Positions 1-64,000 of a stretch of 64,000 nucleotides of DNA are shown here, one piece after another. The stretch is from Desulfobaccales bacterium (GTDB lineage: Bacteria > Desulfobacterota > Desulfobaccia > Desulfobaccales > 0-14-0-80-60-11). The notes under the pieces were generated by a model. It searched no databases. It saw nothing but the letters and a program-made list of their open reading frames with translations, and had not been told where the DNA came from. Both the position numbers and the translations under genes were made by a program. How positions within the stretch are numbered: the first letter of the stretch is position 1; every line of letters starts with the position of its first letter. The stretch covers positions 17,632-81,631 of the forward strand of contig JBAVAG010000025.1 of assembly GCA_049585595.1 (NCBI GenBank), read 5' to 3'.

Positions 1-176
1 TTCGAAATTGGACTTCCATTTATCCGCAGTTCGGAATATTCACAAATGCGCTGATTGAGAGGTTGCTCGGAAAATAATTTTAGGAATTCCAGCCTTTCCC
101 GGAGCGGGATTCTGAAATAAAGCGGGCTTTCCATCAAAACCGCCAGAAGCTCTCTTCTAACGAATGCAGTCGCCAT
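1..176 (-). CDS. hypothetical protein, N-terminal part only (gene runs off the left edge)
   Basis: Minus-strand ATG at 174-176 with GGGAGG 7 nt upstream. Frame is open to position 1 (MATAFVRRELLAVLMESPLYFRIPLRERLEF...). No family recognised. It is the first ORF downstream of the riboswitch-like leaders. Confidence 0.4.
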   Translation of the reverse strand, partial: MATAFVRRELLAVLMESPLYFRIPLRERLEFLKLFSEQPLNQRICEYSELRINGSPIS

Positions 177-274
177 TTGGGAATTCCTCCCAGCTTATGA
201 GATTTATCTGGTTGGTTTGCCGATGCCTCTTGGGCTTCGCTGGCAATATTGTTCATCGCTGAGAAACCAAAATC

Positions 275-366
275 AAAAAGCCGGGCTGCCCCACCTGCAG
301 GCAACCCGGCTATCTCTTAAAGACCCGTGGTTTTCCGTCCCCACCTCGCGGCGGGTTTGGCTTTTT
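275..366 (-). promoter_or_regulatory. c-di-GMP-I (GEMM-I)-like riboswitch aptamer plus intrinsic terminator, proximal copy
   Basis: The minus strand reads AAGCCAAACC-CGCC-GCGA-GGTG-GGGACGGAAAACCACGGGTC...GATAGCCGGGTTGCC. This resembles the Vc2-type pattern GGCAAACC-hairpin(GNRA)-GGGACGCAAAGCC-CGG...GCGGGGUUACC. It is followed by the hairpin CCGGGTTGCC/GGCAGCCCGG and T5. The 5' arm of the terminator overlaps the 3' strand of the aptamer. Confidence 0.5.
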
Positions 367-399
367 CTTCAGGGTAAAAAAATTATATTTGGTAAACGA

Positions 400-428
400 A
401 TGATAAGTATATATCGAAAGCTTGTAAA
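400..428 (-). promoter_or_regulatory. sigma70-type promoter for the proximal riboswitch unit
   Basis: Minus strand TTTACA (423-428), 17-nt spacer, TATCAT (400-405). It lies about 35 nt upstream of the aptamer. Confidence 0.4.
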
Positions 429-569
429 CCTATAAATGCTAACGGATGATGACGAATTACTCATAACGGCCTTGGGACCAGCGGGGTCAAACGCCGGTTT
501 TAGAGCAGTTACAGAGAGATCAGTCCAGTCTGAACCAAGTCTTGCTCAGATCGCCATGATTAGCCGCAC

Positions 570-663
570 AAAAAAAACCGGTCTGCCTGCATCCAGGCAA
601 CCCGGCTATCTCTTAAAGACCCGTGGCTTTCCGTCCCCCCCTCACGGCGGGTTTGGCTTTTCC
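570..663 (-). promoter_or_regulatory. c-di-GMP-I (GEMM-I)-like riboswitch aptamer plus intrinsic terminator, distal copy
   Basis: About 85% identical to 275-366. The GNRA loop is GTGA with compensatory stem changes. Terminator hairpin CCGGGTTGCCTG/CAGGCAGACCGG followed by T8. Confidence 0.5.
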
Positions 664-672
664 GGCAACATA

Positions 673-701
673 TATTTAAGCCTTACCTCTAAATCCGTCA
701 A
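673..701 (-). promoter_or_regulatory. sigma70-type promoter for the distal riboswitch unit
   Basis: Minus strand TTGACG (696-701), 17-nt spacer, TAAATA (673-678). Confidence 0.4.
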
Positions 702-977
702 GGTTTTTTGAGGAATGATTAAATAATTTTAGGCTCATTATAAAAGGTCTGCCACAGGTTTGGTGAGATAAGCGGCGAGGAGTGTTGCCGGAGGCGTTAC
801 GGCAGCGTGACTGTGAAGAAGAACGTGCCGCCAGGAACAAAGGCGCGAATATATTGCGGCATAAGTTAGGCCTAACCCAATTGCCCAAGGCGGGAGGCGT
901 TTCACTTTCCCGCCCTACGGCTACTGAAGGCGGGACGCGCTTCGCTTTCCGGCCCTACGAGCTTCCACTCTTTGCCA

Positions 978-1175
978 CTAGTATTGTGTCCCACGGAAAC
1001 GTTGCATAAATGTTTTGCCTTTTCCCCTCGTCCTTGAGGGGGCGCCACCGGGTGGGGGTGGTAATTTATTGTTCATTTACCATATGTTGCCACCCTCCCC
1101 CCAACCCCCTCCCCTCTCAGGGAGGGGGGGTTATCCCAAATCTTTTGGTAAGATAATTGTGGGACCTAGTACTAG
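978..1175 (+). mobile_element. 198-bp MITE-like repeat, full-length copy 1
   Basis: Terminal inverted repeats CTAGTATTGTGTCCCAC ... GTGGGACCTAGTACTAG. Two internal CCCCTC/GAGGGG hairpin modules. Near-identical copies at 58071-58268 (same orientation) and 53358-53555 (inverted). Confidence 0.7.
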
Positions 1176-1237
1176 CAATGCGAGGAAAAATGCTTCCATT
1201 TGCAATAATTAGCAATAAAAAAATGGGAATCTTTAAA

Positions 1238-1645
1238 TTAAGGGCCAGTCCTCTGATAGGCAGTGCGATAAATAAATCCCTCGGGATTTATCCAAAACAT
1301 CTCGGTACTGATATGAGATACCATCCCACCCCGGGATGAACCACCCCCGCCGGACCCTCCACCTCGAGAAGAACCACCGCCGGAACCGCCGCCGCTATGT
1401 CGGCCCGTACCACCGCCGCTACCGGAATCAGGGGATAACTCCGATGACGAATATATGAAAATTTTGCCGCCCTGACCGTCGTCCAATTTTTCGTCGGGCG
1501 GTCCCTTGGCAGCAATCAGGTCGTTAAAGTTTTTGCCCTTCCAACCTGCTTCTAACTGCTGGGCCTTCTCGCCGGGGCTGGTGACACAAGCCCCGATGAG
1601 CAGGGCAATAAGAGCCAGAGCCAAGATTTCAATTTTTGCATCCAA
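1238..1645 (-). CDS. small lipoprotein with Gly/Ser-rich C-terminal half
   Basis: Signal peptide with lipobox (LIALLIGAC). GGGSGGG repeats in the C-terminal half. Confidence 0.6.
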   Translation of the reverse strand: MDAKIEILALALIALLIGACVTSPGEKAQQLEAGWKGKNFNDLIAAKGPPDEKLDDGQGGKIFIYSSSELSPDSGSGGGTGRHSGGGSGGGSSRGGGSGGGGSSRGGMVSHISTEMFWINPEGFIYRTAYQRTGP

Positions 1646-1691
1646 CTTCCTAGCCCGTAGGGCTGCCGTTATTGGAACCGGCAGGCCACCA

Positions 1692-2306
1692 TCAAAAATG
1701 GTCGAAGGGGATCCCCAACAGCAGCCTCACATGGTCCTCTACACATTCTTCCAGGACCTCCGGGTTATACCCGCCTTCGAGCACCGTGATCAGCCGGCCT
1801 GAGGCCGTCTCCAGCGCCAGGTCCAGAAGCAACTGCGCCATGTCCCGGTATCCCTGCCTGGTCACCCTCATTTGGGCCAGCGGATCTTTCTCATGGGCGT
1901 CAAATCCCGCAGAGATAAAGACGAGCTGGGGCGCAAACTGCCGCAGCCGGGGCAGCGCCTCGGTTTTCAAGACCTCCAGGTACTTGGCGTCTCCGCTGCG
2001 GGGCGGCAGCGGCAGGTTCAGGGTGAACCCCTTACCTGCGCCAATTCCCTCCTCTTCGCGGTAGCCGGTGCCGGGATAACAATAGCGCGGGTCTTCGTGC
2101 CGTTCCACCCATTCCAGCGGGGCGTAGTCGGGTCTGAGGCGCTCCAGTAACTCCAGCACGGAGTCCATTTCGAGGTCGCTTTGGATGGCCTTCAGCCGGG
2201 CGAGACTTTCCGGATGCCATGAGCCTGGATCGTGCAATAGATAGCGCAGGGCATAAACGTAGCCGGTACGGCGCATAGCTTTCTCCTGGTTTGCCCGCGG
2301 GTCCAT
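1692..2306 (-). CDS. histone deacetylase/acetoin-utilisation (HDAC) family protein with an internal deletion of the catalytic core
   Basis: N-terminus MRRTGYVYALRYLLHDPGSWHPE and C-terminus YPGTG..NLPLP..SAGFDAH..DPL..EGGYN are classic HDAC blocks. The roughly 130 aa between them (HH dyad, DxH zinc ligands) are absent, leaving only 204 aa. Confidence 0.6.
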   Translation of the reverse strand: MDPRANQEKAMRRTGYVYALRYLLHDPGSWHPESLARLKAIQSDLEMDSVLELLERLRPDYAPLEWVERHEDPRYCYPGTGYREEEGIGAGKGFTLNLPLPPRSGDAKYLEVLKTEALPRLRQFAPQLVFISAGFDAHEKDPLAQMRVTRQGYRDMAQLLLDLALETASGRLITVLEGGYNPEVLEECVEDHVRLLLGIPFDHF

Positions 2307-2311
2307 GATAG

Positions 2312-2524
2312 ATGATTTTCATCATAACTCGAAGAGCCGGGCCGGGCAAACCTATCGGTAGGGGCGGCTTTACCACCAAGGTGGGGGGAACCGGTCTGGA
2401 CATGGTCTTTGTGCGGCAGATCATCGACGAACACCGGGGAACCATCGGCTTGGAAAGTGTGGTGGGGCAGGGCACCACCGTTACTATCAGGCTGCCCATC
2501 CGCTTCGCTGAATCTCCGATCTGA
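2312..2524 (+). pseudogene. histidine kinase HATPase_c fragment (C-terminal remnant)
   Basis: FTTKVGGTGLDMVFVRQIIDEHRGTIGLESVVGQGTTVTIRLP matches the G2 box and C-terminus of histidine kinases (compare the intact HK at 46657-48123). No HisKA or sensor part lies upstream. Confidence 0.55.
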
Positions 2525-2690
2525 GTCATGTTCAGGTCTGGCATTCCCGAATTTTCCCCGCCAAAGCGGTAATTGGCGCGCCGCTTCAGCTATCTTAACT
2601 TCGCACAGCGTAGATACGCGGCCATCAGAGTTGGAATCCCATATTCAAAATCTCAGGAGACCTCACTTTTTCCGCACAAGGTGTGCTATC

Positions 2691-4526
2691 ATGGTGCCGG
2701 GGTCCGGCATGAATCATCCAAAGTGGGTTGCCACCATCCAAAAATTCTTCGCTTCCCTGTTCGCGCCGGCGGATGGTGAGCGCTATGGCTGGTCCAGCCA
2801 TGTTCGCTGGCCCCTCCTCAGCATCGTGGTGGGCATCTTTGCGGGGTTGGGGGCCATCTTCTTCGAAGTGCTCCTGAAATATACCCTGCGCCTCCTCCTG
2901 AATCTGCCAACCGGCTACCTGGAACCGGTGAAAGGGTCGGTACCCCTGCTGATCGCCAGCATGGCCCAAACCCGCACCTGGCTCTTTCTGCTCATCCCCA
3001 CTTTGGGCGGCTTGGTTGCCGGCCTTTTGGTCTTTCTGCTGGCGCCGGAGGCGGAAGGGCATGGCACCGACGCCATGATTGACGCCTTCCATCACGCCGG
3101 CGGCTTCATCCGCAAGCGGGTGCCCCTCGTTAAGGTCCTGGCTTCGGCAATCACCATCGGCAGCGGCGGCTCCGCCGGCAAAGAGGGGCCCATCGCCCAG
3201 ATCGGCGCCGGTCTGGGGTCGATTCTGGCCAGCCTGATGAGCCTCCGGCCCCGGGACCGGCGCATCCTGGTGCTGGCCGGCGCCGCCGGGGGCATCGGCG
3301 CCATCTTCCACGCCCCTTTGGGCGCCGCCCTGTTTGCACCGGAGGTCTTGTACCGGGAAACCGAGTTTGAATTTGAGGCCATCATGCCTTGTATCGTGGC
3401 TTCCATCGTGGCTTCGTCGGTATTTGACCAGTACTCCGGCCGGGCCGCCCTCTTTTTCCCGGGAAGGGTTAACTTCGAGCCCAGGGAACTCCTGGCTTAT
3501 CTCGTCTTTGGCTGCGTCTGCGCTTTGATAGGCTATATCTACATTAAGGTATTCTATGGCGCCCGGGACCGGTTTTTCCACCCCCTGAAGATCCCCAGAA
3601 TCTTCAAGCCCGCCCTGGGGGGCCTGATGCTGGGAGTGATCGCCTTTCTGGGCCCACCCATCCTGGACGGCGGCTACGGCTGGATTCAGGTGGCCATGGA
3701 GGGGAAAATCATCTGGAGCACCATGCTGCTGCTGGTCTTCTTGAAGATTGCCGCCACCAGCTGCACCATCAGTTCGGGAGGCAGCGGCGGCGTGTTCGGG
3801 CCCTCGATCTTCATCGGCGCCATGCTGGGCGGGGCCTTCGGCTTTCTGGGGCACAGCCTGGCTCCCTACTGGGTGGTCAATCCCAACTCCTTCGTGTTGG
3901 TGGGCATCGGCGGCTTCTTCGCCGGGGTTGCCAAGGTGCCGGTGGCCTCCATCATCATAGCCTGTGAGATGTGCGCCAGTTACACCTTGCTGGTGCCGCT
4001 GATGCTGGTCTCCGCCATTTCTTACCTGTTCCTGGGCAAGAACAGTCTCTATGAAAAGCAACTGGTCACCCGCCTGGCGTCCCCTGCCCACCTGGGGGAG
4101 TTCGCCCGGGGACTGCTGGAGGAGAGCTTCGTGCGGGACGCCATCCTGCCCCGGAAGGTCATCACCATCCCGGAATCGTTGCCTTTCGGGGAACTTATCA
4201 AGGTCGTCACCGAATCCCCGGACGCCTATTACCCCGTAGTCGATGAGCAGGGCAAGATGACCGGCATCCTGTCCATTAATGATATCCGGGGAGTCCTGTT
4301 TGAAGAGACCCTGGCCCAGGTGATCATCGCCAAGGACGTGGCCACCCCCACCGTCGTCCGGGTCATATGGGATGAATCATTACAGGACGCCCTGGAAAAA
4401 ATGGCCCGGATCAACGTCAACGAATTGCCGGTGGTGCGGCAGGAAGCCCCCAACGAGATCATCGGCATGATCGCCAAACGGGATATCATCAGCTACTACT
4501 ATGAACGCAGCCGGAAATGGGTGTGA
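2691..4526 (+). CDS. ClC-family chloride channel/H+-Cl- antiporter with C-terminal CBS pair
   Basis: GSGGSAGKEGP and GGSGGVFGPS selectivity-filter-type motifs, many TM helices, and two CBS-like repeats at the C-terminus. The start was moved to ATG 2691 because the upstream part of the ORF is non-protein-like. Confidence 0.85.
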   Translation: MVPGSGMNHPKWVATIQKFFASLFAPADGERYGWSSHVRWPLLSIVVGIFAGLGAIFFEVLLKYTLRLLLNLPTGYLEPVKGSVPLLIASMAQTRTWLFLLIPTLGGLVAGLLVFLLAPEAEGHGTDAMIDAFHHAGGFIRKRVPLVKVLASAITIGSGGSAGKEGPIAQIGAGLGSILASLMSLRPRDRRILVLAGAAGGIGAIFHAPLGAALFAPEVLYRETEFEFEAIMPCIVASIVASSVFDQYSGRAALFFPGRVNFEPRELLAYLVFGCVCALIGYIYIKVFYGARDRFFHPLKIPRIFKPALGGLMLGVIAFLGPPILDGGYGWIQVAMEGKIIWSTMLLLVFLKIAATSCTISSGGSGGVFGPSIFIGAMLGGAFGFLGHSLAPYWVVNPNSFVLVGIGGFFAGVAKVPVASIIIACEMCASYTLLVPLMLVSAISYLFLGKNSLYEKQLVTRLASPAHLGEFARGLLEESFVRDAILPRKVITIPESLPFGELIKVVTESPDAYYPVVDEQGKMTGILSINDIRGVLFEETLAQVIIAKDVATPTVVRVIWDESLQDALEKMARINVNELPVVRQEAPNEIIGMIAKRDIISYYYERSRKWV

Positions 4527-4667
4527 TTCCGGGTAGGCCTGCAATAATTTTCCGTCTCCAGCAGCCGTTAAATATGCCAGTTTTAAACTAATCGAAAGGT
4601 TTGTTTTGTAAGGTCCTTGAAATTGCGTTTTGGAAATACACCTCAATTCGGGTCCAGGGAGCGAGTC

Positions 4668-5744
4668 ATGCGTGAATTCAAGATCGCAGCCATCCCGGGT
4701 GATGGCATCGGCAAGGAAGTTGTGGCTGCCGGCCTCGAAGCTCTCGAGGCCCTCGCGCAGCGCGACGGCGGCTTCCGCCTGAAGGTCGAGTCCTTCGACT
4801 GGGGATCGGACTATTACAAGAAGCACGGCGTCATGATGCCGGAGGATGGCCGCGAGACGCTTAAGAAATTCGACGCCATCTACTTCGGGGCGGTGGGCGC
4901 CCCCGACGTGCCCGACCACCTCACGCTGTGGGGCCTGCGTCTCAACATCTGCCAGCCGTTCGACCAGTACGCCAATGTCCGCCCCACCCGCATCCTCCCA
5001 GGTATTAAGAGCCCCCTGGGAGGGGTCCGGCGTCAGGACCTGGACTGGGTTATCGTGCGCGAGAATTCCGAGGGCGAGTATGCCGGCCAAGGCGGGCGTA
5101 CCCATCGAGGCTTTCCCGAGGAGGTCGCCACCGAGGTGGCCATTTTCACCCGGGCCGGTGTCACCCGCATCATGCGCTTCGCTTTCGCACTCGCCCGTTC
5201 GCGGCCGCGCCGGCTGCTGACCGTCGTCACCAAGTCCAATGCCCAGCGCCACGGCATGGTGATGTGGGACGAGATTGCCGCCGCGGTCGCGGCCGAGTTC
5301 CCGGACGTGACCTGGGACAAAATGCTGGTTGACGCCATGACCATGCGGATGACCCTGAACCCGGAAACGCTCGACACCATCGTGGCGACCAACCTCCACG
5401 CCGACATCCTATCCGATCTGGCGGCGGCGCTGGCCGGTTCGCCAGGGATGGCGCCAACCGCCAACCTCAACCCCGAGCGCCAGTTCCCGTCCATGTTCGA
5501 GCCGATCCACGGCTCGGCCTTCGACATCGCCGGCCAGGGCATCGCCAACCCCATCGGCACCTTCTGGACTGCCTGCCTGATGCTGGAGCATCTGGGCGAG
5601 AAGGCGGCTGCCGGCCGGCTGATGCGGGCGATCGAACGGGTGACCGCGGCGCCGTCGCTGCACACGCCCGACCTCGGCGGCACCGCCACCACCCGCCAGG
5701 TCACCGCTGCGGTGATCGCCGCGATCCGGGCCGACGACGAGTAG
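4668..5744 (+). CDS. tartrate dehydrogenase/decarboxylase (D-malate dehydrogenase; isocitrate/isopropylmalate dehydrogenase family)
   Basis: MREFKIAAIPGDGIGKEV...DAIYFGAVG...NVRP...ENSEGEYAG...NLHADILSDLAA pattern typical of the TtuC-type beta-decarboxylating dehydrogenases. Confidence 0.8.
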   Translation: MREFKIAAIPGDGIGKEVVAAGLEALEALAQRDGGFRLKVESFDWGSDYYKKHGVMMPEDGRETLKKFDAIYFGAVGAPDVPDHLTLWGLRLNICQPFDQYANVRPTRILPGIKSPLGGVRRQDLDWVIVRENSEGEYAGQGGRTHRGFPEEVATEVAIFTRAGVTRIMRFAFALARSRPRRLLTVVTKSNAQRHGMVMWDEIAAAVAAEFPDVTWDKMLVDAMTMRMTLNPETLDTIVATNLHADILSDLAAALAGSPGMAPTANLNPERQFPSMFEPIHGSAFDIAGQGIANPIGTFWTACLMLEHLGEKAAAGRLMRAIERVTAAPSLHTPDLGGTATTRQVTAAVIAAIRADDE

Positions 5745-5785
5745 GCGCGGCGGAACGGGGGCAGGTGGCGCCGCCCGTTTGGCCG

Positions 5786-5896
5786 CTAGTGTTATGTCAC
5801 ACAATTATCTTAACCAAAGATTTGAGACACCCCCCATCCAGGGGGAGGGAAAAAGGCAAAGCATTTAGGCACCGTTTCCGTGAGATTCAATACTAG
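5786..5896 (-). mobile_element. MITE-like repeat, 111-bp deletion variant
   Basis: Same termini as the 198-bp family (CTAGTGTTATGTCAC ... GAGATTCAATACTAG), but only one internal hairpin module. Same orientation as the 53358-53555 copy. Confidence 0.6.
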
Positions 5897-6004
5897 ACCG
5901 CCTGACTGCCGAAAGGTGGGAAGATTAGCAAATGTTCAAGGCAGTGGGACTAAGAGTGGGCAATATTTCGATGATTACCCGGTATGGGAGGGAGGTAAAC
6001 CTGT

Positions 6005-7426
6005 ATGGACAAGAAATTGCTTAGAAAGGCGCTGATACCGGTAATGGTCTGGATCGTTCTGATGTTGATCCCGGTTCCCCAGGGTTTACCGCCTCATGCC
6101 TGGTATTATTTTGCCTTATTTGTGGGTGTCATCTTGGGGGTGCTGCTGGAACCGATACCGGCAGCGGCGATAGGCATGATTGGGGTGACGCTCGCGGCTG
6201 CCTTGCAGCTAGTCTCCACTAACCCGGGTAATGCTCTCAAGTGGTCTCTTTCAGGATTTTCCAATGGCACTGTCTGGTTGATCTTTGTGGCCTACATGTT
6301 TGCCCTGGGTTATGAAAAAACCGGTCTGGGCCGCCGCATTGCCCTTTTCCTGGTGAAGCACCTCGGGAAGAAAACCTTGGGGCTGGGTTATGCAATTGCC
6401 CTGTCAGACCTCGTTTTGGCCCCTTTCATTCCGTCCAATACGGCGCGCAGCGGCGGCACCATCTATCCCATTATCGAAAACATTCCCAAATTATACGGGT
6501 CATCTCCGGGGGAGACCTCCCGCAAGATTGGCTCTTATATCATGTGGACTGCCTTAGCCACGACCTGCGTCACCAGTTCCATGTTTCTCACGGGGCTGGC
6601 TCCGAACCTTATGGCCCTGGAATTGGTGAGTAAAACAGTAAAGGTGAGTATTACCTGGCGGGAATGGTTTTTGGGTTTTCTGCCGGTGGGCGCCTTGCTT
6701 CTGATATTCCTCCCTTATCTGGTGTATAAGATTTATCCGCCGGAGATCAAATCGAGCGAGAATGTCCCCGCCTGGGCCCGGGAGGAACTGGCCAAAATGG
6801 GCAAAGTTGCACCAAAAGAGCTAACCATGGCAGGTCTGGCGTTCATGGCGCTGGTGCTGTGGATCTTTGGCGGCAGCTGGTTCGATGCGACGACCGTAGC
6901 CCTGATGGTTTTCTCGCTGATGATTGTGGTGGGTATTATCACGTGGAACGATATCTTGGGTCACAAGCAAGCCTGGAATGTCCTGGTATGGTTTGCCACC
7001 CTGGTCACCCTGGCGGATGGTTTGAGGATCGTTGGCTTTCTCAAATGGTTTGCGGCCATCGCGGCAGACGCCATGAAGGGCATACCTGTCATGTGGATGG
7101 TAGTTATGTTTGTTGCCATCTTTTTCCTGGTCCATTATATGTTTGCCAGCCTTACGGGACACACCACCGCCTTGCTCCCCGTATTTTTGGCAACAGCCAT
7201 GGTGGTCCCCGGGATGCCCATAAAACTGCTTGCCATGCTTCTTTGTTATACGCTGGGGATGATGGGCATTCTCACCCCTTATGCCACAGGGCCGAGCCCT
7301 ATTTACTATGGGAGCGGCTATATTCCGCCTAAAGATTTCTGGAGGTTGGGGCTCATATTCGGCTTGATCTTTCTGGGAGTTTTTCTGGTTGTCGGCGTTC
7401 CTTATTTGGGGTGGTATATCTATTAA
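6005..7426 (+). CDS. DASS-family anion/dicarboxylate transporter (tartrate/succinate-type)
   Basis: 473 aa polytopic protein with the SNTARSGG motif and the overall look of TtdT/YflS-like divalent anion:Na+ symporter family members. Confidence 0.75.
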   Translation: MDKKLLRKALIPVMVWIVLMLIPVPQGLPPHAWYYFALFVGVILGVLLEPIPAAAIGMIGVTLAAALQLVSTNPGNALKWSLSGFSNGTVWLIFVAYMFALGYEKTGLGRRIALFLVKHLGKKTLGLGYAIALSDLVLAPFIPSNTARSGGTIYPIIENIPKLYGSSPGETSRKIGSYIMWTALATTCVTSSMFLTGLAPNLMALELVSKTVKVSITWREWFLGFLPVGALLLIFLPYLVYKIYPPEIKSSENVPAWAREELAKMGKVAPKELTMAGLAFMALVLWIFGGSWFDATTVALMVFSLMIVVGIITWNDILGHKQAWNVLVWFATLVTLADGLRIVGFLKWFAAIAADAMKGIPVMWMVVMFVAIFFLVHYMFASLTGHTTALLPVFLATAMVVPGMPIKLLAMLLCYTLGMMGILTPYATGPSPIYYGSGYIPPKDFWRLGLIFGLIFLGVFLVVGVPYLGWYIY

Positions 7427-7469
7427 AAAAATGGGAATTATATACTTGACTCCCGATTCCATGACGGCC

Positions 7470-7516
7470 GTAGGGGCGGCGTCTCGCCTGCCCTGGGCGG
7501 GGGAACCCCGCCCCTA
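7470..7516. repeat. GTAGGGGCGG...CCGCCCCTAC palindromic hairpin repeat
   Basis: Perfect terminal palindrome. Relatives at 48506-48537, 48548-48576 and 59518-59545. Confidence 0.7.
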
Positions 7517-7564
7517 CAAAAGATAATCGAGGGATTCAAATATATAATTCCCAAAAAAATTCTG

Positions 7565-7712
7565 GGAAGTTTCCCTCAGAGACCTCTGCGAAAACCAACT
7601 TTGTCATCCTGAGCGAAGCGAAGGATCTCGTATTTCTTTAGTATTTATGAGATTCTGCGGTCGCTTCGCTCCCTCAGAATGACAAGAATGGGGACTTTCC
7701 TAGAAGTTTCCT
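7565..7712. repeat. long inverted-repeat element (TGTCATCCTGAGCGAAGCGAAGGATCTC ... GAGATTCTGCGGTCGCTTCGCTCCCTCAGAATGACA)
   Basis: Arms of about 35 bp around a roughly 20-nt AT-rich loop. Second copy at 48300-48432. Confidence 0.7.
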
Positions 7713-7727
7713 TCTGTGCCTGCACCT

Positions 7728-7845
7728 GGCAATTTTCCGGAGGCGAATGGAAGCCGGCGTCACTTCCACCAATTCATCGTGGTTGCTGAACTCCAGGGCT
7801 TCCTCCAGGCTAAAGTGTCTGGCGGGGACGAGCCGCAAGGGGCTT
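7728..7845 (-). pseudogene. displaced 3'-end fragment of typA
   Basis: 51 nt identical and the next roughly 65 nt about 85% identical to 34137-34254, the real typA 3' end. Translates to ...[39 protein letters not shown]. Confidence 0.8.
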
Positions 7846-7939
7846 CCCCGCTCCCTGTTTGCCGTGCCCGCCGCGGGTAATTAACTCATATCGATAATTT
7901 TAGACGCTGCGAAGATCAGTGCTAGTTTTGGCAAGTTAG

Positions 7940-8035
7940 TCGCTACCTGTGCCATGCTCATTTCACTGCTATGACTGGGAACTTATCAAGACTCTGAAAA
8001 CTTCCCCTATCCAGATCATATCCGGAATTTTTTCT
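7940..8035 (-). pseudogene. IS3-family transposase (OrfB, DDE/rve) relic
   Basis: About 80% identical over about 68 nt to 29118-29185. The minus-strand translation contains a D-x-DRGS-like stretch interrupted by stops. Confidence 0.4.
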
Positions 8036-8759
8036 TTCTGATGATGGAGCAATAATTTAATATAAAAAATTTTATATCAATAATTCTTAGCAACAATTTT
8101 CTCTGTCCATATTAGAGCCTTAGCTCTTTTCTTGTCCTTCCCCGTTAGAATCTGTTTGACATAATAATCACAATCTTTTGGTTTGTCACTATTGCCGCAA
8201 TTCCTTATCCTGTATTTTAGGAGGGAAGCCTTATCTTGCATCTTGGGAGGGAAGCTATAAGCTCAAGATTTTCCTAAATTCTATCCAAGCCGCAGGTTGC
8301 ATGAAGAATAAGGATTATGGTTATCTTCCAGACCATTTTGCCATGGTCTCTCGCCGGGATTTCTTCAAGTTCTGTGATTTATCTAGGTCAAGTTCTGCAA
8401 ATTGGTTCGGGTATACGGGGTTTATTAGTTCTCCCGAGCCGCAGGGTTGAGCCGCGGAGGGCCGCGAGAATGGGCCCTCAGGTTCCAGATCCTAGTCAAA
8501 GTTTCGGGTTTATCAAGTTAACTAGATGTCACCCCTTTGCAACTATAAAAAGGAATATTACAAAAATGGGATTTTTAACAGAAATGCAACTTACCTTCTT
8601 GCGCGAACCTCATTCGGACCAAAAGGAGGACTCGTTTACTTTTACAATCTGTAAAAAATATTGACAATTCCCCCGCGGGAGGAACGGGGAGGCTGGGGGG
8701 ACTTGATTAAAGGATATTAATTTTCAACCAGTTGCCCCAGACAACCTTTGCCCGGGGTT

Positions 8760-8775
8760 TGGCACGGCCGTTGCT
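8760..8775 (+). promoter_or_regulatory. sigma54 (-24/-12) promoter
   Basis: TGGCACGGCCGTTGCT matches TGGCACG-N4-TTGCW exactly. It lies about 135 nt upstream of the receiver gene that heads the hdr-met cluster. Confidence 0.6.
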
Positions 8776-8910
8776 ATCCTAAAACCCGGGAGAAGGCGAT
8801 GCCAGTGATCGTCCTACGGAAGAGGGTTATTTTCGATCTAAAAAAGCCGGGGGATAACCTCCCTTACCTGGGTCTTTATCGTTCAAGACAGCATAGGAGC
8901 CTGAGGGCGA

Positions 8911-9306
8911 ATGGCCACAACGGAACGGGTTTTAGTGGTAGATGATGAACTGGATTTTGTGGAGACCATTGTCAAACGCCTGCAGGTCCGAAATATCAAG
9001 GCCAGCGGCGTCGACAGCGGCCCCAGAGCCCTGGAACTGCTTAATGAGCAGGACTTTGACGTGGTAATCCTGGACCTCAAGATGCCGGGGATGGACGGCA
9101 TCGAAACCCTGGTGGAAATGAAAAAAAAGAAGCCCCTGATGCCGGTGATCATGCTCACCGGCCATGCCACGGTGGCATCGGGGATCCAAGGCATGAAGTT
9201 GGGGGCCTTCGCTTACGTGATGAAGCCTGTGGCCCTGGACGAGCTGTTGGAGAAGATCCACAAGGCTCAAGAAAGAAAGCTGATCCAGGAAGGTCAGACT
9301 GAGTGA
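8911..9306 (+). CDS. stand-alone response-regulator receiver (CheY-like)
   Basis: VLVVDDE...DVVILDLKMPGMDG...MLTGH...K pattern. No output domain. Confidence 0.85.
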   Translation: MATTERVLVVDDELDFVETIVKRLQVRNIKASGVDSGPRALELLNEQDFDVVILDLKMPGMDGIETLVEMKKKKPLMPVIMLTGHATVASGIQGMKLGAFAYVMKPVALDELLEKIHKAQERKLIQEGQTE

Positions 9307-9404
9307 CCCTGCCTTTCTCAAAGGCGGGGCGGCCCTTGCTTCCGGGGTTGGTCCATCTTGGGGCCTAATCCCAAACAAATTACCGATTAACGGAAAAAAA
9401 GATA

Positions 9405-10298
9405 ATGAGCCCTGACATGCTAGCAAAACCGACGATCAGCAGCACAGAGAGGTTTTCTGTCAAGCGGGACCGCTCCCTGGCTTCTGAGGTTATTTGGCGG
9501 AGCGGCACGGATTTGAATAAATGTTTTCGCTGCGGCACGTGCGCCAGTGGGTGCCCCTTCATCCAGGCCATGGATTATCCTCCTTTCGGGGTCTTATCGC
9601 TATTGAAGTACGGTATGCGCCAGGAGGCCCTGAGCAGTGTGACGATCTGGATGTGCGTGGGCTGCCATACCTGCTCCAGCCAGTGTCCCATGACCATTGA
9701 CATGGCGGCGGTTATGGATACCCTGCGCCACATGGCCCTGGAGGAAGGGGTGGTCCTGGCTCAGCCGGAGCCCCAGGTGCCGGCGGTGCACCGGCATGGG
9801 TGTGGGCCACTGGAAGTCCTGGTGAGGAACGGCGGTCTGAAAAATATTGCCAAGAGAAAACTCAATGGCTTGAAGTTTGTGCCTAATTACGGGTGCACCT
9901 CCTTTCGGCCACCCCAGTACCATAAGCAGGGGAAATTCATTGAGGGCGAGATGGAACGAGTCCTGATCGCCTTGGGGGCCCAGCCCCTGACCAGGACTTA
10001 CACCAATCGCTGCTGTGGCTCTTTCCTGGCCGCCAGCAGGCCGGATATCGCCACTCCCATGGTCAATACGATCATTGAAGGCGCCCAGGCCGTAGGCGCG
10101 GATTGCATCATCACGGCCTGCGCCACCTGTCAGCTCAATCTGGAGGATCGTTGTACTCTGGAAAAGAAGCTGCCCGTGTTCCATTTTTCAGAAATCCTGG
10201 CTCTGGCCTTGGGGCAAGAGTACGAGGGGTGGCCCCAACACCACCTTGTAGATCCGCAACCAATACTGCAGAAACTGGGATTGGCCAAGGAGCAATAA
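9405..10298 (+). CDS. HdrC-like 2x[4Fe-4S] domain fused to a single HdrB-type CCG domain (paralog 1)
   Basis: CFRCGTCASGCP and CVGCHTCSSQCP ferredoxin motifs, then NYGCT...RCCGSF...ACATCQLNLE (one CCG domain). Confidence 0.75.
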   Translation: MSPDMLAKPTISSTERFSVKRDRSLASEVIWRSGTDLNKCFRCGTCASGCPFIQAMDYPPFGVLSLLKYGMRQEALSSVTIWMCVGCHTCSSQCPMTIDMAAVMDTLRHMALEEGVVLAQPEPQVPAVHRHGCGPLEVLVRNGGLKNIAKRKLNGLKFVPNYGCTSFRPPQYHKQGKFIEGEMERVLIALGAQPLTRTYTNRCCGSFLAASRPDIATPMVNTIIEGAQAVGADCIITACATCQLNLEDRCTLEKKLPVFHFSEILALALGQEYEGWPQHHLVDPQPILQKLGLAKEQ

Positions 10299-10343
10299 GT
10301 TTTTGGGGTAATTTAGTCCGGATAGCTAAACGGAGAAAGGACC

Positions 10344-11243
10344 ATGGCCCAACCCAACATTCCGGCAATACCCATAGACAGCAAGAAAGTAATTTTTCCT
10401 ACCAAGTGGGACCGCTCCCTGGCTACTGAGGTTATTCGACACAGCGGCACGGACCTGAATCAATGTTTTCGCTGCGGCACGTGCGCCAGTGGTTGCCCGT
10501 TCATCCGGGCAATGGATTATCCTCCTTTCGGGGTTTTAATGCTATTGCAGTACGGTTTACGCCAGGAGGCCCTGAGCTGTGCGACGATCTGGATGTGCGT
10601 GGGCTGCAATACCTGCTCCAGCGAGTGTCCCATGGCCATTGACATGGCAGCGGTGATGGATACCCTGCGCCACATGGCCCTGGAGGAAGGGGTGGTCCCG
10701 GCTCATCCGGAGCCCCCGGTGCCGGTGGTGCACCGGCATAGCTGTGGGCCATTGGAACTCCTGGTGAGGGATGTCCAGCGTCTGAAAGATACCGCCAAAA
10801 GGAACCTCAATGGCTTGAAATTTGTGCCTAATTACGGGTGCACTCTCTTTCGCCCACCCTGGCACCAGAGGCAGGGGAAATTCATCTGGGGCGAAATGGA
10901 ACGAGTCCTGAGCGCCTTGGGGGCCCAGCCCCTGCCCAGGGCTTACTCCAATCGCTGCTGTGGTTCTTTCCTGGCCGCCAGCAGGCCGGATATTGCCACT
11001 CCCATGGTCAATATGATCATTGAAGGCGCTCAGGCCGCAGGCGCGGATTGCATCATTACGGCCTGCGCCACCTGTCAGCTCAATCTGGAGAATCGTTGTA
11101 CGCTGGAGAAGAAGCTGCCCGTGTTCCATTTTTCAGAAATCCTGGCCCTGGCCTTGGGGCAAGAATATGAGGGATGGTTCAGCCGCCACCTGGTGGGTTC
11201 GGATCCGCAGCCGATGCTCCAGAAACTGGGATTGGGCGGCTAA
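10344..11243 (+). CDS. HdrC-like 2x[4Fe-4S] domain fused to a single HdrB-type CCG domain (paralog 2, tandem duplicate)
   Basis: Same architecture as 9405-10298 and about 85% identical to it. Confidence 0.75.
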   Translation: MAQPNIPAIPIDSKKVIFPTKWDRSLATEVIRHSGTDLNQCFRCGTCASGCPFIRAMDYPPFGVLMLLQYGLRQEALSCATIWMCVGCNTCSSECPMAIDMAAVMDTLRHMALEEGVVPAHPEPPVPVVHRHSCGPLELLVRDVQRLKDTAKRNLNGLKFVPNYGCTLFRPPWHQRQGKFIWGEMERVLSALGAQPLPRAYSNRCCGSFLAASRPDIATPMVNMIIEGAQAAGADCIITACATCQLNLENRCTLEKKLPVFHFSEILALALGQEYEGWFSRHLVGSDPQPMLQKLGLGG

Positions 11244-11297
11244 CAATTTTTGAGAGGGTCGCCAAATTAGCAACATTTACCAACCTTAGAGGCCTTT

Positions 11298-14200
11298 ATG
11301 AATGACAAATTACTTGGATCTGTAATGGTCGTCGGCGGAGGAATCGCCGGGATGCAGGCCGCCTTAGACATAGCCAATTCAGGCTATTACGTCCACTTGG
11401 TGGAAAAGGGGCCAGCAATCGGCGGGGTCATGGCGCAGCTCGACAAGACCTTCCCCACCAATGACTGTGCCATGTGAATTATCTCTCCCAAGCTGGTCGA
11501 GGTCGGCCGGCATATTAACATTGAGGTGCATCCTCTGACAGAGGTGCAGGAGATTACCGGGGAGCCGGGAAATTTTACAGTCACCTTAGAGAAGCAGCCC
11601 CGGTATGTCGATCTGTCCAAGTGTACGGGCTGCGGGGATTGCGCCAAAGCCTGTCCGGTAGTCATTAAAGATGAATTTAATCTGGGGCTGGCGGATGGTC
11701 GGGCTGCCTATCGCCTCTATCCACAAGCCATTCCCTCGGCCTTTTCCATCCTGAAGGCGTCCCGGGCCCCGTGTACCCGCACCTGTCCCGCCGGGATTAA
11801 TGTTCAGGGTTATGTGCAGCTTATCAAGATGAGGAAATATGAAGAGGCCCTGAAGCTCATTATGGAGCGGCTGCCTTTTCCTGGATCCCTGGGGCGCATT
11901 TGCCCCCATCCCTGCGAGGAAAAATGCCGGCGTCAGGAGATGGATGATCCGATAGCTATTTCCTGCCTGAAGCGGTTCGCGGCTGACCAAGTGGATGTAG
12001 GCCAAATCTCCTTCCCCAAAGCCGATCCCCGGAAAGAAAAGGTGGCCATCATCGGTGCCGGTCCGGCCGGGTTGACCTGCGCCTATCATCTGACCCTGCG
12101 GGGCTATCCGGCCACTGTCTTCGAGGCCCTGCCTAAGCCCGGGGGCATGCTGATGGTAGGGGTTCCGGAATATCGCTTACCCCGAGACGTCTTGGAAAAA
12201 GAGATTAACAACATCCTGAGCCTGGGGGTGGACCTGAAGACCAATATGGCCCTGGGGCGGGACTTTACCCTGAAGGAGCTGTTTGACCAGGGATACAAGG
12301 CAGTTTTCCTGGGCCTAGGTTGCCATAGAGGACTTCCCCTGGGGATTCCGGGAGAGGAAGCCGAGGGGGTCATGCAGGGGGTAGAGCTCCTGCGCCGGCA
12401 TAGTCTGGGACTACCCCTGACGGTGGGCAAACAGGTGGCGGTCATCGGCGGCGGTAACGTGGCTCTGGATGCCGCTTGCACCGCCCGGCGTTACGGCGCC
12501 AACGTCACCATTGTCTATCGCCGCTCCCGGGAGGAGATGCCCGCCCATGCCTGGGAGATCGACCAGGGATTGTGCGAAGGCGTGAGCATCCATTATCTGG
12601 TGGCGCCCTCTAAGGTCTTGTCCGAAAATGGGCGGGTCACCGGGCTGGTCGTTCAGAAAATGGAATTAGGACCGCCGGATGCCTCCGGACGGCGCCGCCC
12701 GGAACCCATCCCGGGATCAGAGTTCGAGCTGCCGTATGACATGGTGGTCCCGGCCATTGGCCAGGCCGCCGGGCTGGATCCTTTAAAGGATGATGGCATT
12801 AAATTCAGCAGTCGTGGAACCATTGAGGTGGACCCGTTGACTTACATGACCTCTCGGATGGGGGTCTTCGCCGCCGGGGATGTCCAATCCGGTCCATGGA
12901 TTGCCGTGGAGGCGATAGGCGGCGCCATTGAGGCGGCGGAGTCCATCCATCGTTATCTCCGGGATATGGATTGGGTTGCCGGTCGCATCAAAGGCGTTGA
13001 TGCCGAGGTCCGCTGGCGGGACCTTCCTAAAGACAGGTGGGGGCGGCCCCGAGAATCTATGGTCACCATCCCCCCGGAGGTCTCTTCCATCTGCTTTGCC
13101 GAGATTGCCCAGGGTTTTACCGAGGAACAGGCCCTGGAGGAAGCGGACCGCTGCATCAACTGCGGCATCTGTTCCGAATGTATGCAGTGTGTGGCAGCCT
13201 GCCAGGCCGGGGCCATCGACCACAGCCAACAGCGCCGGATAATGGACCTTAATGTGGGTTCTGTGGTGCTGGCGCCTGGCTTCCGAGCCTTTGATCCTAG
13301 CGATTATGGAAAATTTCAGTATGCCTCCCATCCCAATGTGGTGACCTCCCTGGAGTTTGAACGGATGCTTTCGGCCGGAGGGCCTTTTGCCGGGCATTTG
13401 ATCCGGCTCTCGGACCATAAAGAGCCCAAAAAGATCGCCTGGTTGCAATGCGTCGGCTCTCGCGACCTGAATCAATGTGAAAAAGGCTATTGTTCCGCGG
13501 TGTGCTGCATGTATGCCGTCAAACAAACAATGATCGCCAAAGAACACAGCAAGGAACCTCTGGATACCGCCATCTTCTTTATGGATATGCGCACTCCTGG
13601 TAAAGGGTTTGAGAAGTATTATTGGCGGGCCCAGGATGAGCTTGGGGTGCGGTTTGTCCGCTCCCGGGTACATAGTATCGAGCCGGTCCCCGGTACCGAT
13701 GATTTGACGGTGAAGTACTGGTCTGAAGACGGCTCTTTAAACACGGAATCCTTTGATATGGTGGTTCTTTCCATCGGGATGGTGATCCCCCCGGACACCG
13801 TGAAAATGGCTAAGAAGTTAGGGATAGAGCTGAGCCCCAATAACTTTGTGAGTGCAAGCTGCTTTGACCCGGTGGCCACTTCCCGGCCCGGGGTTTATAC
13901 CTGTGGAGCGTTTACCGGTCCCAAGGATATCCCTCAGTCGGTCATGGAGGCCAGCGCGGCCGCGTCGGCTTCAACCAGGGCTTTGGCTGCGGCCCGGGGC
14001 ACCTTGCAAAAGAAAAAGGAATTCCCGCCAGAGACGGAAGTGGCAGGGGAGCCAGCCAGAATTGGCGTGTTCGTTTGCAACTGCGGCATTAATATCGGCG
14101 GCATTGCCGACGTACCTGCCATCGTGGAATACGCCAGGACCATTCCCAATGTGGAATACGCGCAAGCCAACCTCTTCAGTTGCTCTCAAGACGCGCAGAA

Positions 14201-15737
14201 GCAGATGGCAGACGTAATCCAGGAACAAAAGCTGAACCGGGTGGTGGTGGCTGCCTGCAGCCCTTCCACTCACCAACCTATCTTCCAGGATATGCTGAGA
14301 AATGCGGCCTTGAACAAATATCTCTTTGAGATGGCCAATATCCGCAATCAGTGCACCTGGTGCCACCAAGCGGAGCCTGAGGCGGCCACGGAAAAATGCA
14401 AGCTCCTGGTCAATATGGCGGTGGCTAAGGCCCGGTTGCTCGAGCCCCTGGAATACATCACGGTGGACGTGACCCATAAGGCCTTGGTAATAGGCGGTGG
14501 CGTGGCGGGCATGGAAGCCAGCTTGGCCCTGGCCGATCAAGGTTATGATGTGCACCTGGTGGAGCGGCAGCCATTCCTGGGAGGTCAGGCTCTCAACCTC
14601 CATAGCACCTGGAAGGGAGAAAAAGTCCGTCCTTATGTCGAGGGTTTGATCGAAAAGGTAGCTAGGCATGACAAGATAGCCGCCCATTTAGGGTCCAACG
14701 TTACCGAGGTCCACGGGGTCGTTGGTAACTTTGCCTCGAAACTCTCCCCTGAGAATGAGGAGATCCATCACGGCATCGTCATTTTTGCCACCGGAGCTGA
14801 ACCTTATGAGCCAGAAGGCCAATTTCTGTATAAGCAAAATCCGAATGTCCTCCTTTCCCTGGACCTGGATCGGGAAATAGCCCAGGAAAGCGAGCGGCTC
14901 AAGAGCGCCGGAGCGGTAGCCTTCATCCAGTGTGTGGGCTCACGCATCCCGGAAAGGCCGTATTGCAGCAAGGTTTGCTGTTCCCATTCCGTGGAGAATG
15001 CTCTGAGGCTTAAAGAGATGAATCCGGAGAAGGATGTCTACATCATCTACCGGGATCTGCGGACCTATGGGGAAAGGGAAACCTTGTATGAAAGGGCTCG
15101 GGAAAAAGGGGTGCTTTTCTTCCGTTATGACCTGGAGGATCCACCCCTGGTGGAAGATGCCGACGGCAAAATAATCATCAAGGTCATGGATCGTGCCCTG
15201 AAGAGGCCGATAGAGCTAACCCCCGACCTCCTGGTTTTGGCTACCGCCATTGTGCCTTATGACAATACCCGCATTTCTGAACTTTACAAGGTTCCGCTTA
15301 GTTCCGAGGGCTTTTTCAATGAGGCGCACGCCAAGATCAGGCCGGTGGACTGTGCCACCGAGGGCATCTTTCTGGCAGGGCTCTGCCATTTCCCCAAACC
15401 CATAGATGAGTCCATTGCCCAGGCATTGGCGTCTGCCTCCAGGGCGTCCACTATATTGTCGAGGGATTCCCTGGAACTGGAATCCACCGTCTCCCGCCCC
15501 ATTGATGAGAACTGCGACGGCTGCGCCTTCTGTATAGACACCTGTCCGTTTAAGGCTATAACGCTGCTAGAATACATGAAAGAGGGAGGGGTGAAGAAGA
15601 CTGTAGAGATTAACGCGATCCTTTGCAAAGGTTGCGGCTCATGTATGGCCACCTGTCCCAAGCAGGGCATCAATATTGCTGGGTTTACGATGGCCCAGTT
15701 GGGTGCCCAGGTAGAGGCGGCGCTCGGATTAATCTAA
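11298..15737 (+). CDS. giant HdrA-like flavoprotein with inserted GltD/NfnB-type NAD(P)H module ('HdrL' type); in-frame TGA (probable selenocysteine) at 11475-11477
   Basis: ATG 11298 is in frame with track ORF 11526-15737. N-terminus MVVGGGIAGMQAAL..TFPTNDCAM-TGA-IISPKL, whereas paralog 17755-22236 has TFPTNDCSTCLISPKL (Cys). Contains GltD-like CPAGINVQGYV..VAIIGAGPAGL, HdrA blocks WLQCVGSRD..CCMYA and FIQCVGSR..CC, and a C-terminal 2x[4Fe-4S] domain. Confidence 0.8.
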
Positions 15738-15758
15738 GGCTAAAAAAGGAGTGCTAAG

Positions 15759-16178
15759 ATGAGCGACCAATATGAACCACTAGTGATCTCCTTCTGTTGC
15801 AACTGGTGTTCCTATGCCGGGGCAGATCTCGCAGGGGTCTCCAGGATTCAGTATCCGCCGAACGCGGTTATCATCCGGGTGATGTGCTCCGGGATGGTCC
15901 ATCCCAATCTGGTGATCGACGCCTTTACCAAAGGAGCTGACGGCGTCCTGGTATGCGGCTGACACCTGGGCGAATGTCATTACCTGGATGGTAATAAAAA
16001 AGCGAAAGACAGGGCAGAAGCTTTAGAGTTAATGTTGGAGGACTTTGGTTTGGAGCCGGAGCGCTTCCGCCTGGAGTGGATTTCTTCCTCGGAGGCCCAG
16101 AAATTCGCGGACGTGATGCGGGATATGATCGAGACGGTGCGGGCCTTGGGCCCCAGCTCTTATAGCACCAGGGCTTGA
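15759..16178 (+). CDS. mvhD: MvhD-type [2Fe-2S] subunit; in-frame TGA (probable selenocysteine) at 15960-15962
   Basis: Track ORF stops at ...[12 protein letters not shown]. The same frame continues [21 protein letters not shown]...[11 protein letters not shown]...LGP to TGA 16176-16178. The TGA occupies the Cys of the MvhD G-C-x3-C-H motif. Confidence 0.75.
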
Positions 16179-16270
16179 CTTGGCGCAGGCAGTTTAAGCC
16201 TGCGGCCACAATCTTTTTTTTATAATGGGAAATAGACCAATCGAGATCTCTTAAACAGGAGTTAATCCTG

Positions 16271-16852
16271 ATGGAAATCAACCTGAACCAACCGCTGGTT
16301 CCTTCTTTTTCCCTACAGGAGCGCCTGGCCGGGGCAGGGGCCACGCCGGTGTCTTCCTGTTATCAGTGTAAGAAGTGCTCCGCGGGCTGTCCTCTGACCT
16401 TTGCCATGGATCTGCTCCCGGACCGGGTCATGCGCCTGGCCATCCTGGGTCAGACGGAAGCGCTCTTGGGCTGCCGGACCATTTGGGTCTGCGCCGCCTG
16501 CGTCACTTGCAGCACCCGCTGTCCCAACGGCATTGACATCGCCGGGGTCATGGACCGGCTCAAGCAAGAGGCGCTCCGGCAGGGCAAAGCCATCGATCAA
16601 CCGGAGGTGGCGGCCTTCCATCGCTTCTTCCTGGACAGCGTCCGCCGGGCTGGCGGCCGCCTACCGGAAATGGCGCTGATGCGCCGCTTTACCCTGTTTA
16701 AACTTCGGCGGCGGCCCCAAATCGGAGAGCTTTGGGAAAATGCCAAACTTGGCTGGGGCCTCTTCAAACGCGGCCGGCTACGTCTATCAGGCCCCCCGGC
16801 CCTCAAGGGGCGGGATGAGATCAAAAAAATCTTTAAGAACACGGGGGCTTAA
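16271..16852 (+). CDS. hdrC: heterodisulfide reductase subunit C-like protein
   Basis: CYQCKKCSAGCP and CAACVTCSTRCP motifs, size about 190 aa. Confidence 0.8.
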   Translation: MEINLNQPLVPSFSLQERLAGAGATPVSSCYQCKKCSAGCPLTFAMDLLPDRVMRLAILGQTEALLGCRTIWVCAACVTCSTRCPNGIDIAGVMDRLKQEALRQGKAIDQPEVAAFHRFFLDSVRRAGGRLPEMALMRRFTLFKLRRRPQIGELWENAKLGWGLFKRGRLRLSGPPALKGRDEIKKIFKNTGA

Positions 16853-16859
16853 GGCACTC

Positions 16860-17696
16860 ATGAAGGTATCCTATTATCCCGGCTGTTCCCTGGAAGGCAC
16901 TGCATCGGATTACGGCGCCTCCATCGCCGCGGTCACTTCCTTGCTGGGGGTGGAGTTGGCGGAGCTGGAGGATTGGAACTGCTGCGGCGCCACCGCTGCT
17001 CACAGCCTCAATCATCAACTCTCTTTCGAGCTTCCGGCCCGCAACCTGGCCCTGGCCCAGAAGGCTGAACGAGACGTGGTGGTGCCGTGTGCCCTGTGTT
17101 TCAATCGGCTCAAGACTGCTGAAAAGGAGCGGCAGCTCCGGGACGAGGTCCTGGGAGATGGCGTCAAGATCTGGGACCTCCTGGACTTTTTCGCCCAGGA
17201 GTCATTTCTGGCCATCCTGAAGAAGAAGATAGTGCGCCCCCTCACCGGGTTGAAGGCGGTGGGCTATTACGGCTGCCTGACATCACGGCCACCGGCCATC
17301 ACCGATAAAGCGGATTGGGAAAACCCTAAAGAAATGGAGCGGTTGCTTAAAGTGCTCCAGGCCGAGCCCCTGGACTGGTCCTACAAGACCGATTGCTGCG
17401 GCGCCGGCCTGGCGATGTCCCGACCGGATCTTATCGATACCCTGGTGAGTCGCCTCTATGACCGGGCCCTGGCGGCCGGGGCGGAGTGTTTCGTGGTCTC
17501 TTGCCAGATGTGCCAGACCAACCTGGACTTAACCCAAGAGCGCATATCAAAGAAATTAAATAAAGATTACTACTTGCCAGTGTTCTATTTTACCGAGCTG
17601 ATCGGCCTGGCCCTGGGGCACCCGGAGGTGGAGGGCTGGCTGGTCCGCCATCTGGTGGACCCGCGCCCCTTGCTGCGGGATAAAGGACTGATGTGA
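16860..17696 (+). CDS. hdrB: heterodisulfide reductase subunit B-like protein (two CCG domains)
   Basis: YYPGCSL...NCCGATA...PCALCFNRL and YYGCLTS...DCCGAGL...SCQMCQTNLD. Start set at ATG 16860, just after the hdrC stop. Confidence 0.85.
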   Translation: MKVSYYPGCSLEGTASDYGASIAAVTSLLGVELAELEDWNCCGATAAHSLNHQLSFELPARNLALAQKAERDVVVPCALCFNRLKTAEKERQLRDEVLGDGVKIWDLLDFFAQESFLAILKKKIVRPLTGLKAVGYYGCLTSRPPAITDKADWENPKEMERLLKVLQAEPLDWSYKTDCCGAGLAMSRPDLIDTLVSRLYDRALAAGAECFVVSCQMCQTNLDLTQERISKKLNKDYYLPVFYFTELIGLALGHPEVEGWLVRHLVDPRPLLRDKGLM

Positions 17697-17754
17697 TGAG
17701 CAGGCGTGGTCTTCCCCTACCGAACCACAACGCCCATCAAAATGGAAAAAACTT

Positions 17755-20700
17755 ATGACTACTGACAAGACGAAAACCGGCGCCATTAGCGTGATAGGGG
17801 GCGGCATCGCCGGCATGCAGGCCGCCCTGGATGCAGCCAATGCCGGTTTCAAGGTCTATCTGGTGGAGAAGGATATCTCCATCGGCGGGGTCATGGCCCA
17901 GTTGGACAAGACCTTTCCCACCAACGATTGCTCCACCTGCTTGATCTCCCCCAAGCTCATCGAGGTGGCCCGGCATCCGGACATCGAAATCATCACGCAG
18001 TCGGAGATCGCCGGCGTGGAGGGTGAGGCGGGCCGTTTCACCATCACCCTGCACCAGGAACCTCGCTACATCGACCCGGCCAAGTGCAACGCCTGCGGAG
18101 CCTGTGCGGAAGCCTGCCCGGTGCACCTGCCTTCGACCTTCGATGAAGGTTTGGGGGTACGCCCCGCCGCCTACCGGCATTTCCCCCAGGCGATTCCCGC
18201 CACCTTTGCCATCATGAAGGCCTCCCGGGCCCCCTGCGTGCGGGCCTGCCCGGCCAATTTGAGCGCCCAGGGCTACGTCCAGTTGATCAAGGAGCACAAA
18301 TTCCCGGAGGCCCTGGCCATTATCATGGACCGGCTGCCGCTGCCGGGGACCATCGGCCGCATCTGCCCGCATCCCTGCGAGGTCGACTGCCGGCGCCAGG
18401 AAGTGGATGAGCCCATCGCCATCTGCAACCTGAAGCGCTTCGTGGCCGACACCGTGGATTGGAGCACCCTGCCGGTGCCCGAAATCCCCCAGAGGAGCGA
18501 AAAGGTGGCCATCCTCGGGGCCGGTCCCTCGGGATTGAGTTGCGCCTACCACCTGGCCAGGAAGGGCATCCAGACGGTGATTTTCGAGGCTGCGCCTGAG
18601 GCTGGCGGCTGGCTGCGCTATGGCATCCCGGAATACCGGCTGCCCAGGAACGTGCTGCAGCAAGAAGTGGACTATATTCAGCGCCTGGGCGTACAGATCA
18701 ACTATAACTCCCCCATCGGCAAAGGCCGCACCATCAACGACCTGCTGACCCGGGACGGCTTCAACGCCGTGTTTATCGGGGTCGGAGCCCAGGATTCGCT
18801 GCGCATTCCGGTTCCCGGCCATGAGGCCCAAGGGGTCCTCTGGGGGGTCGAGTACCTCAAAGACTCGGCCATGGGCAAAAAGCTGGACTTGTCTGGCAAG
18901 AAGGTGCTGGTCATTGGCGGCGGCAACGTCGCCATGGACGCGGCCCGCACTGCGGTGCGGCAGAAGGGTAAAGTCACCCTGATCTGTCTGGAGTCGCCCG
19001 AAGAGATGCCCGCCTCCCCTTGGGAAGTGGAAGAGGCCAGGCACGAAGGCGTGGAGATCGTCACCCGCTGGGGCGTCAAGCAGGTCTTGGAGAAGGGCGG
19101 TAAGGTCACCGGCATCGAACTGAAGGCGGTGGAGCGGGTCTTTGACGAGCAGGGCCGCTTTGCCCCCACCTACTTTGAAGATCAGACCAGGCCCGAGACG
19201 GCCGACGTCATCATTATGGCCATCGGCCAGAAAACTGACCTGAGGTTCCTCACCGAAGCCGATAAAATCCAGCTCACTCCCCGGGGCCTCATCCAGGCGG
19301 ACCCGGTCACCAAGGCCACCAGCTGGGAAGGCGTCTTTGCCGGCGGCGATGTGGAGACCGGCCCCTATATCGCCATTGCCGCGGTGGCCGCGGGCCGCGA
19401 GGCGGCGGAGTCCATTGACCGCTACCTCCAGGGGAAGGATTCGCAGGCCGGCCGCGATCTGCCGCTGCGCCCCCTTCCAAAGGAACAGGGCAATTGGGCG
19501 CCCATCCGGGCCGACATTGAGAAGAAGCCGCGGGCCATGATACAGACCCCGCCGGTGGAAGAATGGATCAAGAGTTTTAAGGAAATCAACCTGGGCTACA
19601 GCGAAGCAGAAGCTGTGGCCGAAGCGGACCGCTGCATCAACTGCGGCATCTGTTCCGAATGTATGCAGTGTGTGGCTGCCTGCCAGGCCGGGGCCATCAA
19701 TCACCAGGATCAGCCCCGGACCCGGCAGCTCGAGGTGGGGGCCATGATCCTGGCCCCGGGCTTCCGGCCCTTCGACGCCGGGGAGAAGCCCGAATACGGT
19801 TACGGCCGCTATCCCAACGTGGTGACCTCGCTACAATTCGAGCGCCTCCTTTCCGCCACCGGGCCTTATGAGGGGCATGTCCTGCGTCCCAGTGACGGCG
19901 CCCCGCCCCGCAAGGTGGCTTGGATCCAGTGCGTGGGCTCCCGGGATGCCTCCTGCGGCCGGGAATACTGTTCCTATGTGTGCTGCATGTACGCCACCAA
20001 GCAGGCTATCATCGCCCGGGAGCACGACCACAACGTAGAACCCACCATTTTTTACATAGACTTACGGGCCCAGGGGAAGGGCTTCGACCGCTACGCCGAG
20101 CGGGCCGAGAAACAACACGGGGTGCGCTATGTCCGTAGTATGGTCTCCCGGGTGGCCCAGGATCCCCGCACTAAAAATCTGGAACTCAGTTTTGTGGATG
20201 ACTCCGGCCAGGTGCAAAGCGAAGTCTTTGACATGGTGGTGCTCTCCGTGGGCCTGAACCCCCATCCGGCTGCCCGGGAAATGGCGGCCAGGTGCGGCAT
20301 CGACACGGACCGCTACGGCTTTGCCGTGAGTCCGCCCCTGGAGCAGCCGTCCACCTCCCGGCCAGGGATCTTCGCCTGCGGCGTCTTCCAGTCTCCCAAG
20401 GACATCCCGGAGACCGTGGGCCAGGCTTCCGGCGCCGCCGGGGCGGCAGCGTCCATGCTCGCCGAGGCCCGGGGCACCCTGCTCACCAAGGAAGAATATC
20501 CTCCGGAAAAGGACATCAGCGGGGAGGCCCCCCGGATCGGCGTCTTTATTTGCCATTGTGGCATCAACATCGCCGGGGTGACGGACGTGGCGGCGGTGAC
20601 CGAATTCGCCCGGACGTTGCCCGACGTGGTCTACGCCGACGACTATACCTTCACCTGCTCCACCGATTCCCTGGACAGGATGCGCCAGGTGATCGAAACC

Positions 20701-22236
20701 GAAAACCTCAACCGGGTGGTGGTGGCCTCCTGCAGCCCCCGGACCCACGAACCCCTGTTCCAGGAGAACCTGCGGAAGGCCGGGTTGAACAAGTACCTCT
20801 TCGAAATGACCAACATCCGGGACCAGGACTCCTGGGTGCACCAGGGAACCCCGGAGTTGGCTACTGAGAAGGCCAAGGAACTGGTGCGCATGTCGGTGGC
20901 CCAGGCCCCCATCCTGGAGCCTTTGGACGACCTGCTCTTCCCGGTTAGCCAGCAGGCCCTGGTGGTGGGCGGCGGCCTGGCCGGCCTGACGGCCGCCCTG
21001 ACCATTGCCGACGGCGGCTACCAGGTCTATCTGGCGGAGTTGGAGGACCGGCTGGGCGGCAGCCTGGCCCGGCGGATGCGCCGCACCTTGGAGGGCCATG
21101 AAGTCCAGCCTTATCTCCAGGAACTGGTGGCCCGGGTGGAAAACCACCCCCGCATTGACTGGTTGCCCAACACCCAGGTCCTAAACGTGAAGGGCCATAT
21201 CGGCAAATTCCAGGGCACCCTGGAATCGGGCGAGGGCCGCCGGGAGGTGGAATTCGGCGCGGTGGTGATTGCCACCGGCGGTGAGGAATATAAACCGGAA
21301 GAATACCTTTACGGCCAGGACCCCCGAGTCCTTACCCAATTGGAAGTGGAGAACCTGCTGGCGGAATCCCCCGAAACCCTAGGCGCCGCTCCCAGGGTGG
21401 TGATGATCCAATGCGTCGGCTCCCGGGAGCCGGAACATCAGTATTGCAGCCGCACTTGCTGCGGCGAGGCCGTCAAGAACGCCATTACCATCAAGGAGCT
21501 CAATCCAGCCGCCCAGGTCTTCATCCTCTACCGGGATATCCGGACCTATGGCCTCAAGGAGATTTTCTACAAGAAGGCCCGGGAGCTGGGGGTGCAGTTC
21601 GTGCGCTTCGAGGTGGAGCAGAAACCGGAAGTGCAGGCCACGGGCCAGGGCCTGGAAATATCGGTCTTCGACCAGTCGTTGCAAGCGAACCTGGCGCTGG
21701 CCGCCGATTACCTGGTGCTCTCGACGGCCATCCGGCCCCATCCGATGAGCCGGAAAATCGCCCGGGTCTTCAAGCTGCCTTTTGACGCCGACGGCTTCTT
21801 CATGGAAGCCCACCTGAAACTGCGGCCCCTGGATTTCGCCGCCAGCGGCATCTTCCTCTGCGGGCTGGCTCACTGTCCCAAGTTTCTGGAGGAAAGCCTG
21901 GCCCAGGCCAAAGGCGCGGCGGCCCGGGCCCTGGGGGTGCTGGCCCACGCGGAGATGTACGTGGCCGGCACGGTGGCCCAGGTAGACCCGCTAAAATGCG
22001 TCGCCTGCCTGACCTGCTTGCGCACCTGTCCCTTCGGGGTCCCCAGGATGGATGAAGGCGAGGGGGTGGTGGTCATCGACCCCGCCTCCTGTCACGGCTG
22101 CGGCAGCTGCGCCAGCGCCTGCCCCCGGAAGGCCATTGCGGTGAGTCACTACCTGGACAACCAATTTAATGCCAAGATTTGCGCCTGCTGCACGCCCTTG
22201 CCCAAGGTCGACTTAAGCGAAAGGATTGGAGCCTGA
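17755..22236 (+). CDS. giant HdrA-like flavoprotein with GltD/NfnB-type module ('HdrL' type), Cys form
   Basis: Same domain order as 11298-15737. Cys sits at the position of the Sec codon in the paralog. Confidence 0.85.
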   Translation: MTTDKTKTGAISVIGGGIAGMQAALDAANAGFKVYLVEKDISIGGVMAQLDKTFPTNDCSTCLISPKLIEVARHPDIEIITQSEIAGVEGEAGRFTITLHQEPRYIDPAKCNACGACAEACPVHLPSTFDEGLGVRPAAYRHFPQAIPATFAIMKASRAPCVRACPANLSAQGYVQLIKEHKFPEALAIIMDRLPLPGTIGRICPHPCEVDCRRQEVDEPIAICNLKRFVADTVDWSTLPVPEIPQRSEKVAILGAGPSGLSCAYHLARKGIQTVIFEAAPEAGGWLRYGIPEYRLPRNVLQQEVDYIQRLGVQINYNSPIGKGRTINDLLTRDGFNAVFIGVGAQDSLRIPVPGHEAQGVLWGVEYLKDSAMGKKLDLSGKKVLVIGGGNVAMDAARTAVRQKGKVTLICLESPEEMPASPWEVEEARHEGVEIVTRWGVKQVLEKGGKVTGIELKAVERVFDEQGRFAPTYFEDQTRPETADVIIMAIGQKTDLRFLTEADKIQLTPRGLIQADPVTKATSWEGVFAGGDVETGPYIAIAAVAAGREAAESIDRYLQGKDSQAGRDLPLRPLPKEQGNWAPIRADIEKKPRAMIQTPPVEEWIKSFKEINLGYSEAEAVAEADRCINCGICSECMQCVAACQAGAINHQDQPRTRQLEVGAMILAPGFRPFDAGEKPEYGYGRYPNVVTSLQFERLLSATGPYEGHVLRPSDGAPPRKVAWIQCVGSRDASCGREYCSYVCCMYATKQAIIAREHDHNVEPTIFYIDLRAQGKGFDRYAERAEKQHGVRYVRSMVSRVAQDPRTKNLELSFVDDSGQVQSEVFDMVVLSVGLNPHPAAREMAARCGIDTDRYGFAVSPPLEQPSTSRPGIFACGVFQSPKDIPETVGQASGAAGAAASMLAEARGTLLTKEEYPPEKDISGEAPRIGVFICHCGINIAGVTDVAAVTEFARTLPDVVYADDYTFTCSTDSLDRMRQVIETENLNRVVVASCSPRTHEPLFQENLRKAGLNKYLFEMTNIRDQDSWVHQGTPELATEKAKELVRMSVAQAPILEPLDDLLFPVSQQALVVGGGLAGLTAALTIADGGYQVYLAELEDRLGGSLARRMRRTLEGHEVQPYLQELVARVENHPRIDWLPNTQVLNVKGHIGKFQGTLESGEGRREVEFGAVVIATGGEEYKPEEYLYGQDPRVLTQLEVENLLAESPETLGAAPRVVMIQCVGSREPEHQYCSRTCCGEAVKNAITIKELNPAAQVFILYRDIRTYGLKEIFYKKARELGVQFVRFEVEQKPEVQATGQGLEISVFDQSLQANLALAADYLVLSTAIRPHPMSRKIARVFKLPFDADGFFMEAHLKLRPLDFAASGIFLCGLAHCPKFLEESLAQAKGAAARALGVLAHAEMYVAGTVAQVDPLKCVACLTCLRTCPFGVPRMDEGEGVVVIDPASCHGCGSCASACPRKAIAVSHYLDNQFNAKICACCTPLPKVDLSERIGA

Positions 22237-22239
22237 GAG

Positions 22240-22680
22240 ATGGAATACAATCCGAGGATACTGGCCTTTGTTTGCACCTACTGCACCTACACGGCCGCAG
22301 ATATGGCGGGGTCGGCCCGGATGCAGTACCCCTACAACGTGCGCATCGTCAAGTTCCTGTGCACCGGCCGGATAGACATCATCCACATTTTGAAGGCCTT
22401 TGAGGCTGGCGCCGACGCCATCTTCGTGGGCGGCTGAGAGTTCGGAAACTGTCATTTCCTGGAAGGAAATCTCAGGGCCCGGGAACGAGTGGAATATGCG
22501 CAACAATTACTGGAAGAGACCGGTCTGGGGGCGGACCGCCTGGCCATGTATGAGATCGGTGCCTCTGAGGCCCCCAAGTGGGTGGCGGCGGTGAACGAAA
22601 TGACGGAAAAAGCTAAAGCTCTGGGGCCCAATCCTTTGAACCCGAGTTGGGGAGTAAAGGCAGTGGTCCCGAAAAACTAG
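22240..22680 (+). CDS. mvhD: MvhD-type [2Fe-2S] subunit; in-frame TGA (probable selenocysteine) at 22435-22437
   Basis: ...GADAIFVGG-TGA-EFGNCHFLEGNLRARERVEYAQQLL... joins track ORFs 22240-22437 and 22489-22680 in one frame. Same position as in the 15759-16178 gene. Confidence 0.75.
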
Positions 22681-22696
22681 AACTGGCGGTGCAAAG

Positions 22697-23377
22697 ATGA
22701 TCATCGCGGAACGGAAGCCCTTTGCGGAAATCAAGACGGCAGTGGCGCCCTTTGAGAAGGTCCTCTTTGTCGGGTGCGGCACCTGTGTGGCGGTTTGCCT
22801 GGCGGGCGGGGAAAAAGAGGTGGGGCTGCTGGCCTCCCAACTGAAGCTCGCCCGGGGACAGGAAGGCAAGCAGCCGAAGATCGGGGAGATCACGGTGGAG
22901 CGCCAGTGCGACCTGGAATTCATCCGGCCCCTGAGCGAGGCGGTCGCCGAGTATGACGCAGTCATTTCCACTGCCTGCGGCGCCGGGGTGCAGTTCCTGG
23001 CGGCCCTGCCCGAAATGAAACCGGTCTTCCCGGCCCTCAACACCACCTTCATCGGGGTCAACGAGGACGCAGGGTTTTATACCGAGCGCTGCCGGGCCTG
23101 CCACCAGTGTTACCTGGGAATCACCGGGGGGATTTGCCCGATGACCATGTGTCCCAAGGGATTGCTCAACGGTCCCTGCGGCGGCAACATCCGGGGCAAG
23201 TGTGAGGTCAATCCCGACCGGGACTGCGCCTGGTGCGAGATTTATGCCAGGCTGGAACGGCAAGGCCGGTTGGGGCAGATCGAACCGATTCTGCCGCTGC
23301 ACCCCTACGGCCGCAGCGTCACCCCGGGCACTGTGATCCACCCGGGTTATAAGAGGAGGTATGGCCTCCATGAGTAA
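22697..23377 (+). CDS. metV: MetV (methylene-THF reductase-associated Cys-rich small subunit)
   Basis: CRACHQCYLGITGGICPMTMCPKGLLNGPCGG motif. Lies directly upstream of metF and overlaps it. Confidence 0.8.
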   Translation: MIIAERKPFAEIKTAVAPFEKVLFVGCGTCVAVCLAGGEKEVGLLASQLKLARGQEGKQPKIGEITVERQCDLEFIRPLSEAVAEYDAVISTACGAGVQFLAALPEMKPVFPALNTTFIGVNEDAGFYTERCRACHQCYLGITGGICPMTMCPKGLLNGPCGGNIRGKCEVNPDRDCAWCEIYARLERQGRLGQIEPILPLHPYGRSVTPGTVIHPGYKRRYGLHE

Positions 23378-24254
23378 GCTCAAGGAAGCTTTGGAAGGTG
23401 GCCAGTTCCCCATCGTCATGGAAATTAAACCTCCTAAGGGCATTGACCTGGAGGGAATGCTGACTCCGGTGAAATCGCTCAACGGGAAGGTGACCGCCTT
23501 TGGGATTCCGGACAATGAAGATGCCAAGATGAAACTCTCGCCCCTGGCAGCGGCCAGGCTGGTCCAAGAGGCCGGAGGTGAACCCTTGCTCTTCATGACC
23601 TGCCGGGATCGCAACCGCCTGGCCCTGGAGAGCGATTTGCTGGGCGCCGGCGCCCTGGGCATAGAAAATATCTTGGCGTTGAGCGGCGATTTCGTCAGCC
23701 TGGGTGATCATCCCGACACCAAGCCGGTCTATGACGCCGACTCGGTACAGCTCCTGCAAATCGCCCGGGGGTTGATGACAGGTCATGATAGCGCCGGTCT
23801 TTCCCTGAAGGGAAACCCCCAATTCTATCTGGGCGCGGTCCTCATCCCGGAGGCCGACCCGGTAGCTCCCCAGCTCCTCAAGGTTAAGAAAAAGCTGGAG
23901 GCAGGAGTCGAATTTTTTATCACGGCACCCATGTTCACCGTGGAGAAGTTCCGCCAGTTCAGGCAATCATTGGGTTCCCCGGCTGTAAAATTTATGGCCT
24001 GCCTCAAGGTCCCCGAGGCCTCGGAAGTGGAGGCGGCTTCCTCGGGCCAGCACCGGAAGGTCTATTCCCTGCCCCCCGATGTAGTCCAGGAACTGGCCGG
24101 GACTGATCCCGAAGAAGTCTTGCAGAAGGGCGCCGCTCTGACCGGCCGTCTGCTCAAAGAGATTAGAGAGCAAAAGCTCGCCGACGGCGTCTATGTGAAA
24201 GCCCGTGGCCGGGGCGACCTGATGGCCCAGATTTTGAAGACCGCGGGTGCCTAA
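23361..24254 (+). CDS. metF: 5,10-methylenetetrahydrofolate reductase MetF
   Basis: TIM-barrel MTHFR pattern: VMEIKPPKG...FGIPDN...FMTCRDRNR...ILALSGD. Confidence 0.85.
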   Translation: MASMSKLKEALEGGQFPIVMEIKPPKGIDLEGMLTPVKSLNGKVTAFGIPDNEDAKMKLSPLAAARLVQEAGGEPLLFMTCRDRNRLALESDLLGAGALGIENILALSGDFVSLGDHPDTKPVYDADSVQLLQIARGLMTGHDSAGLSLKGNPQFYLGAVLIPEADPVAPQLLKVKKKLEAGVEFFITAPMFTVEKFRQFRQSLGSPAVKFMACLKVPEASEVEAASSGQHRKVYSLPPDVVQELAGTDPEEVLQKGAALTGRLLKEIREQKLADGVYVKARGRGDLMAQILKTAGA

Positions 24255-24272
24255 GATAGTGGGGAAACTCTC

Positions 24273-25520
24273 ATGAGAGACGATAAAGTCAATCCGGTGG
24301 TAGTCCTGGGCGGCGGCATTGCTGGGATTACCGCAGCCCTGGAGTTAAGCCGGGCCGGATTGGAGGCGGTCCTGGTGGAGAAGAGCCCCTTTTTCGGCGG
24401 GCGGGCCGCCAGCTTCGGCTGCAAAGCCACCGAGGTCTGCCAGCAATGTGGCGCCTGCCGGGTCGAACAAGGTTTGCGAGACCTGTTTTCGGCGCCGGGC
24501 CTCACCCTTTATGCCCACACGGAGCTGCTGGAAAGCCGGTCTGTTAACGGTTTGCTGCACCTGACCCTGAAGTCGCAGCCCCAGGTAATCGACTCCCACC
24601 GCTGCATCGATTGCGGCCTTTGCCTGGAGGAGTGCCCGGCGCCGGGAGGCGTGATAAGTGCGGCCTCCGCCGAGAACCATCCCCGTTTTGCGGTGAATCC
24701 GGCCGCCTGCCTCTATTTTCAAGACGGCTCCTGCCGCCGCTGCCAGGACCTCTGCCCCACCCAGGCCATCGATCTGGCCAGGTCCGAGACCGTGAGGCAA
24801 CTGGAGACCCCGAGCCTTATCTTGGCTACCGGCTATCAACCTGGGCAGCCTCCCTCCCGGGTGGCTTATACCAATTACTGCTGGCCCAACATCATCACCG
24901 GCCGGGAATTGGAGGAATTGATGCGGCAGGGCGGGCCTCTGCTCAGGCCCGGCGACGACCGGCCGGTGCGGCGTCTGGCCTTCATCCAGTGCGCGGGCAG
25001 CCGGGACCGGGAGCATTCGTATTGCTCCCGGGTCTGCTGCGCCTATGGGTTGCGCCTGGCTCGGCTGATCCACCATCGTTGGCCGGAGTGCCAGGTGACC
25101 ACTTTTTACATGGATCTGCAAAACATCGGCCCGGACCCCGAGAATTTCGAGGCTGCCGCCAGGCGGGAATTAGAATTGATCCGGGCCCTCCCCGGGGACG
25201 TGGTCGCCACGGACGATGGGGCCTTGAAATTGCCCTTTTTGGATGAAGCGAGCAACCGGGTGCGGTTTCGGGTGGTGGACCTCTTGGTCCTGGCAGTGGG
25301 TATCGCTCCTGGGCCAGACAACGTCAAACTGGCGGAAATGCTGCACCTGCAACTGAATCCGGACGGCTTCCTTAAGGACGGTCTGGATGGCACCCGGGCC
25401 GAAGCTCCAGGGATTTTCCTGGCCGGGACCGCCACCGGTCCCCAAAGCATCCTGGAATGCATCGCCCAGGGGACCCGGGCGGTCCGGCAGGTGCGTCAAT
25501 ATCTGGAGGCAAGGACGTGA
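24273..25520 (+). CDS. short HdrA-like FAD/FeS oxidoreductase
   Basis: VVLGGGIAGITAAL FAD fold, CIDCGLCLEECP and CRRCQDLCP clusters, FIQCAGSRD..YCSRVCC HdrA signature. Confidence 0.75.
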   Translation: MRDDKVNPVVVLGGGIAGITAALELSRAGLEAVLVEKSPFFGGRAASFGCKATEVCQQCGACRVEQGLRDLFSAPGLTLYAHTELLESRSVNGLLHLTLKSQPQVIDSHRCIDCGLCLEECPAPGGVISAASAENHPRFAVNPAACLYFQDGSCRRCQDLCPTQAIDLARSETVRQLETPSLILATGYQPGQPPSRVAYTNYCWPNIITGRELEELMRQGGPLLRPGDDRPVRRLAFIQCAGSRDREHSYCSRVCCAYGLRLARLIHHRWPECQVTTFYMDLQNIGPDPENFEAAARRELELIRALPGDVVATDDGALKLPFLDEASNRVRFRVVDLLVLAVGIAPGPDNVKLAEMLHLQLNPDGFLKDGLDGTRAEAPGIFLAGTATGPQSILECIAQGTRAVRQVRQYLEART

Positions 25521-28447
25521 ATATTGCCCATTCCCTGAAACCGGTGAATGTCTTGTTAATGCATGGCCCGGAGCTGGTCGCGGCGGGGCTCGACCCCCAG
25601 GACTTTTGTCAGGCAGTGGCGAGCTTACCGAATTGTCGGGTGTTGCCCGTGGATCCGGCCTGGCCGGCTGCAGAGCAAGAGGAGCAAGTGCGCAGCTTCC
25701 TCAGCCAGGACCAGGAGGTCAATCCGGTTATCCTGGCGGCCAAAGATCCAGAGCATCGGGGGGCCGGGGTAGCCCGCCTGTTACGGGAAGAGCTGGGATT
25801 GAACCCGGAATGCCTCATGGCGGTGGACCTGACCGCAGCCCTGGAACTCCCGGACCAAAGCGCCCGGACCGCGAAAGTGCTGGAAATGATTCGCCTGGCG
25901 GCCTCGCAAGCCAGCATGACCAGGCCCATTATCCCCCAGGCAATCCCGGTCAGCCGTCAAGTTCTGGTTTGGGGCGATTCCATTGCCGGTTTGAAAGCTG
26001 CCTGGGATTTGGCAGAGGTGGGCTATCCGATTATCCTGGCGAACCCCAAGCCGGCTCTCAACCCCTTACCCTTGGAGTATACCGAGGACCCGGCTGAGCT
26101 TAACTCTCTGGCCCGGCAGGTCCAGGAACACCACCTGATCAGGACGGTTTCTGCCGCCCGGGTCAAAGATTTCGGCGGGGTCGCCGGCAATTTCACCCTG
26201 CGTCTGGAGACGTCGCAAGGACGCCTAACCGATAAGGTGGGCGCGGTGGTTTTGGCCCCTGAGCTGGAGATGCAAGAAGCCCCCCACCGTTACCACGCTC
26301 CCGAACATCCCTCGGTGATCTCCCAGACCCAGCTGGAAATGCTGCTGACTGGCGTTTTCGAAGAGGATCTGCCAGAAACTGTGGCCATCCTGGTGGGTCT
26401 GGCCGGGGAGAGCCATCCCCTGGCCCTGGGGAGGGCTCTGAGGGCGGCATCCCGCCTGCTGGCGGCCGGCAGCCGGGTCTACCTGTTGGTGGGCAACGCC
26501 AAGCTGGCGGACCCGGGCCTGCAGCGGGCCCTGCAGGCCAACCAGGAGGCCGGTTTGCAGCTCATCAAGCTGAAAGAGTGCCCTACTGTTAGCGTCATGG
26601 ACGGGGGTCTGGGGGTGGCCTTCTTTGAGCCGGCCATCCGCGAGAATCTGGTTCTGCCAGTTGACCTGGTAGTTTATGATGAACAATACCAAGCCGCCGG
26701 GGGAAACGCCGGGGTGGCCGAACTTCTCCGCCTGCCCTTAGGAGCCGGGGGTTTTCTCCAGTCCGGCAATGTCCACCACACCCCGGTGGCCACCAGCCGA
26801 CGGGGCATTTATGTCATCGGACCAGGCCGGGGGATCATGGACCCGGAAGGGACCGACACCGATATAAGTGTCGCCGTTAATGAGATTCAGAGCCTCCTGG
26901 CCCAGGGCGAAGCCGTCGCGCCCCAGGGACGGGCCTCAGTGGACCGGGGCCGGTGTGTCATCTGCCTGACCTGCTACCGGCTCTGCCCTCACGGTGCCAT
27001 CACCTGGGACAATCGGGCCATCATCAATGAACTGGCCTGCCAGGGCTGCGGCATTTGCGCCAGCCAGTGCCCCAACGACGCCATTCAGGTCTGGAATTTC
27101 ACCGATGACCAAGTGGCGACGCAATTGGCGGCCTTCGATCCCCAATTGAGTCCCCGGATTGTGGCCTTCATGTGCCGCAACTCCGCCTGGGAGGCCTATC
27201 AAACCGCGGTGAAGCTCCATCATGCCTCTCTGCCGCTGGGCTTCACTCCCATCAAAGTGCCTTGTGCCGGCAAGGTTGACCCTGATTATTTGCTGCAGAC
27301 CTTTGCCTCCGGGGCCGACGGCGTGCTGGTCCTCTCCTGTCCCCAGGACAACTGCAAATCCACCCATGGTAACCTGTACGCCGAGTGGGGGGTGGAGCAG
27401 GTCCAGGGGCTCCTGGCTGAAGCCGGCATTGATCCCGGCCGGCTCCTGTTCCGTTCCCTGGCCGCCAACGCCCCCCGAGACTTGATCGACGCGGTGGATC
27501 AGGTGATGGCCAACCTCAGCCTCTCGGCCGCGGAAACGGACGAAGATTATCCTTTCTGGCTGACTACCGGGGCCAGCTTTACCCAGCATTTCAGCGGCGC
27601 CAAGAGTCAGCGTCAGCCCGTTCTCCCTCAGGAAAGCCGGGAGGTCTGCATCGAAATGCATTCCCAGGATGCCCGGGACTTGGGAATTCAGTCGGGAGAA
27701 CCAATCAAGGTTAACAGCCGCCAGGGCGCGATCACGGCCACCGCCCGGTTAACTGATCGGCTCAAGCCGGGCGCGGCCTTTATGCCGAGGCACTTCCTGG
27801 GGGACGTAGTTAACTGCCTGGTCAATTCGCCTCTGGACCCCATCGCCAGGATGCCAGCATATCATGGGTGTGCAGTCAATTTAGAAAAGTTGGTCGAGCA
27901 ACTTGAGGAAGTCTTTGGCATTAAGGTGCCGCCTTCCCGCTACCTCCACCGGGGTCATACCTGGGTGGCCTTGGAGAATGGCGGCAGGGTGCGCCTGGGC
28001 ATGGATGACTTTTCCCAAAAGGTCCTGGGTCCCGGCGATGAAATCAGGCTGCCGCTAATCGGGGAGGAAATTCGCCATGACCAGGCGGCGCTGGCCCTAT
28101 TCCGCCAGGGGAAAAAGGCCGCGGTCCTGGCGCCTCTGGACGGTATCATCGAAGCGGTGAATCCCAAGGTCCTGGCAAGACCGGGGCTGGCCCATGACGA
28201 CCCTTACGGCGAAGGCTGGCTAATGGTCGTCGCCGCCACCAATCTGAAGTCGGACCTGAAAAACCTGGTCTCCGGCGAGGGCAAGGGGCCTTGGCTAGAA
28301 GAGGAGTCCCTCAGGCTCCTGGCCATGCTGGAACCCTCGGTGGGCGCCGCCCTCCAGTCCGACCGGACGATCATCGATGACGTCTACGGTCAGTACCCCG
28401 AATTAGGCTGGGAGCGCCTGGCAAAGGAGTTCCTCCGGTCCGCCTGA
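25517..28447 (+). CDS. 976-aa mosaic protein: degenerate HdrA-like region, 2x[4Fe-4S], MvhD-like domain, molybdopterin-dinucleotide-binding (MopB C-terminal) barrel and GcvH-like domain
   Basis: GTG 25517 overlaps the upstream stop (GTGA); the start is uncertain. Motifs seen: CVICLTCYRLCP and CQGCGICASQCP; RIVAFMCRNSAW..GADGVLVLSCPQDNCKSTHGN; YPFWLTTG...DARDLGIQSGEPIKVNSRQG...PGAAFMP; HTWVALENGGRVRLGMDDF...DDPYGEGWL. Confidence 0.7.
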   Translation: MNIAHSLKPVNVLLMHGPELVAAGLDPQDFCQAVASLPNCRVLPVDPAWPAAEQEEQVRSFLSQDQEVNPVILAAKDPEHRGAGVARLLREELGLNPECLMAVDLTAALELPDQSARTAKVLEMIRLAASQASMTRPIIPQAIPVSRQVLVWGDSIAGLKAAWDLAEVGYPIILANPKPALNPLPLEYTEDPAELNSLARQVQEHHLIRTVSAARVKDFGGVAGNFTLRLETSQGRLTDKVGAVVLAPELEMQEAPHRYHAPEHPSVISQTQLEMLLTGVFEEDLPETVAILVGLAGESHPLALGRALRAASRLLAAGSRVYLLVGNAKLADPGLQRALQANQEAGLQLIKLKECPTVSVMDGGLGVAFFEPAIRENLVLPVDLVVYDEQYQAAGGNAGVAELLRLPLGAGGFLQSGNVHHTPVATSRRGIYVIGPGRGIMDPEGTDTDISVAVNEIQSLLAQGEAVAPQGRASVDRGRCVICLTCYRLCPHGAITWDNRAIINELACQGCGICASQCPNDAIQVWNFTDDQVATQLAAFDPQLSPRIVAFMCRNSAWEAYQTAVKLHHASLPLGFTPIKVPCAGKVDPDYLLQTFASGADGVLVLSCPQDNCKSTHGNLYAEWGVEQVQGLLAEAGIDPGRLLFRSLAANAPRDLIDAVDQVMANLSLSAAETDEDYPFWLTTGASFTQHFSGAKSQRQPVLPQESREVCIEMHSQDARDLGIQSGEPIKVNSRQGAITATARLTDRLKPGAAFMPRHFLGDVVNCLVNSPLDPIARMPAYHGCAVNLEKLVEQLEEVFGIKVPPSRYLHRGHTWVALENGGRVRLGMDDFSQKVLGPGDEIRLPLIGEEIRHDQAALALFRQGKKAAVLAPLDGIIEAVNPKVLARPGLAHDDPYGEGWLMVVAATNLKSDLKNLVSGEGKGPWLEEESLRLLAMLEPSVGAALQSDRTIIDDVYGQYPELGWERLAKEFLRSA

Positions 28448-28523
28448 TAGCGGGTCCGCCAGAGGTTTATGACGGTTTAGGCAGGCTAAAGCCTGCGGCT
28501 ACCAAGGGCATATAGGCAGACGG

Positions 28524-28718
28524 ATGACCACACCACTGGCAAGGAAGTTCGAAGGCAAGAAGTTCATGTGGTATGGCGGCACCTGTGAAGACCCCGGGCA
28601 GGCCAGGCAGGTCATGGAGAACTACGCCAAAGAGGGGTTTGAGGTGCAGATGTTCGAGGAGGATGGCCGCTACTTCATCTATTCCCGCCGGCTAGCGGCG
28701 GCACAAGCGGCGAAATAG
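28524..28718 (+). CDS. small hypothetical protein (64 aa)
   Basis: Protein-like composition (MTTPLARKFEGKKFMWYGGTCEDPGQARQVMENYAKEGFEVQMFEEDGRYFIYSRRL...). No family recognised. Confidence 0.4.
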   Translation: MTTPLARKFEGKKFMWYGGTCEDPGQARQVMENYAKEGFEVQMFEEDGRYFIYSRRLAAAQAAK

Positions 28719-28887
28719 CGGCAAGGGCCAGCGCTCGCCAGCAGCGAGTCCAATTGGCAAGGACCGCTGACTCCCGAGGCTTAACCAAGGAGGAGAAGCG
28801 ATGGCTGCCCTTTGACGCCGACGGCTTCTGGCCCCCGACCAGGAGTGTTTTTGATGGGTGGAATTTCCCACGTTAGGTTAGTTTCCA

Positions 28888-29190
28888 TCAATTCTTGTTG
28901 CCTAATCCAGAATTAGTTCTCATAAACCTCTGCCGGAGTCCTTCATTATAGAAGCGGAAGTAACACCAGACCTCCTGCATAGCCCAAGGCACCGATGCGT
29001 AATCTTTGGGGTGAAATTCCTTATATTTCAAAGAGAGCCCTAAAATTTCGGTGAAGATGTTATCCTTCGCCTGGCCACAACCAAGCATGCTGCCGATAAC
29101 CCCCATAGCGGCTTTCTGCTATGATTCGGGACTTATCAGGAAATTAAAAACTTCCCCTATCCGAATCATATCTGGAATTTTTTCCACACC
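28888..29190 (-). pseudogene. IS3-family transposase OrfB C-terminal relic
   Basis: The minus strand reads ..DRGSFFNFL..*..GSMLGCGQAKDNIFTEILGLSLKYKEF...VWCYFRFYNEGLRQR. This resembles SDRGSQY...SMSRKGNCWDNA..ESFF..LK.E.......YI.FYN..R.H, with stops and a truncation. Confidence 0.5.
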
Positions 29191-29386
29191 ACTGATAAGC
29201 CTCGATCCTGGCAAGTTCTAGAAACTTTCGAATCCAAGATTTTCGCTTTCCCTTTGGCAAACCATCTCTGGCTCGATTTGAACCCCCTTATAACTTAAAA
29301 CTTGGTTAAACTGCCGGGGGCAGGTCAACGACCTTGCTGACCTTTACAAAGTGCTTAATTTATTAATTTTGAAAGGGGATCAATCC

Positions 29387-29485
29387 ATGGACCTTGTTTG
29401 GGTAACTATCACCCTGCTTTTCTTTGTGATTTGCCTGCTGTACGTCGGCTTCCTGGCCAATGAGGGCAAAACATGGAAAACCTGA
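29387..29485 (+). CDS. putative 32-aa hydrophobic peptide upstream of kdpF
   Basis: MDLVWVTITLLFFVICLLYVGFLANEGKTWKT. Overlaps the kdpF start. An analogous peptide gene precedes kdpF of the second operon. Confidence 0.35.
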   Translation: MDLVWVTITLLFFVICLLYVGFLANEGKTWKT

Positions 29486-29556
29486 TCGTGGGCCTGGTGG
29501 CCTTCGCCCTGTTTATCTATCTTTTTGTGGTGCTGCTGCGCCCGCATAAGTTTTAA
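29473..29556 (+). CDS. kdpF: KdpF
   Basis: MENLIVGLVAFALFIYLFVVLLRPHKF, the typical 27-aa KdpF ending RP-x-x-F. Lies 15 nt upstream of kdpA. Confidence 0.7.
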   Translation: MENLIVGLVAFALFIYLFVVLLRPHKF

Positions 29557-29571
29557 CCCGGGGATGCCGTA

Positions 29572-31374
29572 ATGAATGCCAGCGGTTGGACCCAATTAAT
29601 TCTCTTCAGCGTCATCCTGCTGGCCCTCACCAAGCCCATGGGGCTATACCTGGTGCAGGTGCTGGATGCCAACGGCCGGACCTTCCTCGACCCGGTCTTA
29701 AAGCCGGTGGAGCGCCTGATCTATCGCCTGGCGGGCATCGATCCGACCAGGGAGCAGGACTGGAAAGGCTACGCCATCTCCGTCCTGATCTTCAGCCTGG
29801 TCACCATGATGTTGACCTATTTCATCCTGCGGCTGCAATACCTTCTGCCCCTTAACCCCCAGGGTTTTGCCGGGGTGGCCGGGGATCTTTCCTTTGAGAC
29901 CGCGGCCAGCTTCCTCGCCAACGCCAGCTATCAGAACTATATCGGTGAAAACACCATGTCCTACCTCTCCCAGATGGTGGCCCTGGCCTCACACTGCTTT
30001 TTCTCAACGGCCACGGCCATCGCTGTCGCAGCCGCCCTGGTGCGGGGTCTCGCCCGGGATAAGGCTGCGACCCTGGGGAATTTCTGGACCGACATGATCC
30101 GCAGCTGCCTTTACCTGCTGCTGCCCATCTCTCTGGTGTTTGCCGTGTTTTTGGTCTCCCAGGGGATGATCCAGAACTTCAGCGCCTACACCACGGCCCA
30201 GGTGATGGAACCTGTTACCACCCAGGTCGCCAAGAAGGACGCCAGCGGCCAGGAGGTCAAGGACGCCCAGGGCAACACGGTGCTGGAGAATGTTAAGGTG
30301 CGGACCCAGACCATCCCCCAGGGTCCCATGGCCTCCCAGGTATCCATCAAGATGCTGGGAAGCAATGGCGGCGGCTTCACCAACGCCAATGCCGCCCATC
30401 CCTTCGAGAATCCCACGCCGCTGTCGAACTTCATCCAGATGCTGTCCCTCTTCCTGATACCCAGCGGCCTCACTTATTACCTGGGCCGCCAGTTAAGGAA
30501 CCAGAAGCACGGCTGGTCGGTGTGGGCCGCTATGTTTTTACTCTTCCTGGTGGGCGTGCTCATCTGCTGGGGGGCGGAAACCTATGGCGACCCGCGGCTG
30601 ACGGCCCTGGGCCTCGACCCCACCACCAGCGCCATGGAAGGCAAGGAAGTCCGCTTCGGCATCTTTAATTCCGCTCTGTTTGCCACGATAACCACGGACT
30701 CCTCCTGCGGTGCGGTCAACGCCATGCTTGACTCCTTCACGCCCCTGGGCGGCCTGGTGCCGATGTTCAACATCCATCTGGGCGAGGTCATCTTCGGCGG
30801 CGCCGGGGCCGGCCTCTTCGGCATGCTGGTCTACGTGGTCCTGGCCATCTTCCTGGCGGGCCTGATGGTGGGCCGAACCCCGGATTACCTGGGAAAAAAG
30901 ATCGAGTCCTTCGACGTCCAGGTGGCGGCCCTGTCTATTCTGGTGCCCAGCGTCTTCCTGCTTGGCTTCAGCGCCTTGGCCGCCTCCAGCCAGTGGGGCG
31001 TCCAGCCTTTAGGCAATAGCGGACCCCACGGCTTCAGCGAGATACTCTACGCCTTCACTTCCTGTATCGGCAACAACGGCAGTGCCTTTGCGGGCCTGTC
31101 GGCCAACACCCTCTAGTATAACCTGACTCTGGGGCTGGCCACCCTGGTCGGCCGCTTCTTAACCATCGTGCCGGTATTGGCGCTGGCGGGCAGCCTGGGG
31201 GCCAAAAAGACCATGGCGGTGAGCCCCGGCAGTTTTCCGGTTTCCGGGGTCACTTTTACCCTTCTCCTCGTGGGCACCGTCATCATTGTGGGAGCCCTGA
31301 CCTTCTTTCCGGCCGTCAGCCTGGGTCCCATTGTGGAGCACTTCATCATGATTAATTCTAACAAGTTATTCTAA
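29572..31374 (+). pseudogene. kdpA: KdpA (K+-translocating subunit) interrupted by one in-frame TAG at 31114-31116
   Basis: Track ORFs 29572-31116 and 31168-31374 share a frame. The sequence across the stop, GLSANTL-TAG-YNLTLGLATLVGRF...GAKK...GALTFFPAVSLGPIVEH, is the conserved KdpA C-terminus. Confidence 0.7.
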
Positions 31375-31385
31375 GGGCTCCGACG

Positions 31386-33416
31386 ATGGCTGCCAAAGTA
31401 AAAGCACTTTCATTGTTTGATAAGACGATCCTGATCCCGGCGATCGGGGATTCCTTTCGGAAGCTTGACCCCCGCGTGATGGTTCGCAATCCGGTGATGT
31501 TTGTGGCATTGGCGGGAGCTGTGGTGACGACGGCCAAACTCTTTTACACCCCTTTACATGGCGGGTCTTGGGGTTTCTTTCTGCAGATCGCTCTGTGGCT
31601 CTGGTTCACGGTGCTGTTCGCCAACTTTGCCGAGGCCATGGCGGAAGGGCGGGGCAAGGCCCAGGCGGCCACCCTGCGCAAGGCTCGGACCCAGGCCATT
31701 GCCCAGCGTCGGCTGCCCGACGGGGTCATCGAGCCAATCCCGGCAGAGGCCCTGCGTAAAGGCGATATCTTCGTGGTTAAGGCCACTGAGGTGATTCCGG
31801 CAGACGGCGAAATTATCGAAGGCGTAGCCACAGTGAATGAATCGGCCATCACCGGTGAGTCGGCCCCGGTGATTCGCGAGGCCGGCGGCGATCGCAGCGC
31901 CGTTACCGGCGGCACCCTGGTGCTCTCCGACGAGATTGTGGTGCAGGTCACCGCCAACCCCGGGGAGAGCTTCATGGACCGGATGATCGACCTGATCGAA
32001 GGCGCCAGCCGGCAGAAGACCCCCAACGAAATCGCCCTGACCATCCTGCTGGCGGCCCTGACTATCATCTTTCTGGTGGCGATCGTCACCCTGAAGCTCT
32101 TTGGTGCTTATGCGCGGGTGGACTTCTCCGTCCCAGTGCTGGCCGCCCTGCTGGTCTGCCTGATCCCCACCACCATCGGCGGCTTGCTTAGCGCCATCGG
32201 CATCGCCGGCATCGACCGGCTGGTGCGGCAAAACGTCTTGGCCATGAGCGGCCGCGCCGCCGAAGCTGCCGGTGATGTGGACGTGCTCCTGCTGGACAAG
32301 ACCGGCACCATCACCCTGGGCAACCGCCAGGCGGTGGAGTTCCTCCCGGCCCCGGGAGTCGATGTTAAAGAACTGGCCAACGTGGCACAGCTCGCCTCCC
32401 TGATCGATGAAACGCCCGAAGGACGCAGCATCGTGGTACTGGCCAAGCAATACGGCCTTAGGGGGCGGGAGCTGCATGAGTTTCCTGGTGCCGAGTTTGT
32501 CCCCTTTAGCGCCAGGACCCGCATGAGCGGCCTCAATGTCGAGGGCAAGCAATACCGCAAGGGCGCCTCGGATGCCGTACAAGAGTTCGTCGGCAAGCCG
32601 CTGCCTCCGGAGGTAGATGCTGAGATCCAGCGCATCGGCTCCCTGGGCGGCACCCCCCTGGTGGTCGCCAGTGCCGAAACGATCTATGGAGTGGTCTATC
32701 TCAAGGACATCGTCAAGGGCGGCTTGGCGGACCGATTCCTGCGCTACCGGGCCATGGGCATCACCACCATCATGATTACCGGCGACAATCCCCTCACTGC
32801 CGCGGCCATCGCCAAGGAAGCCGGGGTCGATGATTTCCTGGCCCAGGCCAAACCGGAGGACAAGCTGGCCATGATTCACCGGCAACAGGCAGCCGGACAC
32901 CTCGTGGCCATGACCGGCGACGGCACCAACGACGCCCCGGCCCTGGCGCAGGCCGACGTGGGCGTGGCCATGAACACCGGCACCCAGGCGGCCAAAGAGG
33001 CTGGCAACATGGTGGATCTAGATTCTAACCCCACCAAACTTATCGAGATCATGGAGATCGGCAAACAGCTTCTCATGACCCGGGGAGCCCTCACCACCTT
33101 CAGCGTCGCCAACGACGTAGCCAAATACTTTGCCATCATCCCGGCCATGCTGGTGGGGACCTTCCCCCAAATCGCCCCCTTCAATCTTATGAAACTGGCC
33201 TCGCCGGCCAGCGCCATCCTCAGTGCGGTGATCTTCAATGCCCTGATCATCATTGCCCTGATTCCCCTGGCGCTGAAAGGCATCAAGTTCCGCCCCTTGG
33301 GAGCCGCCGCGGTGCTGCGGCGCAATCTGCTGATCTATGGCCTGGGCGGCGTCATCGTGCCGTTTATCAGCATCAAGCTCATCGACTTGACAGTCGCCGC
33401 CCTGCACCTGGTCTGA
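31386..33416 (+). CDS. kdpB: KdpB P-type ATPase subunit
   Basis: DKTGTIT, MITGDN and TGDGTNDAP motifs, 676 aa. Confidence 0.95.
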
Positions 33417-33429
33417 GAGAGAATGAGAT

Positions 33430-34026
33430 ATGAATATCCGAGGACTGCTTCAGGAAATCAAGGTTTCGACCCTGGTCACCCTGGCCCTGGTGATCATCTT
33501 GTGCGGCGTCTATCCCCTGGCAGTTTGGGGCATCGCCCAGGTGGCCTTTCCCAGTCAGGCCAACGGCTCCCTGATATATGTAAAGGGACAGGCCATCGGC
33601 AGCCGCTTGCTGGCGCAGAACTTCAGCGGGCCGCAGTATTTCCACCCGAGGCCCTTGGCCGCCGGCGCTACAGGCTACGACGGCACAAGCTCCGGCGGAA
33701 GCAACCTGGGACCACTGTCCCGGAAGCTCACCGATCAGGTGAAGGAGCGGGTGGAGAAGTATCGCGCCGAAAATAACCTGCCGGCCGGAACCCTGGTTCC
33801 CGCCGATGCCGTGACCGCCTCCGGCAGCGGCCTGGACCCCCACATCAGTCTGCGCAATGCCGCTTTTCAGGCCACTCGGGTTGCCCAGACCAGAAAGTTG
33901 AGTGAAGATCAGGTCAAGGGCCTCCTGCAAAAATATACCGAAGGGCCTGACCTGGGCATCTTGGGAGAGCCCGGGGTCAATGTGCTGCGGCTCAATCTGG
34001 CACTGGACGCACTTCCGGTAAAGTAA
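33430..34026 (+). CDS. kdpC: KdpC
   Basis: Typical 198-aa KdpC: N-terminal TM helix, [18 protein letters not shown]. Confidence 0.9.
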
Positions 34027-34130
34027 GACAGTTTTCGGTAGTAGGGGCATAGGTGGCGATATCTGCTCTATATCTCCGCACTTCACCAGCAGGGTTTTGG
34101 AGTGCTGAAATGCTCATCAGGGCCGCGCCT

Positions 34131-35912
34131 TCATCCGGCAATTTTCCGGAGGCGAATGGAAGCCGGCGTCACTTCCACCAATTCATCCTGGTTGATAAAC
34201 TCCATGGCCTGTTCCAGGCTGAACTGTCTGGCGGGGACGAGCCGTAAGGCCTCATCGGTGCCTGCGGCCCGCATATTGGTGAGTTTCTTCTCCTTGGTAA
34301 TGTTCACCATCATATCTTCGGACCGGGTATTCTCCCCGATAATCATGCCCTTATAAACCGGGTCTCCGGGCTTCACGAAAATAGTCCCCCGGGGCTGCAG
34401 GTGAAAGATGGCATAAGCCACCGCCTTCCCGGGCCGGTCGGCGACCAGGACCCCGTTGGGCCGGCCGCTGATCTCACCCATGACCGGAGTGAAGCCCTCC
34501 AGGATGGTGTTCAAGAGCCCGGTGCCCCGGGTATCGTTCAAAAACTGGCCGCGAAAACCGATCAGACCGCGGGAAGGGATTTCAAACTCCAGGCGCACCC
34601 GGCCGAAGCCGTGATTGATCATCTTGACCATCCTTCCGCAACGGGCGCTCATCTGTTCGGTCACAATCCCGATGAACTCCTCGGGGATGTCCACCACGGC
34701 CAGTTCCACCGGCTCTGACAGCACTCCATCCCGCTCCCGGGTAATAACCCTCGGTTTGGACAGAGACAGCTCAAACCCCTCCCGGCGCATCATCTCTATA
34801 AGCACTGCCAGTTGGAGCTCCCCCCGGGCGCTCACCTTGAAGGCGTCCCGGCTTTCCGCCGGCTCCACTCGGATGCTCACGTTGTAAAGAATTTCCTTAT
34901 CGAGGCGCTCCTTGAGGTGGCGGGAAGTGAGCAGCTTGCCTTCCCGGCCGGCCAAAGGAGAGGTATTCACGGAGAAGACCATGGAAATGGTCGGCTCTTC
35001 CACCTTGATAGGGGGCAGCGGCCGCGGGTCCTCGGGATCGCCCAGGGTGTCGCCGATGAAGGCCTGGGGCACCCCGGCCACCGCGGCGATATCCCCGGCC
35101 GCAATCGCCTCCGGCTCGAGGCGGTCCAGTCCCTCGAAACTGTAAAGGACGGTGAGACGGGCCTTCCCGGCGAGGTCCCCTTGTTTCAACAGAGCTACGT
35201 CCTGGCCCCGGCGCAGCGTGCCGCTCACCAGTTTACCTACGGCGATCAGACCCACATAATCGCTGTAATCGAGGCTGGTGACCAGAAACTGCAAGGGAGA
35301 CGACGGCTCAAAGGACGGGGCGGGGATGGCGGAGAGAATGGCGTCAAACAAGGGCGCCAGGTCCCGGCCCTCCCCGGCCGGGTCATTGAGGGCAATGCCG
35401 GCCTTGGCGTTGGTATAGAGCACCGGAAAATCGAGTTGCTCTTCGGTGGCGTCGAGGTCGATGAACAGATCGTAGATCTCGTCCAGAACCTCCTTGACGC
35501 GGCGGTCGGGGCGATCGATCTTGTTGATGACCACGATTACCGGCAGGGCCTTCTCCAGGGCCTTTCCCAGGACAAACCTGGTTTGGGGCAGCGGGCCTTC
35601 GGTGGCGTCCACCAGCAGCATGACCCCTTCCACCATATTCAGGGTGCGTTCCACCTCGCCTCCGAAATCGGCGTGGCCCGGGGTGTCCACGATATTGATC
35701 TTTACCCCTTTATAAGTGATGGCCATGTTCTTGGCCATGATAGTGATACCCTTTTCCCGCTCCAGGTCCAGGCTGTCCAGGACCCGCTCCGCCACCTGCT
35801 CGTTTTCTCGAAAGATGCCGCTTTGCCAGAGCATGGCATCGGCCAGGGTGGTTTTGCCGTGGTCGACGTGGGCGATAATGGCCAGATTTCGCAAATCTTC
35901 ACGAATACGCAT
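34131..35912 (-). CDS. typA: translational GTPase TypA/BipA
   Basis: [33 protein letters not shown]. Start set at MRIREDL. Confidence 0.95.
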
Positions 35913-36160
35913 GCATATCTCCGGAATAAGAACGGATTTTTGGTTACAGGATCGCCCGGGAGTATGGAGAGGCCTTCCTCTCATCTCGTCAAGGAGGCAG
36001 GATACTCAGCATCCTTAATATTACCGGAAAATTGAGAAAAATGCTGCAACGAGCGGTCCGACAACCCTGGATTTGCCCTTGGCAAATTGGCCTCGTGGGC
36101 CTTCCCCCTCAAGGTATTCCCTTAAAATTCTCATCATGATCTTTTTTGGCGGTTAAGGGG

Positions 36161-36189
36161 TTGACAAAGGAAAACCGGGGGGCTAATCT
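36161..36189 (+). promoter_or_regulatory. sigma70-type promoter of the Mg2+-cluster leader
   Basis: TTGACA (36161-36166), 17-nt spacer, TAATCT (36184-36189). Confidence 0.5.
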
Positions 36190-36368
36190 CACCCCAAGGA
36201 TGCAAATTCAAGAGAGGAGATTCGTCGCTTTATATGGACGACCCTGGCGGTAGTAGCATCATAAGACTGATTAGCAGCGCAGGTCATGGCGATCTGGCGC
36301 TCCGGACAGTCCTCTTGGGGATGCCTATAAGGTAAGCAGGCGCCGTCGGCACCTGACCTTCCTATATA

Positions 36369-36401
36369 CCCCCGTGCAGGCCTGCCCGGGGGTTTCTTTT
36401 T
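36369..36401 (+). terminator. intrinsic terminator inside the 5' leader (attenuator or riboswitch expression platform)
   Basis: CCCCCGTGCAGG-CC-TGCCCGGGGG hairpin followed by TTTCTTTTT. Located about 90 nt upstream of the first ORF of the operon. Confidence 0.6.
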
Positions 36402-36488
36402 CCTGCCACAGGAAAACCCTGCCAGAACCGCTCTTTCCCATGGCGTGAGCTGCGCGTTCCCTCAATTTCGGTAAAGGAGGTGATTGCC

Positions 36489-36848
36489 ATGAATGGAGTA
36501 GTTTCCACCTATGTTCATGCCCTGGAAGGGAGGCTGCGGATCAAACTTCCCGAGATTAAGAGGGCGGCCTTGAAGGCCCGGGAAGTGGAGCGCCATCTTC
36601 ATGGGCTTGCCGGGGTGGAGTCCGTTTCGGCCAATCCCACCACCGGGAACGTGCTGATCCTTTACAACCCTCAAGCCATTGAACAGGAAGAGCTTTTTTT
36701 CTTCCTGATGCAATGGGGATATCTGTCTCCATCCAGGGAAGGGAGCGGGAGGGCCGATTCTCCCTCAGCCCTGGAAAGAACGGCTGCCAGCGTGGCCGCC
36801 ACCATCATGGAGGTCGCCTTCACTCAGTTAATCGGCGCCTTGATCTAA
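36489..36848 (+). CDS. stand-alone HMA_2-like (P-type-ATPase N-terminal-like) domain protein
   Basis: GRLRIKLPEIKRAALKAREVERHLHGLAGVESVSANPTTGNVLILYNP resembles the N-terminal metal-associated-like domain of cation P-type ATPases. AGGAGG lies 7 nt upstream of ATG 36489. Confidence 0.5.
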   Translation: MNGVVSTYVHALEGRLRIKLPEIKRAALKAREVERHLHGLAGVESVSANPTTGNVLILYNPQAIEQEELFFFLMQWGYLSPSREGSGRADSPSALERTAASVAATIMEVAFTQLIGALI

Positions 36849-36901
36849 AGAGGGGTCCATCGGGAAGCGCCGCCGGTTTGGGTTTAACACAGGAGTCGAT
36901 T

Positions 36902-37600
36902 ATGCCCTGGGTAGAATTCTGCTTGAGGCTGGTCTTGGCGCTGATTTTCGGGTGCGTCATCGGCTTCGAAAGGCAACTGCGGCAGCGGCTGGCGGGAATG
37001 CGCACCAACACGCTGGTTTCCGTCGGTTCGGCCTTGTTCGTGTTGATGGGGATGATGACCCCGGGCGACAGCAGCCCCACCCGCATTGCGGGCCAGGTCG
37101 CCTCCGGTATCGGCTTCCTGGGGGCCGGGGTCATCATCTGCCACGGCCTGAATGTCAGGGGTTTGAACACCGCCGCCACCTTGTGGTGCTCCGCGGCCGT
37201 GGGCGTTTTATGCGGGGCAGGATTTAAAACGCAAGCCCTGGTGGGAACTTTCGCAGTCCTGGTGGCCAACATTTTGCTGCGGCCGCTGGCGCAGCGATTC
37301 CCCCGGCATGTGGACAATCGGGCCGAAGGCGAAATGACCTATCGGCTCATAGCCGTCTGTTGAGCCGAAGATGAGCAAAAGATGCGAGCCTTGCTGATGC
37401 AGATGGTTAATGCGAGCCCCTTAATGATCGGCTCGCTCCTCAGCGAAGATACCGACAATCCGGCCAGGGTGGAGATGAGCGCCAAATTGGTCAGCCTTGG
37501 CAACAATCACGCCGCCATGGAGCAGCTCGTCTCCCGCCTCAGCCTCGAGGCTGGGGTCAGCGCCGTAAGTCGGGAAATCGCAGGCCAGGAAGAGATTTAA
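36902..37600 (+). pseudogene. mgtC: MgtC/SapB-family protein with one in-frame TGA at 37361-37363, between the membrane domain and the C-terminal soluble domain
   Basis: GFERQLRQRLAGMRTNTLV...GIGFLGAGVI...RGLNTAATLWCSAAVG, then YRLIAVC-TGA-AEDEQKMRALLMQ...SLLSED...VSRLSLEAGVSAVS, all in one frame (track ORFs 36713-37363 and 37382-37600). Confidence 0.65.
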
Positions 37601-37615
37601 GGAAGGAGGTGAGGC

Positions 37616-37897
37616 ATGAGAATAAAGGACTTGCATGGTATAGAAGGTTTCATCTGGCCTCCCGAATGGGTCGCCAGACTGGGAGGATCTTATGAGAAAT
37701 GGATTTTACAAGAAGTAAAGCTGTATAAGGACCATGATCCGCCTTCTATCTATATCGAGGCTGTATATAAAAGCGATGCTCAAGAAGGTGTAATCTATCT
37801 GGACCCTCATGAGCTTCTTGAGATCCTCTATCAGTTGCTTAATAAAAATATCGGAAAATCCTTAGCAGTGATCGGAGACTTAAAGATAACCTTTTAA
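37616..37897 (+). CDS. hypothetical protein (93 aa), AT-rich
   Basis: GGAGG upstream of the start. About 40% GC versus about 62% in the neighbours. No family recognised. Confidence 0.4.
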   Translation: MRIKDLHGIEGFIWPPEWVARLGGSYEKWILQEVKLYKDHDPPSIYIEAVYKSDAQEGVIYLDPHELLEILYQLLNKNIGKSLAVIGDLKITF

Positions 37898-38032
37898 ATA
37901 TTAACAATATATTAATTGATTAATAGTGAGGCTCAAATAAATATTAATTAAAATGTTGCGGGCTTGCTACTGGATTGATGGAGCGGCTAATATCTCAATC
38001 CGTTCAGCTGACCCAATTTCCCGAGAGTAACC

Positions 38033-39346
38033 ATGTTTTGGCTCAGCAAGGCTATCCACCTCACGAATCGCTTCCGGCGGAGATTGCTCATTTTCCTGGC
38101 GGTGCTGGGACCCGGCATCATCGTGATGGTGGCGGATAACGACGCCGGCGGCATCGCCACCTATGCGGTGACCGGCTCCAAATACGGGTTCTCTCTGCTC
38201 TGGCTGTTCGTCCTGCTGCTCCCCATGGCTTACTATGTCCAGGAAATGACGGTACGCCTGGGATCCGTGACCAAACGGGGACATGCCGAGGCTATCTTTG
38301 ATGGCTTCGGCCCCTTTTGGGGCTGGTTTTCCCTCGGCGACCTGGCCCTGGTTAACTGGTTGACCCTCATCACCGAATATATCGGCATGACTGAAGCTAT
38401 GGCCATGTTCGGCATCCCCCGCTGGATCACCTATATCGGGGTGACCCTTATCCTTTTTGGCGTGGTTATCTCGGGAAAGTATTGGACCTTCGAAAAGGTC
38501 ACCCTGTTTTTCTGTCTCTTTAACCTGGTCTATATCCCCGCGGCCTTTTGGGGGATGAGCATCTCTTACTCTCCGGGATGGGGGAAGGCCATGGAAGGAT
38601 TCATACCCCAGCTCCCCGGCGGCCTCACCGGCGACATGATCTTTATCCTCATGGCGAACGTCGGCACGACCATCGCGCCCTGGATGATCTTTTTTCAGCA
38701 GAGTGCGGTGGTGGATAAGGGCATGGATGTTCACGATATCCCCTACGGCCAGCTTGAGACCTTCCTCGGTTCCATTTCCACCAATGTGGTGGCGGTTTTT
38801 ATCATTCTGACCACCGGGGCGGTGCTCTTTTATCATCATCCACCCATCACCGTGGAAGACGTCAAACAGACCGCCGAAGCCCTGATGCCCCTGATGCCGC
38901 ACGGACAGGGGGACTGGGCCAGGAAACTCTACGCCATCGGCCTTTTTGACGCCGGCTTCCTCGGGTCCCTGTGCATCTCTCTGTCTTCTTCCTGGGCCGT
39001 GGGGGAGGTTTTCGGCTGGGCCCACTCCTTGAACGCTCGGGTCAAGGACGCCATCTGGTTTTATCTGATTTATCTGGGTATGCTCGCCACATCTGGTGCG
39101 GTGGTGCTAATTCCGGGAGCCCCCCTGATCACTATCACCATGTTCGTGCAGGTCATCGCGGTTACTGTGCTGCCGGCAGCCTTAATATTCTTGTTGTTGC
39201 TGTTAAACGACAGGGCCACCATGGGCGACCACGTGAATACGCGGGTGCAAAATATTATGAACTGGTCTATTGTCATCATTGTCTGTGCCGGCTCCACCCT
39301 TTTGGGAATCCAAACGATGTTCCCTATCTGGTTTGGAGGGTCGTAA
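38033..39346 (+). CDS. NRAMP (SLC11)-family transporter of the NRAMP-related Mg2+-transporter type
   Basis: NRAMP fold (GPGIIVMVADNDAGGIATY...). The TM1 motif is D-A-G-G instead of D-P-G-N, and the TM6 motif is G-T-T-I-A-P-W instead of G-A-x-I-M-P-H. Confidence 0.75.
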   Translation: MFWLSKAIHLTNRFRRRLLIFLAVLGPGIIVMVADNDAGGIATYAVTGSKYGFSLLWLFVLLLPMAYYVQEMTVRLGSVTKRGHAEAIFDGFGPFWGWFSLGDLALVNWLTLITEYIGMTEAMAMFGIPRWITYIGVTLILFGVVISGKYWTFEKVTLFFCLFNLVYIPAAFWGMSISYSPGWGKAMEGFIPQLPGGLTGDMIFILMANVGTTIAPWMIFFQQSAVVDKGMDVHDIPYGQLETFLGSISTNVVAVFIILTTGAVLFYHHPPITVEDVKQTAEALMPLMPHGQGDWARKLYAIGLFDAGFLGSLCISLSSSWAVGEVFGWAHSLNARVKDAIWFYLIYLGMLATSGAVVLIPGAPLITITMFVQVIAVTVLPAALIFLLLLLNDRATMGDHVNTRVQNIMNWSIVIIVCAGSTLLGIQTMFPIWFGGS

Positions 39347-40632
39347 TGACAAGCTCTAGACAGCAGGTTTCAGGCCAGGAGCCGCAGGCCAGAAATGGCC
39401 CCTGCCGAATTCTCTTTTTTTCGGAAATGAGCAAGCGGCGGGTTTGCGCCGGGAACATTAAAAATCGTTTGGGGAAGCTCACCGATCTGGTTTTTGCCAT
39501 GGCTGAGCCTTACCCCGAGGCCGCCGGCCTTTACCTGGAGCACGGGTGGAATCAGCCGACGGAATTTATCCCCTGGGATAAGGTGATCAAGATCGATGAC
39601 GACGCCATCTTCGTGGAGCCGCCGGAGGGCGGCAAGTACCCGGCTTTTGTGGACCAGCCCGGATGGATTCTCTTGGATAAGCACTTGATGGGACGCACCA
39701 TAGTGGACCTGGATGGCCGGCGCATTGAAGTGGTTAACGACGTTTCCCTGGTAGAGGCCCGGAGCAAACTTCTCATGGTGGATGTCGACGTCTCTTTCAA
39801 TGGGTTCTGGCGTCGTTGGGGATTGGGCCGGTTGCACCTGGCCAAGAGCCGTTTAATCCCTTGGAAGTACGTCCAACCCTTATCCCTGGAAGATGCGGTA
39901 AACACCGACAAGGTCGCTCTTTCGGTAACCCGCCAGCATTTGGTCGAATTGCCCAGCGAGGACCTGGCGGATGTCTTGGAAGAACTTTCCCGCCATGAAC
40001 AGGAAGCAGTCTTTTCGGCTCTCGATTCAGAGAAGGCCGCGGAAACCTTACTGGAGGTGGAACCCAGGGCTCAACGCCAAATCATCACCCATCTGCGGGA
40101 GGAGCATGCCAAGTCCATTTTCTCGGAAATGACGGTGCCGCAGCTGGCCAATATCTTCTCCATCCTGCCCCACGACGATGTGCAGGACCTGATAAAGGTG
40201 CTCGAACCGGAAACGGCGAAGCGGGTGCAAGCCATTCTCTCGGAACAGGAAACCAGAGCCAGGAGCCTCATGTCCCCTGATTTTTGGGCCAAACCCCCCG
40301 ACGCCAAGGTGGGAGAGGTGGTGGAGGAAATTAGGCGCTCAAGAAGCGAGCCCCACCAGATATCTTATATTTTTGTGGTAGACCAGGATAAGACCCTTTT
40401 GGGGGTGGTGGACTTGCGGGAATTGGTCGTCACCGGGGATGAGAAGAGTTTAAAGGAGATCATGGCCTCACCGGTGGTCCCTGCCGAAGAGAGTGACTTG
40501 CGGGAAGACGTGGCTCAGATTTTTGCCAAATACCACTTTCGCATGCTCCCGGTAGTCGATAGTGCGGACCATATCCTGGGAGTCATCTATTATCAGGACA
40601 TCATGAAAGATTTGGTAATCCGCGTGGCTTAA
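39346..40632 (+). CDS. soluble PRC-barrel / MgtE_N / CBS-pair protein (the MgtE cytoplasmic sensor part without the membrane domain)
   Basis: ATG overlaps the stop of the NRAMP gene (TAATG). Contains the MgtE_N-like helical region LPSEDLADVLEEL..EAVFSAL..AAETL and a C-terminal CBS pair. No TM segments. Confidence 0.7.
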   Translation: MTSSRQQVSGQEPQARNGPCRILFFSEMSKRRVCAGNIKNRLGKLTDLVFAMAEPYPEAAGLYLEHGWNQPTEFIPWDKVIKIDDDAIFVEPPEGGKYPAFVDQPGWILLDKHLMGRTIVDLDGRRIEVVNDVSLVEARSKLLMVDVDVSFNGFWRRWGLGRLHLAKSRLIPWKYVQPLSLEDAVNTDKVALSVTRQHLVELPSEDLADVLEELSRHEQEAVFSALDSEKAAETLLEVEPRAQRQIITHLREEHAKSIFSEMTVPQLANIFSILPHDDVQDLIKVLEPETAKRVQAILSEQETRARSLMSPDFWAKPPDAKVGEVVEEIRRSRSEPHQISYIFVVDQDKTLLGVVDLRELVVTGDEKSLKEIMASPVVPAEESDLREDVAQIFAKYHFRMLPVVDSADHILGVIYYQDIMKDLVIRVA

Positions 40633-40642
40633 GGAGGGGAAA

Positions 40643-40756
40643 ATGCCTCGGGTACAAATGACTCGCACGACTAAGATAGCTCTATATTTCTTAAGGGCCT
40701 ACTTAATATTGTTGGTAATCCTGGTTTTGGTGAGATTCTTAAAGGGTTTTGGTTGA
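40643..40756 (+). CDS. putative 37-aa membrane peptide
   Basis: AAGGAGGGG lies 6 nt upstream. MPRVQMTRTTKIALYFLRAYLILLVILVLVRFLKGFG has one TM helix. Confidence 0.35.
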   Translation: MPRVQMTRTTKIALYFLRAYLILLVILVLVRFLKGFG

Positions 40757-40941
40757 AGATTAATTTTTCGGTGGAGGCCTAGCTATTAATCTCCCAACCC
40801 CTCAAGTCTTCCTGCGCCGGGGCGCCCGACTCCGGCGCAGGAAGCCAGAATACTGTCAACTTCCAGGGAATTCGCGAATAAGCAAATGGGGGTGAAGGCC
40901 AGGGCGCTTGGGCCTGGGCTAACCCTGCCCCCGTCCCGGCT

Positions 40942-41967
40942 TCAGGACGGTGGGGCTCCATAGAGCTTATGCAGTTCGAGATTCACTTCCAGCACGTTCA
41001 CCAACTTCTCCCCCACCAGCCCTTCCCAGGGCGCCGAAGCGTTTTTCTGCAGGATCTGTTCGATCTCCTTCCGCACCTCTTCCGGCGGGCGTTTTAGGTC
41101 GGCGGCCCATTTGGAGGCCACCCGCTCGAGCTGAAACTCGGCGTTCTGAAGCGAGATATGCGGATCGAGCCCGGAGGCGGAAGCGGTAACCAAATCTCCG
41201 GGGAGGTCCTGCAAGTCCACATCCGGGTGGTCCTCACGCCACATCAAGAAGAAAATCGACTGAATGTCCGAGCCCTCACTGACCGGTTCCACCACCTTTT
41301 CCTCCTTGCCGCCGGCTCCCTTGTGGGTGACGATGGAGGGGAACTTTCCGGGGTAGGTCGCGGAGAAGTTCTTGAAGAACACCATGGCCAGGTCTGCTGC
41401 CTGGGGCTTCGGGGTGTCGGGGTTGTCCTTGATAAACTGGGCCACCACCTCGGGATGCGTCTTGGCCCAATTATCGACGTAGGCGGTGTTCATCGGGTCC
41501 GCCTTCACCCAGGCCTGGGCCAGGGAGTTGTGCTGGTCCGCCCATTGGTCCACCAGGTGCGGTTTGCCCGAGTAGGTATCCTGCTGGAACCATTTTTCCA
41601 CATCCGGCGCCACCGGCTTTCCGTTATTAGCCCCGCCGCGGTAGGTCACCAGGGGGCCCAGGGTGCGGGCCACCCGGTCGCGCAGTGCATAGTTGGAGGC
41701 CGCCAGGGCTGACGAAGCCGAGGCCGAGGCGTCGTAGGACGCGGCCGAAGGCCGGGGCTGAAAGTATTCGTCCTTGGTAAACGGCTGGGCGATGAGCCTC
41801 GAGCCCACCGGTTTGCCGTCAGGGCCCGGCACCAGGCTGCCGTTGGCCTGGAAGGGAAAGAAGACCTGTCCCACCACCAATACCGCCAATGGGTAAATGA
41901 CGCAGACGAGGAGCACCGAGACGCACAACAACAGGATGCTCTTGGAAAGAATTTGCCGCATGTTCAT
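40942..41967 (-). CDS. kdpC: KdpC, long form (341 aa, with an insertion of about 150 aa)
   Basis: N-terminal TM helix plus FQANGSL and C-terminal [15 protein letters not shown] are KdpC hallmarks. A large Trp/Asp-rich insertion separates them. Confidence 0.8.
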   Translation of the reverse strand: MNMRQILSKSILLLCVSVLLVCVIYPLAVLVVGQVFFPFQANGSLVPGPDGKPVGSRLIAQPFTKDEYFQPRPSAASYDASASASSALAASNYALRDRVARTLGPLVTYRGGANNGKPVAPDVEKWFQQDTYSGKPHLVDQWADQHNSLAQAWVKADPMNTAYVDNWAKTHPEVVAQFIKDNPDTPKPQAADLAMVFFKNFSATYPGKFPSIVTHKGAGGKEEKVVEPVSEGSDIQSIFFLMWREDHPDVDLQDLPGDLVTASASGLDPHISLQNAEFQLERVASKWAADLKRPPEEVRKEIEQILQKNASAPWEGLVGEKLVNVLEVNLELHKLYGAPPS

Positions 41968-41992
41968 GCCTCCTTGAACCAGGTAAGCTCAG

Positions 41993-44146
41993 CTAAACCA
42001 AATTGATACTTGTCAGGAGAAGATCGATCAGTTTTATGCCGATAAAGGGGATGATCACGCCTCCCAATCCCCAGATCAGCAAATTCCGCCGCAGCAGCGC
42101 ATCGGCGCCCAAGGCCCGGTAGCGGACTCCTTTAAGGGCCACCGGGATGAGGCACGGAATGATAATGGCATTGAAGATCACCGCCGACAGGATGGCCGAA
42201 ACCGGCGAATGCAGGTGCATGATGTCGATCGCCTTCAGCCACGGCAAAGTGCCCGCAAACAGCGCCGGGATGATGGCGAAGTACTTTGCCATGTCGTTGG
42301 CGATGGAGAAGGTGGTCAATGACCCCCGGGTGATCAGGAGCTGCTTGCCGATTTCCACCACCTCGATCAGCTTGGTGGGGTCACTGTCCAGATCCACCAT
42401 GTTGGCCGCTTCCTTGGCAGCCTGGGTGCCGGCGTTCATGGCCAGGGCCACGTCGGCCTGGGCCAGGGCCGGGGCGTCATTGGTGCCGTCCCCCATCATG
42501 GCCACCAATTTCCCTTCGCCCTGCTCCTTCCTTATATAGGCTAGCTTGGTCTCCGGGGTGGCCTGGGCGAGGAAGTCATCGACGCCCGCCTTTTCGGCAA
42601 TGGTCTTGGCCGTCAGGGGGTTGTCCCCGGTGATCATCACGGTCCTAAGGCCCATCTTTCTCAGGCGGTCGAAACGCACGGCCATGTGGGGTTTCAAAAT
42701 GTCCTCCAACACCACCAGGCCCACGATCCGGTTGTCTTCGGCGACCGCCAGAGGGGTGGCGCCTTTGGAGGCGACGCTTTCCACGAAGCCGTTGAGCTCA
42801 TCCGGGATACTGCCCTGGCTGGCCTGGACGAATTCGCCAATGGCGTCCGGGGCTCCTTTGCGGATCCGCTTGCCGTCGGGAAGATCGACGCCGCTCATGC
42901 GCGTTTGGGCGGTGAACGGCACAAACTTCGCCTCCGGCGGCACCAGGATTGGGGTTTTGGTTTCCTCTACGAATAAATCGACGATGCTCTTCCCCTCAGG
43001 CGTCGGATCCGCCTCGGAGGCCAGGGCGGCCAGCCGCCCTACTTCAGCAGCCGAATAGTCGCCGACGGGAATGAACTTGGTGGCATGGCGGTTGCCCACG
43101 GTGATGGTGCCGGTCTTATCGAGCATGACCACGTCGATGTCGCCGGCCAGCTCCACCGACTTGCCGCTCTTGGCGATAATATTGGCCTGGAGGGCGCGAT
43201 CCATGCCGGCGATGCCGATGGCGGCCAGCAAGGCGCCGATGGTGGTGGGAATGAGGCAGACCAGCAGCGCAATCAGGGTCGGCACGTCGGTGCCGAGACT
43301 GTGCAAGGGTTCTTTGAGGCCCAGGTAGCCCATCATGTATTGTTCGGCGTTCCAGGACATGGGCCACAGGGGCATCACCACGATCAGGAAGACCAGGGTA
43401 AAGGCGGAGAGCACCAGGGTCAGGGCGATCTCATTGGGAGACCGCTGCCGGATGGCGCCCTCCACCAGGGCAATCATCCGGTCCAGGAACGAATCGCCGG
43501 CGCCCTGGGTGATCTCCACGACAATCCGGTCGGAAAGCACCACGGTACCCCCGGTCACCCCGGAGCGGTCGGTCCCGGCGGCGCGAATGACCGGCGCCGA
43601 CTCGCCCGTGATGGCCGATTCGTCCACCGAAGCCATGCCCTCGATGATCTCCCCGTCGCCGGGAATAGTCTGTCCCGCCTCCACCACCACCCGGTCACCC
43701 TGTTTTAGGGTCGCCGACGAGACCTCCTCAATGGCGTTGGCTTTATTGAGGCGATAGGCCACGGTATCGTGGCGGGCCCGCCGGAGCGAGTCGGCCTGGG
43801 CCTTACCGCGGGCCTCGGCCAGGGCCGTGGCGAAGTTGGCGAACAGCACGGTCAGGAAGAGCCAGACGTCCACCCAGATGAAATAACTGATGGGCACCTC
43901 GCTCACCGATTTGCCCAGGGCCGCCTGTAAGATAAACAACAGGGTCAGGAAGGCCCCGATCTCGACCACGAACATCACGGGATTATTCCACATGAGGTCA
44001 GGCCTCAGCATGGCGAAGGCCTGCTTCAAGGCCGCCAGCCCGGTTTCCTTCTCCAGCAGTCCTTTGGGTTTCACCCGGCGCTGCGATCCTGGCAGCGTGG
44101 CAGCAATCTCGGCTACAGGTTCCACTTTTATGCCGTTATTATCCAT
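41993..44146 (-). CDS. kdpB: KdpB P-type ATPase subunit (second operon)
   Basis: DKTGTIT, MITGDN and MGDGTNDAP motifs, 717 aa. Confidence 0.95.
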
Positions 44147-44201
44147 TTCGATATCTCTCCATCTGAGGTCTCATCAGGTGAGCCTCAAGGTTGCTCAAAG
44201 T

Positions 44202-46031
44202 TCAGCCCCCGAAGGGGATCGGGCCAAAATGCTCAGCCAACGGCCCCAAGGCAGCCACCGGCAGAAAGAGCAGGGCTTGAATGATCACTACCACCCCGAA
44301 CAACAGGAGGCCGAAGGTGAGGCTGTCGTCCCGCAGGGTCCCCAGGCCGAAGGGGCTCGATTTCTTCTCTCCGAGATAGGCCGCCATGGCCATGGGCGCA
44401 ATAATCGGCAGAAAGCGGGCGAAAATGATAGTGAGGCCCGTGGCAATGTCCCAGGGGATGGCCGTGGGCGACGGGCTCGGGTTGCTTAACAGGCCATAGG
44501 TGACCCCGAGGCCATCGAAGGCCGAGCCGTTATTGGCCGAGGCCGAGGAGAACTGGTAGAGCATCTGGGAAAAACCATGGGCCCCGGGGTTGCTGACGGC
44601 CAGGAGCCCCCAGCTCGTCGCTGCAAAGAGGCCGGTGGGTATGAGGATCATGGCCGGATGGACCAGCAGGGCCAGGACCGCCAGCTTCACCTCCCGGGCC
44701 CCGATCTTTTTGCCCAAATACTCGGGTGTCCGTCCCACCATCATGCCGGCTATGAAGATGCCGATGATGATGAAGATCAGCATATTGATCATGCCCACGC
44801 CTTTGCCACCGAAGAAGCAGTTGTTCCACATGCCCCACATGGGCGATATGGAAGCGACGGGGTTCATGCTATCTTCCTCGGCATTCACCGCACCACAGGT
44901 GACATCGGTGGTGAGTGCATCGAAGGTGGCGCCGGCCGAGGTCCCGAAGCGCATCTCTTTGCCTTCGAGATTGCCCAGGTGCTGGTCCACCGGCAGGCCG
45001 GCAACGGCCGGCAGGGATACCACCTGTTTGCCGCCCGGCGCCTTGGCGTTGGGGACCTCAAAAGTTCGGGCCACCGGATGGGCGGTCAATCCCGGATTCG
45101 GTTGCAGAGTGTCAAAGTAAACCGACCAGACGACCGTGCCCGCCATGAACACCAGCATAACTATGAAAATGACCAGGCCGTGCCGGAAACGGCCCAACAT
45201 GCGGCCGTACATCAGCACCAGGGCGAAGGGGAAGATCATCATGGCCAGGGTGTTGAAAAAGTTTGCCAGGCCAGTGGGATTCTCGAAGGGGTGTGCCGAG
45301 TTCATCCCGAAATAGCCGCCCCCGTTGGTGCCCAGCATCTTCATGGACTCAAAGGCGGCCACCGGTCCCATCGAGATAACCTGCGGCTTCGCCTCGCCTT
45401 TATCCGTGGTTCCCATGGCCGCAGGTTCGAGGGTCGAAACCTTCTGGGAGGCTTGCAGGGTCATGGGGCTGCCTTGCGTGATGAAAATGAGGGCGACAAC
45501 GAAGGCCACCGGCACGAACATATAAGCCAACACCCGCCACATGTCCTGGAAAAAATTGCCGATCAAGGCCTGGCCGCGCAGCAGCCGGATGATGGCGACC
45601 AGGGCGCATAAGCCGATGGCCGCGGACAAGAAGAGATTGGCGTTGGCAAAGAAAATCTGGCTAAAGATCGATAGGGTCTGCTCCCCGGCATAGTGCTGGA
45701 GGTCGGTGTTCGTCATGAACGAGGCCACGCTGTGGAAGATGGTGCTGGGGTTGATCATCCCAAAGCCATCCGGATTGAGCGGCAGCCAGGGCTGGAAGGC
45801 CAGGACCAGAAAGCCGAACACGAACAGGACGGTGTTAAAAATGAGCAGGGAGGCGATATACTGCTTCCAGTTCTGCTGGCCGCTGTCCAGGTGCTTCTCA
45901 ACCCAGCCCAGGACCGGCAGGGGCCGGTATTTCCCCTCCATGATCCAGGTCAAGTACCGGCTTAAGGGGAAGGCGATGACGGTCGCCGCGGCCAAAAGCA
46001 AGAAAGGAAGTAACCAGATTTGCATAAACAT
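44202..46031 (-). CDS. kdpA: KdpA (second operon, divergent subfamily)
   Basis: 609 aa with KdpA blocks NTDLQHYAGE, MLGTNGGGYF and SASANNGSAF. Confidence 0.9.
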   Translation of the reverse strand: MFMQIWLLPFLLLAAATVIAFPLSRYLTWIMEGKYRPLPVLGWVEKHLDSGQQNWKQYIASLLIFNTVLFVFGFLVLAFQPWLPLNPDGFGMINPSTIFHSVASFMTNTDLQHYAGEQTLSIFSQIFFANANLFLSAAIGLCALVAIIRLLRGQALIGNFFQDMWRVLAYMFVPVAFVVALIFITQGSPMTLQASQKVSTLEPAAMGTTDKGEAKPQVISMGPVAAFESMKMLGTNGGGYFGMNSAHPFENPTGLANFFNTLAMMIFPFALVLMYGRMLGRFRHGLVIFIVMLVFMAGTVVWSVYFDTLQPNPGLTAHPVARTFEVPNAKAPGGKQVVSLPAVAGLPVDQHLGNLEGKEMRFGTSAGATFDALTTDVTCGAVNAEEDSMNPVASISPMWGMWNNCFFGGKGVGMINMLIFIIIGIFIAGMMVGRTPEYLGKKIGAREVKLAVLALLVHPAMILIPTGLFAATSWGLLAVSNPGAHGFSQMLYQFSSASANNGSAFDGLGVTYGLLSNPSPSPTAIPWDIATGLTIIFARFLPIIAPMAMAAYLGEKKSSPFGLGTLRDDSLTFGLLLFGVVVIIQALLFLPVAALGPLAEHFGPIPFGG

Positions 46032-46076
46032 ATTTCAAGCTCCTTAAGATATTGCGGGGATTGCCGTGGCCCTGGC

Positions 46077-46157
46077 TCAGAACCATTCCGGCCGGACCAG
46101 GGCCACCACCAGGTAAACGAACAAGAAGATTGCTATAACCGCGGTCAGGTACATCAT
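46077..46157 (-). CDS. kdpF: KdpF (second operon)
   Basis: MMYLTAVIAIFLFVYLVVALVRPEWF. Confidence 0.65.
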   Translation of the reverse strand: MMYLTAVIAIFLFVYLVVALVRPEWF

Positions 46158-46173
46158 GGTCACCACCTCGTTT

Positions 46174-46269
46174 TCAGATTTTTTCGCAGCCTAGCAGGAA
46201 CAGGAAACAGATTCCCATCGCGGCCAGGCCCAAAAGAAACATCGCCGGCAGCCAGATAAATAGGTTCAC
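46174..46269 (-). CDS. putative 31-aa hydrophobic peptide upstream of kdpF (second operon)
   Basis: GTG start with AGGAGG 8 nt upstream. VNLFIWLPAMFLLGLAAMGICFLFLLGCEKI. Confidence 0.4.
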   Translation of the reverse strand: MNLFIWLPAMFLLGLAAMGICFLFLLGCEKI

Positions 46270-46503
46270 TAGGAATTCCTCCTTTTCTTCCTCGAAGATG
46301 GCAATTTTTTAAGTATCTCGTCCCCAAAGGTCAAGGGCGGATCCCATAAAAGCGCCTCGGCATTTTGCAAGGAGCCTGGCGCCTCCCGGTCAAGGAGATT
46401 GGGACCCGGCAAACGCCCCTCAAGCCGAGGACCAGCGGCCTTGCCGCTGGCGTACTGAGTACTGAGATCAATTTGGACGCCATTTTCTCATCCCGGGCTA
46501 TGG

Positions 46504-46519
46504 AGCATAGTTCGTGCCA
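46504..46519 (-). promoter_or_regulatory. sigma54-like promoter upstream of the second kdp operon
   Basis: The minus strand reads TGGCACGAACTATGCT (GG/GC spacing correct; the -12 element is ATGC rather than TTGC). It lies about 235 nt upstream of the first small ORF. Confidence 0.35.
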
Positions 46520-46656
46520 TGCGCTGATTTTAGATATTATTCTGTAAATTACGGTAGTTACTATCATGGAGCCGCGAAACCAGGGGATTGGAGGATTGCA
46601 AAATTCAAGAAAGGGCCATCCGGGGGATTTCAAACTGAAATGAATGGTGAGTTACT

Positions 46657-48123
46657 TCAGGAGGAGGTCAGAGGCAGGCTGATGGTGCAGGTGGTGCCGC
46701 AATTAATCTCGCTGTCGATGGCGATCTCCCCGCGGTGCAGGTCAATCAGGCCCCGGCAGATGGTGAGACCCAGGCCGGTGCCCCCAACCTTCGTGGAGAA
46801 AAACGGGGTGAACAGGGATCTTAAGTGTTCCGGGTCAATGCCCAGACCGTTGTCCGCGATGGTGAGCACCAGGTGGTTCCCCCGGACCGCGGCGCTGACC
46901 CGCAGCACCCCGCCGTGAGGCATGGCCTCCAGGCTATTTTTGAAGAGGTTGATGAGAACCTGGCGAATCTGGCCGGGGTCGAAGGCGAAGGCCGCGATCG
47001 CCTCCGGGGCCGAAAGCTCCAAGGTCACCCCTTGCTCCTGGAAGGCGGCCTCCATCAAGCCCATTACCTGCCGGATCAGCGCCAAAATGTCGCCGGAGAC
47101 CTTTTGGCTGGGGGTGGTGTGGCCAAAGGCGCTCAAATCGGCCAGAAATTTCTCCAGCCGCTGCACTTCCTGGCAGATAAGCTCCAGCCTTTGCCGGGCT
47201 GTTTCGGGAAAATCCTTCTGGCGAGCCAGTTTCTGGGCAAAGCCGCCGATGCTGGCCAAAGGATTCTTGATTTCATGGCTGATATGGGACACCATCATGC
47301 CCAGGGTGGCCAGGCGCTCCTGGCGTACCAGCTCCTCTTCCAGGCGTTTCCGTTCCCGCAGGTCCCGGAAATAGACGATGACTCCCATCTCCCGGCCGTT
47401 TTCCCGGAGGAGGCGGGCCGACAGCCAGACGGGCACCGGAGCGCCGTCTTTAGGGCGCACCAGGGTTTCATAATTTTCCAGGACGCCGGGGCCGCCGTAA
47501 TCCGGGGAGTAGATGAGCTCTTTGATTTCGTGGGCCAGCCCTTCGGGATAGAGAGCATCGATCTTTAATACCCCGATGACCTCTTCCGGCCGGTAGCCCA
47601 GGATGCGAGAGGCGCCTTCGTTAAAGATGAGGACGTTGCCCAACAGGTCGTTGACCACGATGCCATCCATGGAGGCCTGCACCAGCATGCGCTCCAGCTC
47701 ATCCATCTGGCGCACCTGGCACTCCAGGTTAAACATCTGGGTGACATCCCGGAAGTTGCACACCGTCCAGGCTTCTTCCTCACCCCCCTCCAGGTGAAAG
47801 AAGGTGCCTTCATAGATGAATTTCTGGCCGTCCACCTCCCGGGTGAGGATGTAGTGGTCCGGGAAGTAAGCCCCCAGATCCAGGGGGCAGAAGCCCATCT
47901 CGTCGCCGGAGGTGGTTTCAAAGGGGCTCCCCAAATCGAAACAGACCCGCCCGGAGATCGCCGGCCATTCCAGGCCAAAGTGCTCCAGGAAGGAGGCGTT
48001 GGCGTAAACGATGCGCCGCGCCTCATCCAGCACCAGGGTGAAGACATTCGGAAGGCTATCCAGCAACCGGGCAAAGAGTCCGCGGGGTGGGCGCCGCCCG
48101 GCGGCTTCAGGTTTGCACGCCAT
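46657..48123 (-). CDS. PAS-domain sensor histidine kinase
   Basis: Two PAS-like regions, H-box SHISHEIKNPL, N/G boxes, and GGTGLGL at the C-terminus. Confidence 0.85.
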   Translation of the reverse strand: MACKPEAAGRRPPRGLFARLLDSLPNVFTLVLDEARRIVYANASFLEHFGLEWPAISGRVCFDLGSPFETTSGDEMGFCPLDLGAYFPDHYILTREVDGQKFIYEGTFFHLEGGEEEAWTVCNFRDVTQMFNLECQVRQMDELERMLVQASMDGIVVNDLLGNVLIFNEGASRILGYRPEEVIGVLKIDALYPEGLAHEIKELIYSPDYGGPGVLENYETLVRPKDGAPVPVWLSARLLRENGREMGVIVYFRDLRERKRLEEELVRQERLATLGMMVSHISHEIKNPLASIGGFAQKLARQKDFPETARQRLELICQEVQRLEKFLADLSAFGHTTPSQKVSGDILALIRQVMGLMEAAFQEQGVTLELSAPEAIAAFAFDPGQIRQVLINLFKNSLEAMPHGGVLRVSAAVRGNHLVLTIADNGLGIDPEHLRSLFTPFFSTKVGGTGLGLTICRGLIDLHRGEIAIDSEINCGTTCTISLPLTSS

Positions 48124-48299
48124 AGTCTATGTTAAGTCTTAAATCTTCCCGATGCAACCCTGGGCAGGGTGAGACGCAGTAATGTCCGGCCAGGTTTTTG
48201 CGACGAGCCAGACAGTAGAGAATTGTTTTAATTTGAGTATGCACTGGTAGCCGCAGGCTTTAGCCTGCGTGAGAGATGCCCACAATCTAGAAGCTATGG

Positions 48300-48432
48300 C
48301 AAAACTCGATCTGCCCAAAAATGTCATCCTGAGTGAAGCGAAAGATCTCGTATTTCCCTGGTATTTATGAGATTCTTCGGTCGCTTCGCTCCCTCAGAAT
48401 GACAAAAATGGGGACTTTTGCAGAGGTCTCAA
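48300..48432. repeat. long inverted-repeat element, second copy
   Basis: TGTCATCCTGAGTGAAGCGAAAGATCTC ... GAGATTCTTCGGTCGCTTCGCTCCCTCAGAATGACA. Homologous to 7565-7712. Confidence 0.7.
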
Positions 48433-48505
48433 GTCATTTCCCTCTCCCCTTTGGGGGTGTTTGGACCAGGGAGAGGGCAGGGTGAGGGGGGGGTATTAAT
48501 AGTCT

Positions 48506-48576
48506 TGTAGGGGCGCACCCATGTGTGCGCCCCATAGGAAATGCTGGGTAGGGGCGGGTTTTAAACCCGCCCCTAC
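48506..48576. repeat. two adjacent GTAGGGGCG...CGCCCCTA(C) palindromic hairpins
   Basis: TGTAGGGGCGCACCCATGTGTGCGCCCCATAGG and GTAGGGGCGGGTTTTAAACCCGCCCCTAC. Confidence 0.7.
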
Positions 48577-48777
48577 GAAAAACCATGCGAAGCAAACCCC
48601 AACCCTATCACTTTTAAAAACCCCCCAGGGCAGAGGGATTTAGTCGCATCGATACAAGATGTTGATAATATCGTTGAATTTAGAATGGGATAGAGCTTAG
48701 CTCCTATCTAGTGTAATCTTCCGCAGGCAATTTTGCGGCGGCCGCTACGGGGTGAGACGTGATTCCTGCGGCCCATC

Positions 48778-49425
48778 CTAAAAGAAGTCGGTGAGATAGG
48801 GGTTGTGCAGTTTTTCGCGGCCCAGGGTGGAGGTGGGGGTCTCCCCGTAGTCATGGCCGGGCCAGACCCGGGTGTCATCGGGCAGGGGCATGATCTTCTC
48901 CTCCAGGGAGGCGAGGAGCCGGGAAAGGGAGCCGCCCGGGAGGTCGGTGCGGCCCGCGGCTCCCACGAACAGGGTGTCGCCGGTAAAGAGGTGGCCCGGG
49001 AAATAGAGGCAGATGGAGCCGGGGGTGTGACCCGGGGTGTGCAGGACCTGCGCCTCCTCCATTCCCAGGGGTAGGCGCTCGCCGTCCTCCAGCAGCAGAT
49101 CGGCCCGGGTCAGGGGCGGGTAGCCCTCGGCCAGGGCCTCGGCCTGCCTCTCCGGGCTCCTGAAGAACTCCCAGTCCAGTCGCTGGATGGCGATGCGGGC
49201 TTCGGTCTCTGCGGCCCAAAGGTCGTTGCCGGCGGTGTGGTCGGCGTGGCCATGGGTGTTGATGATCCAGGAAAGGCGCCAGCCTTTCTGGTACAGGCGC
49301 TTGGCCAGAATCCGGGCCGGGCCCCCCGGGTCGATGAGCAGAGCCTCCCGGCTTTCGGAACAGGCCACCAGGTAGGTGAACACCCTTTGAGGCCCGGAAG
49401 GTTCGGCGAAGATGCTCAGGGGCAA
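48778..49425 (-). CDS. MBL-fold metallo-hydrolase (glyoxalase II-like)
   Basis: THGHADHTAGN (HxHxDH) and a downstream HTPGHTPGS motif. Confidence 0.8.
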   Translation of the reverse strand: MPLSIFAEPSGPQRVFTYLVACSESREALLIDPGGPARILAKRLYQKGWRLSWIINTHGHADHTAGNDLWAAETEARIAIQRLDWEFFRSPERQAEALAEGYPPLTRADLLLEDGERLPLGMEEAQVLHTPGHTPGSICLYFPGHLFTGDTLFVGAAGRTDLPGGSLSRLLASLEEKIMPLPDDTRVWPGHDYGETPTSTLGREKLHNPYLTDFF

Positions 49426-49438
49426 GGGCTAAACCGGA

Positions 49439-49993
49439 TCATTTGGCCAAAAAGCTGAAGAGCATCTGGTCCGTGCGCAGGGCGTAAATCATGGCCTTGA
49501 TGCTGCGGACTTCCGCCTGCTCATTCTCTGACTCGGCCTCCCGCATCAACCGGTTGTAGGTCTCCGGCTGGCTAGTCCCCAGCAAGGTGGCCTTCTTAAA
49601 CTTCTCCTCGGCGGATTTCGCCAGGTTATCGGCTTGAGTCTGTTCATCCGAGGTCATCTTCTGGTTGATGGCTTCCTGCTGCAGCTCTTTGGGGGTCAAG
49701 AGACGGTCTTTCTGATCCTGGCCGCATTCCTTCTGCAGGATGGCGAACAGGGACTTGGCCTCTTTGGCCATGGACTTGGCCTCTGCGGTATAGTGGCCGT
49801 TCAGTTTCTTCTCGGCGTCGTCCAGCAGGGTTACCGCTCGTTTATAAATGATCTGGTGATCAGGACCGCAGGGCACCTTGGAGTCCGGGGATAGCGGGGG
49901 CGTCCCGGGTTGGCTCAGGGCCGCGCCCACCACGGGGAAGGCCAGCATGAGACATAACACCATGGGTAGAATACGTAATTGGCTCATGAGCAT
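49439..49993 (-). CDS. secreted hypothetical protein
   Basis: Signal peptide MLMSQLRILPMVLCLMLAFPVVGAALS, followed by a helical, Lys/Glu-rich region. Confidence 0.5.
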   Translation of the reverse strand: MLMSQLRILPMVLCLMLAFPVVGAALSQPGTPPLSPDSKVPCGPDHQIIYKRAVTLLDDAEKKLNGHYTAEAKSMAKEAKSLFAILQKECGQDQKDRLLTPKELQQEAINQKMTSDEQTQADNLAKSAEEKFKKATLLGTSQPETYNRLMREAESENEQAEVRSIKAMIYALRTDQMLFSFLAK

Positions 49994-50003
49994 ATCCTTT
50001 GCC

Positions 50004-50261
50004 TTAGTGAAGTTTGAAGGTCTCGGTGATGGCCCGCTGAAACCGGGGCCGATAGATGATGTCAAAGGCGGTCTCCTTGCCGGGAAACAACCCCAAGGCC
50101 TGGGAGCGGACGTTTTCGACCACCTGTTCCGCCTGCTCCAGGGTAAAGGTGCCGGCCCGAATCTCCGCCAGGGCCAGGTCCACTAAAAAGCGCAAGTATC
50201 TCAGGTTGCGGTTCTCCTCCCGGATGGCCTGCATTTGCGTCGGATCGTCCCAGTAGGACAA
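50004..50261 (-). CDS. small hypothetical protein (85 aa)
   Basis: Clean ORF with protein-like composition. No family recognised. Confidence 0.4.
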   Translation of the reverse strand: MSYWDDPTQMQAIREENRNLRYLRFLVDLALAEIRAGTFTLEQAEQVVENVRSQALGLFPGKETAFDIIYRPRFQRAITETFKLH

Positions 50262-50320
50262 GGGGATTCTCCCGGATGGCCCAGGTAGGAGAACTGGATT
50301 TAAACCCGGCCCCCAGCTCT

Positions 50321-51307
50321 CTATTCTACCTTGGGTTTAGGGGGCTGTAAAGGAGAAAGCTGGACCTCCTGAGGGCTGGTGCGTTTGGCCGGAGAGGGCT
50401 GCAAGGGCAACGGCTGGGGCGAGCCCTTGGTGATCTCCCGGGCGATGCCTTCCTTGGCCTTCAGGATGGCGGGGACCTTATCCCAATCGATGCGGTCGCC
50501 CAATTGGTAGTGCTCCGCCAAGTCCCGGAGGTAATCGAGGGGCGCATCCTCCATTAAATCATAGATATCGGGGTGCGCTTCCAGAAAGACGCGGCCCTCC
50601 GGAGTGACCGCCAGTTTGATGGGGCGGTAGATGATCTTCACCGGGGTGCCCACCGCTATCTGGGGATAGAGCTGGACCATCTCATCGGGCAGCATGCGGA
50701 TGCAGCCGTGGGACACGTAGCGACCTATGCTATAGGGGTTGTTGGTGGCGTGGATGCCTATCCCCGAGGCGGAGGTCTCCATATAATAATGGCCCAGGGG
50801 GTTCTTGGGCCCCGGCGGCACCTTTTCCCTCACCTCCAGGCCCTCCTCCTCCATCTCATCCTGAATGGAGGGCGGCACGTTCCAGGTGGGGTTGGTGCGC
50901 TTATCCTCGATCTTGTAGGTTCCGGTGGGGGTCTGCCAGGTAGGCTTGCCCAGGGCCAGGGAATAGCAGCGCTGGTAAACGCCCTTTTCGAAATGGTACA
51001 TCAATAACTCCGGCAGGTTGATGACCAAGCCGTTGTCCAGCTCCGCCGGGACGATATGGGCCGTGTTGATCCTCAAAACCATGCCCGGCTTTAATCTATA
51101 AGGGTCCTTCAGACCGTTGCGCCTGGCCACCACCGTAAATTTCACCCCTTTTTCGGCGGCCAGCAGGCCCAGGGTGGTCTTGCCCGGAACCTGGTAATCC
51201 TCCGGTCCGCCCACCACCTGGTGATAGAGGGGTGGGGGCTGGCTGGCTCCAGCCCAGGCGCTTTGGGCCAGCAGGATCATCAGTAGTAAGCTTAAGCGGC
51301 GTGCCAT
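50321..51307 (-). CDS. L,D-transpeptidase (YkuD domain) with LysM-like region
   Basis: Signal peptide, and the SHGCIRM catalytic motif. Confidence 0.85.
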   Translation of the reverse strand: MARRLSLLLMILLAQSAWAGASQPPPLYHQVVGGPEDYQVPGKTTLGLLAAEKGVKFTVVARRNGLKDPYRLKPGMVLRINTAHIVPAELDNGLVINLPELLMYHFEKGVYQRCYSLALGKPTWQTPTGTYKIEDKRTNPTWNVPPSIQDEMEEEGLEVREKVPPGPKNPLGHYYMETSASGIGIHATNNPYSIGRYVSHGCIRMLPDEMVQLYPQIAVGTPVKIIYRPIKLAVTPEGRVFLEAHPDIYDLMEDAPLDYLRDLAEHYQLGDRIDWDKVPAILKAKEGIAREITKGSPQPLPLQPSPAKRTSPQEVQLSPLQPPKPKVE

Positions 51308-51309
51308 GG

Positions 51310-52071
51310 CTAAAGATCCGCCTCCGCTTCATAAGGAAAATGATCGGAAGGATAGCGGTTATCCTGATGGTCGGTGACGATGGCCACCCGGCGGACCCGG
51401 AAGGCCGGGGTCGCCAGAATCCAGTCGATCCTGGCCCCCCGGGGCTTGCCGTCAAAATAGTGCAGGGTGGTGGCTTCCTCCCCCTCAGGGTGCAAGGCCC
51501 GCCAGGTATCGAGAAATGGCCGGCCCTCCCCGACCAATTCCCGATAAACCGGAGCCTCCGGCGGTTCGTTGAAGTCGCCGGCCAGAATCAGGGGGCGGCT
51601 TAAAGGACCGAAACGGTCCCGGATCATCCTGGCCCCCTGGAGGCGGGCCTCCGGGGAGATGTTGTCCAGGTGGGTATCGATAAAATAGAAGGGCTCGGTC
51701 GACTCGGCTCTCCGGAACAGGCCATAGGTGGCCAGGCGGGGAAAGGCGCTGTCCCAACTGCGGCTGCGGTGCACCTCCGGGGTCTGGGAGAGCCAGAACT
51801 CCCCGCTCTCCTCTACGGTAAAGCCCTCGGCCCGGTAAAAAATGGTGGGATACTGGCAGGTTTCATCCACCTGGCGGTGGGCCGTCAGGGGCAGGTATTC
51901 CGGCAAATTTGCCGCAAGTTCGCGCAGCATGGGCACGGTGCCTTCCTGGGTGCCCAGGAGGTCCGGCCGGCGCCGGCGAATGACGTCTGCCACCAGGTCC
52001 CGGCGAAACTGCCATTCGTTGGGACCGTCCAGGGGGGTGGCAAAGCGCAGGTTAAAGGTCATGACCAGCAT
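51310..52071 (-). CDS. endonuclease/exonuclease/phosphatase (EEP) family protein
   Basis: MTFNLRF...GTQE...GDFN...SDH pattern. Confidence 0.75.
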   Translation of the reverse strand: MLVMTFNLRFATPLDGPNEWQFRRDLVADVIRRRRPDLLGTQEGTVPMLRELAANLPEYLPLTAHRQVDETCQYPTIFYRAEGFTVEESGEFWLSQTPEVHRSRSWDSAFPRLATYGLFRRAESTEPFYFIDTHLDNISPEARLQGARMIRDRFGPLSRPLILAGDFNEPPEAPVYRELVGEGRPFLDTWRALHPEGEEATTLHYFDGKPRGARIDWILATPAFRVRRVAIVTDHQDNRYPSDHFPYEAEADL

Positions 52072-52078
52072 AATATCC

Positions 52079-53242
52079 TTAAATGAACCCGGCCCGCAAG
52101 GGCTGCGGGAAGAAGAGTTCCTGCGAGGTGCGCAAAAAATAGGCGTCGGTCATGGAGGCCAGAAAATCCCGGACGATCTCCGCAGGCTGGTGGGACTCCC
52201 GATAGGCGGGGTCCAGGGGGGCCAGGAACTCCCGGTAGATGGGCGAGTCGCGCCGGTCTTGGGCCAGGTCCTCCAAAAACCGCTGGAACAGTCGCTGGCA
52301 CAGGGCCTCGATCTTGGAGGTTTGCTCCTTGATGCGGGGATTGTTATAGATCCGCTGGTAATTGAACTCCTTGAGCTCTCTCAACAATGCCCCCACCTCG
52401 GGGCTGTATCCCACGTAGTTCTTGTCAAAACTGTGGCGCAGCAGGTCGGTCACCAGGCTGTAAACGATGGCGCCGTTGGTGCGGCCCAGGCGGCCCGCCA
52501 CCTCCGGGGGCAGCTCCTCCCGCTTGACCAGCGACAGGGTGATGGCGTCCTCCAGGTCCCGGCCGATGTAGCTAATGGTATCCGCCAGCCGGACCACGCA
52601 GCCCTCCAGGGTCATGGGCTTCAGAGAAAGCCCCGGGTCAGCCGTCTTGCTGCGAATCTCCTCCTCCAGATGGGCGAAGGTCTTGTCCCGCTGAGGGGAG
52701 AGGCGCTCCAGGTGGGTCTCCCCGTCGTGGCACAGGATGCCGTCCAGCACTTGCAGGGAGAGATTGAGGCCCCGGCCGTTTTTCTCCAGGCGGTCGAGAA
52801 AGCGCACTCCCTGGATGCTGTGGATAAAGGGGCCGATGCCGTGGGCCTGGCAGAGGACGGAGAGGATTCGTTCTCCGTCGTGGCCGAAAGGCGGATGGCC
52901 GATATCGTGGCCCAGGGCGATCGCCTCCAGCAGGTCTTCATTCAGCCGCAAAAACTTGCCGATGGTGCGGGCGATCTTGGATAGGAGCTGCACGTGCAGC
53001 ACCCGGTGGCTGATGTGTTCATGCTCGACGAGATAAAAGACCTGGGTCTTGTCAATATAACGGGTGTAGGCCCGGGAGTGGAGGATGCGGTCGGCATCCA
53101 CCGCGAACTCCTGACGGTGGCCCCGGGCCACGGACTCTTCAAAGCGGCGGCGGGATGCCTGGACCGAGCGGGTGGCGTACGGCGACAGCCAGGTTTCCTC
53201 CTGCTGCTCCAAGATTTGCCGTAGTTCCGATAGCTTGACCAT
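52079..53242 (-). CDS. dGTPase-like HD-domain phosphohydrolase
   Basis: RVLHVQ...ALGHDIGHPPFGHDGE motif. Start set at MVKLSEL. Confidence 0.8.
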   Translation of the reverse strand: MVKLSELRQILEQQEETWLSPYATRSVQASRRRFEESVARGHRQEFAVDADRILHSRAYTRYIDKTQVFYLVEHEHISHRVLHVQLLSKIARTIGKFLRLNEDLLEAIALGHDIGHPPFGHDGERILSVLCQAHGIGPFIHSIQGVRFLDRLEKNGRGLNLSLQVLDGILCHDGETHLERLSPQRDKTFAHLEEEIRSKTADPGLSLKPMTLEGCVVRLADTISYIGRDLEDAITLSLVKREELPPEVAGRLGRTNGAIVYSLVTDLLRHSFDKNYVGYSPEVGALLRELKEFNYQRIYNNPRIKEQTSKIEALCQRLFQRFLEDLAQDRRDSPIYREFLAPLDPAYRESHQPAEIVRDFLASMTDAYFLRTSQELFFPQPLRAGFI

Positions 53243-53357
53243 TGAGGTGCTATTTCCCGAATCACTATCATAGCACAAGAGCCGGCGCCCCTCAATAGCG
53301 GCAGGTTCTGGTAGCCGCAGACTTTAGCCCGCGCTCATCGAGCTTTTGCCCTAGCTG

Positions 53358-53555
53358 CTAGTGCTATGTCCTACAATTATCTTACCAAAAGATTTGAGAT
53401 AACCCCCCCTCCCTGAGAGGGGAGGGGGTTGGGGGGAGGGTGGCAACATATGGTAAATGAAAGATAAATTACCACCCACACCCGGTGTCGCCCCCTCAAG
53501 GGGGAGGGAAAAAGGGAAAGCGTTTATGCAACGTTTTCGTGGGACACAATACTAG
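53358..53555 (-). mobile_element. 198-bp MITE-like repeat, inverted copy
   Basis: Reverse complement of the 978-1175 / 58071-58268 family, with the same TIRs. Confidence 0.7.
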
Positions 53556-53708
53556 CAACCACCTAATCCACCCGCAGATTCGGGGCAGCGGACCGGCCTC
53601 CCGAGAATTGTTTGGTATTATGGCAAAGGTATGATATTTATTAAGTTTCATGGAATTTCAGACCGCCGGGGTTTAAGGTATTTTGGGCGCCGGCGCCGGG
53701 CCGAACAG

Positions 53709-54629
53709 ATGGACGACCGCGCTTATCTGGATGATTTTCTGCGCTACCTGCGGGTGGAGCGTCAGATGTCGCCCCACACCCTGCGGAGCTATCGTCTCGA
53801 TATCGGCCAGTTTTTGGAGTTTTACCGCTCCCGTCCGGGAAACCCTGATTTGCGGGAGGTGGCCTACCCGGACCTGCGGGCCTTCCTGGCCCAGGCCCTT
53901 AAGGGCCGGCGCAAGGCCACGGTGGCCCGGAAGCTCTCGGCCCTGCGCACCTTCTGCAAGTACTTGCAGCGCCAGGGGGTGTTGGCCGCCAACCCCGCCA
54001 GGCTGGCCCCCAGCCCCAAGCTGGAGAAGCCCCTGCCCCATTTTCTGACGGTGGACGAGGCCTTTCATTTGCTGGGCGCCTGCGGCGGCGACGCCTTCGG
54101 GGCCTGCCGGGACCGGGCCATTTTGGAGGTCTTTTACGGCGGCGGTTTGCGGCTGTCGGAATTGGCCGGTCTCGACCTGGGGGACCTGGACCTGGATCAG
54201 GGGGTGCTGCGGGTCTGGGGCAAGGGCGGCAAGGAGAGGCTGGCCTTTCTGGGGAAGCCGGCCCGGGAGGCGGTGGCCGCCTATCTGGCCCGGCGCCTGG
54301 CCCTGGCGGCCAAAACGGCCGGGGTGGCCTGGACCGAAGCGCGAGAGGCTGCTCCCCTGTTCCTGAACCGGCGGGGCGGCCGCCTCAGCTCCCGTTCCGT
54401 GGCCCGCCTGGTGGGCAAGTGGGCGCGGCTGGCCGGCCTCTCCCAGGCCCTGACCCCCCACGGCCTGCGCCACAGCTTTGCCACCCACCTGCTGGAGGGC
54501 CGGGCCGACTTGCGCACCGTCCAGGAGCTGCTGGGGCACGCCTCCATCTCCAGCACCCAGCGGTATTTGCATACGGACCTCGATTACCTGATGGAGGAAT
54601 ACGACAAGGCGCATCCCCGGAGCAAATGA
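53709..54629 (+). CDS. xerC: tyrosine recombinase XerC/XerD
   Basis: Phage-integrase SAM-like N-terminal domain (YLRVERQMSPHTLRSY), and HGLRHSFATHLL...LGHASISSTQRY with the catalytic Tyr. Classic xerC-hslVU neighbourhood. Confidence 0.9.
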   Translation: MDDRAYLDDFLRYLRVERQMSPHTLRSYRLDIGQFLEFYRSRPGNPDLREVAYPDLRAFLAQALKGRRKATVARKLSALRTFCKYLQRQGVLAANPARLAPSPKLEKPLPHFLTVDEAFHLLGACGGDAFGACRDRAILEVFYGGGLRLSELAGLDLGDLDLDQGVLRVWGKGGKERLAFLGKPAREAVAAYLARRLALAAKTAGVAWTEAREAAPLFLNRRGGRLSSRSVARLVGKWARLAGLSQALTPHGLRHSFATHLLEGRADLRTVQELLGHASISSTQRYLHTDLDYLMEEYDKAHPRSK

Positions 54630-54804
54630 CCAATATAGCGGTAGCACAGGCGTCTCGCCTGGGCGGCGCAGGTTTTTTGCCAGGACCCGCGGCTACCAAT
54701 AACCGATTTTGATCTCGTTCCCAAGTTCCACTTGGGACCGAGCCATTCACGATTCAGGGGACCACCCAAAACCATGAAAATCTTTGAAGTCTGAGGTTTT
54801 AAGT

Positions 54805-54915
54805 CCCCCCTCCCTGAGAGGGGAGGGGGTTTAGGGGGAGGGTGGCGGTCGCCTTTCGTAGCTGCACAGGAGACGCCACCCCCTTCCCAACCCTCCCCCC
54901 TCAAGGGGGAGGGAG
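54805..54915. repeat. internal-module-only relative of the MITE family (paired CCCCTCC/GGAGGGG hairpins)
   Basis: CCCCCCTCCCTGAGAGGGGAGGGGG ... CCCTCCCCCCTCAAGGGGGAGGG, without the GTCCCAC termini. Confidence 0.5.
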
Positions 54916-55021
54916 TTGAACCGCTACGGTCCTGAGGGACTAGCGGTATTAGCGCCGCGAACCAATTTCAGAGGAAAAAGCTTTTCTTGGCGCCCTTGGC
55001 GTCTTGGCGTGAGGTCATCCC

Positions 55022-55567
55022 ATGGACCAGGATATGAAAAAATTCCGCGGCACCACCATCCTCATGGTGCGCCGGGGGGATCAGGTGGCGGTGGCCGGCG
55101 ACGGCCAGGTGAGCCTGGGTGATATGATCATGAAGCAGCGGGCCAAAAAGGTGCGCCGCCTCTACCACGGCAAGATCATCGCCGGCTTCGCCGGTTCGGC
55201 GGCCGACGCCCTCACCCTGTTCGAGCGCCTGGAGGCCAAGCTGGAGGCCCACCAGGGGAACCTCACCCGGGCGGTGGTGGAGTTGGCCAAGGATTGGCGC
55301 ACCGACCGCATCCTGAGGCGCCTGGAGGCGATGCTGCTCACCGTGGACTTGAGCGGGGCCTTTCTCATCTCCGGCACCGGCGACGTCATCGAGCCGGATG
55401 AAGGGGTGATGGGCATCGGCTCCGGCGGGGCCTACGCCCTGGCCGCGGCCCGGGCCCTGCTGGCCCATACCGATCTCGCCCCCGCGGCCATCTGCCGGGA
55501 GGCCCTGGAGATCGCCGCCTCGCTATGAGTTTATACCAATAACGAAATTGTGATTGAGGAGTTGTAA
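55022..55567 (+). CDS. hslV: HslV peptidase subunit; in-frame TGA at 55526-55528 followed by 12 conserved codons
   Basis: GTTILMVRR...GFAGSAADA...GSGG pattern. The track ORF ends ...[12 protein letters not shown], and the same frame continues [15 protein letters not shown] (compare the E. coli end DICIYTNHFHTIEEL). The tail is 31% GC versus about 70% upstream. Confidence 0.8.
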
Positions 55568-55578
55568 TTTCATTAAAA

Positions 55579-56430
55579 ATGAATATTTTTTATTTAGATA
55601 CAAGTGCTATAAATAGGCTTTATGATAATCCAAAGATTCCGGAACTGAAAAATGCAATTATATTTAAGGGGAAGATATTTTTAAGTATTTTTAATATAGT
55701 CGAACTTGCTTCAGAATCAAATAAAGAGCGCCGAGAAGGACTACTTAAACTAGCTAGAGATATTGGTTGTAATTATCGCCCACTTGCGATGCCTAATGAA
55801 ATTCTCAAGAGAGCGGTAGAGGCAGTTAGGGTTTTAGCTCGTGATATGAATTATTCTATGGGGGAAGAATGGGATGAAGTTTGGGTTATATTGAAGGAGC
55901 CAGAGCAAATAGATCTAGAAGCATATGATAAGATAATAAAATGGAAGAAAAAACAGGAGCAATGGTATCAAGAATTACATGATAGAGGCCGCAATCTTTG
56001 GCAGGACAAGATATCTGATCTGTCTAAGGAGGAACGTCATACCTTTACGTCTAATTTTTCGAAATTGATAAAAACATACAGGCCAGAATTTATTGCAAGT
56101 TTTGTATCTAACCTCGCAAATAAAGGGGCTAATTTGACAATAAATGATGAACTTGCTAAGAGAATAGTTAGGCACTCTGAACATTGGAGATTCTTTCTAT
56201 TCAGTATGACATATGGTATGTTTGTGAGGTCTATTAGAACAAGCAATTTTGCCAAATCTAAGACACCTGGAAGCATTGACATACAACAATCAATTTATTT
56301 AGCAAATTGTGATATCTTTATAACTGCGGATGATGCTCAATATGCTATGCTTCGCTTAATTAACCAGTTCGGTCATAGAAAGAGAAAAGTATGGAAAGCT
56401 GCAAGATTCATAGAGTGGCTTTTGAACTAA
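55579..56430 (+). CDS. PIN-like nuclease-domain protein with a large central insertion (283 aa), AT-rich cargo gene
   Basis: N-terminus IFYLDTSAINRL and NIVELAS, C-terminus DIQQSIYLANCDIFITADD, giving PIN-type acidic residues D/E/D/D. About 33% GC. Sits exactly in the hslV-hslU spacer. Confidence 0.5.
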   Translation: MNIFYLDTSAINRLYDNPKIPELKNAIIFKGKIFLSIFNIVELASESNKERREGLLKLARDIGCNYRPLAMPNEILKRAVEAVRVLARDMNYSMGEEWDEVWVILKEPEQIDLEAYDKIIKWKKKQEQWYQELHDRGRNLWQDKISDLSKEERHTFTSNFSKLIKTYRPEFIASFVSNLANKGANLTINDELAKRIVRHSEHWRFFLFSMTYGMFVRSIRTSNFAKSKTPGSIDIQQSIYLANCDIFITADDAQYAMLRLINQFGHRKRKVWKAARFIEWLLN

Positions 56431-56452
56431 TACACTTGAAGGACTTTGAATT

Positions 56453-57830
<1,378 letters not shown>

Positions 57831-57832
<2 letters not shown>

Positions 57833-57858
57833 GCAGTGAGCGGTGAGCAGTGAGCAGT
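57831..57858 (+). repeat. tandem heptamer repeat (GAGCAGT x4) starting at the hslU stop codon
   Basis: GAGCAGT GAGCGGT GAGCAGT GAGCAGT, followed by a string of short GC hairpins (57859-58020). Confidence 0.7.
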
Positions 57859-58070
57859 AGGGTGCGCCCTGCGCACCGAAAAATGGGCGCGACCGTCTTC
57901 AAAAGAAATGTGGCGCCGCCGCCCTCGGCGGCGGAAGCAAGGTAGCCGCAGGCTTTAGCCTGCGCCGCACAGGCGGGACGCCTGTGCCACCCAAAGAAAA
58001 CCTGGGGCGGCCTGTGGCCGCCGGAAAAGCATATCCTGGAAAGAGGAACATCGCTGGCTGAAGCCTGCAG

Positions 58071-58268
58071 CTATTACTGTGTCCCATGGAAACGTTGCAT
58101 AAATGCTTTGCCTTTTCCCCTCCCCCTTGAGGGGGCGACACCGGGTGGGGGTGGTAATTAATCTTCCATTTACCATATGTTGCCACCCTCCCCCCAACCC
58201 CCTCCCCTCAAGGGAGGGGGGGTTATCTCAAATCTTTTATTTAAGATAATTGTGGGACATCACACTAG
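58071..58268 (+). mobile_element. 198-bp MITE-like repeat, full-length copy
   Basis: About 90% identical to 978-1175 with the same TIRs. Confidence 0.7.
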
Positions 58269-58334
58269 CTAATGATGCCGGAATCCTCAACGTTTTTGCT
58301 GACCGCTGAATGCTGATAGCCGCGAGGGACTTAA

Positions 58335-59522
58335 GTGAAGCAGAACTGGATGCCACGCGCCGATAAGGTGGTCATGAACACTTACGGCCGCCAGCCCCTG
58401 GTGTTGGTGAAGGGGGAAGGCTGCCGGGTGTGGGATGATCAGGGGATAGAGTACCTCGATTTGGTGGCCGGCCTGGCGGTCTGCAACCTGGGCCACGCCC
58501 ATCCGGAGGTGGCCCGGGCCGCGGCGGCGCAACTGGCGCAGTTGGTCCACGTCTCCAATCTCTACTACAGCACCCCCATGGTGGAGCTGGCGGAGTTGCT
58601 GGTGCGCCTCTCCTTTGCGGACCGGGTCTTTTTCGCCAACAGCGGCGCCGAAGTGAACGAAGGGGCCATCAAGCTGGTGCGCCGCTACTCCCGGGAGCGC
58701 TTCGGGCCCGGCCGGCACCGCATCATCTGCATGGAGAACTCCTTCCACGGCCGCACCCTGGGCGCCCTGTCCGCCACCGGCCAGTCCAAATTCTGGCAGG
58801 GTTTCGACCCCTTGCTGGAAGGCTTTTTGTTTGTGCCCTTCAATGACCTGAAGGCCCTGGCCGCGGCGGTGGACCACAGCGTTTGCGCAGTGCTCTTGGA
58901 GCCCATCCAGGGAGAGGGCGGCGTCTGCCTGCCGGACGCCGATTATTTAAAGGGCGTGCGCCGGCTGTGTGCGGAGAAGCAACTGCTGCTGGTCGTAGAT
59001 GAGATTCAGACCGGTCTGGGCCGCACCGGGCGGCTCTTCGCCCACGAGCACTTCGGCATCCAGCCCGATGTGATGACCCTGGCCAAGGCCCTGGCGGGCG
59101 GCCTGCCCATGGGAGCGCTGTTGGCCACCGCGGAAGTGGCCGGGGCCTTCATCCCCGGAACTCACGCCAGCACCTTCGGGGGCGGGCCGGTGATCGCCGC
59201 CGCCGCCACCGCCGCCGTATCCATCTTGAGCGACGCCAAGTTGCTGGCGGAGGTGCGCGCCCAGGGCGATTATCTGCAAAAGGCCCTCTTGAAGCTTAAG
59301 GCCGCCTTTCCCGTCATCCGCCAGGTACGGGGTCTGGGCCTCATGTGGGGCCTGGAGCTGGCCCGGGAAGGGGGGCCCCTGGTGGCCGCCTGCCGGGAGC
59401 GGGGAGTCTTGGTCAATTGCACCCAGGGCAACGTCATCCGGCTGCTGCCGCCCTTGATCGTCACTACGGATGAGCTAAACCGGGGATTGCAGGTCCTGGA
59501 GGAGGTCTTGGGTTCATTGTAG
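58335..59522 (+). CDS. argD: acetylornithine aminotransferase
   Basis: Class-III aminotransferase: [33 protein letters not shown]. Located next to argF. Confidence 0.9.
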
Positions 59523-59583
59523 GGGCGGGTTTTAAACCCGCCTCCCTGCTCAGCGAAGCAGGCGCCATGAAAGAAGAAAGCCC

Positions 59584-60492
59584 ATGAAACGTGATCTGTT
59601 GACCATCCTGGATCTAAGCCGGGAGGAGATTGAAACCCTGCTGGCCCGAGCCCGGGAGTTAAAGGCCCTCCAGGTTCGCCGGGTGGAGCACGCTTCCCTG
59701 AGGGGCAAGTCCCTGGCCCTGATCTTCGACAAACCCTCCACCCGCACCCGGGTCTCCTTCGAGGTGGGCATGGCGCAGTTGGGGGGCGTCAGCCTCTACC
59801 TGGGTCCGGGGCAGACCCAGATGGCCCGCCAGGAACCCATCCCCGACACCGCCCGGGTCCTGTCCCGCTACGTGGACGGGGTGGTGGTGCGCACCTTTGC
59901 CCAGGAAACCGTGGCCGAGCTGGCCCGGCACGCCACCATCCCCGTCATCAACGGCCTCACCGACGCCCACCACCCCTGCCAGGTGCTCAGCGACCTGATG
60001 ACCATGGAGGAGCGCTTCGGCCGGCTCTCCGGTCTGGAGGTGGCCTGGGTGGGGGACGGCAACAACATGGCCAACTCCTGGATCACCGCGGCCATGCACC
60101 TCGATTTTGCCCTGCGCCTGGCCTGCCCCAAGGGTTATGAGCCCGACCCTGCCCTGCTGGAAGCGGCCCAAAGGAGCGGACGCCAAATCCATCTTTCCCA
60201 GGCCCCCCGCCAGGCGGTGCAGGGGGTCCACGTGATCAACACCGATGTCTGGACCTCCATGGGCCAGGAAGACGAAGCCGCAGCCCGGCGGCAGATCTTC
60301 AAACCCTACCAGGTCAACGCCGGCCTCCTGAACCTGGCCCGGCCCGAGGCCATCGTGCTCCACTGCCTGCCCGCCCACCGGGGCGAGGAGATCACCGCCG
60401 AGGTGCTGGAAGGGCCCCAAAGCGCCGCCTGGGACCAGGCGGAAAACCGCCTCCACTTCCAAAAGGCCCTGCTGGAGTGGCTGCTGGGTTGA
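59584..60492 (+). CDS. argF: ornithine carbamoyltransferase
   Basis: FDKPSTRTRVSFE, HPCQ, GDGNNMANS, HCLPAHRGEE. Confidence 0.95.
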   Translation: MKRDLLTILDLSREEIETLLARARELKALQVRRVEHASLRGKSLALIFDKPSTRTRVSFEVGMAQLGGVSLYLGPGQTQMARQEPIPDTARVLSRYVDGVVVRTFAQETVAELARHATIPVINGLTDAHHPCQVLSDLMTMEERFGRLSGLEVAWVGDGNNMANSWITAAMHLDFALRLACPKGYEPDPALLEAAQRSGRQIHLSQAPRQAVQGVHVINTDVWTSMGQEDEAAARRQIFKPYQVNAGLLNLARPEAIVLHCLPAHRGEEITAEVLEGPQSAAWDQAENRLHFQKALLEWLLG

Positions 60493-60493
60493 G

Positions 60494-60528
60494 GATCAGT
60501 GATCAGTGATCAGTGATCAGTGGCCAGT
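60494..60528 (+). repeat. tandem heptamer repeat (GATCAGT x4 plus GGCCAGT) immediately after the argF stop
   Basis: GATCAGT GATCAGT GATCAGT GATCAGT GGCCAGT, followed by hairpins GCACAGGCTTCCAGCCTGTGC and GGGTGCGTCTTACGCACCC. Confidence 0.7.
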
Positions 60529-60687
60529 AAGAAAAATAGACCTGGTGGCACAGGCTTCCAGCCTGTGCAAAATGTCGGGTGCGTCTTACGCACCCATAAA
60601 AAAGGCTGGTTAGCCGGACGTTAACCCGGCCCCCAGCCTTTCTCTTATTGCCTCAAGGGATGAAAAGAGGGCCAGGGCCCTCGGCCA

Positions 60688-61983
60688 CTAGCCCTCTTCT
60701 CCGGGTTCCTTTTCCCTTCCCTCTCCACCGCGTCGCCGGTGGCGGCGGTTGCGCCGGCGCCTGGGCTTGGCGGCCCTGGCCTGGGGCGGCCGGGGCGGGA
60801 CCTGTTCCGGGGCGCAGCGCTCCAGCAATTCGGCTTCCGGGGCTTCCTTGATCTGGACCAGCATCCAGGACTCGGGGTAGAGGGCCAGGCGGGCCAGGCG
60901 GGCCGGCAGAGGCCGCGCGTCCCGCAGCAGCGGGGCTATCCGGGCTTCCAGGGCCAGAATCTGGGAGACGTCGTCATGGCGTTGCCGGGGGAATTCGATG
61001 CCCCCCAGGGCTTCCTTGATCCCATCATGGATGAACTCCCGCAGGTCCTTGAAATCTTCCGGAAATTCGGGGCCCTGTTCCAAAAACGGGGTTAAAAAGA
61101 CGGCCCAGAGGAGACTGTCGGAGATGGGGCGCTCTCCCAGCATCAACAGGTCCAGGCGGTGGCAGAGATCCAGGAGGCGCGCCCTGCCGCTGGCGCCCAG
61201 GCGCCTTTCCCAGGCGGGGAAGATGGCGTAAAAGAGGGAGGAGGACAGCATCAGTTTAAAGAAGGGGGCGGCTGCGGCGCTGCGGAAGTCTTTGAGCAAT
61301 TCATCCCGCACCCGGGACGGGGAACAGGTCCGGATCAGGGGACCCTTGGACAAGATCTCCCGCCAGGCGCCGGCCTCGATGCTGAAGCCGGTGCGAGCCG
61401 CGTGGCGCAGGGTCCGCAGCATGCGCACCGGGTCGCGCTCGAAGCGCGCGGCGGGCTCGCCGATGACCCGGATGACCCGATTTTCCAGGTCCGTCAGGCC
61501 CCCCACATAATCGACCAGGGAGAAATCGCTGATGTCGTAAAACAGGGCGTTGATGGTCAGGTCCCGGCGCTCGGCGTCCTCGGCCGGCGTGCCGAAGGTC
61601 TGTTCCCGGATCGGAGCGCCTGCCGGGTTCGGCTCCTCCTCAAACTCCGAGCGGCGCCGGAAGGTGGAGACCTCAACGATGCGGCCGCCTCGGAAAAAGA
61701 CTTGCACCAGCCGGAACCGCCGGCCGATGATCCGGCTGTTGCGGAAGAGTTTGCGCAACTCCCCGGGGCGGGCGTTGGTGACCACGTCGAAATCCTTTGG
61801 CCTTTTCCCCAGGAGCAGGTCCCGCACCCCGCCGCCCACCAGATAGACGGTATAACCGGCGTGCAGCAGCCGGTAGAGAACCTTAAGGGCCTCCACATCG
61901 ATATCTTTTCGGGAGACGGTGTGTTGCGGCCGGGGGATGATGCGGGGCAGGAGTTCTGCCGGTTCAGGGCTGTTAAACCGCAT
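60688..61983 (-). CDS. pcnB: poly(A) polymerase / tRNA nucleotidyltransferase family protein (PcnB-like) with Arg-rich tail
   Basis: VYLVGGGVRDLLLGKRPKDFDVVT...RRDLTINALFYD. Confidence 0.85.
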   Translation of the reverse strand: MRFNSPEPAELLPRIIPRPQHTVSRKDIDVEALKVLYRLLHAGYTVYLVGGGVRDLLLGKRPKDFDVVTNARPGELRKLFRNSRIIGRRFRLVQVFFRGGRIVEVSTFRRRSEFEEEPNPAGAPIREQTFGTPAEDAERRDLTINALFYDISDFSLVDYVGGLTDLENRVIRVIGEPAARFERDPVRMLRTLRHAARTGFSIEAGAWREILSKGPLIRTCSPSRVRDELLKDFRSAAAAPFFKLMLSSSLFYAIFPAWERRLGASGRARLLDLCHRLDLLMLGERPISDSLLWAVFLTPFLEQGPEFPEDFKDLREFIHDGIKEALGGIEFPRQRHDDVSQILALEARIAPLLRDARPLPARLARLALYPESWMLVQIKEAPEAELLERCAPEQVPPRPPQARAAKPRRRRNRRHRRRGGEGREKEPGEEG

Positions 61984-62180
61984 GGAGCTATTATAGGCGA
62001 AATCTCCAAATTGTTTAACCTCTTATTTAATAAATACCGCAAATACCGCGGTTCCCGGCCCAAGCCGCGAAAATTCGCGGTGCCAGGCGGGATTATTGAC
62101 AAGCGGCGCCAATCCAGATATTTCTAAACTGTCAGAGATATACCTGGGACGAGGAGGAGAACCTGGGGGGTAAAAGGCTG

Positions 62181-62630
62181 GTGCTGGCCCTGGCCACCTG
62201 GGGGGGAGTGGGCTTGCTGCCGGGCGCCCCGGGCACCTGGGGGACCCTGGCGGCCCTGCCCCTCTGGTGGGCTTTGGCGCACCTGGGTCCCTGGGGCTAC
62301 GGCCTGGGGACGACGGCGGTTATCCTGGCGGGCTGGTGGGCCGCGGGCCCGGCCCAGGATTATCTGGGGCAGGCTGACCACCCCACCATCGTCATCGATG
62401 AAGTGGCGGGCCTGTTGATCACCCTGGCCGGGGCGCCGCTTTCCTGGGCCGCCGCGGGCATTGGCTTTATCTTATTCCGGACCCTGGATATCCTGAAACC
62501 GCCTCCCATTCGCTGGTTCACTTCCGGAGAATCCGGAGGCCTGGAAGTGATGGTGGACGACGTGGTGGCGGGGGTGCTGGCGCGGCTGATTTTGGAGATT
62601 GTCCATGCGTTCAAAATATTCCCGGGATGA
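62181..62630 (+). CDS. pgpA: phosphatidylglycerophosphatase A
   Basis: GGVGLLPGAPGTWGTL...DHPTIVIDEVAG...FRTLDILKPPP. GTG start. Confidence 0.85.
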   Translation: MLALATWGGVGLLPGAPGTWGTLAALPLWWALAHLGPWGYGLGTTAVILAGWWAAGPAQDYLGQADHPTIVIDEVAGLLITLAGAPLSWAAAGIGFILFRTLDILKPPPIRWFTSGESGGLEVMVDDVVAGVLARLILEIVHAFKIFPG

Positions 62631-62841
62631 TATACTGATCACTAAATTATCTTTTGAAGGGGATGTCTTGCAGGTCTTCCTTGCCGATAGCCGGGAAATG
62701 CGCGTGCCCCTGGAGTGGTTTCCCAAGCTGCGGGACGCCTCACCGGAAGTGCGCCGGCATTGGCGGCTTATCGGCAAGTCCATTGGCGTCCATTGGCCGG
62801 AAGTGGATGAGGACCTATCCCTGGAAGGGTTATTGCATTAG
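62599..62841 (+). CDS. DUF2442-like small protein
   Basis: ...RVPLEWFPKLRDASPEVRRHWRLIGKSIGVHWPEVDEDLSLEGLL is the typical DUF2442 C-terminal pattern. Confidence 0.6.
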   Translation: MSMRSKYSRDDILITKLSFEGDVLQVFLADSREMRVPLEWFPKLRDASPEVRRHWRLIGKSIGVHWPEVDEDLSLEGLLH

Positions 62842-62920
62842 GTAACTCCGGAACAAGCCGGCCGATTTTACGGTCCTTTGTGGCTGCTGGCTACTGGCAA
62901 CCAGGAACTGGCAACTGAAC

Positions 62921-64000
62921 ATGCAAGGTGAGATCATCGCCACCGGCACGGAGCTGATCACCGGGCGGGTGCCAGATTTTAACGCCCGCTACGCCGCCCG
63001 GCGGCTCCACGAAGCGGGCCTGACCGTGCAGTGGCTCACCATCTTGGGGGATGAGCCGCCGCGGTTCCGAAGGATCCTGCTGCGGGCGCTGGGCCGTTCC
63101 CGGTTTATCATCATCACCGGAGGGCTGGGGGCCACCGAAGATGACGTCACCGTGGCCGCCGCCGCCGAGGCCCTGGGGTTGCCGCTCCTCCTGGACGAGG
63201 GCCTGCTGGCCCGCATCCGCCGCTCTCTGGAGGAGCGCCAAACCCCCTGGCTGGAACGCTATAGCCGCCTGGCCCTGATTCCCCGGGGCGCCGTGGTCCT
63301 GGACACAGGCTCCCTGGCCTGCTGCGGCTTTTCCCTGGAACACGGCGGCGCCCGCCTCTTTTTCCTGCCCGGGGTCCCCTCCGAGATGCAGGCCCTGTTT
63401 GACGCCTATGTGCTCCCCAGCCTGGTGGAGGGCGCCGGAGACGCGGGCGCCCTGGCTCAGCGCACCTTGCGGCTGTTCGGCATCTCCGAAACCCAGTTGC
63501 AGGAAGTAGTCTCCAAAATTCCGGAATTCCAGCAAGGCGTGCGCGTGGGTTTTTACCCCAATTTCCCCGAAAACCACCTCAGCCTGACGGTGCGCGGCCG
63601 GGACCGCAGAATTCTGGAGGAGACCCTGGACCGCCTGACCGCGGCCCTGGCCCAGGAGGTGGGCGACGTGCTCTTGGGGCCGGATGGGACGCCGCTGGAA
63701 GAGCTGGTGGGGCGCCAGTTGCGAGACCGCGGCCTCACCCTGGGCCTGGCCGAGTCCTGCACCGGCGGCCTCATCGGCCACCGCCTCACCAACGTGGCCG
63801 GCTCCTCGGATTATTTCCTGGGCGGGGTGGTCTGCTACGGCAACCAGGCTAAGATGGACCTGCTGCGGGTGGCCCCGGAGGTCCTGGCGGAATGGGGGGC
63901 GGTGAGCCCGGAGACGGCCCAGGAGATGGCCCGGGGAGCGCAGACAGCCTTCGGCGCTCACCTGGGTCTGGCGGTCACCGGCATCGCCGGCCCCAGCGGC
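62921..64000 (+). CDS. cinA: CinA (MoCF-binding domain plus PncC-type nicotinamide-nucleotide amidase), 3' end outside the window
   Basis: MQGEIIATGTELITGRVPDFNA...IIITGGLGATEDDVT...LAESCTGGLIGHRLTNVAGSSDYF...AVTGIAGPSG. The frame stays open to the window end, and the gene is absent from the ORF track. Confidence 0.85.
   Translation, partial: MQGEIIATGTELITGRVPDFNARYAARRLHEAGLTVQWLTILGDEPPRFRRILLRALGRSRFIIITGGLGATEDDVTVAAAAEALGLPLLLDEGLLARIRRSLEERQTPWLERYSRLALIPRGAVVLDTGSLACCGFSLEHGGARLFFLPGVPSEMQALFDAYVLPSLVEGAGDAGALAQRTLRLFGISETQLQEVVSKIPEFQQGVRVGFYPNFPENHLSLTVRGRDRRILEETLDRLTAALAQEVGDVLLGPDGTPLEELVGRQLRDRGLTLGLAESCTGGLIGHRLTNVAGSSDYFLGGVVCYGNQAKMDLLRVAPEVLAEWGAVSPETAQEMARGAQTAFGAHLGLAVTGIAGPSG

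What the first reader, a model, noticed from the sequence alone, without database searches (positions are those of the whole stretch)
25517..28447. 976-aa mosaic protein: cofactor-site-eroded HdrA scaffold, 2x[4Fe-4S], MvhD, molybdopterin-dinucleotide-binding barrel and GcvH-like domain
Reading along the ORF gives five parts:
- **Degenerate HdrA-like region (about 470 aa).** It follows HdrA domain order but the signatures are degraded. VLVWGDSIAGLKAA replaces GGGxAG, and VAILVGLAGESHP replaces xIQCVGSRD.
- **Two ferredoxin motifs** (26950-27100).
- **A Cys-form MvhD domain** (about 27155-27480).
- **A beta-barrel** like the C-terminal molybdopterin-dinucleotide-binding domain of formate dehydrogenases and other MopB enzymes (YPFWLTTG...DARDLGIQSGEPIKVNSRQG...PGAAFMP; about 27545-27890). 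The catalytic MopB domains are absent.
- **A glycine-cleavage H-protein-like domain** (HTWVALENGGRVRLGMDDF...DDPYGEGWL; about 27930-28270). By my hand alignment, the Lys pair (QGKKAAV) sits 1-2 residues off the canonical lipoyl-Lys.

I do not recognise this domain combination as a described protein. Its start is translationally coupled (GTGA) to the short HdrA that follows metF. It could be an adaptor or electron-input subunit, for example one that links a lipoyl or H-protein-type carrier to the Hdr/MTHFR complex.
Basis: partly seen in the sequence, partly recalled or inferred. Interest (0 to 1): 0.65.

Follow-up and report, generated by a model that had tools for sequence, protein, structure and literature searches.

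The report
Pseudo-HdrA/MvhD subunit with lysine-less H-protein domain
This 976-residue protein of an uncultured sulfate-reducer relative (Desulfobaccales) is a real, conserved fusion of a cofactor-stripped HdrA copy, an electron-wire module (two 4Fe-4S sites plus MvhD), a lone formate-dehydrogenase-type cap domain and a glycine-cleavage-H-like domain without the lipoate lysine. It most likely acts as the non-catalytic partner and docking subunit of the enzyme complex that handles methyl-tetrahydrofolate in the Wood-Ljungdahl pathway.

Summary
**Observation: confirmed.** The ORF 25517-28447 is intact. The same architecture recurs in 14 genome loci and about 30 protein clusters from Desulfobaccales, Desulfobacca and Syntrophobacterales MAGs.

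**N-terminal part.**
- The first ~540 residues have a full HdrA fold.
- They lack the central glycine of GxGxxG, the inserted ferredoxin domain and all Fe-S cysteines before C480.
- The adjacent 415-aa HdrA, which overlaps the target by 4 nt, supplies exactly the missing parts.

**Operon.** The core order hdrL-mvhD-metV-metF-hdrA-X is conserved. Most relatives carry only a 677-aa X, without the Molydop and GcvH parts.

**GcvH-like domain.** It has the H-protein fold (TM about 0.9), but the hairpin tip is Gly and no lysine is conserved. A lipoyl-carrier role is therefore not supported.

**Wider family.** This domain plus a 55-aa tail belongs to a large uncharacterised lysine-less family:
- its members are often encoded next to HdrL/HdrB-like genes;
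- it is also found fused to HdrA C-termini and to a histidine kinase.

**Best reading.** The protein is a pseudo-HdrA/MvhD partner subunit of a MetFV-Hdr complex with a lineage-specific docking extension. It is a new variant of a known kind. No biochemistry exists for it.

The parts
25517..28447 (+). Whole gene, 976 aa: pseudo-HdrA, 2x[4Fe-4S] ferredoxin domain, MvhD, Molydop_binding barrel, GcvH-like domain, tail
   Evidence: Intact ORF. Full-length homologs at 52-100% identity. 14 syntenic genome loci. All domains have dN/dS below 1 in the more divergent comparisons.
25517..25936 (+). HdrA N-terminal-domain homolog (residues 1-140) without its Fe-S cysteines
   Evidence: Family profile positions 25-238 align to HdrA residues 21-240. 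HdrA 'AACTP/AACSP' reads 'AAKDP' here. No invariant Cys before C480. Model pLDDT 82-93.
25937..26926 (+). Thioredoxin-reductase-like (FAD) domain of HdrA with eroded sites (residues 141-470). Includes VLVWGDSIAGLKAA (nt 25961-26002) and VAILVGLAGESHP (nt 26381-26419). The inserted ferredoxin domain is missing.
   Evidence: Foldseek to HdrA and TrxR-fold flavoproteins. Alignment to solved HdrAs: G-A-G-I-A-G becomes G-D-S-I-A-G; the acidic residue at the end of beta-2 and the GG motif are absent; 'CVGSRD...CSRVCC' is absent; HdrA residues about 241-320 have no counterpart.
26933..27091 (+). C-terminal ferredoxin domain with two CxxCxxCxxxCP motifs (residues 473-525)
   Evidence: Pfam Fer4, 2 stretches, E=2.6e-11. 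C480, C483, C486, C490, C508, C511, C514 and C518 are invariant in 68 homologs. Aligns to the C-terminal ferredoxin domain of solved HdrAs.
27152..27517 (+). MvhD ([2Fe-2S]) domain, Cys form (residues 546-667)
   Evidence: Pfam FlpD 94 bits against a cutoff of 22.3. Matches PDB MvhD chains 5odc_D, 9sfi_K and 7bkb_F. C553, C583, C608 and C613 are invariant. C608 aligns with in-frame TGA codons of the two separate mvhD genes.
27554..27874 (+). Stand-alone MopB domain IV (Molydop_binding beta-barrel, residues 680-786); no catalytic MopB domains
   Evidence: Pfam PF01568, 85.7 bits, full profile. Best relatives are the C-termini of FdhA in Hdr-Fdh complexes: 7bkb_D E=3.9e-20, 9t1s_L E=1.4e-19. NCBIfam NasC/Fdh-alpha E about 1e-20 against FwdD 3.5e-6. 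It is the least constrained domain, dN/dS about 0.43-0.62 in most of the more divergent comparisons.
27926..28279 (+). GcvH-like domain (residues 804-921). Hairpin tip is Q864-G865; K866-K867 lie at nt 28112-28117. No cysteine.
   Evidence: Pfam GCV_H 64.5 bits. Model pLDDT 87.6. Foldseek to H-proteins: TM 0.89-0.91, rmsd 1.4-1.9 A. Lys is not conserved.
28280..28444 (+). Conserved ~55-aa helical tail that always accompanies this GcvH-like subfamily (residues 922-976)
   Evidence: Conserved W926, E930, L934, G943, D954-D955, P961, W965, F972-L973. Present in 222 of 260 family domains. Three to four helices predicted. No PDB match.
24273..25520 (+). Short HdrA (415 aa): FAD/TrxR domain plus inserted ferredoxin domain only. 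Its stop overlaps the target's start.
   Evidence: Pfam FAD/NAD Rossmann hits at residues 9-56 and Fer4_7 at 110-165. NCBIfam HdrA2 profile positions 141-560 of 777. The 4-nt overlap is conserved in homologous loci.
22697..24254 (+). metV (22697-23377) and metF (23361-24254)
   Evidence: Pfam DUF5981/MetV E=3.3e-34 and MTHFR E=5.4e-20. Syntenic in all fused and short-form loci.
22240..22680 (+). Separate mvhD gene with an in-frame TGA (22435) at the Cys608-equivalent position (candidate selenocysteine)
   Evidence: Translation and codon check. tblastn of the target runs through it.
17755..22236 (+). HdrL-type giant flavoprotein (1493 aa; HdrA modules plus a GltD-like NAD(P)H module)
   Evidence: Pfam and NCBIfam. 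Named after HdrL of Desulfobacterium autotrophicum (PMC2702500).
16271..17696 (+). hdrC-like (16271-16852) and hdrB-like CCG protein (16740-17696)
   Evidence: Pfam Fer4_17/Fer4_8 and CCG x2, E=1.1e-22.
9405..16178 (+). Upstream part of the same Hdr supercluster: two HdrD-like genes (9405-10298, 10344-11243), a second HdrL (11526-15737) and a second TGA-containing mvhD (15759-16178, TGA at 15960)
   Evidence: Pfam. Translation and codon check.

Best explanation
**What it is.** The protein is the non-flavin 'second protomer' and electron-wire subunit of a MetFV-linked Hdr complex. [quoted passage not shown]

**How it most likely works.**
- The N-terminal ~470 residues keep the HdrA fold but have lost the FAD loop, the inserted ferredoxin domain and the Fe-S ligands. 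They therefore serve as the dimer partner of the adjacent 415-aa HdrA.
- That short HdrA has the FAD site and the inserted ferredoxin domain. [quoted passage not shown]
- Together the two genes rebuild one asymmetric HdrA dimer with a single bifurcating flavin.
- The target supplies the C-terminal 2x[4Fe-4S] domain and a fused MvhD [2Fe-2S]. These form the wire between that flavin and a redox partner: HdrL/NAD(P)H, HdrBC-like or MetFV.
- The C-terminal extension is a lineage-specific, cofactor-less docking or scaffold module, not a lipoyl carrier. It consists of an FdhA-type cap barrel, a lysine-less GcvH-like domain and a tail.
- Free-standing copies of the GcvH-like+tail module are habitually encoded beside HdrL/HdrB-like genes. 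The fused copy probably tethers the MetFV-HdrA-MvhD unit to the HdrL/HdrBC proteins encoded just upstream.

**Shown:** anatomy, eroded motifs, complementarity, synteny, absence of a conserved Lys, and purifying selection.
**Inferred:** heterodimer formation, the electron path and the docking role.
For: **Domains and fold.**

**Cofactor sites.**
- No invariant Cys before C480, while the 8+4 Cys of the ferredoxin and MvhD domains are invariant in 68 homologs.
- GxGxxG reads GDSxA(G/A), and the acidic residue at the end of beta-2 is missing.
- The short HdrA covers HdrA2 profile positions 141-560 only, with an intact Rossmann motif and Fer4_7.

**Gene arrangement.**
- The 4-nt start/stop overlap is conserved.
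- The order hdrL-mvhD-metV-metF-hdrA-X holds in all full-length fused loci and in three short-form loci.

**Precedents.**
- Complementary tandem or fused HdrA pairs proposed to form heterodimers, including the HdrA of the Moorella MetFV-HdrABC-MvhD complex (PMC9012536).
- A characterised MetFV-HdrABC-MvhD MTHFR (PMC8515935).

**GcvH-like+tail module.**
- More than 500 homologs; 321 clusters at E<=1e-30.
- 21 of 62 stand-alone loci have an Hdr-type gene within 2 kb. Of the 34 loci with at least 5 kb on both flanks, 15 have one within 5 kb.
- Independent fusions to an HdrA C-terminus plus ferredoxin domain (P0300, P0312).
- The GcvH and tail parts have dN/dS of about 0.2-0.3 in most of the more divergent comparisons.
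Against: **Limits of the evidence.**
- No biochemical data exist for any member.
- Heterodimer formation and docking could not be modelled, because no multimer prediction was available.
- Loss of FAD is inferred from motifs only.

**Points that fit less well.**
- The degenerate loop W152-G153-D154-S155 is itself almost invariant, which hints at a retained but unknown role.
- Most family members (677 aa) work without the extension, and a close lineage deleted the GcvH part. Whatever the extension does is therefore accessory.
- The Molydop barrel is weakly constrained.
- The module also occurs away from Hdr genes and in a histidine kinase, which fits a sensor role as well as a docking role.
Confidence: 0.55

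Rival explanations
1. Lipoyl swinging-arm carrier. In this reading the GcvH-like domain is lipoylated on K866 or K867. It would shuttle a dithiol/disulfide, or an aminomethyl/C1 unit, between the Hdr catalytic CCG subunit or MetF and the electron wire, by analogy with LbpA in the sulfur-oxidising sHdr system.
For: - The domain has an H-protein fold.
- The window protein does have two lysines right after the hairpin tip, and one gapped HMMER alignment puts K866 on the lipoyl-Lys of 1onl.
- Precedent: Hdr-like clusters are invariably associated with lipoate-binding LbpA proteins (PMC6067878).
- gcvH and lpdA sit in acetogen Wood-Ljungdahl clusters next to metVF (PMC8515935).
- In the short free-standing paralogs next to HdrL, the motif G-[HRK]-K-A is fairly well kept.
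Against: - Lys is absent from the hairpin in many fused orthologs: GGT, GAG, GNQ, NER, SAQ, NAQ.
- In the family, 46% of 260 domains have no Lys at positions 74-77, and the tip position is Gly in 52%.
- The HdrA-fused relatives P0300 and P0312 have Arg or no basic residue there.
- There is no Cys in the domain, whereas LbpA has two strictly conserved Cys and a strictly conserved Lys.
- The score is below the NCBIfam GcvH cutoffs: 52-57 bits against 116-117.
- The domain was deleted in a lineage that is 88-91% identical.
- No lipoate ligase was seen in the window or in the inspected loci.
Confidence: 0.07
2. Sensor or regulatory appendage. In this reading the GcvH-like+tail module binds a small molecule or a redox signal. 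It would gate electron flow through the MvhD/ferredoxin wire instead of docking a partner protein.
For: - The same module, with the Cys-rich N-domain, forms the N-terminal input region of a histidine kinase (P0348).
- Free-standing copies in Desulfobacca and relatives sit next to a PAS histidine kinase and a sigma-54 response regulator.
- The module occurs in tandem arrays of 2-4 paralogs, a pattern common for sensory or adaptor proteins.
- It is strongly conserved without any recognisable cofactor site.
Against: - No ligand-binding pocket or motif was identified.
- The fused copy lacks the Cys-rich N-domain that accompanies the kinase-linked and most free-standing forms.
- Linkage to Hdr genes and the fusions to HdrA C-termini are equally explained by docking.
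Confidence: 0.15
3. Evolutionary relic. In this reading the Molydop barrel and GcvH-like domain are leftovers of a neighbouring fdhA/gcvH-like gene captured by a deletion or fusion. They would have no present function, and the protein would work just like the 677-aa forms.
For: - Clusters of the type GcvH-like-hdrL-mvhD-fdhB-fdhA(Sec)-hdrC exist in the same clade. Their FdhA C-terminus is about 35% identical to the target barrel.
- The barrel is the least constrained part.
- Most of the family lacks the extension.
- One lineage lost the GcvH part and persists as several clusters of 789-791 aa.
Against: - The extension is retained from 100% down to 52% identity in Desulfobaccales and Syntrophobacterales.
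- The GcvH-like and tail parts are better conserved than the pseudo-HdrA part: for example 63-83% against 53-72% identity, with dN/dS of about 0.2-0.3 in most comparisons.
- The family-invariant residues of the free-standing proteins are all kept.
Confidence: 0.15
4. Annotation or assembly artefact: two or three genes merged by sequencing errors, or chance motif matches.
For: - A few database entries are split or truncated: P0040 (747 aa) plus P0127 (245 aa) on one 6-kb contig, and partial entries.
Against: - The reading frame is uninterrupted here and in 8 independently assembled genomes whose genes were re-extracted, giving 963-980 aa.
- There are about 30 full-length protein clusters.
- Domain E-values range from 1e-17 to 1e-27.
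Confidence: 0.01

Closest known systems
HdrA2 of Methanosarcina acetivorans and QmoB of sulfate reducers (HdrA-MvhD fusion proteins)
   Same: - The order is the same: HdrA fold, then C-terminal 2x[4Fe-4S] ferredoxin domain, then MvhD, in one polypeptide.
- The best NCBIfam hit is HdrA2, profile positions 439-768.
- JGI labels some homologs QmoB.
- Like QmoA/QmoB, it is paired with a ~415-aa short HdrA.
   Different: - HdrA2 and QmoB are flavoproteins; the Qmo complex holds two FAD (PMC3333476). Here the FAD loop, the inserted ferredoxin domain and the N-terminal and TrxR-domain cluster ligands are gone.
- The score is 215 bits against the HdrA2 cutoff of 1100.
- There is no qmoC or aprBA in the window.
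- It has an extra Molydop_binding barrel and an extra GcvH-like domain.
MetFV-HdrABC-MvhD methylenetetrahydrofolate reductase of Moorella thermoacetica (hexameric, '6S-type' MTHFR)
   Same: - Same gene neighbourhood logic: metV, metF, hdrA, an MvhD module, and hdrB/hdrC-like genes.
- The Moorella HdrA is described as two fused HdrA units with complementary losses (PMC9012536; PMC8515935).
   Different: - Here the two HdrA halves are separate, translationally coupled genes.
- One half has lost the flavin site altogether, whereas in the ANME survey all HdrA groups were reported to retain FAD residues.
- MvhD is fused to the pseudo-half.
- Giant HdrL proteins and Sec-type MvhD genes are part of the cluster.
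- The C-terminal extension has no counterpart.
Tandem or fused heterodimeric HdrA paralogs of ANME archaea (HdrA3/4, 5/6, 12/13)
   Same: Complementary presence and absence of domains between two adjacent HdrA genes, implying an asymmetric dimer (PMC9012536).
   Different: [quoted passage not shown]
- Here one partner is a true pseudo-enzyme with no TrxR-domain cofactor ligands.
LbpA lipoate-binding proteins of the sulfur-oxidising sHdr system, and canonical GcvH
   Same: - H-protein fold.
- Genomic coupling of GcvH-like proteins to Hdr-like gene clusters (PMC6067878).
   Different: - LbpA and GcvH have a strictly conserved lipoyl-Lys, and LbpA also has two conserved Cys.
- This family has Gly at the hairpin tip, no conserved Lys and no Cys in the fused copy, and carries a unique 55-aa tail.
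- Its score is below the NCBIfam GcvH cutoffs.
FwdD/FmdD and the C-terminal cap (domain IV) of FdhA/NasC/NapA
   Same: - The Molydop_binding beta-barrel is covered over the full Pfam profile.
- FwdD is the precedent for domain IV existing apart from the catalytic MopB domains (established knowledge of formylmethanofuran dehydrogenase).
   Different: - By sequence it is closer to FdhA/NasC C-termini (E about 1e-20) than to FwdD (3.5e-6).
- No MopB catalytic partner is present in the operon or in any fused locus.
- It is weakly constrained, so it is probably not a pterin-binding cap.

Membership tests
HdrA (bifurcating flavoprotein subunit of heterodisulfide reductase) | Overall HdrA fold (N-terminal domain, TrxR-like domain, C-terminal ferredoxin domain) | tested here: met
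   Foldseek to 8rvu_A, 7bkd_A and 5odc_A: about 650 aligned columns, E=1.7e-33 to 3e-31. The profile aligns to HdrA residues 21-240 and 324-651.
HdrA (bifurcating flavoprotein subunit of heterodisulfide reductase) | FAD dinucleotide-binding signature (GxGxxG plus an acidic residue at the end of beta-2) | tested here: not met
   G-D-S-I-A-G aligns to G-A/G-G-I/V-A-G of solved HdrAs. 'ILANPKP' replaces 'vylvDk/ymvEk', and there is no GG motif. Actual FAD content is not testable here.
HdrA (bifurcating flavoprotein subunit of heterodisulfide reductase) | Cys ligands of the N-terminal-domain and TrxR-domain [4Fe-4S] clusters, and the inserted 2x[4Fe-4S] ferredoxin domain | tested here: not met
   No invariant Cys before residue 480 in 68 homologs. 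HdrA residues about 241-320 have no counterpart, and 'CVGSRD...CSRVCC' is replaced.
HdrA (bifurcating flavoprotein subunit of heterodisulfide reductase) | Curated family score (NCBIfam HdrA2 / HdrA) | tested here: not met
   215.5 bits against a cutoff of 1100 (HdrA2); 118.5 against 1400 (HdrA).
MvhD / FlpD ([2Fe-2S] electron-transfer subunit) | Pfam PF02662 above the gathering score, and four conserved Cys | tested here: met
   94.2 bits against 22.3, profile positions 1-119 of 123. C553, C583, C608 and C613 are invariant. PDB MvhD chains matched.
MopB molybdo/tungsto-pterin enzymes (formate dehydrogenase, nitrate reductase) | Catalytic Molybdopterin domain (PF00384) and N-terminal Fe4S4 domain (PF04879), in addition to domain IV | tested here: not met
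   Only PF01568 (domain IV) is found. By contrast the FdhA of L064 shows all three.
GcvH / lipoyl-carrier H-proteins (including LbpA) | H-protein fold | tested here: met
   Pfam GCV_H 64.5 bits against 22.2. Foldseek TM 0.89-0.91 and rmsd 1.4-1.9 A to 1onl, 3a8j and 3klr.
GcvH / lipoyl-carrier H-proteins (including LbpA) | Conserved lipoyl-lysine at the tip of the hairpin | tested here: not met
   The tip is Q864-G865. Lys is absent in many orthologs. Family-wide, K is 4% at the tip position, 34-35% at +1 and +2, and 46% of domains have none. Whether K866/K867 of this particular protein is modified is not testable here.
GcvH / lipoyl-carrier H-proteins (including LbpA) | Curated equivalog score; for LbpA, two strictly conserved Cys | tested here: not met
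   52.5 bits against 115.85 (TIGR00527); 56.9 against 117 (NF002270). Residues 791-976 contain no Cys (sequence; criterion from PMC6067878).
QmoB (quinone-interacting membrane-bound oxidoreductase subunit B) | Part of qmoABC next to aprBA, with the membrane subunit QmoC; a flavoprotein | tested here: not met
   The neighbours are metV, metF, hdrA, hdrL and kdp. No qmoC or apr genes are in the window or in homologous loci. The FAD motif is eroded.
MetFV-Hdr-MvhD type methylenetetrahydrofolate reductase complexes | metV-metF clustered with hdrA, an MvhD module and hdrB/C-like genes | tested here: met
   Window gene order. Conserved in 12 full-length fused loci and 3 short-form loci.
MetFV-Hdr-MvhD type methylenetetrahydrofolate reductase complexes | Physical complex with MTHFR activity | not testable with these tools
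   Requires purification and assay. No multimer prediction was available.

The most novel reading that the evidence does not exclude
The GcvH-like+tail module may define a new class of lipoate-independent H-protein-fold partners of Hdr-type enzymes. The family comprises hundreds of clusters in Desulfobaccales, Syntrophobacterales and relatives.

- **Proposed role.** It would be a dedicated recognition or docking (or signal-relay) module for HdrA/HdrL/CCG proteins. It would be the reductive-side counterpart of the LbpA-sHdr partnership, having abandoned the lipoyl arm.
- **Role of this protein.** The 976-aa protein would be the 'Rosetta stone' fusion that hard-wires the module to the MvhD end of a pseudo-HdrA/HdrA heterodimer. 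This would assemble a MetFV-HdrA-MvhD-HdrL/HdrBC supercomplex with a single bifurcating flavin for methyl-THF oxidation.
Probability: 0.25. Interest if true: 0.7.

Novelty: new variant of a known kind. Interest (0 to 1): 0.55.

Why it matters
How acetate-oxidising and autotrophic sulfate reducers couple the methyl-/methylene-THF step (E0' about -200 mV) to their electron carriers is unresolved. MetFV-Hdr-MvhD complexes have been studied only in a few acetogens.

This locus adds three things:
- **A clade-wide operon.** The order hdrL-mvhD(Sec)-metVF-hdrA-X recurs across relatives. In it one HdrA protomer has become a pseudo-enzyme, which predicts an obligately asymmetric complex with a single flavin. 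That prediction can be tested directly by flavin stoichiometry and cryo-EM.
- **A protein-level link.** The fusion connects Hdr machinery to a large, unannotated, lysine-less branch of the H-protein fold. Databases currently mislabel that branch as 'glycine cleavage system H'.
- **A caution for annotation.** Neither 'hydrogenase iron-sulfur subunit', 'QmoB' nor 'GcvH' describes what is encoded here. Metabolic reconstructions that count these as glycine-cleavage or Qmo genes will be wrong.

Tried and rejected
1. **Lipoyl-carrier reading.** Checked by ortholog alignment, family-wide residue counts, a structural model of the hairpin, and comparison with LbpA criteria. Rejected as a family property.
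2. **Merged-genes artefact.** Rejected.
3. **QmoB identity (JGI label).** Rejected on genomic context and FAD motif.
4. **FwdD-type role for the barrel.**
   - One short-form relative (L082) has FwdB-like and FwdA-like genes right after the gene.
   - No other locus, nor the window, has them.
   - The barrel is FdhA/NasC-like rather than FwdD-like.
   - Kept only as a side note.
5. **A GcvH-like paralog elsewhere in the window.** None found.
6. **Lipoate ligase or lipoyl synthase genes near GcvH-like arrays.** None seen in L002, L004 or L033. The radical-SAM genes in L004 carry SPASM domains.
7. **Structured RNA or regulatory signal in the 1.1-kb gap downstream (28447-29572).** No Rfam match, and promoter and terminator counts are at chance level.
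9. **Literature.** Searches for this fusion or for Hdr-linked lysine-less GcvH-like proteins found nothing specific.
10. **dN/dS caveat.** dS is unusually low relative to dN in several pairs, and the closest pair (L006) is too similar to be informative. Only the ranking of domains is used.

Full report
**1. The observation**

The ORF from GTG 25517 to the stop at 28447 is uninterrupted and encodes 976 aa.
- **Start codon.**
  - The GTG overlaps the TGA of the upstream hdrA (GTGA), and a GGAGG lies 9 nt upstream.
  - Homolog N-termini align to this start, not to the in-frame ATG at 25457.
- **Pfam hits.**
  - Two Fer4 motifs, residues 473-525.
  - FlpD/MvhD, residues 548-667, 94 bits.
  - Molydop_binding, residues 680-786, 86 bits, full profile.
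  - GCV_H, residues 809-921, 64.5 bits.
- **NCBIfam and PDB sequence searches agree.**
  - HdrA2 profile positions 439-768 match residues 340-667.
  - The barrel matches the C-termini of NasC, Fdh-alpha and NapA.
  - Its best solved relatives are FdhA of the Methanospirillum Fdh-Hdr-Fmd complex (7bkb_D, E=3.9e-20) and 9t1s_L.

**2. The N-terminal half is a cofactor-stripped HdrA**

An AlphaFold model built on 68 homologs has pLDDT 80-95 over residues 1-670. It superposes on complete HdrA chains (8rvu_A, 8rvy_A, 7bkd_A, 5odc_A) with about 650 aligned columns, 18-19% identity and E down to 1.7e-33.

A family profile aligned to solved HdrA sequences shows which sites are lost:
- 'vlvWGdsfaalkaa' lies on 'mviGaGiaGiqsa'. 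The middle Gly of GxGxxG is Ser, and an Asp precedes it.
- The acidic residue at the end of beta-2 and the GG motif are missing.
- The N-domain ligand 'AACTP' is 'AAKDP'.
- 'CVGSRD...CSRVCC' is replaced.
- The inserted ferredoxin domain (HdrA residues about 241-320) has no counterpart.

No cysteine before C480 is invariant. The eight Cys of the C-terminal ferredoxin domain and four Cys of MvhD are invariant. Loss of FAD is inferred from these motifs and was not measured. Oddly, W152-G153-D154-S155 is itself nearly invariant.

**3. Complementarity with the neighbouring gene**

- **The 415-aa HdrA (24273-25520).**
  - It has an intact Rossmann motif and an inserted Fer4_7 domain.
- **Relation to the target.** Profile-profile comparison aligns the target's residues 258-462 with residues 198-412 of the short HdrA (94% probability).
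- **Combined content.** The two translationally coupled genes together contain one copy of each HdrA element plus MvhD.
- **Precedent.** Complementary tandem or fused HdrA paralogs proposed to form asymmetric dimers have been described in ANME archaea and noted for the Moorella MetFV-HdrABC-MvhD enzyme. All of those were reported to retain FAD residues (PMC9012536).

**4. Genomic context**

The window carries one large Hdr supercluster:
- two HdrD-like genes (9405-11243);
- HdrL (11526-15737);
- mvhD (15759-16178);
- hdrC-like and hdrB-like genes (16271-17696);
- a second HdrL (17755-22236);
- mvhD (22240-22680);
- metV, metF, the short hdrA and the target.

Both separate mvhD genes have an in-frame TGA at the position of the target's C608. 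Sec-MvhD and HdrL were first described in Desulfobacterium autotrophicum (PMC2702500).

The protein cluster of the window gene occurs in many Desulfobaccales MAGs, where NCBI names it 'hydrogenase iron-sulfur subunit'.

**5. The family**

Homologs fall into three length classes:
- **About 976 aa.** Full architecture, 52-100% identity, from Desulfobaccales, Desulfobacca sp. and Syntrophobacterales.
- **About 789 aa.** Has the Molydop barrel but no GcvH part, 88-91% identity.
- **About 677 aa.** Has no extension and forms the majority.

Evidence on each class:
- In 12 full-length fused genome loci and three short-form loci, the order is hdrL-mvhD-metV-metF-hdrA-X, and the hdrA/X overlap is conserved.
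- The 789-aa form is a secondary truncation. In L001 the homology continues past the stop into the first residues of the GcvH part, and a small inverted relic follows.
- The extension is therefore a lineage-specific accretion on a widespread core, and its GcvH part can be lost.

**6. The GcvH-like domain is not a lipoyl carrier**

- **Fold.**
  - A dedicated model (109 sequences, pLDDT 87.6) superposes on H-proteins at TM 0.89-0.91 and rmsd 1.4-1.9 A.
  - Its hairpin tip is Q864-G865, with K866-K867 just after. Ungapped HMMER alignments put G865 on the lipoyl-Lys, and one gapped alignment puts K866 there.
- **Orthologs.** The motif varies: GEK, GAK, GGT, GAG, GNQ, NER, KEQ, SAQ, NAQ, KNP.
- **Wider family, 260 domain instances.**
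  - The tip position is Gly in 52% and Lys in 4%.
  - The two following positions are Lys in about 35% each.
  - No Lys is nearby in 46% of the domains.
- **Other criteria.**
  - The fused domain has no Cys. LbpA proteins have a strictly conserved Lys and two conserved Cys (PMC6067878).
  - Scores are below the NCBIfam GcvH cutoffs.

**7. What the GcvH-like+tail module is**

- **Size of the family.**
  - Residues about 800-976 have more than 500 homologs.
  - An exhaustive profile search finds 321 cluster representatives at E<=1e-30.
- **Typical forms.** Most are free-standing proteins of about 175 aa, or of about 293 aa with an N-terminal Cys-rich region (CIWMEAGVIDxKIC...FDCxxC). They are annotated 'glycine cleavage system H'.
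- **The tail.** Nearly all carry the same ~55-aa helical tail (222 of 260 domains). The tail has no PDB match.
- **Genomic setting (62 stand-alone loci).**
  - The genes form tandem arrays of up to 4, rarely 6.
  - 21 loci have an HdrL/HdrA/CCG/MvhD gene within 2 kb.
  - Of the 34 loci with at least 5 kb on both flanks, 15 have one within 5 kb.
  - One example is the cluster GcvH-like-hdrL-mvhD-fdhB-like-fdhA(Sec)-hdrC (L064).
- **Other fusions.**
  - HdrA C-terminus + ferredoxin domain + module (P0300, P0312; no Lys).
  - Three GCV_H domains + a GlcD-like flavoprotein + an HdrD-like Fe-S/CCG part (P0335).
  - Cys-rich domain + module + histidine kinase (P0348).
- **Exceptions.** Some stand-alone loci are instead next to efflux genes, a sigma-54 two-component system and a peptidase.

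**8. Selection**

Codon comparisons with eight orthologs give dN/dS below 1 for every domain in the more divergent comparisons. Ranges below describe most of those comparisons.

| Domain | dN/dS (approx.) |
|---|---|
| Ferredoxin and MvhD | 0.11-0.2 |
| GcvH-like | 0.2-0.3 |
| Tail | 0.2-0.3 |
| Pseudo-HdrA | 0.3-0.4 |
| Molydop barrel | 0.43-0.62 |

Absolute values are unreliable because dS is low and noisy, and the closest pair (L006) is uninformative. The ranking says that the GcvH-like+tail part is functional and that the barrel is closer to a spacer.

**9. Most likely mechanism**

- **Shown:** anatomy, lost and retained ligands, complementarity, synteny, and purifying selection.
- **Inferred:**
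  - The target dimerises with the short HdrA to give a single-flavin HdrA core.
  - Electrons pass between that FAD and a partner through the target's two [4Fe-4S] clusters and the MvhD [2Fe-2S]. This follows the path in solved Mvh/Fdh-Hdr complexes (established from 5odc and 7bkb; summarised in PMC9012536).
  - MetFV provides the methylene-/methyl-THF site.
  - HdrL provides NAD(P)H, and HdrBC-like proteins provide the third redox branch.
  - The extension anchors or positions one of these partners.
- **Alternatives.** They are a sensor role, a relic, or a lipoyl carrier. The last is the least likely.

**10. Comparison and novelty**

The protein works most like the MvhD-bearing HdrA fusions (HdrA2, QmoB) and sits in a Moorella-type MetFV-Hdr-MvhD context. 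It fails the defining tests for several labels:
- for HdrA: the FAD motif, the cluster ligands and the curated score;
- for QmoB: the genomic context and the FAD motif;
- for MopB enzymes: there are no catalytic domains;
- for GcvH and LbpA: the lysine, the cysteines and the curated score.

No paper in the searchable library describes the fusion or the lysine-less Hdr-linked GcvH-like family. I rate it a new variant of a known kind. Its interest is moderate to good. That rests mainly on the testable prediction of a pseudo-HdrA/HdrA heterodimer in MTHFR complexes of sulfate reducers, and on the pointer to an uncharacterised Hdr-associated protein family.

Noticed in passing
window 22240-22680 (TGA at 22435) and 15759-16178 (TGA at 15960): Two separate mvhD genes follow the two HdrL genes. 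Each has an in-frame TGA exactly where the target has Cys608 (VGG-U-EFGNCH and VCG-U-HLGECH). They are candidate selenocysteine MvhDs, so ORF callers split or truncate them. No SECIS analysis was done.
   Followed up: partly
window 9405-28447: A 19-kb single-strand Hdr supercluster: two tandem HdrD-like genes (Fer4_8+CCG), HdrL (1403 aa), mvhD, hdrC-like, hdrB-like, HdrL (1493 aa), mvhD, metV, metF, hdrA and the target.
   Followed up: partly
L001:3047-3125 (ENA ERZ27249763 k141_271321): In the 789-aa variant (88-91% identical), homology to the window protein runs past the stop codon into the first residues of the GcvH-like part. It is followed by a 14-residue fragment of the domain in inverted orientation. 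This is the footprint of a recent deletion or inversion that removed the domain.
   Followed up: yes
P0143 (Desulfobacca acetoxidans WP_013705970), L002:10001-10915, and many loci L015-L081: Free-standing GcvH-like+tail proteins of about 293 aa carry an N-terminal Cys-rich region (KKPCIWMEAGVIDxKICxxxFDCxxCEFD ... CxxCxFD) with no Pfam match. They occur in tandem arrays of 2-4 paralogs. In Desulfobacca they sit next to a PAS histidine kinase, a sigma-54 response regulator and a Peptidase_M54 gene.
   Followed up: partly
P0348 (505 aa), P0335 (1391 aa), P0300 and P0312: Other fusions of the GcvH-like module: Cys-rich domain + module + HisKA/HATPase histidine kinase; three GCV_H domains + FAD_binding_4/FAD-oxidase_C + Fer4_8 + two CCG domains; and HdrA C-terminus + 2x[4Fe-4S] + module without MvhD or barrel.
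   Followed up: partly
L082:11254-13899 (GCA_049322315.1, Thermodesulfobacteriota MAG): Directly downstream of a 677-aa short-form homolog lie a FwdB-like gene (formylmethanofuran dehydrogenase subunit B model, 286 bits, below cutoff) and a FwdA-like amidohydrolase. No FwdD-like barrel is present. This was not seen in any other locus or in the window.
   Followed up: partly
L064:9914-18259: Cluster of a GcvH-like protein (312 aa), an HdrL-like protein (946 aa), mvhD, a ferredoxin, FdhA with an in-frame stop (probably Sec) and all three MopB domains, and an HdrC-like protein. The C-terminal barrel of this FdhA is about 35% identical to the target's barrel.
   Followed up: partly
window 29572-33416 (+) and 41993-46031 (-): Two Kdp potassium-ATPase gene sets lie on opposite strands (kdpA/kdpB pairs). 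The kdpA at 29572 is shorter (514 aa, covering profile positions 2-470 of 548) than the one at 44202-46031 (608 aa).
   Followed up: no
window 28447-29572: A gap of about 1.1 kb between the target's stop and kdpA has no ORF of 80 aa or more, no Rfam match, and no promoter or terminator signal above chance.
   Followed up: partly
window 25961-25978 (residues W152-G153-D154-S155): The degenerate remnant of the FAD loop is itself almost invariant in 68 homologs down to 48% identity. That is more than expected for a dead site, and its role is unknown.
   Followed up: no

What the first reader, a model, noticed from the sequence alone, without database searches (positions are those of the whole stretch)
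36161..40756. Mg2+ homeostasis cluster pairing an NRAMP-related Mg2+-type transporter with a detached MgtE cytoplasmic sensor
**The transporter.** The NRAMP homolog (38033-39346) has D-A-G-G in TM1 and G-T-T-I-A-P-W in TM6, instead of the transition-metal signature D-P-G-N and A-x-x-M-P-H. As far as I recall, these Asn-to-Gly, Ala-to-Thr and Met-to-Ala changes define the NRAMP-related magnesium transporters (NRMT) characterised structurally in Eggerthella lenta.

**The coupled gene.** Its stop overlaps the start (TAATG) of a 428-aa soluble protein made of PRC-barrel repeats, an MgtE_N domain and a CBS pair. That is the Mg2+-sensing cytoplasmic part of MgtE without the channel.

**Other genes in the cluster.** Upstream are mgtC, an HMA_2-like protein and a leader containing an intrinsic terminator. 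Downstream is a 37-aa TM peptide.

**Hypothesis.** The detached MgtE sensor gates or regulates the NRMT in trans. This would be a modular swap of transporter core under a conserved Mg2+ sensor, which to my knowledge has not been described.
Basis: partly seen in the sequence, partly recalled or inferred. Interest (0 to 1): 0.6.

Follow-up and report, generated by a model that had tools for sequence, protein, structure and literature searches.

The report
NRMT magnesium transporter operon with partners
This is an operon for an NRAMP-related magnesium transporter, its MgtE-like cytoplasmic partner protein (a pairing first reported in 2014 and still untested) and a 37-residue membrane peptide that turns out to be a conserved, apparently undescribed third member.

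Summary
Gene 38033-39346 is an NRAMP-related Mg2+ transporter (NRMT): it has the DxxG/TxxA site and its best solved relative is EleNRMT (E 1.5e-63, against about 1e-14 for MntH). Its stop overlaps (TAATG) a 428-aa PRC / MgtE_N / CBS-pair protein with no membrane domain.

The pair is strongly co-conserved. In 78 of 78 assessable orthologous loci from more than 10 phyla the partner lies directly downstream. In Eggerthellaceae (EleNRMT type) it lies directly upstream.

The claim that this is undescribed is wrong. Shin et al. 2014 (PLoS Genet) reported "mgtE-nramp operons" and proposed the same feedback-regulation idea. The function remains untested.

New here, as far as I could find:
- The 37-aa peptide is a third conserved gene (71 of 71 loci). 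It has no family assignment, and its conserved residues lie on one helical face.
- This clade has the gene order transporter, partner, peptide.
- The window has no M-box but a conserved leader ending in a terminator. Five of 33 orthologous operons carry an M-box.
- mgtC carries a CGA-to-TGA nonsense codon. mgtC and the HMA_2-like gene are not part of the conserved module.
- The MgtE Mg2+ ligands are only partly kept. The ATP pocket is better kept.

The parts
36161..36189 (+). Promoter-like site: TTGACA, 17 nt, TAATCT
   Evidence: Read from the sequence. Invariant or nearly so in relatives L005, L007, L011 and L081. Not flagged by the consensus scan, which requires T at position 6 and A at position 2 of a closer -10 match.
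36215..36401 (+). Conserved 5' leader RNA ending in an intrinsic terminator (hairpin 36369-36392, then UUUCUUUUU 36393-36401). It is not an M-box.
   Evidence: No Rfam match at E<=1. Conserved at 79-93% in relatives and in 14 metagenome contigs, and it always precedes the NRMT operon, even where the HMA_2-like gene and mgtC are missing. The consensus fold has loop-located indels and a GC-to-AU compensatory pair. The single-sequence fold z-score is only -0.65.
36489..36848 (+). HMA_2-like protein (119 aa from the ATG; no cysteine, so no CxxC metal site)
   Evidence: PF19991 E 3.9e-12, 46.8 bits against a cut-off of 30. Found upstream of NRMT in only 4 of 72 orthologous loci. In L012 and L013 it lies between an M-box and NRMT.
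36902..37600 (+). mgtC interrupted by an in-frame TGA at 37361-37363. This splits it into a 153-aa membrane part and a 72-aa MgtC_SapB_C part (restart ATG at 37382).
   Evidence: PF02308 E 5.4e-38 and PF21770 E 2.6e-17 fall on separate ORFs in the same frame. The codon is CGA (Arg) in the intact 232-aa gene of relative L005. The same split is present in 4 independent assemblies.
37616..37897 (+). ORF93, an orphan 93-aa ORF, followed by an A+T-rich spacer (37898-38032)
   Evidence: No Pfam or NCBIfam hit. Full length only in close relatives and partial in others.
38033..39346 (+). NRMT: NRAMP-related Mg2+ transporter (437 aa). DxxG at 38141-38152, TxxA at 38666-38677.
   Evidence: PDB: EleNRMT 7qia E 1.5e-63, against 1.5e-14 or weaker for canonical NRAMPs. 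The NRMT signature DxxG-TxxA/T is defined in PMC8806188. W217/Q222 replace the two helix-6b histidines; E115 and Q373 are kept. 33% identity to the Paraeggerthella NRMT.
39346..40632 (+). Soluble partner (428 aa): PRC barrel (39418-39630), PRC-like region (39685-39873), MgtE_N (39952-40242), CBS pair (about 40252-40608). No plug helix and no membrane domain.
   Evidence: Pfam. T. thermophilus MgtE cytosolic domain 2yvy E 4.7e-26, aligned to MgtE residues 19-250. AlphaFold2: the MgtE_N and CBS parts have pLDDT 70-89, the N-terminal half below 50. Directly downstream of NRMT in 78 of 78 loci.
40643..40756 (+). 37-aa single-pass membrane peptide (MPRVQMTRTTKIALYFLRAYLILLVILVLVRFLKGFG), the third conserved gene of the module
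   Evidence: AGGAGG lies 5 nt upstream of the start codon. Found after the partner gene in 71 of 71 assessable loci in more than 10 phyla. M1, L14, L17, Y20 and L27 are invariant; T7 and F32 are nearly so (71 of 72). Conservation peaks at 100 degrees per residue. No Pfam, NCBIfam or PDB match. Sources name it 'hypothetical protein'. 36 representative clusters, all 35-79 aa, with no fusions.
40808..40844 (.). 13-bp inverted repeat (CTTCCTGCGCCGG...CCGGCGCAGGAAG) between the operon and the convergent kdpC. Possible bidirectional terminator.
   Evidence: Read from the sequence. No T-run follows. Not tested further.

Best explanation
The region is one + strand operon for Mg2+ uptake. Only the last three genes form a conserved module.

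1. **The carrier (shown by homology).** The NRMT is a LeuT-fold SLC11-type carrier with the enlarged DxxG/TxxA site. In EleNRMT this site accepts hydrated Mg2+ (and Mn2+) without proton coupling.
2. **The partner (architecture shown; mechanism inferred).** The translationally coupled 428-aa protein has PRC, PRC-like, MgtE_N and CBS-pair domains. It is the regulatory cytoplasmic part of an MgtE channel without plug helix or pore. I infer that it forms a CBS-mediated dimer and binds an adenine nucleotide and/or Mg2+. I infer that it then docks on the cytoplasmic face of the carrier through its highly conserved PRC-like region and restrains uptake when cytosolic Mg2+ or MgATP is sufficient.
3. 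**The peptide (conservation shown; role inferred).** The 37-aa peptide is an integral single-pass subunit. One invariant helix face packs against the carrier. Its conserved cytoplasmic N-terminus (MPRxxMT) may tether or position the soluble partner.
4. **Expression (element shown; signal unknown).** Transcription starts at a sigma-70-like promoter and is probably controlled by attenuation in a conserved leader of about 190 nt that ends in an intrinsic terminator. In some orthologous operons an M-box Mg2+ riboswitch occupies that position.

The HMA_2-like gene, mgtC (inactivated or split by a nonsense codon) and ORF93 are lineage-specific passengers.
For: **NRMT identity**
-.

**Link to Mg2+**
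- An M-box (RF00380, 118-136 bits) lies upstream on the same strand in 5 of 33 scanned orthologous operons: L009, L012, L013, L014 and L083. Their NRMTs are 72-78% identical to the window's.
- mgtC sits in the operon of the window's group and of L016 and L109.

**Partnership**
- The partner is adjacent on the same strand in 78 of 78 loci, mostly with gaps of -4 to +22 nt.
- A full-length ortholog (28% identity, E 9e-47) lies directly upstream of the EleNRMT-type gene in Eggerthellaceae.
- Identity to the window protein correlates between the genes across loci: r = 0.79 for NRMT against partner and 0.80 for NRMT against peptide.

**Sensor character of the partner**
- It is homologous to MgtE residues 19-250.
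- The ATP-pocket residues Y170, R187, D188 (as E/D) and F227 (as Y/F) are kept in 59-64 of 64 orthologs. Mg2+ ligands E59, D247 and E216 are kept in 56-63 of 64 (residue roles from PMC5529423 and PMC5882242).
- The PRC-like region and the MgtE_N domain are the most conserved parts: 31 of 92 and 29 of 108 columns at 95% or more.

**Peptide as a subunit**
- Present in 71 of 71 loci, with helical periodicity of conservation and a ribosome-binding site in 61 of 71.

**Leader**
-.

**Published precedent for the regulatory idea**
- PMC4072509.
Against: - No interaction was modelled or measured.
- NRMTs transport without the partner: C. acetobutylicum genes in B. subtilis, and EleNRMT, characterised without any mention of the partner. 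So the partner is not required for transport.
- Co-expressing the A. capsulatum pair did not change Mg2+ rescue, and that transporter behaved as a Mn2+ importer.
- Four of the tested MgtE Mg2+-ligand positions are not acidic here: D91 is P, D226 is H, D250 is K, and D214 is hydrophobic. The plug helix that transmits gating in MgtE is absent.
- One close partner homolog (65% identity) stands alone, with no NRMT or peptide within 3 kb (L108).
- The window has no M-box, and the leader's structure rests on few, closely related sequences.
Confidence: 0.5

Rival explanations
1. The soluble partner is not a gate. It is a metal chaperone or buffer, or an assembly or stability factor, for the carrier. 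The peptide is a stabilising subunit, as KdpF is for KdpABC.
For: Shin et al. offered chaperone activity as an alternative. Transport works without the partner. The Mg2+-ligand residues and plug helix needed for MgtE-type gating are largely missing. The most conserved part is the PRC-like region, a protein-protein interaction fold, rather than the CBS pair.
Against: Mg2+ is abundant and weakly bound, so a Mg2+ chaperone has no precedent that I know of (my own knowledge). The nucleotide-pocket residues of a regulatory CBS pair are conserved. Its closest homolog, the MgtE cytosolic domain, is a regulator.
Confidence: 0.15
2. In this clade the system mainly imports Mn2+ (or is a broad divalent-cation importer). 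The partner then senses something other than Mg2+, for example Mn2+ or energy charge.
For: The A. capsulatum homolog, which has an adjacent MgtE-like gene and no M-box, rescued a Mn2+ transport defect fully and a Mg2+ defect only partly. EleNRMT also transports Mn2+. The window has no M-box. Position D226 of MgtE is a conserved His here, in 52 of 64 orthologs. L008 has an MntP-like gene just downstream.
Against: M-box riboswitches control 5 of 33 orthologous operons in this same clade. Thr212, equivalent to the Thr224 that EleNRMT needs for Mg2+, is invariant in the five aligned orthologs. mgtC is linked in several members.
Confidence: 0.15
3. The partner is a general CBS/MgtE_N nucleotide or ion sensor with other targets. 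Its adjacency to NRMT reflects co-regulation rather than physical coupling.
For: A stand-alone homolog exists without NRMT or peptide nearby (L108). No natural fusion of the peptide with a larger protein was found.
Against: Adjacency holds in 78 of 78 loci, with start/stop overlap or gaps of a few nucleotides, across more than 10 phyla and in otherwise unrelated neighbourhoods. The pairing persists with inverted gene order in Eggerthellaceae. Seven of 8 partner-centred contexts include NRMT.
Confidence: 0.08

Closest known systems
'mgtE-nramp operons' / NrmT with MgtE-like fragment (Shin et al. 2014, PLoS Genet, PMC4072509; C. acetobutylicum Ca_c0685, A. capsulatum ACP2976-2977)
   Same: An NRAMP-related transporter is encoded next to, and co-transcribed with, a gene for the MgtE cytoplasmic domain. 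Some members are under M-box control. The regulatory hypothesis is the same.
   Different: In the published cases the MgtE-like gene mostly precedes the transporter. Here the order is transporter, partner, peptide. A third conserved gene, the 37-aa peptide, is present; I found no mention of it. The window has a different leader and no M-box. The partner's PRC-barrel N-terminal half is not mentioned in the text of that paper that I could search.
EleNRMT (Eggerthella lenta; PDB 7QIA/7QIC/7QJI/7QJJ; Ramanadane et al. 2022, PMC8806188)
   Same: The binding-site motifs are the same: NDAGGI in TM1 and GTTIAPWM in TM6. The helix-6b histidines are lost. Glu on helix 3 and Gln on helix 10 are kept. Length and topology match.
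   Different: Only 33% identity to the related Paraeggerthella NRMT (about 91% identical to the EleNRMT construct). The window clade has a conserved N-terminal tail (M1, S5, K6, H9, R13). In Eggerthellaceae the partner is upstream and no peptide gene was found. The partner was not part of that structural and functional study.
MgtE Mg2+ channel of Thermus thermophilus (PDB 2YVX/2YVY/5X9G)
   Same: The N domain plus CBS pair are homologous (E 4.7e-26). The ATP-pocket residues and three acidic Mg2+ ligands are conserved.
   Different: There is no plug helix and no five-helix pore domain. Two PRC-type modules are added at the N-terminus. Mg4, Mg5 and Mg6 site residues are partly replaced. Any action on a transporter would have to be in trans, on an unrelated fold.
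Small membrane-protein partners of ion transporters (KdpF with KdpABC; MgtS and MgtR with MgtA/MgtC; AcrZ with AcrB). Analogy only, from my own knowledge.
   Same: A single-pass peptide of about 30-40 residues is encoded in or beside a transporter operon.
   Different: There is no sequence relationship. The function of the peptide here is untested.

Membership tests
NRMT (NRAMP-related Mg2+ transporters) | DxxG motif in the unwound part of helix 1 (Asn of DxxN replaced by Gly) | tested here: met
   D37-A-G-G40, invariant in the five aligned orthologs. Definition from PMC8806188.
NRMT (NRAMP-related Mg2+ transporters) | TxxA/T motif in helix 6 (Ala to Thr, Met to Ala/Thr) | tested here: met
   T212-T-I-A215. 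One ortholog has TxxT.
NRMT (NRAMP-related Mg2+ transporters) | Loss of the proton-pathway residues (the two helix-6b histidines) | tested here: met
   W217 and Q222 occupy the positions that are W and N in EleNRMT.
NRMT (NRAMP-related Mg2+ transporters) | Closer to a characterised NRMT than to canonical Mn/Fe NRAMPs | tested here: met
   EleNRMT E 1.5e-63; the best canonical NRAMP is 1.5e-14. No full phylogeny was built. Placement relative to Cellier's separate 'Slc11 outgroup' clade is unresolved.
NRMT (NRAMP-related Mg2+ transporters) | Mg2+ transport activity | not testable with these tools
   Indirect only: an M-box upstream of 5 of 33 orthologous operons.
mgtE-nramp operon (Shin et al. 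2014) | Adjacent co-oriented gene for the MgtE N-terminal cytoplasmic domain | tested here: met
   TAATG overlap in the window. 78 of 78 orthologous loci.
MgtE channel (TIGR00400 / PF01769) | C-terminal five-helix membrane pore domain and plug helix | tested here: not met
   TIGR00400 scores 118 bits against a cut-off of 232.75 and covers only profile positions 21-254 of 450. Appending the peptide does not extend the match into TM1. The protein ends at MgtE residue of about 250.
MgtE cytosolic Mg2+ sensor | Acidic ligands of sites Mg3-Mg7 (E59, D91, D95, D214, E216, D226, D247, D250) | tested here: inconclusive
   Kept: E59 (63 of 64), D247 (62 of 64), E216 (56 of 64). D95 is kept in 37 of 64 and is Asn in the window. 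Replaced: D91 by P, D226 by H, D250 by K/R, D214 by hydrophobic residues. The assignment of D214 and E216 to sites Mg2/Mg3 is from my memory; the others are from PMC5882242.
MgtE-type ATP-binding CBS pair | Y170, R187, D188, N203, F227 (Tomita et al. 2017) | tested here: inconclusive
   Four of 5 are kept or conservatively replaced in 59-64 of 64 orthologs. N203 is lost. Binding was not measured.
M-box riboswitch (RF00380) | Match to the covariance model upstream of the operon | tested here: not met
   No match at E<=1 in 34000-42000. Present in orthologous operons L009, L012, L013, L014 and L083.
MgtC | Contiguous MgtC membrane domain plus MgtC_SapB_C domain | tested here: not met
   Both domains are present but separated by an in-frame TGA. 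The gene is intact in L005.

The most novel reading that the evidence does not exclude
NRMT, the PRC-MgtE_N-CBS protein and the 37-aa peptide form an obligatory three-subunit Mg2+ uptake machine. The micro-protein is the missing adaptor that couples an MgtE-type cytosolic Mg2+/ATP sensor in trans to a LeuT-fold SLC11 carrier. The same regulatory module would then serve two unrelated transport architectures. The non-M-box leader would be a second, undescribed Mg2+-responsive RNA.
Probability: 0.3. Interest if true: 0.65.

Novelty: new variant of a known kind. Interest (0 to 1): 0.42.

Why it matters
NRMTs are the fourth class of bacterial Mg2+ importers. Their nearly universal MgtE-like partner has had no assigned function since 2014, and the structural work on EleNRMT left it out.

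This clade spans more than 10 phyla and always carries a third gene, a micro-protein with one conserved helix face. That gives a defined three-component set to reconstitute. The set allows a direct test of whether an MgtE-type sensor can regulate a carrier of a different fold in trans.

The result also warns against annotating these genes as 'MntH' and 'magnesium transporter MgtE'.

Tried and rejected
1. **Fused-chain AlphaFold model** (partner, linker, NRMT, linker, peptide) to mimic a multimer. No complex model exists.
2. **AlphaFold2 of the partner alone** with 32 homologs. Only the MgtE_N and CBS parts were usable; residues 1-198 had pLDDT below 50. I ran no fold search.
3. **Peptide as a detached MgtE TM1.** I saw a loose ALxxxRxxL resemblance from memory. 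Appending the peptide to the partner did not extend the TIGR00400 match into TM1. A peptide profile found nothing in the PDB at E<=10. Rejected for lack of evidence.
4. **Internal duplication of the PRC region.** Profile-profile alignment found only a 10-residue IPW-x-KV echo, probability 1.3%.
5. **Homolog search with the peptide alignment.** Replaced by the representatives search.
6. **Leader as an M-box or other Rfam family.** No match.
7. **Leader as a leader peptide (33-aa ORF 36234-36335).** Unlikely: indels in relatives shift the frame and fall in hairpin loops.
8. **HMA_2-like gene, mgtC or another recurrent gene as a fourth member.** The HMA_2-like gene occurs in only 4 of 72 loci, and no other recurrent upstream family was found.
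9. **Supplementary figures of Shin et al.** Only legends were readable and the alignment PDF was empty.
10. **The consensus terminator scan** missed the leader terminator. I identified it by reading and aligning the sequence.

Full report
**Source and gene map**

The window comes from a Desulfobaccales metagenome-assembled genome. Public sources name the partner protein 'magnesium transporter MgtE N-terminal domain-containing protein [Desulfobaccales bacterium]'.

The + strand between 36161 and 40756 carries, in order:
- a sigma-70-like promoter: TTGACA at 36161-36166, 17 nt, TAATCT at 36184-36189;
- a leader of about 190 nt ending in a G+C-rich hairpin (36369-36392) followed by UUUCUUUUU;
- an HMA_2-like gene (36489-36848);
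- mgtC (36902-37600);
- an orphan 93-aa ORF (37616-37897);
- the NRAMP homolog (38033-39346);
- a 428-aa soluble protein (39346-40632);
- a 37-aa ORF (40643-40756).

Two kdp gene sets flank the region: kdpB/kdpC at 31386-34026 on the + strand and kdpC/kdpB/kdpA at 40942-46031 on the - strand. A typA/bipA gene lies at 34131-35984 on the - strand.

**The transporter is an NRMT**

- Its best solved relative is EleNRMT (7QIA), E 1.5e-63. Every canonical NRAMP/MntH structure scores 1.5e-14 or weaker.
- The paper that defined the class gives the signature DxxG on helix 1 and TxxA/T on helix 6, in place of DxxN and A/CxxM (PMC8806188). The window protein has D37-A-G-G40 and T212-T-I-A215.
- The two helix-6b histidines of proton-coupled NRAMPs are W217 and Q222 here. 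The helix-3 Glu (E115) and helix-10 Gln (Q373) are kept.
- Identity to a Paraeggerthella NRMT is 33%. This is therefore a distinct subclade.
- I did not build a full tree. Its position relative to Cellier's separate 'Slc11 outgroup' (PMC9606685) is open.

**The partner is the MgtE regulatory domain with extra N-terminal modules**

- Pfam finds PRC (E 2.9e-11), MgtE_N (E 2.7e-19) and a CBS pair (E 1.2e-17). A second PRC-like stretch at residues 114-176 falls just below threshold.
- The C-terminal 235 residues align to residues 19-250 of T. thermophilus MgtE (E 4.7e-26). The protein stops where the MgtE plug helix would begin. The MgtE equivalog model is matched only over positions 21-254 of 450, well under its cut-off.
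- An AlphaFold2 model was confident only for the MgtE_N and CBS parts (pLDDT 70-89). The N-terminal half was below 50.
- I mapped experimentally defined MgtE residues onto 64 orthologs. Residue roles come from PMC5882242 and PMC5529423, except D214 and E216, which I assigned from memory.
  - Mg2+ ligands E59, D247 and E216 are conserved.
  - D91, D226, D250 and D214 are replaced by Pro, His, Lys/Arg and hydrophobic residues.
  - ATP-pocket residues Y170, R187, D188 (as E/D) and F227 (as Y/F) are kept in 59-64 of 64. N203 is lost.
- The fold of a sensor is therefore present. A nucleotide site is plausible. MgtE's own Mg2+ sites are only partly retained.
- In this clade the most conserved segments are the PRC-like region and the MgtE_N domain, not the CBS pair.

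**Co-conservation**

- A scan of one genome per species with an NRMT alignment confirmed 463 relatives. The best 80 (59-98% identity) come from Desulfobacterota, Acidobacteriota, NC10, Bacteroidota, Planctomycetota, Verrucomicrobiota, Gemmatimonadota, Sumerlaeota, Eisenbacteria, Hydrogenedentes, Bacillota and others.
- In all 78 loci that extend beyond the transporter gene, the partner gene follows directly on the same strand, usually overlapping or within about 20 nt.
- The surrounding genes differ completely between lineages.
- In Eggerthellaceae, the lineage of the structurally characterised EleNRMT, a full-length ortholog of the partner lies immediately upstream of the transporter. It is 28% identical, E 9e-47, and includes the PRC region.
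- Looking from the partner's side, 7 of 8 distinct contexts contain the transporter. One Syntrophales contig carries the partner alone (L108).

**Prior knowledge**

The pairing is not new.
- Shin et al. [quoted passage not shown] They called these mgtE-nramp operons.
- They showed that C. acetobutylicum NrmT works without it.
- They found that co-expressing the A. capsulatum pair did not improve Mg2+ rescue. That transporter behaved as a Mn2+ importer.
- I found no later paper in the searchable library that resolves the partner's function. The EleNRMT study does not mention it.

**What appears to be new**

1. *The peptide is a conserved third gene.*
   - A profile search of short ORFs after the partner gene finds it in 71 of 71 assessable loci, typically 10-30 nt downstream. 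It is 36-38 aa in most. Planctomycetota and Verrucomicrobiota versions carry Pro/Ala/Ser/Thr-rich C-terminal tails.
   - M1, L14, L17, Y20 and L27 are invariant. T7 and F32 are nearly so (71 of 72).
   - Conservation along the hydrophobic segment has a sharp alpha-helical periodicity: the peak at 100 degrees is 10.3, against 2-4 off-peak. This is what a helix-helix packing face would produce.
   - It has no Pfam, NCBIfam or PDB match. Sources call it 'hypothetical protein'.
   - It forms 36 representative clusters, all small proteins, with no fusions.
   - It was not found in the Eggerthellaceae loci.
2. *Gene order.* Here it is transporter, partner, peptide. The published majority order is partner then transporter.
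3. *Regulation.*
   - The window has no M-box or any other Rfam match.
   - Five of 33 orthologous operons scanned carry an M-box upstream on the same strand. This ties the clade to Mg2+.
   - The window's leader is conserved at 79-93% in relatives and in 14 metagenome contigs. It stays attached to the operon even where the HMA_2-like gene and mgtC are absent.
   - Its indels fall in predicted loops and one stem shows a GC-to-AU exchange. The sequences are too similar for a firm structure, and the single-sequence z-score is unremarkable.

**The rest of the 'cluster'**

- mgtC carries CGA to TGA at 37361-37363. The Arg codon and an intact 232-aa gene are present in a relative whose partner protein is 91% identical. 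The same stop occurs in four independent assemblies.
- Other relatives have lost mgtC or carry an internal deletion.
- The HMA_2-like protein has no cysteine, so it cannot be a CxxC metal binder. It occurs upstream of the transporter in only 4 of 72 loci, although in two of them it lies under M-box control.
- No other recurrent neighbour was found.

**Mechanism**

- Shown:
  - an NRMT-type carrier;
  - a translationally coupled soluble MgtE-type regulatory protein without a pore;
  - a conserved single-pass micro-protein;
  - a terminator-containing leader;
  - M-box control in orthologs.
- Inferred:
  - The partner dimerises through its CBS pair, binds adenine nucleotide and/or Mg2+, and restrains the carrier from the cytoplasmic side.
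  - Its PRC-type modules serve as the docking surface.
  - The peptide packs against the carrier and may position the partner.
- Points that weigh against a simple copy of MgtE gating:
  - the negative co-expression result for A. capsulatum;
  - transport without the partner in heterologous systems;
  - the partial loss of MgtE's Mg2+ ligands;
  - the missing plug helix;
  - one stand-alone partner homolog.
- I put about 0.5 on the regulatory three-component model as a whole. NRMT identity (about 0.9) and a functional partnership of the three genes (about 0.85) are much firmer.

**Verdict**

- It is wrong that this is undescribed.
- It is unproven on mechanism.
- The instance is a new variant of a known kind of operon. 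The added value is the conserved micro-protein and a candidate non-M-box leader.

Noticed in passing
window 37361-37363 (mgtC 36902-37600): mgtC is split by an in-frame TGA that is CGA (Arg) in a close relative. The same stop is present in four independent assemblies. Other relatives have lost mgtC or carry an internal deletion (L103). mgtC looks to be decaying in this lineage.
   Followed up: yes
window 36161-36401: A conserved promoter plus a leader RNA of about 190 nt ending in an intrinsic terminator, with no Rfam match. It travels with the NRMT operon in relatives, whereas more distant orthologous operons have an M-box. It is a candidate for an undescribed attenuator or riboswitch.
   Followed up: partly
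L096, L100, L101, L105 (e.g. L096 6245-6465, - strand): Copies of the promoter and the first ~85 nt of the leader that then diverge and face a convergent 657-aa ORF of unknown function. No operon lies downstream. They look like truncated remnants of a rearrangement.
   Followed up: partly
L108 3001-4293: A partner homolog (65% identical) in a Syntrophales contig stands alone, with no NRMT or peptide gene within 3 kb.
   Followed up: partly
window 31386-34026 (+) and 40942-46031 (-): Two separate kdp gene sets flank the operon. The second KdpC (40942-41967) is 341 aa, much longer than the first (198 aa).
   Followed up: no
window 37616-38032: An orphan 93-aa ORF with no family match, followed by a markedly A+T-rich 135-nt spacer before the NRMT gene. 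The ORF is full length only in close relatives and reduced to its C-terminal ~40 residues in others.
   Followed up: partly
L012 4774-5790; L013 4372-5485: In two Desulfobacterota relatives an M-box riboswitch is followed by an HMA_2-like gene and then the NRMT module. This cysteine-free HMA_2-like protein is therefore an occasional Mg2+-regulated accessory.
   Followed up: partly
L072, L076, L077, L079, L080, L084, L085, L088-L090 (peptide genes after the partner gene): In Planctomycetota, Verrucomicrobiota and Lentisphaerae the peptide carries a low-complexity C-terminal tail of 20-50 residues rich in Pro, Ala, Ser, Thr and Gln.
   Followed up: no
L012 7334-8257; L036 7330-8310: The partner gene appears truncated or frameshifted in two loci, although the peptide gene is still present downstream. 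These may be assembly errors or pseudogenes.
   Followed up: no
window 38033-38092 (NRMT residues 1-20): The cytoplasmic N-terminal tail of the transporter has residues conserved across the clade (M1, S5, K6, H9, R13) that are absent from the Eggerthellaceae NRMT. It is a possible docking site for the partner or the peptide.
   Followed up: no

Follow-up and report, generated by a model that had tools for sequence, protein, structure and literature searches.

A variable spacer between hslV and hslU in an uncultured Thermodesulfobacteriota clade, and a long-resident gene in it for a candidate PIN-like nuclease

Free-standing homing endonuclease genes of phages, such as seg and mob of T4, are inserted between conserved genes. 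Hotspots flanked by core genes are described in bacterial chromosomes, both as the core defence hotspots of Pseudomonas aeruginosa (PMC10250203) and as the integration hotspots of defence islands in E. coli (PMC10121019). HslV-HslU is among the most conserved bacterial gene adjacencies, and one preprint places HslV->HslU among the universally conserved adjacencies in Pelagibacter. The locus analysed here lies in a window of 64,000 nucleotides (the whole stretch of DNA under analysis) from a Desulfobaccales bacterium, in which hslV and hslU are separated by an AT-rich block. GC scanning and the list of open reading frames confirm the first-pass annotation in that this block is real, compositionally foreign and occupied by a single gene, here called the cargo gene (Table 1).

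The spacer resembles the P. aeruginosa and E. coli hotspots in that its flanks are conserved housekeeping genes, close relatives differ in its content, some having unrelated cargo and some none, and the cargo is compositionally foreign and carries no integrase. Unlike those hotspots, it lies inside a two-gene operon of near-universal adjacency and not between separate transcription units, each cargo is one small ORF of 0.4-0.9 kb instead of a multi-gene island, none of the cargos matches a known defence model, and one has persisted through ~19% nucleotide divergence. Like seg and mob, the cargo gene is a solitary, nuclease-like ORF with conserved, co-transcribed genes close on either side and a patchy presence among relatives. 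Unlike them, the cargo gene shows no signs of recent spread or of co-conversion of its flanks, and it is bacterial-chromosomal, long retained and under purifying selection; its protein has no match to a known homing nuclease family in Pfam, NCBIfam or PHROG. The protein itself recalls the VapC toxins (PF01850; PDB 3TND, 5H4G): an N-terminal D-T-S comes after a hydrophobic strand, E lies in a later helix, and the two align with D7 and E42 of VapC. Moreover, as in PIN nucleases, acidic residues are conserved after strands 3 and 4 of the prediction (D234, T249-x-D251), and its weak structural matches are VapC/PIN chains. Conversely, it differs from VapC in its size (283 aa vs ~130-150 aa), in the conserved helical module of ~155 aa that splits the core and in the lack of an upstream antitoxin gene, and all its sequence comparisons with VapC/PIN fall below the family threshold.

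Boundaries of the insert and its host flanks

Table 1. Features of the hslVU locus in the window
Feature	Coordinates	Strand	Remarks
xerC-type tyrosine recombinase	53631..54629	+	Pfam Phage_integrase, Phage_int_SAM_1
hslV, proteolytic subunit	55022..55567	+	181 codons; NCBIfam NF003964; TGA at codon 169 in the window
In-frame TGA at conserved Cys codon of hslV	55526..55528	+	Single-base difference
Last 12 hslV codons and stop	55529..55567	+	33% GC; assigned to native host sequence
Inserted segment	55568..56438	+	871 nt; 11-nt leader, ORF and 8-nt trailer
Cargo gene	55579..56430	+	283 aa; unannotated family; D7/E42/D234/D251 pattern; helical insertion of ~155 aa (residues ~72-228)
Native ribosome-binding region of hslU (GAAGGA and spacer)	56438..56452	+	Kept 3' of the insert; aligns with AAGGA-N9-ATG of L027 and L028
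hslU, AAA+ ATPase subunit	56453..57832	+	Pfam AAA_2 and AAA matches

Along the locus, the GC content is 0.69-0.73 in the hslV body, drops to 0.30-0.41 between 55500 and 56400 and returns to 0.63-0.69 in hslU; the insert as such has ~33% GC and a GC3 of 0.29, and the GC3 of hslV and hslU is ~0.9. The edges were set by BLASTN against relatives of ~93-94% identity. Specifically, homology to the window of two genomes, L027 with an empty spacer and L028 with another cargo, breaks off at 55567/55569 and picks up at 56439, sharply in both cases. This comparison of relatives' hslVU loci, which had been proposed as a check, defined the empty site and the extent of the insert: it starts directly 3' of the hslV stop codon, and not at 55526 as the first-pass annotation had placed it, and it ends 14 nt upstream of the hslU ATG. 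The cargo gene fills the insert, leaving 11 nt between the hslV stop and its ATG and 22 nt between its stop and hslU.

The low-GC tail of hslV had been read as foreign, that is, as 12 codons brought in by a cassette with its own hslV 3' end. The comparison of relatives assigns it to the host flank and not to the insert, because nearly the same tail is present in L027, at the empty site (2/39 nt differ from the window), and in L028, next to another cargo, and low-GC tails occur in >40 species that have no insert. No 3' end of the target that sets occupied apart from empty sites is thus seen in the hslV tails of L027 and L028. In insert-free relatives, the segment ranges from 0.22 to 0.58 GC and is always below its own gene body; the residues that it encodes (Y, N, I, E) limit its GC to ~0.53, and its GC3 is ~0.5 vs ~0.9 in the hslV body. 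The first codons of hslU are AT-rich, as had been observed, but they are native and not foreign: the ATGGAATTGCTGAAA start also occurs in relatives whose site is empty or holds another cargo, L028 beginning with the same ATGGAATTGCTGAAAGC and L027 being one base off (ATGGAATGGCTGAAAGC).

No direct or inverted repeats flank the insert (at 55568 or 56438), and its one ORF leaves no integrase or recombinase within it, so that the recombinase and att repeats of a site-specific integrative element, as well as the junction signature claimed earlier, are not found. The tyrosine recombinase gene upstream is, on the evidence of gene order, a conserved housekeeping neighbour of hslVU and not the integrase of the insert; a xerC homolog lies 5' of hslV in most of 80 related species scanned. 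An Rfam scan of 53200-58400 gives no match in the insert, and simple consensus scans detect neither a terminator-like site nor a + strand promoter-like site within it. Because no promoter or terminator is visible there, the cargo is most likely transcribed together with hslVU, which agrees with the operon transcription that had been suggested as probable.

The hslV-hslU slot and the age of its cargo

The hslV-hslU spacer in this uncultured Thermodesulfobacteriota clade is a slot for accessory genes, mostly AT-rich and single, or for nothing. In a survey of species whose HslU has >=75% identity, L028 has a 249-aa ORF (GC 0.28) and DUF2283 in the spacer, L029 has a 153-aa ORF, L030 has a 146-aa ORF (GC 0.27), and L032 and L033 have DUF2283 and cytochrome b561, accompanied or not by a GDSL hydrolase; in L027 and L031 the spacer consists of 94-111 nt only. 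Across ~12 related genomes, six contents of the site are seen, the empty state included. In the distant comparison set of 65 species with HslU <=70% identical, the median gap between the two genes is 36 nt and the longest 417 nt, in line with the earlier description of xerC-hslV-hslU as the usual order with hslV and hslU close together. PADLOC gives no match for the window protein or for the cargos of L028 and L029, no cargo of the slot matches a PADLOC model, and a literature search for a hotspot between hslV and hslU found no precedent.

The cargo gene is found at this one position in at least four lineages ~19% apart, namely the window, L011/L107, L127 and L128; its copies there share 81-86% nucleotide identity, and the leaders of 10-12 nt between the hslV stop and the cargo are related among them. 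In the comparison of the window with one of these lineages, L011, the dS of the cargo is 0.76, and those of hslV, hslU, xerC and argD are 0.44, 0.63, 0.79 and 0.66, respectively. The cargo dN/dS in the same comparison is 0.18, and the gene is under purifying selection. Its GC3 is 0.29 in the window and 0.27 in L011, vs 0.82-0.91 in host genes. The first-pass annotation had the gene enter from a low-GC donor. Judged from these alignments, it is an old resident and not a recent insertion, because it holds the same position in at least four diverged lineages and its divergence from L011 is about that of the flanking genes. A second lineage pair (L017/L108) behaves alike: a family gene lies between livG and livF, and the cargo, LivG and LivF are 77%, 78% and 83% identical, respectively.

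The two closest relatives of the window, L027 and L028, do not have the cargo gene. If the gene is inherited vertically, its absence from these genomes needs loss or replacement events. Turnover of cargo would most likely rely on homologous recombination in the highly conserved flanking genes, hslV and hslU, and not on a site-specific integrase.

The 283-aa protein and its family

With a threshold of E <= 1e-3, an exhaustive profile search collects 600 representative clusters of this family of ~285-aa proteins; almost all are full-length, at 275-300 aa. Over 99 sequences, down to ~20% identity, D234 is invariant and D7, T8, S9, E42, R52, R138, T249 and D251 are conserved in at least 90%, and the helical module of the family carries the invariant W129, R138 and Q142 together with an SEHWRFF motif. 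In the predicted secondary structure, the four acidic residues are located where PIN domains have theirs (end of strand 1, helix 3, and after strands 3 and 4), and the earlier proposal of PIN-type acidic residues split by a large insertion is borne out, both for the D-E-D-D pattern and for the insertion. The AlphaFold2 model (pLDDT 88.5, pTM 0.86) has a beta-alpha order compatible with a PIN core and an inserted helical bundle. In Foldseek searches of the PDB, the recurring weak matches are VapC/PIN structures (target-normalised TM 0.47-0.53, E-values >1), and whole-chain searches of the PDB and BFVD return nothing significant. Hhalign places D7 and E42 on D7 and E42 of VapC at E 0.006-0.009 and a probability of ~5%, with a VapC alignment that came from a word-based search and is too shallow (>=73% identity) to add any power. 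The check for a PIN fold by structure prediction, which had been recommended, thus comes out divided: the strand order fits PIN, but the Foldseek and hhalign matches are not significant.

At the sequence level, PIN is the sole recurring match among 24,736 Pfam models, found in 43 of the 99 members with a best E of 3.8e-5. The window protein reaches 16.4 bits (E 0.014) against Pfam PIN (PF01850), whose gathering cut-off is 23.6 bits, and the match spans model positions 2-60 of 120, the N-terminal half only; no significant match to the whole PIN domain is obtained. Deleting the insertion from 60 family members neither extended nor improved the Pfam PIN match, and profile searches of PDB sequences with the family alignments A1 and A2 and the core-only alignment A4 gave noise and one VapC match at E 1.3. 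A core-only construct (residues 1-72 and 226-283) folded without an alignment had a pLDDT of 43, and this model is unusable. PADLOC, NCBIfam and PHROGs have no match to the 283-aa protein. PIN membership is plausible from these comparisons and stands below statistical significance. The N- and C-terminal segments would probably come together as the core of a metal-dependent, PIN-like nuclease (D7, E42, D234, D251), and the helical module that interrupts this core may bind the substrate or gate the activity.

Most family members are outside hslVU, in a liv operon, in defence islands or beside IS elements. Homologs adjoin Shedu SduA, SIR2, PDC-S15 and PDC-M68A/B and occur near HEPN, ParE and IS elements. 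The first-pass annotation had asked whether homologs recur between hslV and hslU or in defence islands; they do occupy the former site in at least four lineages and often adjoin defence genes, but most are located elsewhere than hslVU. The association with defence genes in other genomes, confined to homologs at loci other than hslVU, makes a defence role plausible. Across the homolog contexts, there is neither a conserved partner gene nor a conserved non-coding cassette end. At the locus, with its gaps of 11 nt and 22 nt, no antitoxin gene of the VapBC kind stands beside the cargo, and the earlier claim that an antitoxin-like partner is lacking is upheld. No homologs were found in viral contigs, phage records or plasmid records, an absence that is neutral for a defence role and offers no route of mobility. 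A split guaA in L121, considered as a further operon of this kind after hslVU and liv, was not supported, as the upstream ORF has no GATase match.

Explanations of the locus and the in-frame TGA

The account preferred here, with moderate confidence, combines a slot in the hslVU spacer with an old, PIN-like single-gene resident that is most likely a stand-alone nuclease effector. The cargo would most likely share a transcript with hslVU and use its own ATG for translation, and its product would most likely act as a single-gene anti-phage or abortive-infection system or as a toxin-like stress module. That the protein is not a nuclease at all, with D-E-D-D binding a metal or nucleotide for some other function or marking a PIN scaffold that has degenerated, in an ordinary accessory gene, is unlikely: in favour of it, every sequence-level PIN test is below significance and whole-chain Foldseek is without a significant match in either database; against it, the four acidic positions are near-invariant and sit at PIN sites in the predicted secondary structure, and PIN alone recurs among the Pfam models. 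A bolder extension of the preferred account, for which the probability is rather low, would regard the split PIN-like nuclease as a new class of operon-embedding genes (at hslV/hslU and livG/livF), long-persisting and with an AT-rich codon usage that is possibly selected, whose persistence would be homing- or addiction-like or would reflect a nuclease that responds to stress or phage and depends on a core operon for its expression.

A selfish, homing-endonuclease-like gene would cut empty junctions (hslV/hslU, livG/livF), be copied in by repair and persist because precise loss is rare. The solitary nuclease-like ORF close to both neighbours, the absence of a partner gene, the patchy presence among close relatives and the independent entry of the family into two different conserved operons are consistent with it, and yet this origin is doubtful: no near-identical copies exist in diverged hosts, the cargo dS is similar to the host dS and so speaks for a long vertical residence, the flanks, which match those of empty-site relatives, give no sign of a co-conversion tract, a dN/dS of 0.18 is atypical of decaying homing genes, and unrelated genes also fill the slot. 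In addition, PIN-like enzymes are mostly RNases. Long retention in the operon, purifying selection and probable co-transcription might instead point to a protein that works with HslVU as substrate, adaptor or regulator and is kept in the operon for that reason; this is improbable considering that the closest relatives have an intact hslVU without the cargo, sister species hold unrelated genes in the slot and most family members are located elsewhere. The first-pass idea about the locus, taken as a recent cassette from a low-GC donor that recombined within hslV and hslU, or a site-specific element that rebuilds the hslV 3' end, draws on the fall in composition exactly at 55526-55529 and on the tail GC3. 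It is very improbable in view of the same hslV tail at the empty site and beside an unrelated cargo, the low-GC tails general in insert-free hslV genes, the homology of relatives that continues through the hslV stop codon, the lack of att-like repeats and of a recombinase in the insert, and a cargo divergence from L011 close to that of host genes. Lastly, an assembly artefact, in the form of a chimeric join of AT-rich foreign DNA, has the sharp composition change and nothing else in its favour and a negligible probability. The xerC-hslV-ORF-hslU locus with an identical cargo protein is present in 15 public contigs (ENA, NCBI and Logan; 10 read, L001-L010) from various samples and assemblers, and diverged orthologous loci are found in L011, L107, L127 and L128, which disposes of the chimera that had been named as a possible refutation.

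The slot shows that tight two-gene operons can be hotspots, and it supplies candidate genes of unknown function, namely the 283-aa one described here and the 249-, 153- and 146-aa ORFs of relatives. The family of 600 clusters, for which Pfam, NCBIfam, PADLOC and PHROG have no model, may reasonably be put forward as a candidate new nuclease that acts as a single-gene defence or toxin, and its split-PIN architecture could inform how such nucleases are gated. Moreover, a cargo GC3 of ~0.28 held in a genome with a GC3 of ~0.88 over a dS of ~0.7 makes it possible to ask, in a clean natural setting, whether accessory genes are exempt from the forces that hold core genes at a high GC.

The in-frame TGA that had been reported in hslV is present in the window, and the 12 codons after it bring HslV to full length, but the ten assemblies L001-L010 carry TGC (Cys) at this position, and TGA occurs in the window only. 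With Cys at the TGA, HslV matches NF003964 at 280 bits (residues 5-181 vs model positions 2-178 of 179), and the calls for hslV in the 10 other assemblies comprise 7 intact ones of 181 aa, 2 with a later start (177 aa) and 1 cut by the contig end. Selenocysteine insertion or read-through at this codon was rejected, given that nothing like a SECIS is seen in the structure of the downstream RNA (z = 0.43) and that TGC stands here in ten assemblies that are otherwise identical. The TGA is the sole mismatch of the window against L004-L010 across 1.4-3.8 kb.

Boundaries of the insert and the end of hslV

The composition break that the first-pass annotation described between hslV and hslU is genuine and far above chance, with GC in 200-nt windows of 0.67-0.73 in the hslV body, 0.30-0.41 at ~55500-56400 and 0.63-0.69 in hslU; its identification of the flanking hslU and xerC-type recombinase genes also stands. 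One ORF fills the low-GC block (Table), the others being short antisense ORFs. An assembly chimera is ruled out, since 15 contigs in public assemblies (ENA, NCBI and Logan) code for exactly this 283-aa protein, with the same neighbours in all 10 that were read.

Table. Coordinates of features in the window and in compared loci.
Feature	Locus	Coordinates	Remarks
Cargo ORF, 283 aa	window	55579-56430	plus strand
hslU	window	56453-57832
xerC-type recombinase	window	53631-54629
In-frame TGA of hslV	window	55526-55528
Tandem 12-nt units in hslU	window	56891-56938	three units
Inverted-repeat pair	window	53357-53556, 58070-58269	~200 bp, ~90% complementary
Palindromic units	window	54805-54923	G/C-rich
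Hairpin upstream of hslV	window	54812-54908
Low-GC islets	window	7801-8800, 28851-29450, 37551-38100	minimum GC 0.35-0.42
93-aa ORF in low-GC islet	window	37616-37897
437-aa ORF	window	38033-39346
249-aa spacer ORF	L028	3489-4238	GC 0.28
153-aa spacer ORF	L029	4376-4837	GC 0.38
146-aa spacer ORF	L030	4439-4879	GC 0.27
DUF2283 and cytochrome b561-like (Ni_hydr_CYTB) genes	L011, L032, L033, L028	L011:6990-7607, L032:1539-2603, L033:3942-4828, L028:4608-4805	recurrent
REP-like elements before hslU	L127	1119-1250
Homolog between livG and livF	L017	6001-6873
Homolog between livG and livF	L108	5001-5873
Frameshifted hslV	L027	4300-4850

A scan with HslU, taking a single genome for each species, yielded 80 loci, the closest being L027, whose site is empty, and L028, which carries another cargo (both ~93-94% nucleotide identity to the window). 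Their alignment with the window passes the hslV stop codon to 55567 and 55569 and restarts at 56439, 14 nt ahead of the hslU ATG, so the insert does not begin at 55526 as had been proposed. It comprises 871 nt (11-nt leader, ORF and 8-nt trailer), the same boundaries enclosing a 111-nt palindrome-rich spacer in L027 and 1.5 kb with a different gene in L028. The AAGGA ribosome-binding motif before hslU is common to L028, as are the opening codons of the gene (ATGGAATTGCTGAAAGC), and L027 differs by one base. No direct or inverted repeats were found at either insert boundary, and neither a plus-strand promoter-like site nor a terminator-like site was found within the insert. The hslV of L027 (MFD00991.bin.2.24) reads frameshifted mid-gene, which we suspect to be an assembly error (indel).

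The hslV tail is native, and no hslV end was brought in with the insert, which is the chief correction to the first-pass annotation. Its last 13 codons are alike low in GC in the window, in the empty L027 (2 of 39 nt differ), behind the 94-nt spacer of L031 and behind the other cargos of L028, L029, L030, L032 and L033; the drop likewise occurs in more than 40 species without an insert, such as L041 (body 0.67, tail 0.47), L039 (0.62, 0.42) and L037 (0.57, 0.33). By our own codon-table count, the amino acids of the tail set its GC ceiling at ~0.53, and relaxed GC3 just before the hslU start would be expected of a translation-initiation region.

As written, hslV ends at an in-frame TGA, and the remainder of the protein lies in 12 further codons before a TAA; when the TGA is replaced by Cys, the product (181 aa) matches the HslV equivalog model over its whole length (280 bits). 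All ten other assemblies that were read have TGC (Cys) here, and the third base of this codon is the sole difference between the window and seven of them (L004-L010) over 1.4-3.8 kb. The TGA, unique to the window, must then be an error of the consensus or else a rare nonsense allele, and is no junction scar; if the TGA is real, HslV of this strain would lack its last 13 residues. The codon is that of a conserved Cys, and the ten TGC assemblies represent the same population as the window. A selenocysteine reading is unsupported, since RNA structure downstream of the TGA does not exceed that of shuffled sequence (z = 0.43).

The spacer as an accessory-gene slot and the age of its cargo

The adjacency of hslV and hslU is reported elsewhere as universally conserved, and across 65 species with HslU at most 70% identical to that of the window, the distance from the hslV match end to the hslU match start has a median of 36 nt and a maximum of 417 nt. 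Within the clade defined by at least 75% HslU identity, the spacer holds a 249-aa ORF with a weak DUF5677 match and a DUF2283 gene (L028), a 153-aa ORF (L029), a 146-aa ORF (L030), DUF2283 and cytochrome b561 genes with or without a GDSL-type hydrolase (L032, L033), or essentially nothing (L027, L031). No likeness was found between the slot cargos of the clade members compared, and PADLOC models did not match the two cargos tested (L028, L029). The best-supported reading is that the spacer of this clade is an accessory-gene slot inside the operon. Hotspots flanked by core genes are a known kind (PMC10250203, PMC10121019); a literature search found none within the hslV-hslU pair.

The ORFs of L028, L029 and L030 are AT-rich, mutually unrelated and of no confident family, with the weak DUF5677 match and a match to PHROG 35745 (function unknown), and the recurrent DUF2283 and cytochrome b561-like genes may be older slot content. 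In most clade spacers there are REP-like palindromes (GGTGGGCAGTGCCCACCCTACATTT) and repeats of GCTGACAGCTGA, both missing from the window; these elements lie directly upstream of hslU in L028, L029, L030, L127, L128 and L011, and the L031 repeat contains TTGACA, which could serve as a -35 box for hslU.

The cargo gene itself occupies the same position in diverged lineages. L011/L107 encode a homolog with 77% protein identity, followed by cytochrome b561, while in the short contigs L127 and L128 the hslV tail leads through a related 10-12 nt leader (CTTCATAAAA; TTTCATTAAAA in the window) into the cargo gene, which in L127 is followed by REP-like elements into hslU. The four copies (window, L011/L107, L127 and L128) share 81-86% nucleotide identity among themselves. 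Between the window and L011, dS is 0.76 for the cargo (GC3 0.29 and 0.27), 0.44 for hslV (0.91, 0.86), 0.63 for hslU (0.88, 0.87), 0.79 for xerC (0.87, 0.82) and 0.66 for argD (0.86, 0.82), and cargo dN/dS is 0.18. The cargo has thus diverged from its L011 copy about equally with the flanking genes, as an old resident under purifying selection and with no drift to host composition. Since the closest relatives L027 and L028 lack the gene, loss or replacement must have taken place at the slot; alternatively, old cargo alleles may be exchanged among related lineages via the conserved flanks.

The 283-aa protein and its family

A word-based search retrieved 47 relatives (32-100% identity), every one unnamed or hypothetical, and an exhaustive profile search matched 600 representative clusters at E <= 1e-3, of which 133 reach E <= 1e-30. 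Almost every cluster is 275-300 aa long with a full-length match, hence a fixed architecture. The family, which no Pfam, NCBIfam, PADLOC or PHROGs model covers, shows an invariant D234 in 99 sequences (down to ~20% identity) and at least 90% conservation of D7, T8, S9, E42, R52, L55, R138, G231, Y240, L241, T249, D251 and Q254; in a closer set (n = 46), W129, R138, Q142 and the SEHWRFF motif (residues 200-206) are likewise invariant.

The earlier proposal of a PIN-type protein is plausible. The AlphaFold2 model is confident (pLDDT 88.5, pTM 0.86) and predicts strand 2-6, two helices, strand 31-34 and helices 37-44 and 49-63, then a helix series from residue 72 to 219, and finally helix 232-243, strand 246-249, helix 252-264, strand 270-273 and helix 274-282. 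In PIN domains, acidic residues follow strands 1 and 4, another lies in the helix behind strand 2, and one opens the helix behind strand 3; the four conserved acidic residues (D7, E42, D234 and D251) are found at these sites in the model and would be PIN-type, a placement that leans on this established architecture. PIN is also the sole recurring Pfam family (25/46 and 43/99 members). Against this, the statistical support is weak: the best E seen is 3.8e-5 with the window protein under the gathering cut-off, and the alignments seen cover the N-terminal half and nothing further, growing no longer when the helical insertion was removed from 60 members. Aligned by hhalign, D7 and E42 fall on D7 and E42 of VapC at a probability of ~5%, and Foldseek against the PDB gave no significant match, the weak ones being repeatedly VapC/PIN chains (target-normalised TM 0.47-0.53). 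On balance, a PIN-like fold is favoured, with appreciable doubt.

Genomic settings, function and repeats

Elsewhere, homologs lie beside genes classed as defence genes or defence candidates, namely Shedu SduA (L019), SIR2 (L112), PDC-S15/FRG (L119), PDC-M68A/B (L021), a HEPN protein with two tyrosine recombinases (L110), an NTP-transferase/HEPN pair with DUF4258 (L018) and RHH/ParE (L014). Others lie among IS elements (L013, L123) or in a second conserved operon, that of a branched-chain amino-acid ABC transporter, with livG on one side and livF on the other (L017, L108). In these last two, the cargo (77% identity; GC 0.41-0.44 against ~0.6 in the host) and its flanks (78% and 83%) are about equally diverged, and its residency is about as old as the flanking genes. 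No homolog was found on viral contigs or in phage or plasmid records. No neighbour is conserved across these contexts, so the cargo is a one-gene unit lacking a partner, as had been noted.

On the best-supported account, the slot holds in the window a long-retained, selected, stand-alone gene, probably expressed from operon read-through and probably encoding a nuclease. A defence or toxin-like role seems its most likely function, given the protein features and the association with defence genes elsewhere. An insert that begins past the hslV stop, a native tail and the age of the gene all contradict the first-pass model, in which the cassette supplied the hslV 3' end itself. A homing-like selfish nuclease is possible but disfavoured, because the cargo co-diverged with flanks that are unchanged, and a functional link with HslVU is improbable, since sister species lack the gene and its family occurs in scattered contexts. 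There is a small chance of a selfish or addictive nuclease that embeds itself in operons.

Other features were observed in the window. An inverted-repeat pair flanks the entire xerC-hslV-cargo-hslU block, and related palindromic units (CCCCCTCCC...GGGAGGGGG) recur upstream of hslV; their appearance suggests an intergenic element of MITE- or REP-like type that is dispersed. The long hairpin there gave sub-threshold Rfam microRNA matches (mir-197, 35.5 bits; gathering score 74), which are spurious, as it belongs to the palindromic repeat family and to no known RNA. Tandem units in hslU encode a low-complexity stretch (15 residues) absent from the L011 ortholog. Further short low-GC islets contrast with a whole-window GC of 0.59, and one of them holds a 93-aa ORF directly upstream of a 437-aa ORF with many hydrophobic stretches.

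Follow-up and report, generated by a model that had tools for sequence, protein, structure and literature searches.

The window, by which we mean the whole stretch of 64,000 nucleotides analysed here, contains the HslVU protease operon of a Desulfobaccales bacterium. The reading frame of the peptidase gene, hslV, is interrupted by a TGA close to its 3′ end, and a further gene lies between hslV and hslU. The operon comprises the following features.

53631..54629, plus strand: xerC/codV-type tyrosine recombinase (Phage_integrase, E 7.6e-44), first gene of the xerC-hslV-hslU operon
55022..55528, plus strand: hslV as read in the window, a 168-aa ORF ending in ...EIAASL-TGA (Pfam Proteasome, 1.4e-19), matching the NF003964/TIGR03692 equivalogs at profile positions 1-157 of 171
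55526-55528, plus strand: premature TGA codon in hslV, whose A at 55528 is a C in all other near-identical copies
55529..55567, plus strand: native HslV C-terminus in frame past the TGA, 12 codons followed by TAA at 55565-55567
55579..56430, plus strand: 283-aa cargo gene of low GC (about 34%) between hslV and hslU
56453..57832, plus strand: hslU, 459 aa, ATPase partner of HslV (AAA_2, 5.9e-34)

The hslV TAA is followed by 11 nt, the 283-aa ORF, a further 22 nt and the hslU ATG at 56453, and the xerC-hslV-hslU synteny is the same in all relatives. Several repeated or structured elements were also recorded in the window.

978-1177 (minus strand), 53357-53556 (plus strand) and 58070-58269 (minus strand), with partial copies at about 5782-5896: dispersed repeat of about 200 bp, copies 91-92% identical
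57833-57880: REP-like palindromes/tandem repeats, also found in the empty spacers of L021, L053, L058 and others
296-370 and 592-666, minus strand: two c-di-GMP-I-GGC riboswitch aptamers (RF03167, 72.6 and 65.2 bits, both above gathering)

The dispersed repeat has a C/G-rich palindromic core (ccccctccc...gggaggggg) and looks like a MITE, judging from its sequence; two inverted copies bracket the xerC-hslV-cargo-hslU operon. REP-like palindromes (e.g. atggtgggcagtgcccaccctacat) are found repeatedly, along with short tandem repeats of the gctgaNagctga type, both in hslV-hslU spacers and past the end of hslU. The two aptamers are about 300 nt apart.

The gene product shows the hallmarks of HslV: the N-terminal Thr nucleophile follows a short propeptide, the TTIL motif at residues 11-14 aligning to residue 1 of mature HslV structures, and the operon partner hslU is found downstream. 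The equivalog match of the protein encoded in the window is not full-length, its C-terminal strands being missing; the gene is still hslV, and its product is truncated. Past the TGA, the same frame reads GTT TAT ACC AAT AAC GAA ATT GTG ATT GAG GAG TTG TAA. With a Cys placed at the TGA, the resulting 181-aa HslV aligns end to end with the structure of Thermotoga maritima HslV (1M4Y, E 1.7e-63), its tail ...AGEICIYTNQNIVIEEV facing the C-terminal end of the T. maritima protein, and TIGR03692 coverage grows from positions 1-157 for the truncated form to 1-171 of 171 for the TGC form. Because the 181-aa form aligns full-length through the TGA codon in both comparisons, homology identifies the TGA with the conserved Cys column of HslV and the downstream frame with the true C-terminus, not with a chance ORF. 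The sequence-only reading of this DNA had proposed an in-frame TGA at a conserved Cys with a canonical HslV C-terminus beyond it, and the structural alignment and the profile coverage agree on this point.

The TGA is private to a single assembly. We compared ten near-identical contigs (L001-L010, from NCBI, ENA and Logan, all from different samples) that are 99.8-99.97% identical to the window. The hslV codon is TGC in 10/10, as the proposed change from TGC to TGA supposes, and the annotated HslV of these contigs has 181 aa, or 177 aa where a later start was chosen. In seven of these contigs (L004-L010) the C/A at 55528 is the sole mismatch to the window. Over about 8 kb, the window shows four private differences and zero indels relative to the contigs: positions 52756 (synonymous, Leu), 52769 (synonymous, Gly) and 52792 (Arg/Cys), and the fourth at 55528. 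The first three, compared with three near-identical contigs, lie within 37 bp in an HD-domain gene on the minus strand and resemble natural variation, perhaps one short recombination tract; an exact-product look-up of the window's private HD-domain protein allele found no record.

The same picture holds at a larger distance. Among related species of Desulfobaccales (Thermodesulfobacteriota), the order in which the scan with one genome per species placed the window, all relatives being MAGs, the codon is TGC or TGT in 44/44, at HslV identities of 77-97%; the orthologs that the sequence-only reading had suggested aligning, for a TGA or a Cys at this column, thus all have Cys. Using a degenerate DNA pattern permitting TGA, TGC or TGT, 121 further hslV tails of the clade were recovered from JGI metagenomes, with 64 TGC, 57 TGT and 0 TGA; an exact 35-mer scan of the JGI metagenomes gave zero matches. 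Altogether, no TGA is seen at the hslV Cys codon in about 175 other copies of the same species and clade, and the truncated HslV (168 aa, or 164 aa from an alternative start) is absent from a 153-billion-gene index. Fifteen public contigs, the ten above among them, encode an identical copy of the 283-aa protein next door.

A TGA at a Cys codon raises the question of selenocysteine (Sec), for which three sites in the window are relevant.

22435-22437, plus strand: likely Sec codon in MvhD (GG-U-EFGNCH); read as Cys, the FlpD match covers 1-123 of 123 (E 1.7e-46)
11475-11477, plus strand: HdrA-type Sec codon (TNDCAM-U-ISPK), recognised by its motif only
55544..55571, plus strand: hairpin downstream of the hslV TGA, 12 bp including 4 G-U, loop GAGG, -4.8 kcal/mol

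Three Sec-type TGAs had been reported in hdr/mvhD; the MvhD and HdrA-type sites were recovered, and the third was not located. By their sequence context, the MvhD and HdrA sites would imply a Sec-decoding machinery in the organism; no tRNA-Sec lies within the window. The hairpin at 55544-55571 is the only one downstream of the hslV TGA. It is rich in A-U/G-U pairs, spans the hslV TAA stop, is not SECIS-grade, and recurs unchanged in the TGC contig L001. The 60 nt past the TGA fold with a minimum free energy (MFE) of -6.8 kcal/mol. Of all TGA trinucleotides in the window, 1787 in number, about 96% are followed by a stronger fold, although by this measure the accepted Sec site of MvhD does not stand out from background either. 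Shuffling z-scores of the fold around the hslV TGA are +0.43 and -0.05, and Rfam, at gathering and E<=10 thresholds, returned nothing relevant around it. RNA folding and Rfam gave no credible SECIS element downstream of the hslV TGA, and the earlier impression, by eye, that no convincing SECIS-like hairpin is present was borne out, folding having found only the hairpin of -4.8 kcal/mol. Since MFE fails to flag the MvhD site, the rejection of Sec rests mainly on the comparative data.

The base composition of hslV changes abruptly at the same codon: in the window, GC is about 70% right up to the TGA/Cys codon and about 30% from there on. Across 41 clade members, GC3 is 0.48 in the last 12 hslV codons against 0.89 in the rest, the boundary lying between a Leu codon (0.93) and the Cys codon (0.46), and no other 12-codon window of hslV has a GC3 below 0.80 in the 41 species. 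The same low-GC tail is found in species with an empty hslV-hslU spacer of 75-100 nt (L021, L030, L048, L053, L054), where it always opens with TGC or TGT; the high-GC outgroups L082, L086 and L091 show no GC3 drop. On this codon usage, the low-GC3 tail starting at the Cys codon is native to the whole clade. The clade-wide break could be due to an ancient foreign tail, to repeated cassette-borne replacement or to selection on the mRNA. Two other origins of the low-GC block in the window were considered and ruled out: joint import of the 283-aa gene and a foreign hslV 3′ end, as the empty-spacer relatives share the tail, and an assembly chimera, as the same arrangement is present in 15 contigs of independent samples.

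The 283-aa protein belongs to a small, unnamed family of 47 homologue clusters. A single other species (L011/L067, 77% identity) has the gene in this slot, and elsewhere homologues lie in unrelated, partly mobile contexts. A Pfam PIN match covers its N-terminal part only and is below the cutoff (E 0.014), and scans of the ORF with PADLOC and NCBIfam gave no matches. All 41 homologues compared keep four acidic residues, D7, E42, D234 and D251. The AlphaFold2 model (pLDDT 88, pTM 0.86) displays an alpha/beta core interrupted by a long insert of helices; D7 comes after strand E2-6 and D251 after strand E246-249, and E42 and D234 are in helices. Comparison of this model with the PDB using Foldseek yielded nothing significant; the best relevant match, VapC4 (5h4g), has a target-normalised TM of 0.51-0.55 and an E of about 3.6, which is not significant. 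On the sub-threshold PIN match and the non-significant VapC-like fold matches, the protein can reasonably be regarded as a putative split PIN-like nuclease. In L011 (5853-6610, same contig as L067), the 283-aa gene is followed by a cytochrome-b-like gene starting with ATGGAACTTGTA, which is preceded by the native spacer, consisting of a REP-like palindrome and gctgaNagctga repeats. This beginning is similar to that of hslU (ATGGAATTG), which would fit an entry of the cytochrome-b cassette within the first hslU codons.

The 283-aa gene is one of many different occupants of this spacer. Outgroup hslV and hslU genes are adjacent or overlapping; in Desulfobaccales they are separated by 75-2780 nt across 44 species, with a median of 666 nt in the 130 loci for which both ends are present. 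In a census of 131 loci that includes the window, ORFs of at least 80 aa in the operon sense are found in 78 and form about 34 sequence clusters. The main types of cargo, and the loci where the hslV 3′ end is duplicated, are listed below.

Spacer of 21 loci: cytochrome-b-like cargo
Spacer of 19 loci: DUF4258 cargo (Pfam, 2.4e-6), often with a 65-aa partner that we take to be DUF2283-like
Spacer of 16 loci: 146-154-aa cargo of no named family
L049: DarT1 and NADAR antitoxin cargo (8.9e-19 and 3.7e-85)
L042: PDC-S31 candidate defence protein cargo (2.6e-10)
L038 4433-5259, L113 6201-6952, L132 1034-1909, L155 1637-2284, L163 147-1027 and L205 803-1680; also L043, L045, L119 and L192: duplicated hslV 3′ ends

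The remaining cargo includes many orphan genes. Turnover is rapid: L020, whose flanking DNA is about 93-97% identical to the window, holds an unrelated 269-aa gene in the slot. From these comparisons, the hslV-hslU spacer in Desulfobaccales is evidently a hotspot of variable cargo. At 10/169 loci, the 3′ end of hslV occurs two or three times in direct orientation, with copy lengths from 68 to at least 180 nt. In the six duplication loci examined (L038, L113, L132, L155, L163, L205), a DUF4258-type cassette is flanked by the copies, and paired copies differ chiefly in their last 20 nt or so. This arrangement suggests the footprint of recombination or integration at the hslV tail. In the window, no second tail copy is found at 56431-56452, so that no direct repeats flank its cassette.

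Against this background we can weigh the possible origins of the TGA, which has an ordinary explanation, a truncating mutation or a sequencing error, and does not make HslV a new selenoprotein. Recoding from Cys to Sec, with UGA decoded by SelB and tRNA-Sec to give a 181-aa selenoprotein HslV, would account for a TGA placed exactly at the conserved Cys with the frame going on beyond it, in an organism that carries Sec-type TGAs in MvhD and HdrA. The weak hairpin, whose apical loop starts with G about 27 nt downstream of the TGA, may also be counted in its favour, such a spacing being within the loose rules of bacterial SECIS prediction. Of the usual marks of a selenoprotein gene, hslV displays a UGA at the homologues' Cys with homology downstream; a SECIS stem-loop right after the UGA is not found, and neither conservation of the UGA nor recurring Sec/Cys pairs are seen in the ten contigs, 44 species and 121 tails. 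The absence of TGA from the other copies, about 175 in number, speaks directly against the recoding that the sequence-only reading had offered as an option. Moreover, no SECIS would have evolved with the TGA, since the flanks are base for base those of the TGC alleles; the hairpin is feeble and overlaps the TAA stop, the downstream 60 nt are among the least structured, with a fold z near 0, and Rfam is silent. The conserved Cys of HslV is a buried structural residue, neither redox nor catalytic, and the literature searched contains no report of an HslV selenoprotein. We hold this recoding to be extremely improbable. A recombination scar, in which the TGA was made at the junction when the low-GC 283-aa insertion recombined into the hslV 3′ end, looked plausible from the sharp GC drop at the TGA codon, and relatives' cassettes can carry duplicated hslV 3′ ends on their flanks, which indicates that the hslV tail takes part in recombination; the earlier suspicion of recombination was right in so far as this end of the gene is prone to exchange. 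The scar itself is nevertheless very unlikely. The low-GC3 tail is present from the Cys codon on in all 41 members analysed, including those with empty spacers, and the 283-aa gene begins only past the hslV TAA. The window tail equals those of the insert-less close relatives L020 and L021 save one synonymous base, and the insert has no second tail copy at its right end. As all ten contigs with the identical insertion read TGC, the insertion would predate the TGA and be independent of it. The former preference for a scar or a nonsense mutation therefore holds for the nonsense change from TGC to TGA and fails for the scar, the tail being native to the clade.

We give an even chance to a private, strain-level nonsense mutation from TGC to TGA, on the strength of the allele comparison. 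The homology that continues full-length through the TGA codon supports a real allele, and a true private SNV is plausible because the window represents a distinct lineage with natural-looking private variants and locally clean sequence. The same facts are explained by a sequencing, consensus or assembly error, in which case the true codon of the organism is TGC, its HslV is an intact 181-aa protein and the A at 55528 is spurious. This explanation, also named in the sequence-only reading and still live, we place somewhat short of even odds, and the choice between real mutation and consensus error is rated as roughly even. In favour of an error, the A at 55528 is unique among 11 same-species assemblies, the TGA destroys a universally conserved residue and the C-terminus, and no other public assembly has a truncated HslV product on record. 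Purifying selection should keep nonsense alleles of a conserved protease rare, and it filters real nonsense alleles, not errors. MAGs of the clade also show evident assembly errors in hslV: that of L069 (4001-4672) carries a number of 1-nt indels, including one in an A run, which are probably of this kind, and not every apparent disruption of hslV in these MAGs is biological. Against an error, about 8 kb of the window contain no indel and, besides 55528, just three private differences, which look like biology more than noise, two being synonymous; the 55528 site is not a homopolymer, and substitution errors are rare in good assemblies.

If the private nonsense mutation is real, a single C-to-A substitution would have turned the conserved hslV TGC into TGA in the strain or population behind the assembly. 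Ribosomes would terminate at the TGA and produce a 168-aa HslV without its last 13 residues. These residues make up the two beta-strands at the C-terminal end of the Ntn-hydrolase sandwich in solved HslV structures. As the last two strands of the sandwich would be lost, we expect the truncated HslV to be non-functional, likely misfolded or unable to assemble, and hslV would be a recent pseudogene in this strain, while hslU and the inserted 283-aa gene would remain intact. The strain would then have no functional HslV peptidase and would have kept HslU. More generally, the case cautions that, where an organism uses Sec, an in-frame TGA on a conserved Cys column may be no more than an assembly error or a private nonsense allele, and a few near-identical public contigs sufficed here to settle the selenoprotein question.

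The TGA itself thus has an ordinary explanation, and the spacer hotspot and the low-GC hslV tail are more useful leads. A normally invariant adjacency, that of hslV and hslU, has become in this clade a variable slot for many unrelated small genes. Together with the clade-wide low-GC tail and the occasional 3′ duplications, this slot suggests an undescribed cassette-exchange site in a stress-protease operon; a search of the literature for an hslVU hotspot found nothing pertinent. A more specific joint reading can be formulated, which we consider rather unlikely as it stands: the last 13 hslV codons and the spacer might serve a family of cassettes, each of one or two genes, as their attachment or crossover site. 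Speculatively, these cassettes would be TA- or defence-like, including the 283-aa PIN-like gene, and would enter the protease operon in sense. On occasion they would supply a new hslV tail of low GC, with a second copy of the hslV 3′ end staying behind, and the XerC/CodV-type recombinase at the head of the operon might be involved. The TGA would be, in the same tentative scheme, a mere point mutation in an exchange-prone hslV tail.

Comparison with known systems places the TGA and the slot in context. E. coli HslV (ClpQ) has its Cys159 in the same column (D-I-C-I-Y-T-N) and shares the I-E-E-L ending. A Cys-mutant study of HslVU by Yoo et al. in J Biol Chem in 1998 reportedly tied Cys159 to the assembly and activity of HslV. 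A literature search for HslV Cys159/C159 found nothing pertinent. Unlike the E. coli Cys159 mutants, the window has a stop and no substitution, and both the Cys and the 12 following residues are lost. The in-frame UGA at the homologues' Cys in a Sec-decoding host is reminiscent of the Sec/Cys homologue pairs known for HdrA and MvhD of sulfate reducers and syntrophs. True Sec sites, however, show conservation between lineages, are part of redox motifs (CxxU, GU..C) and have a SECIS after them, whereas the hslV UGA occurs in one assembly only, at a structural Cys, with unstructured downstream RNA that is the same as in the Cys alleles. The closest likeness of the TGA is to an ordinary nonsense point mutation or single-base consensus error, a private sense-to-stop change with unchanged flanks, from which no trait distinguishes it; only the location at a Cys codon in a Sec-using organism mimics a Sec/Cys pair. 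As for the slot, the hslVU cassettes differ from the elements of defence hotspots and from those inserting at gene 3′ ends in that they comprise one or two genes in operon sense, inside a protease operon, with no integrase in the cassette; their repeat lengths vary (68 to at least 180 nt), and the window cassette has no flanking repeat. They share with 3′-end elements the direct repeats of the target 3′ end that flank some of the cassettes, and with the defence and TA hotspots of core genomes a slot between conserved genes that holds differing small accessory genes among relatives, here DarT1-NADAR, PDC-S31, DUF4258/DUF2283 and the PIN-like gene.
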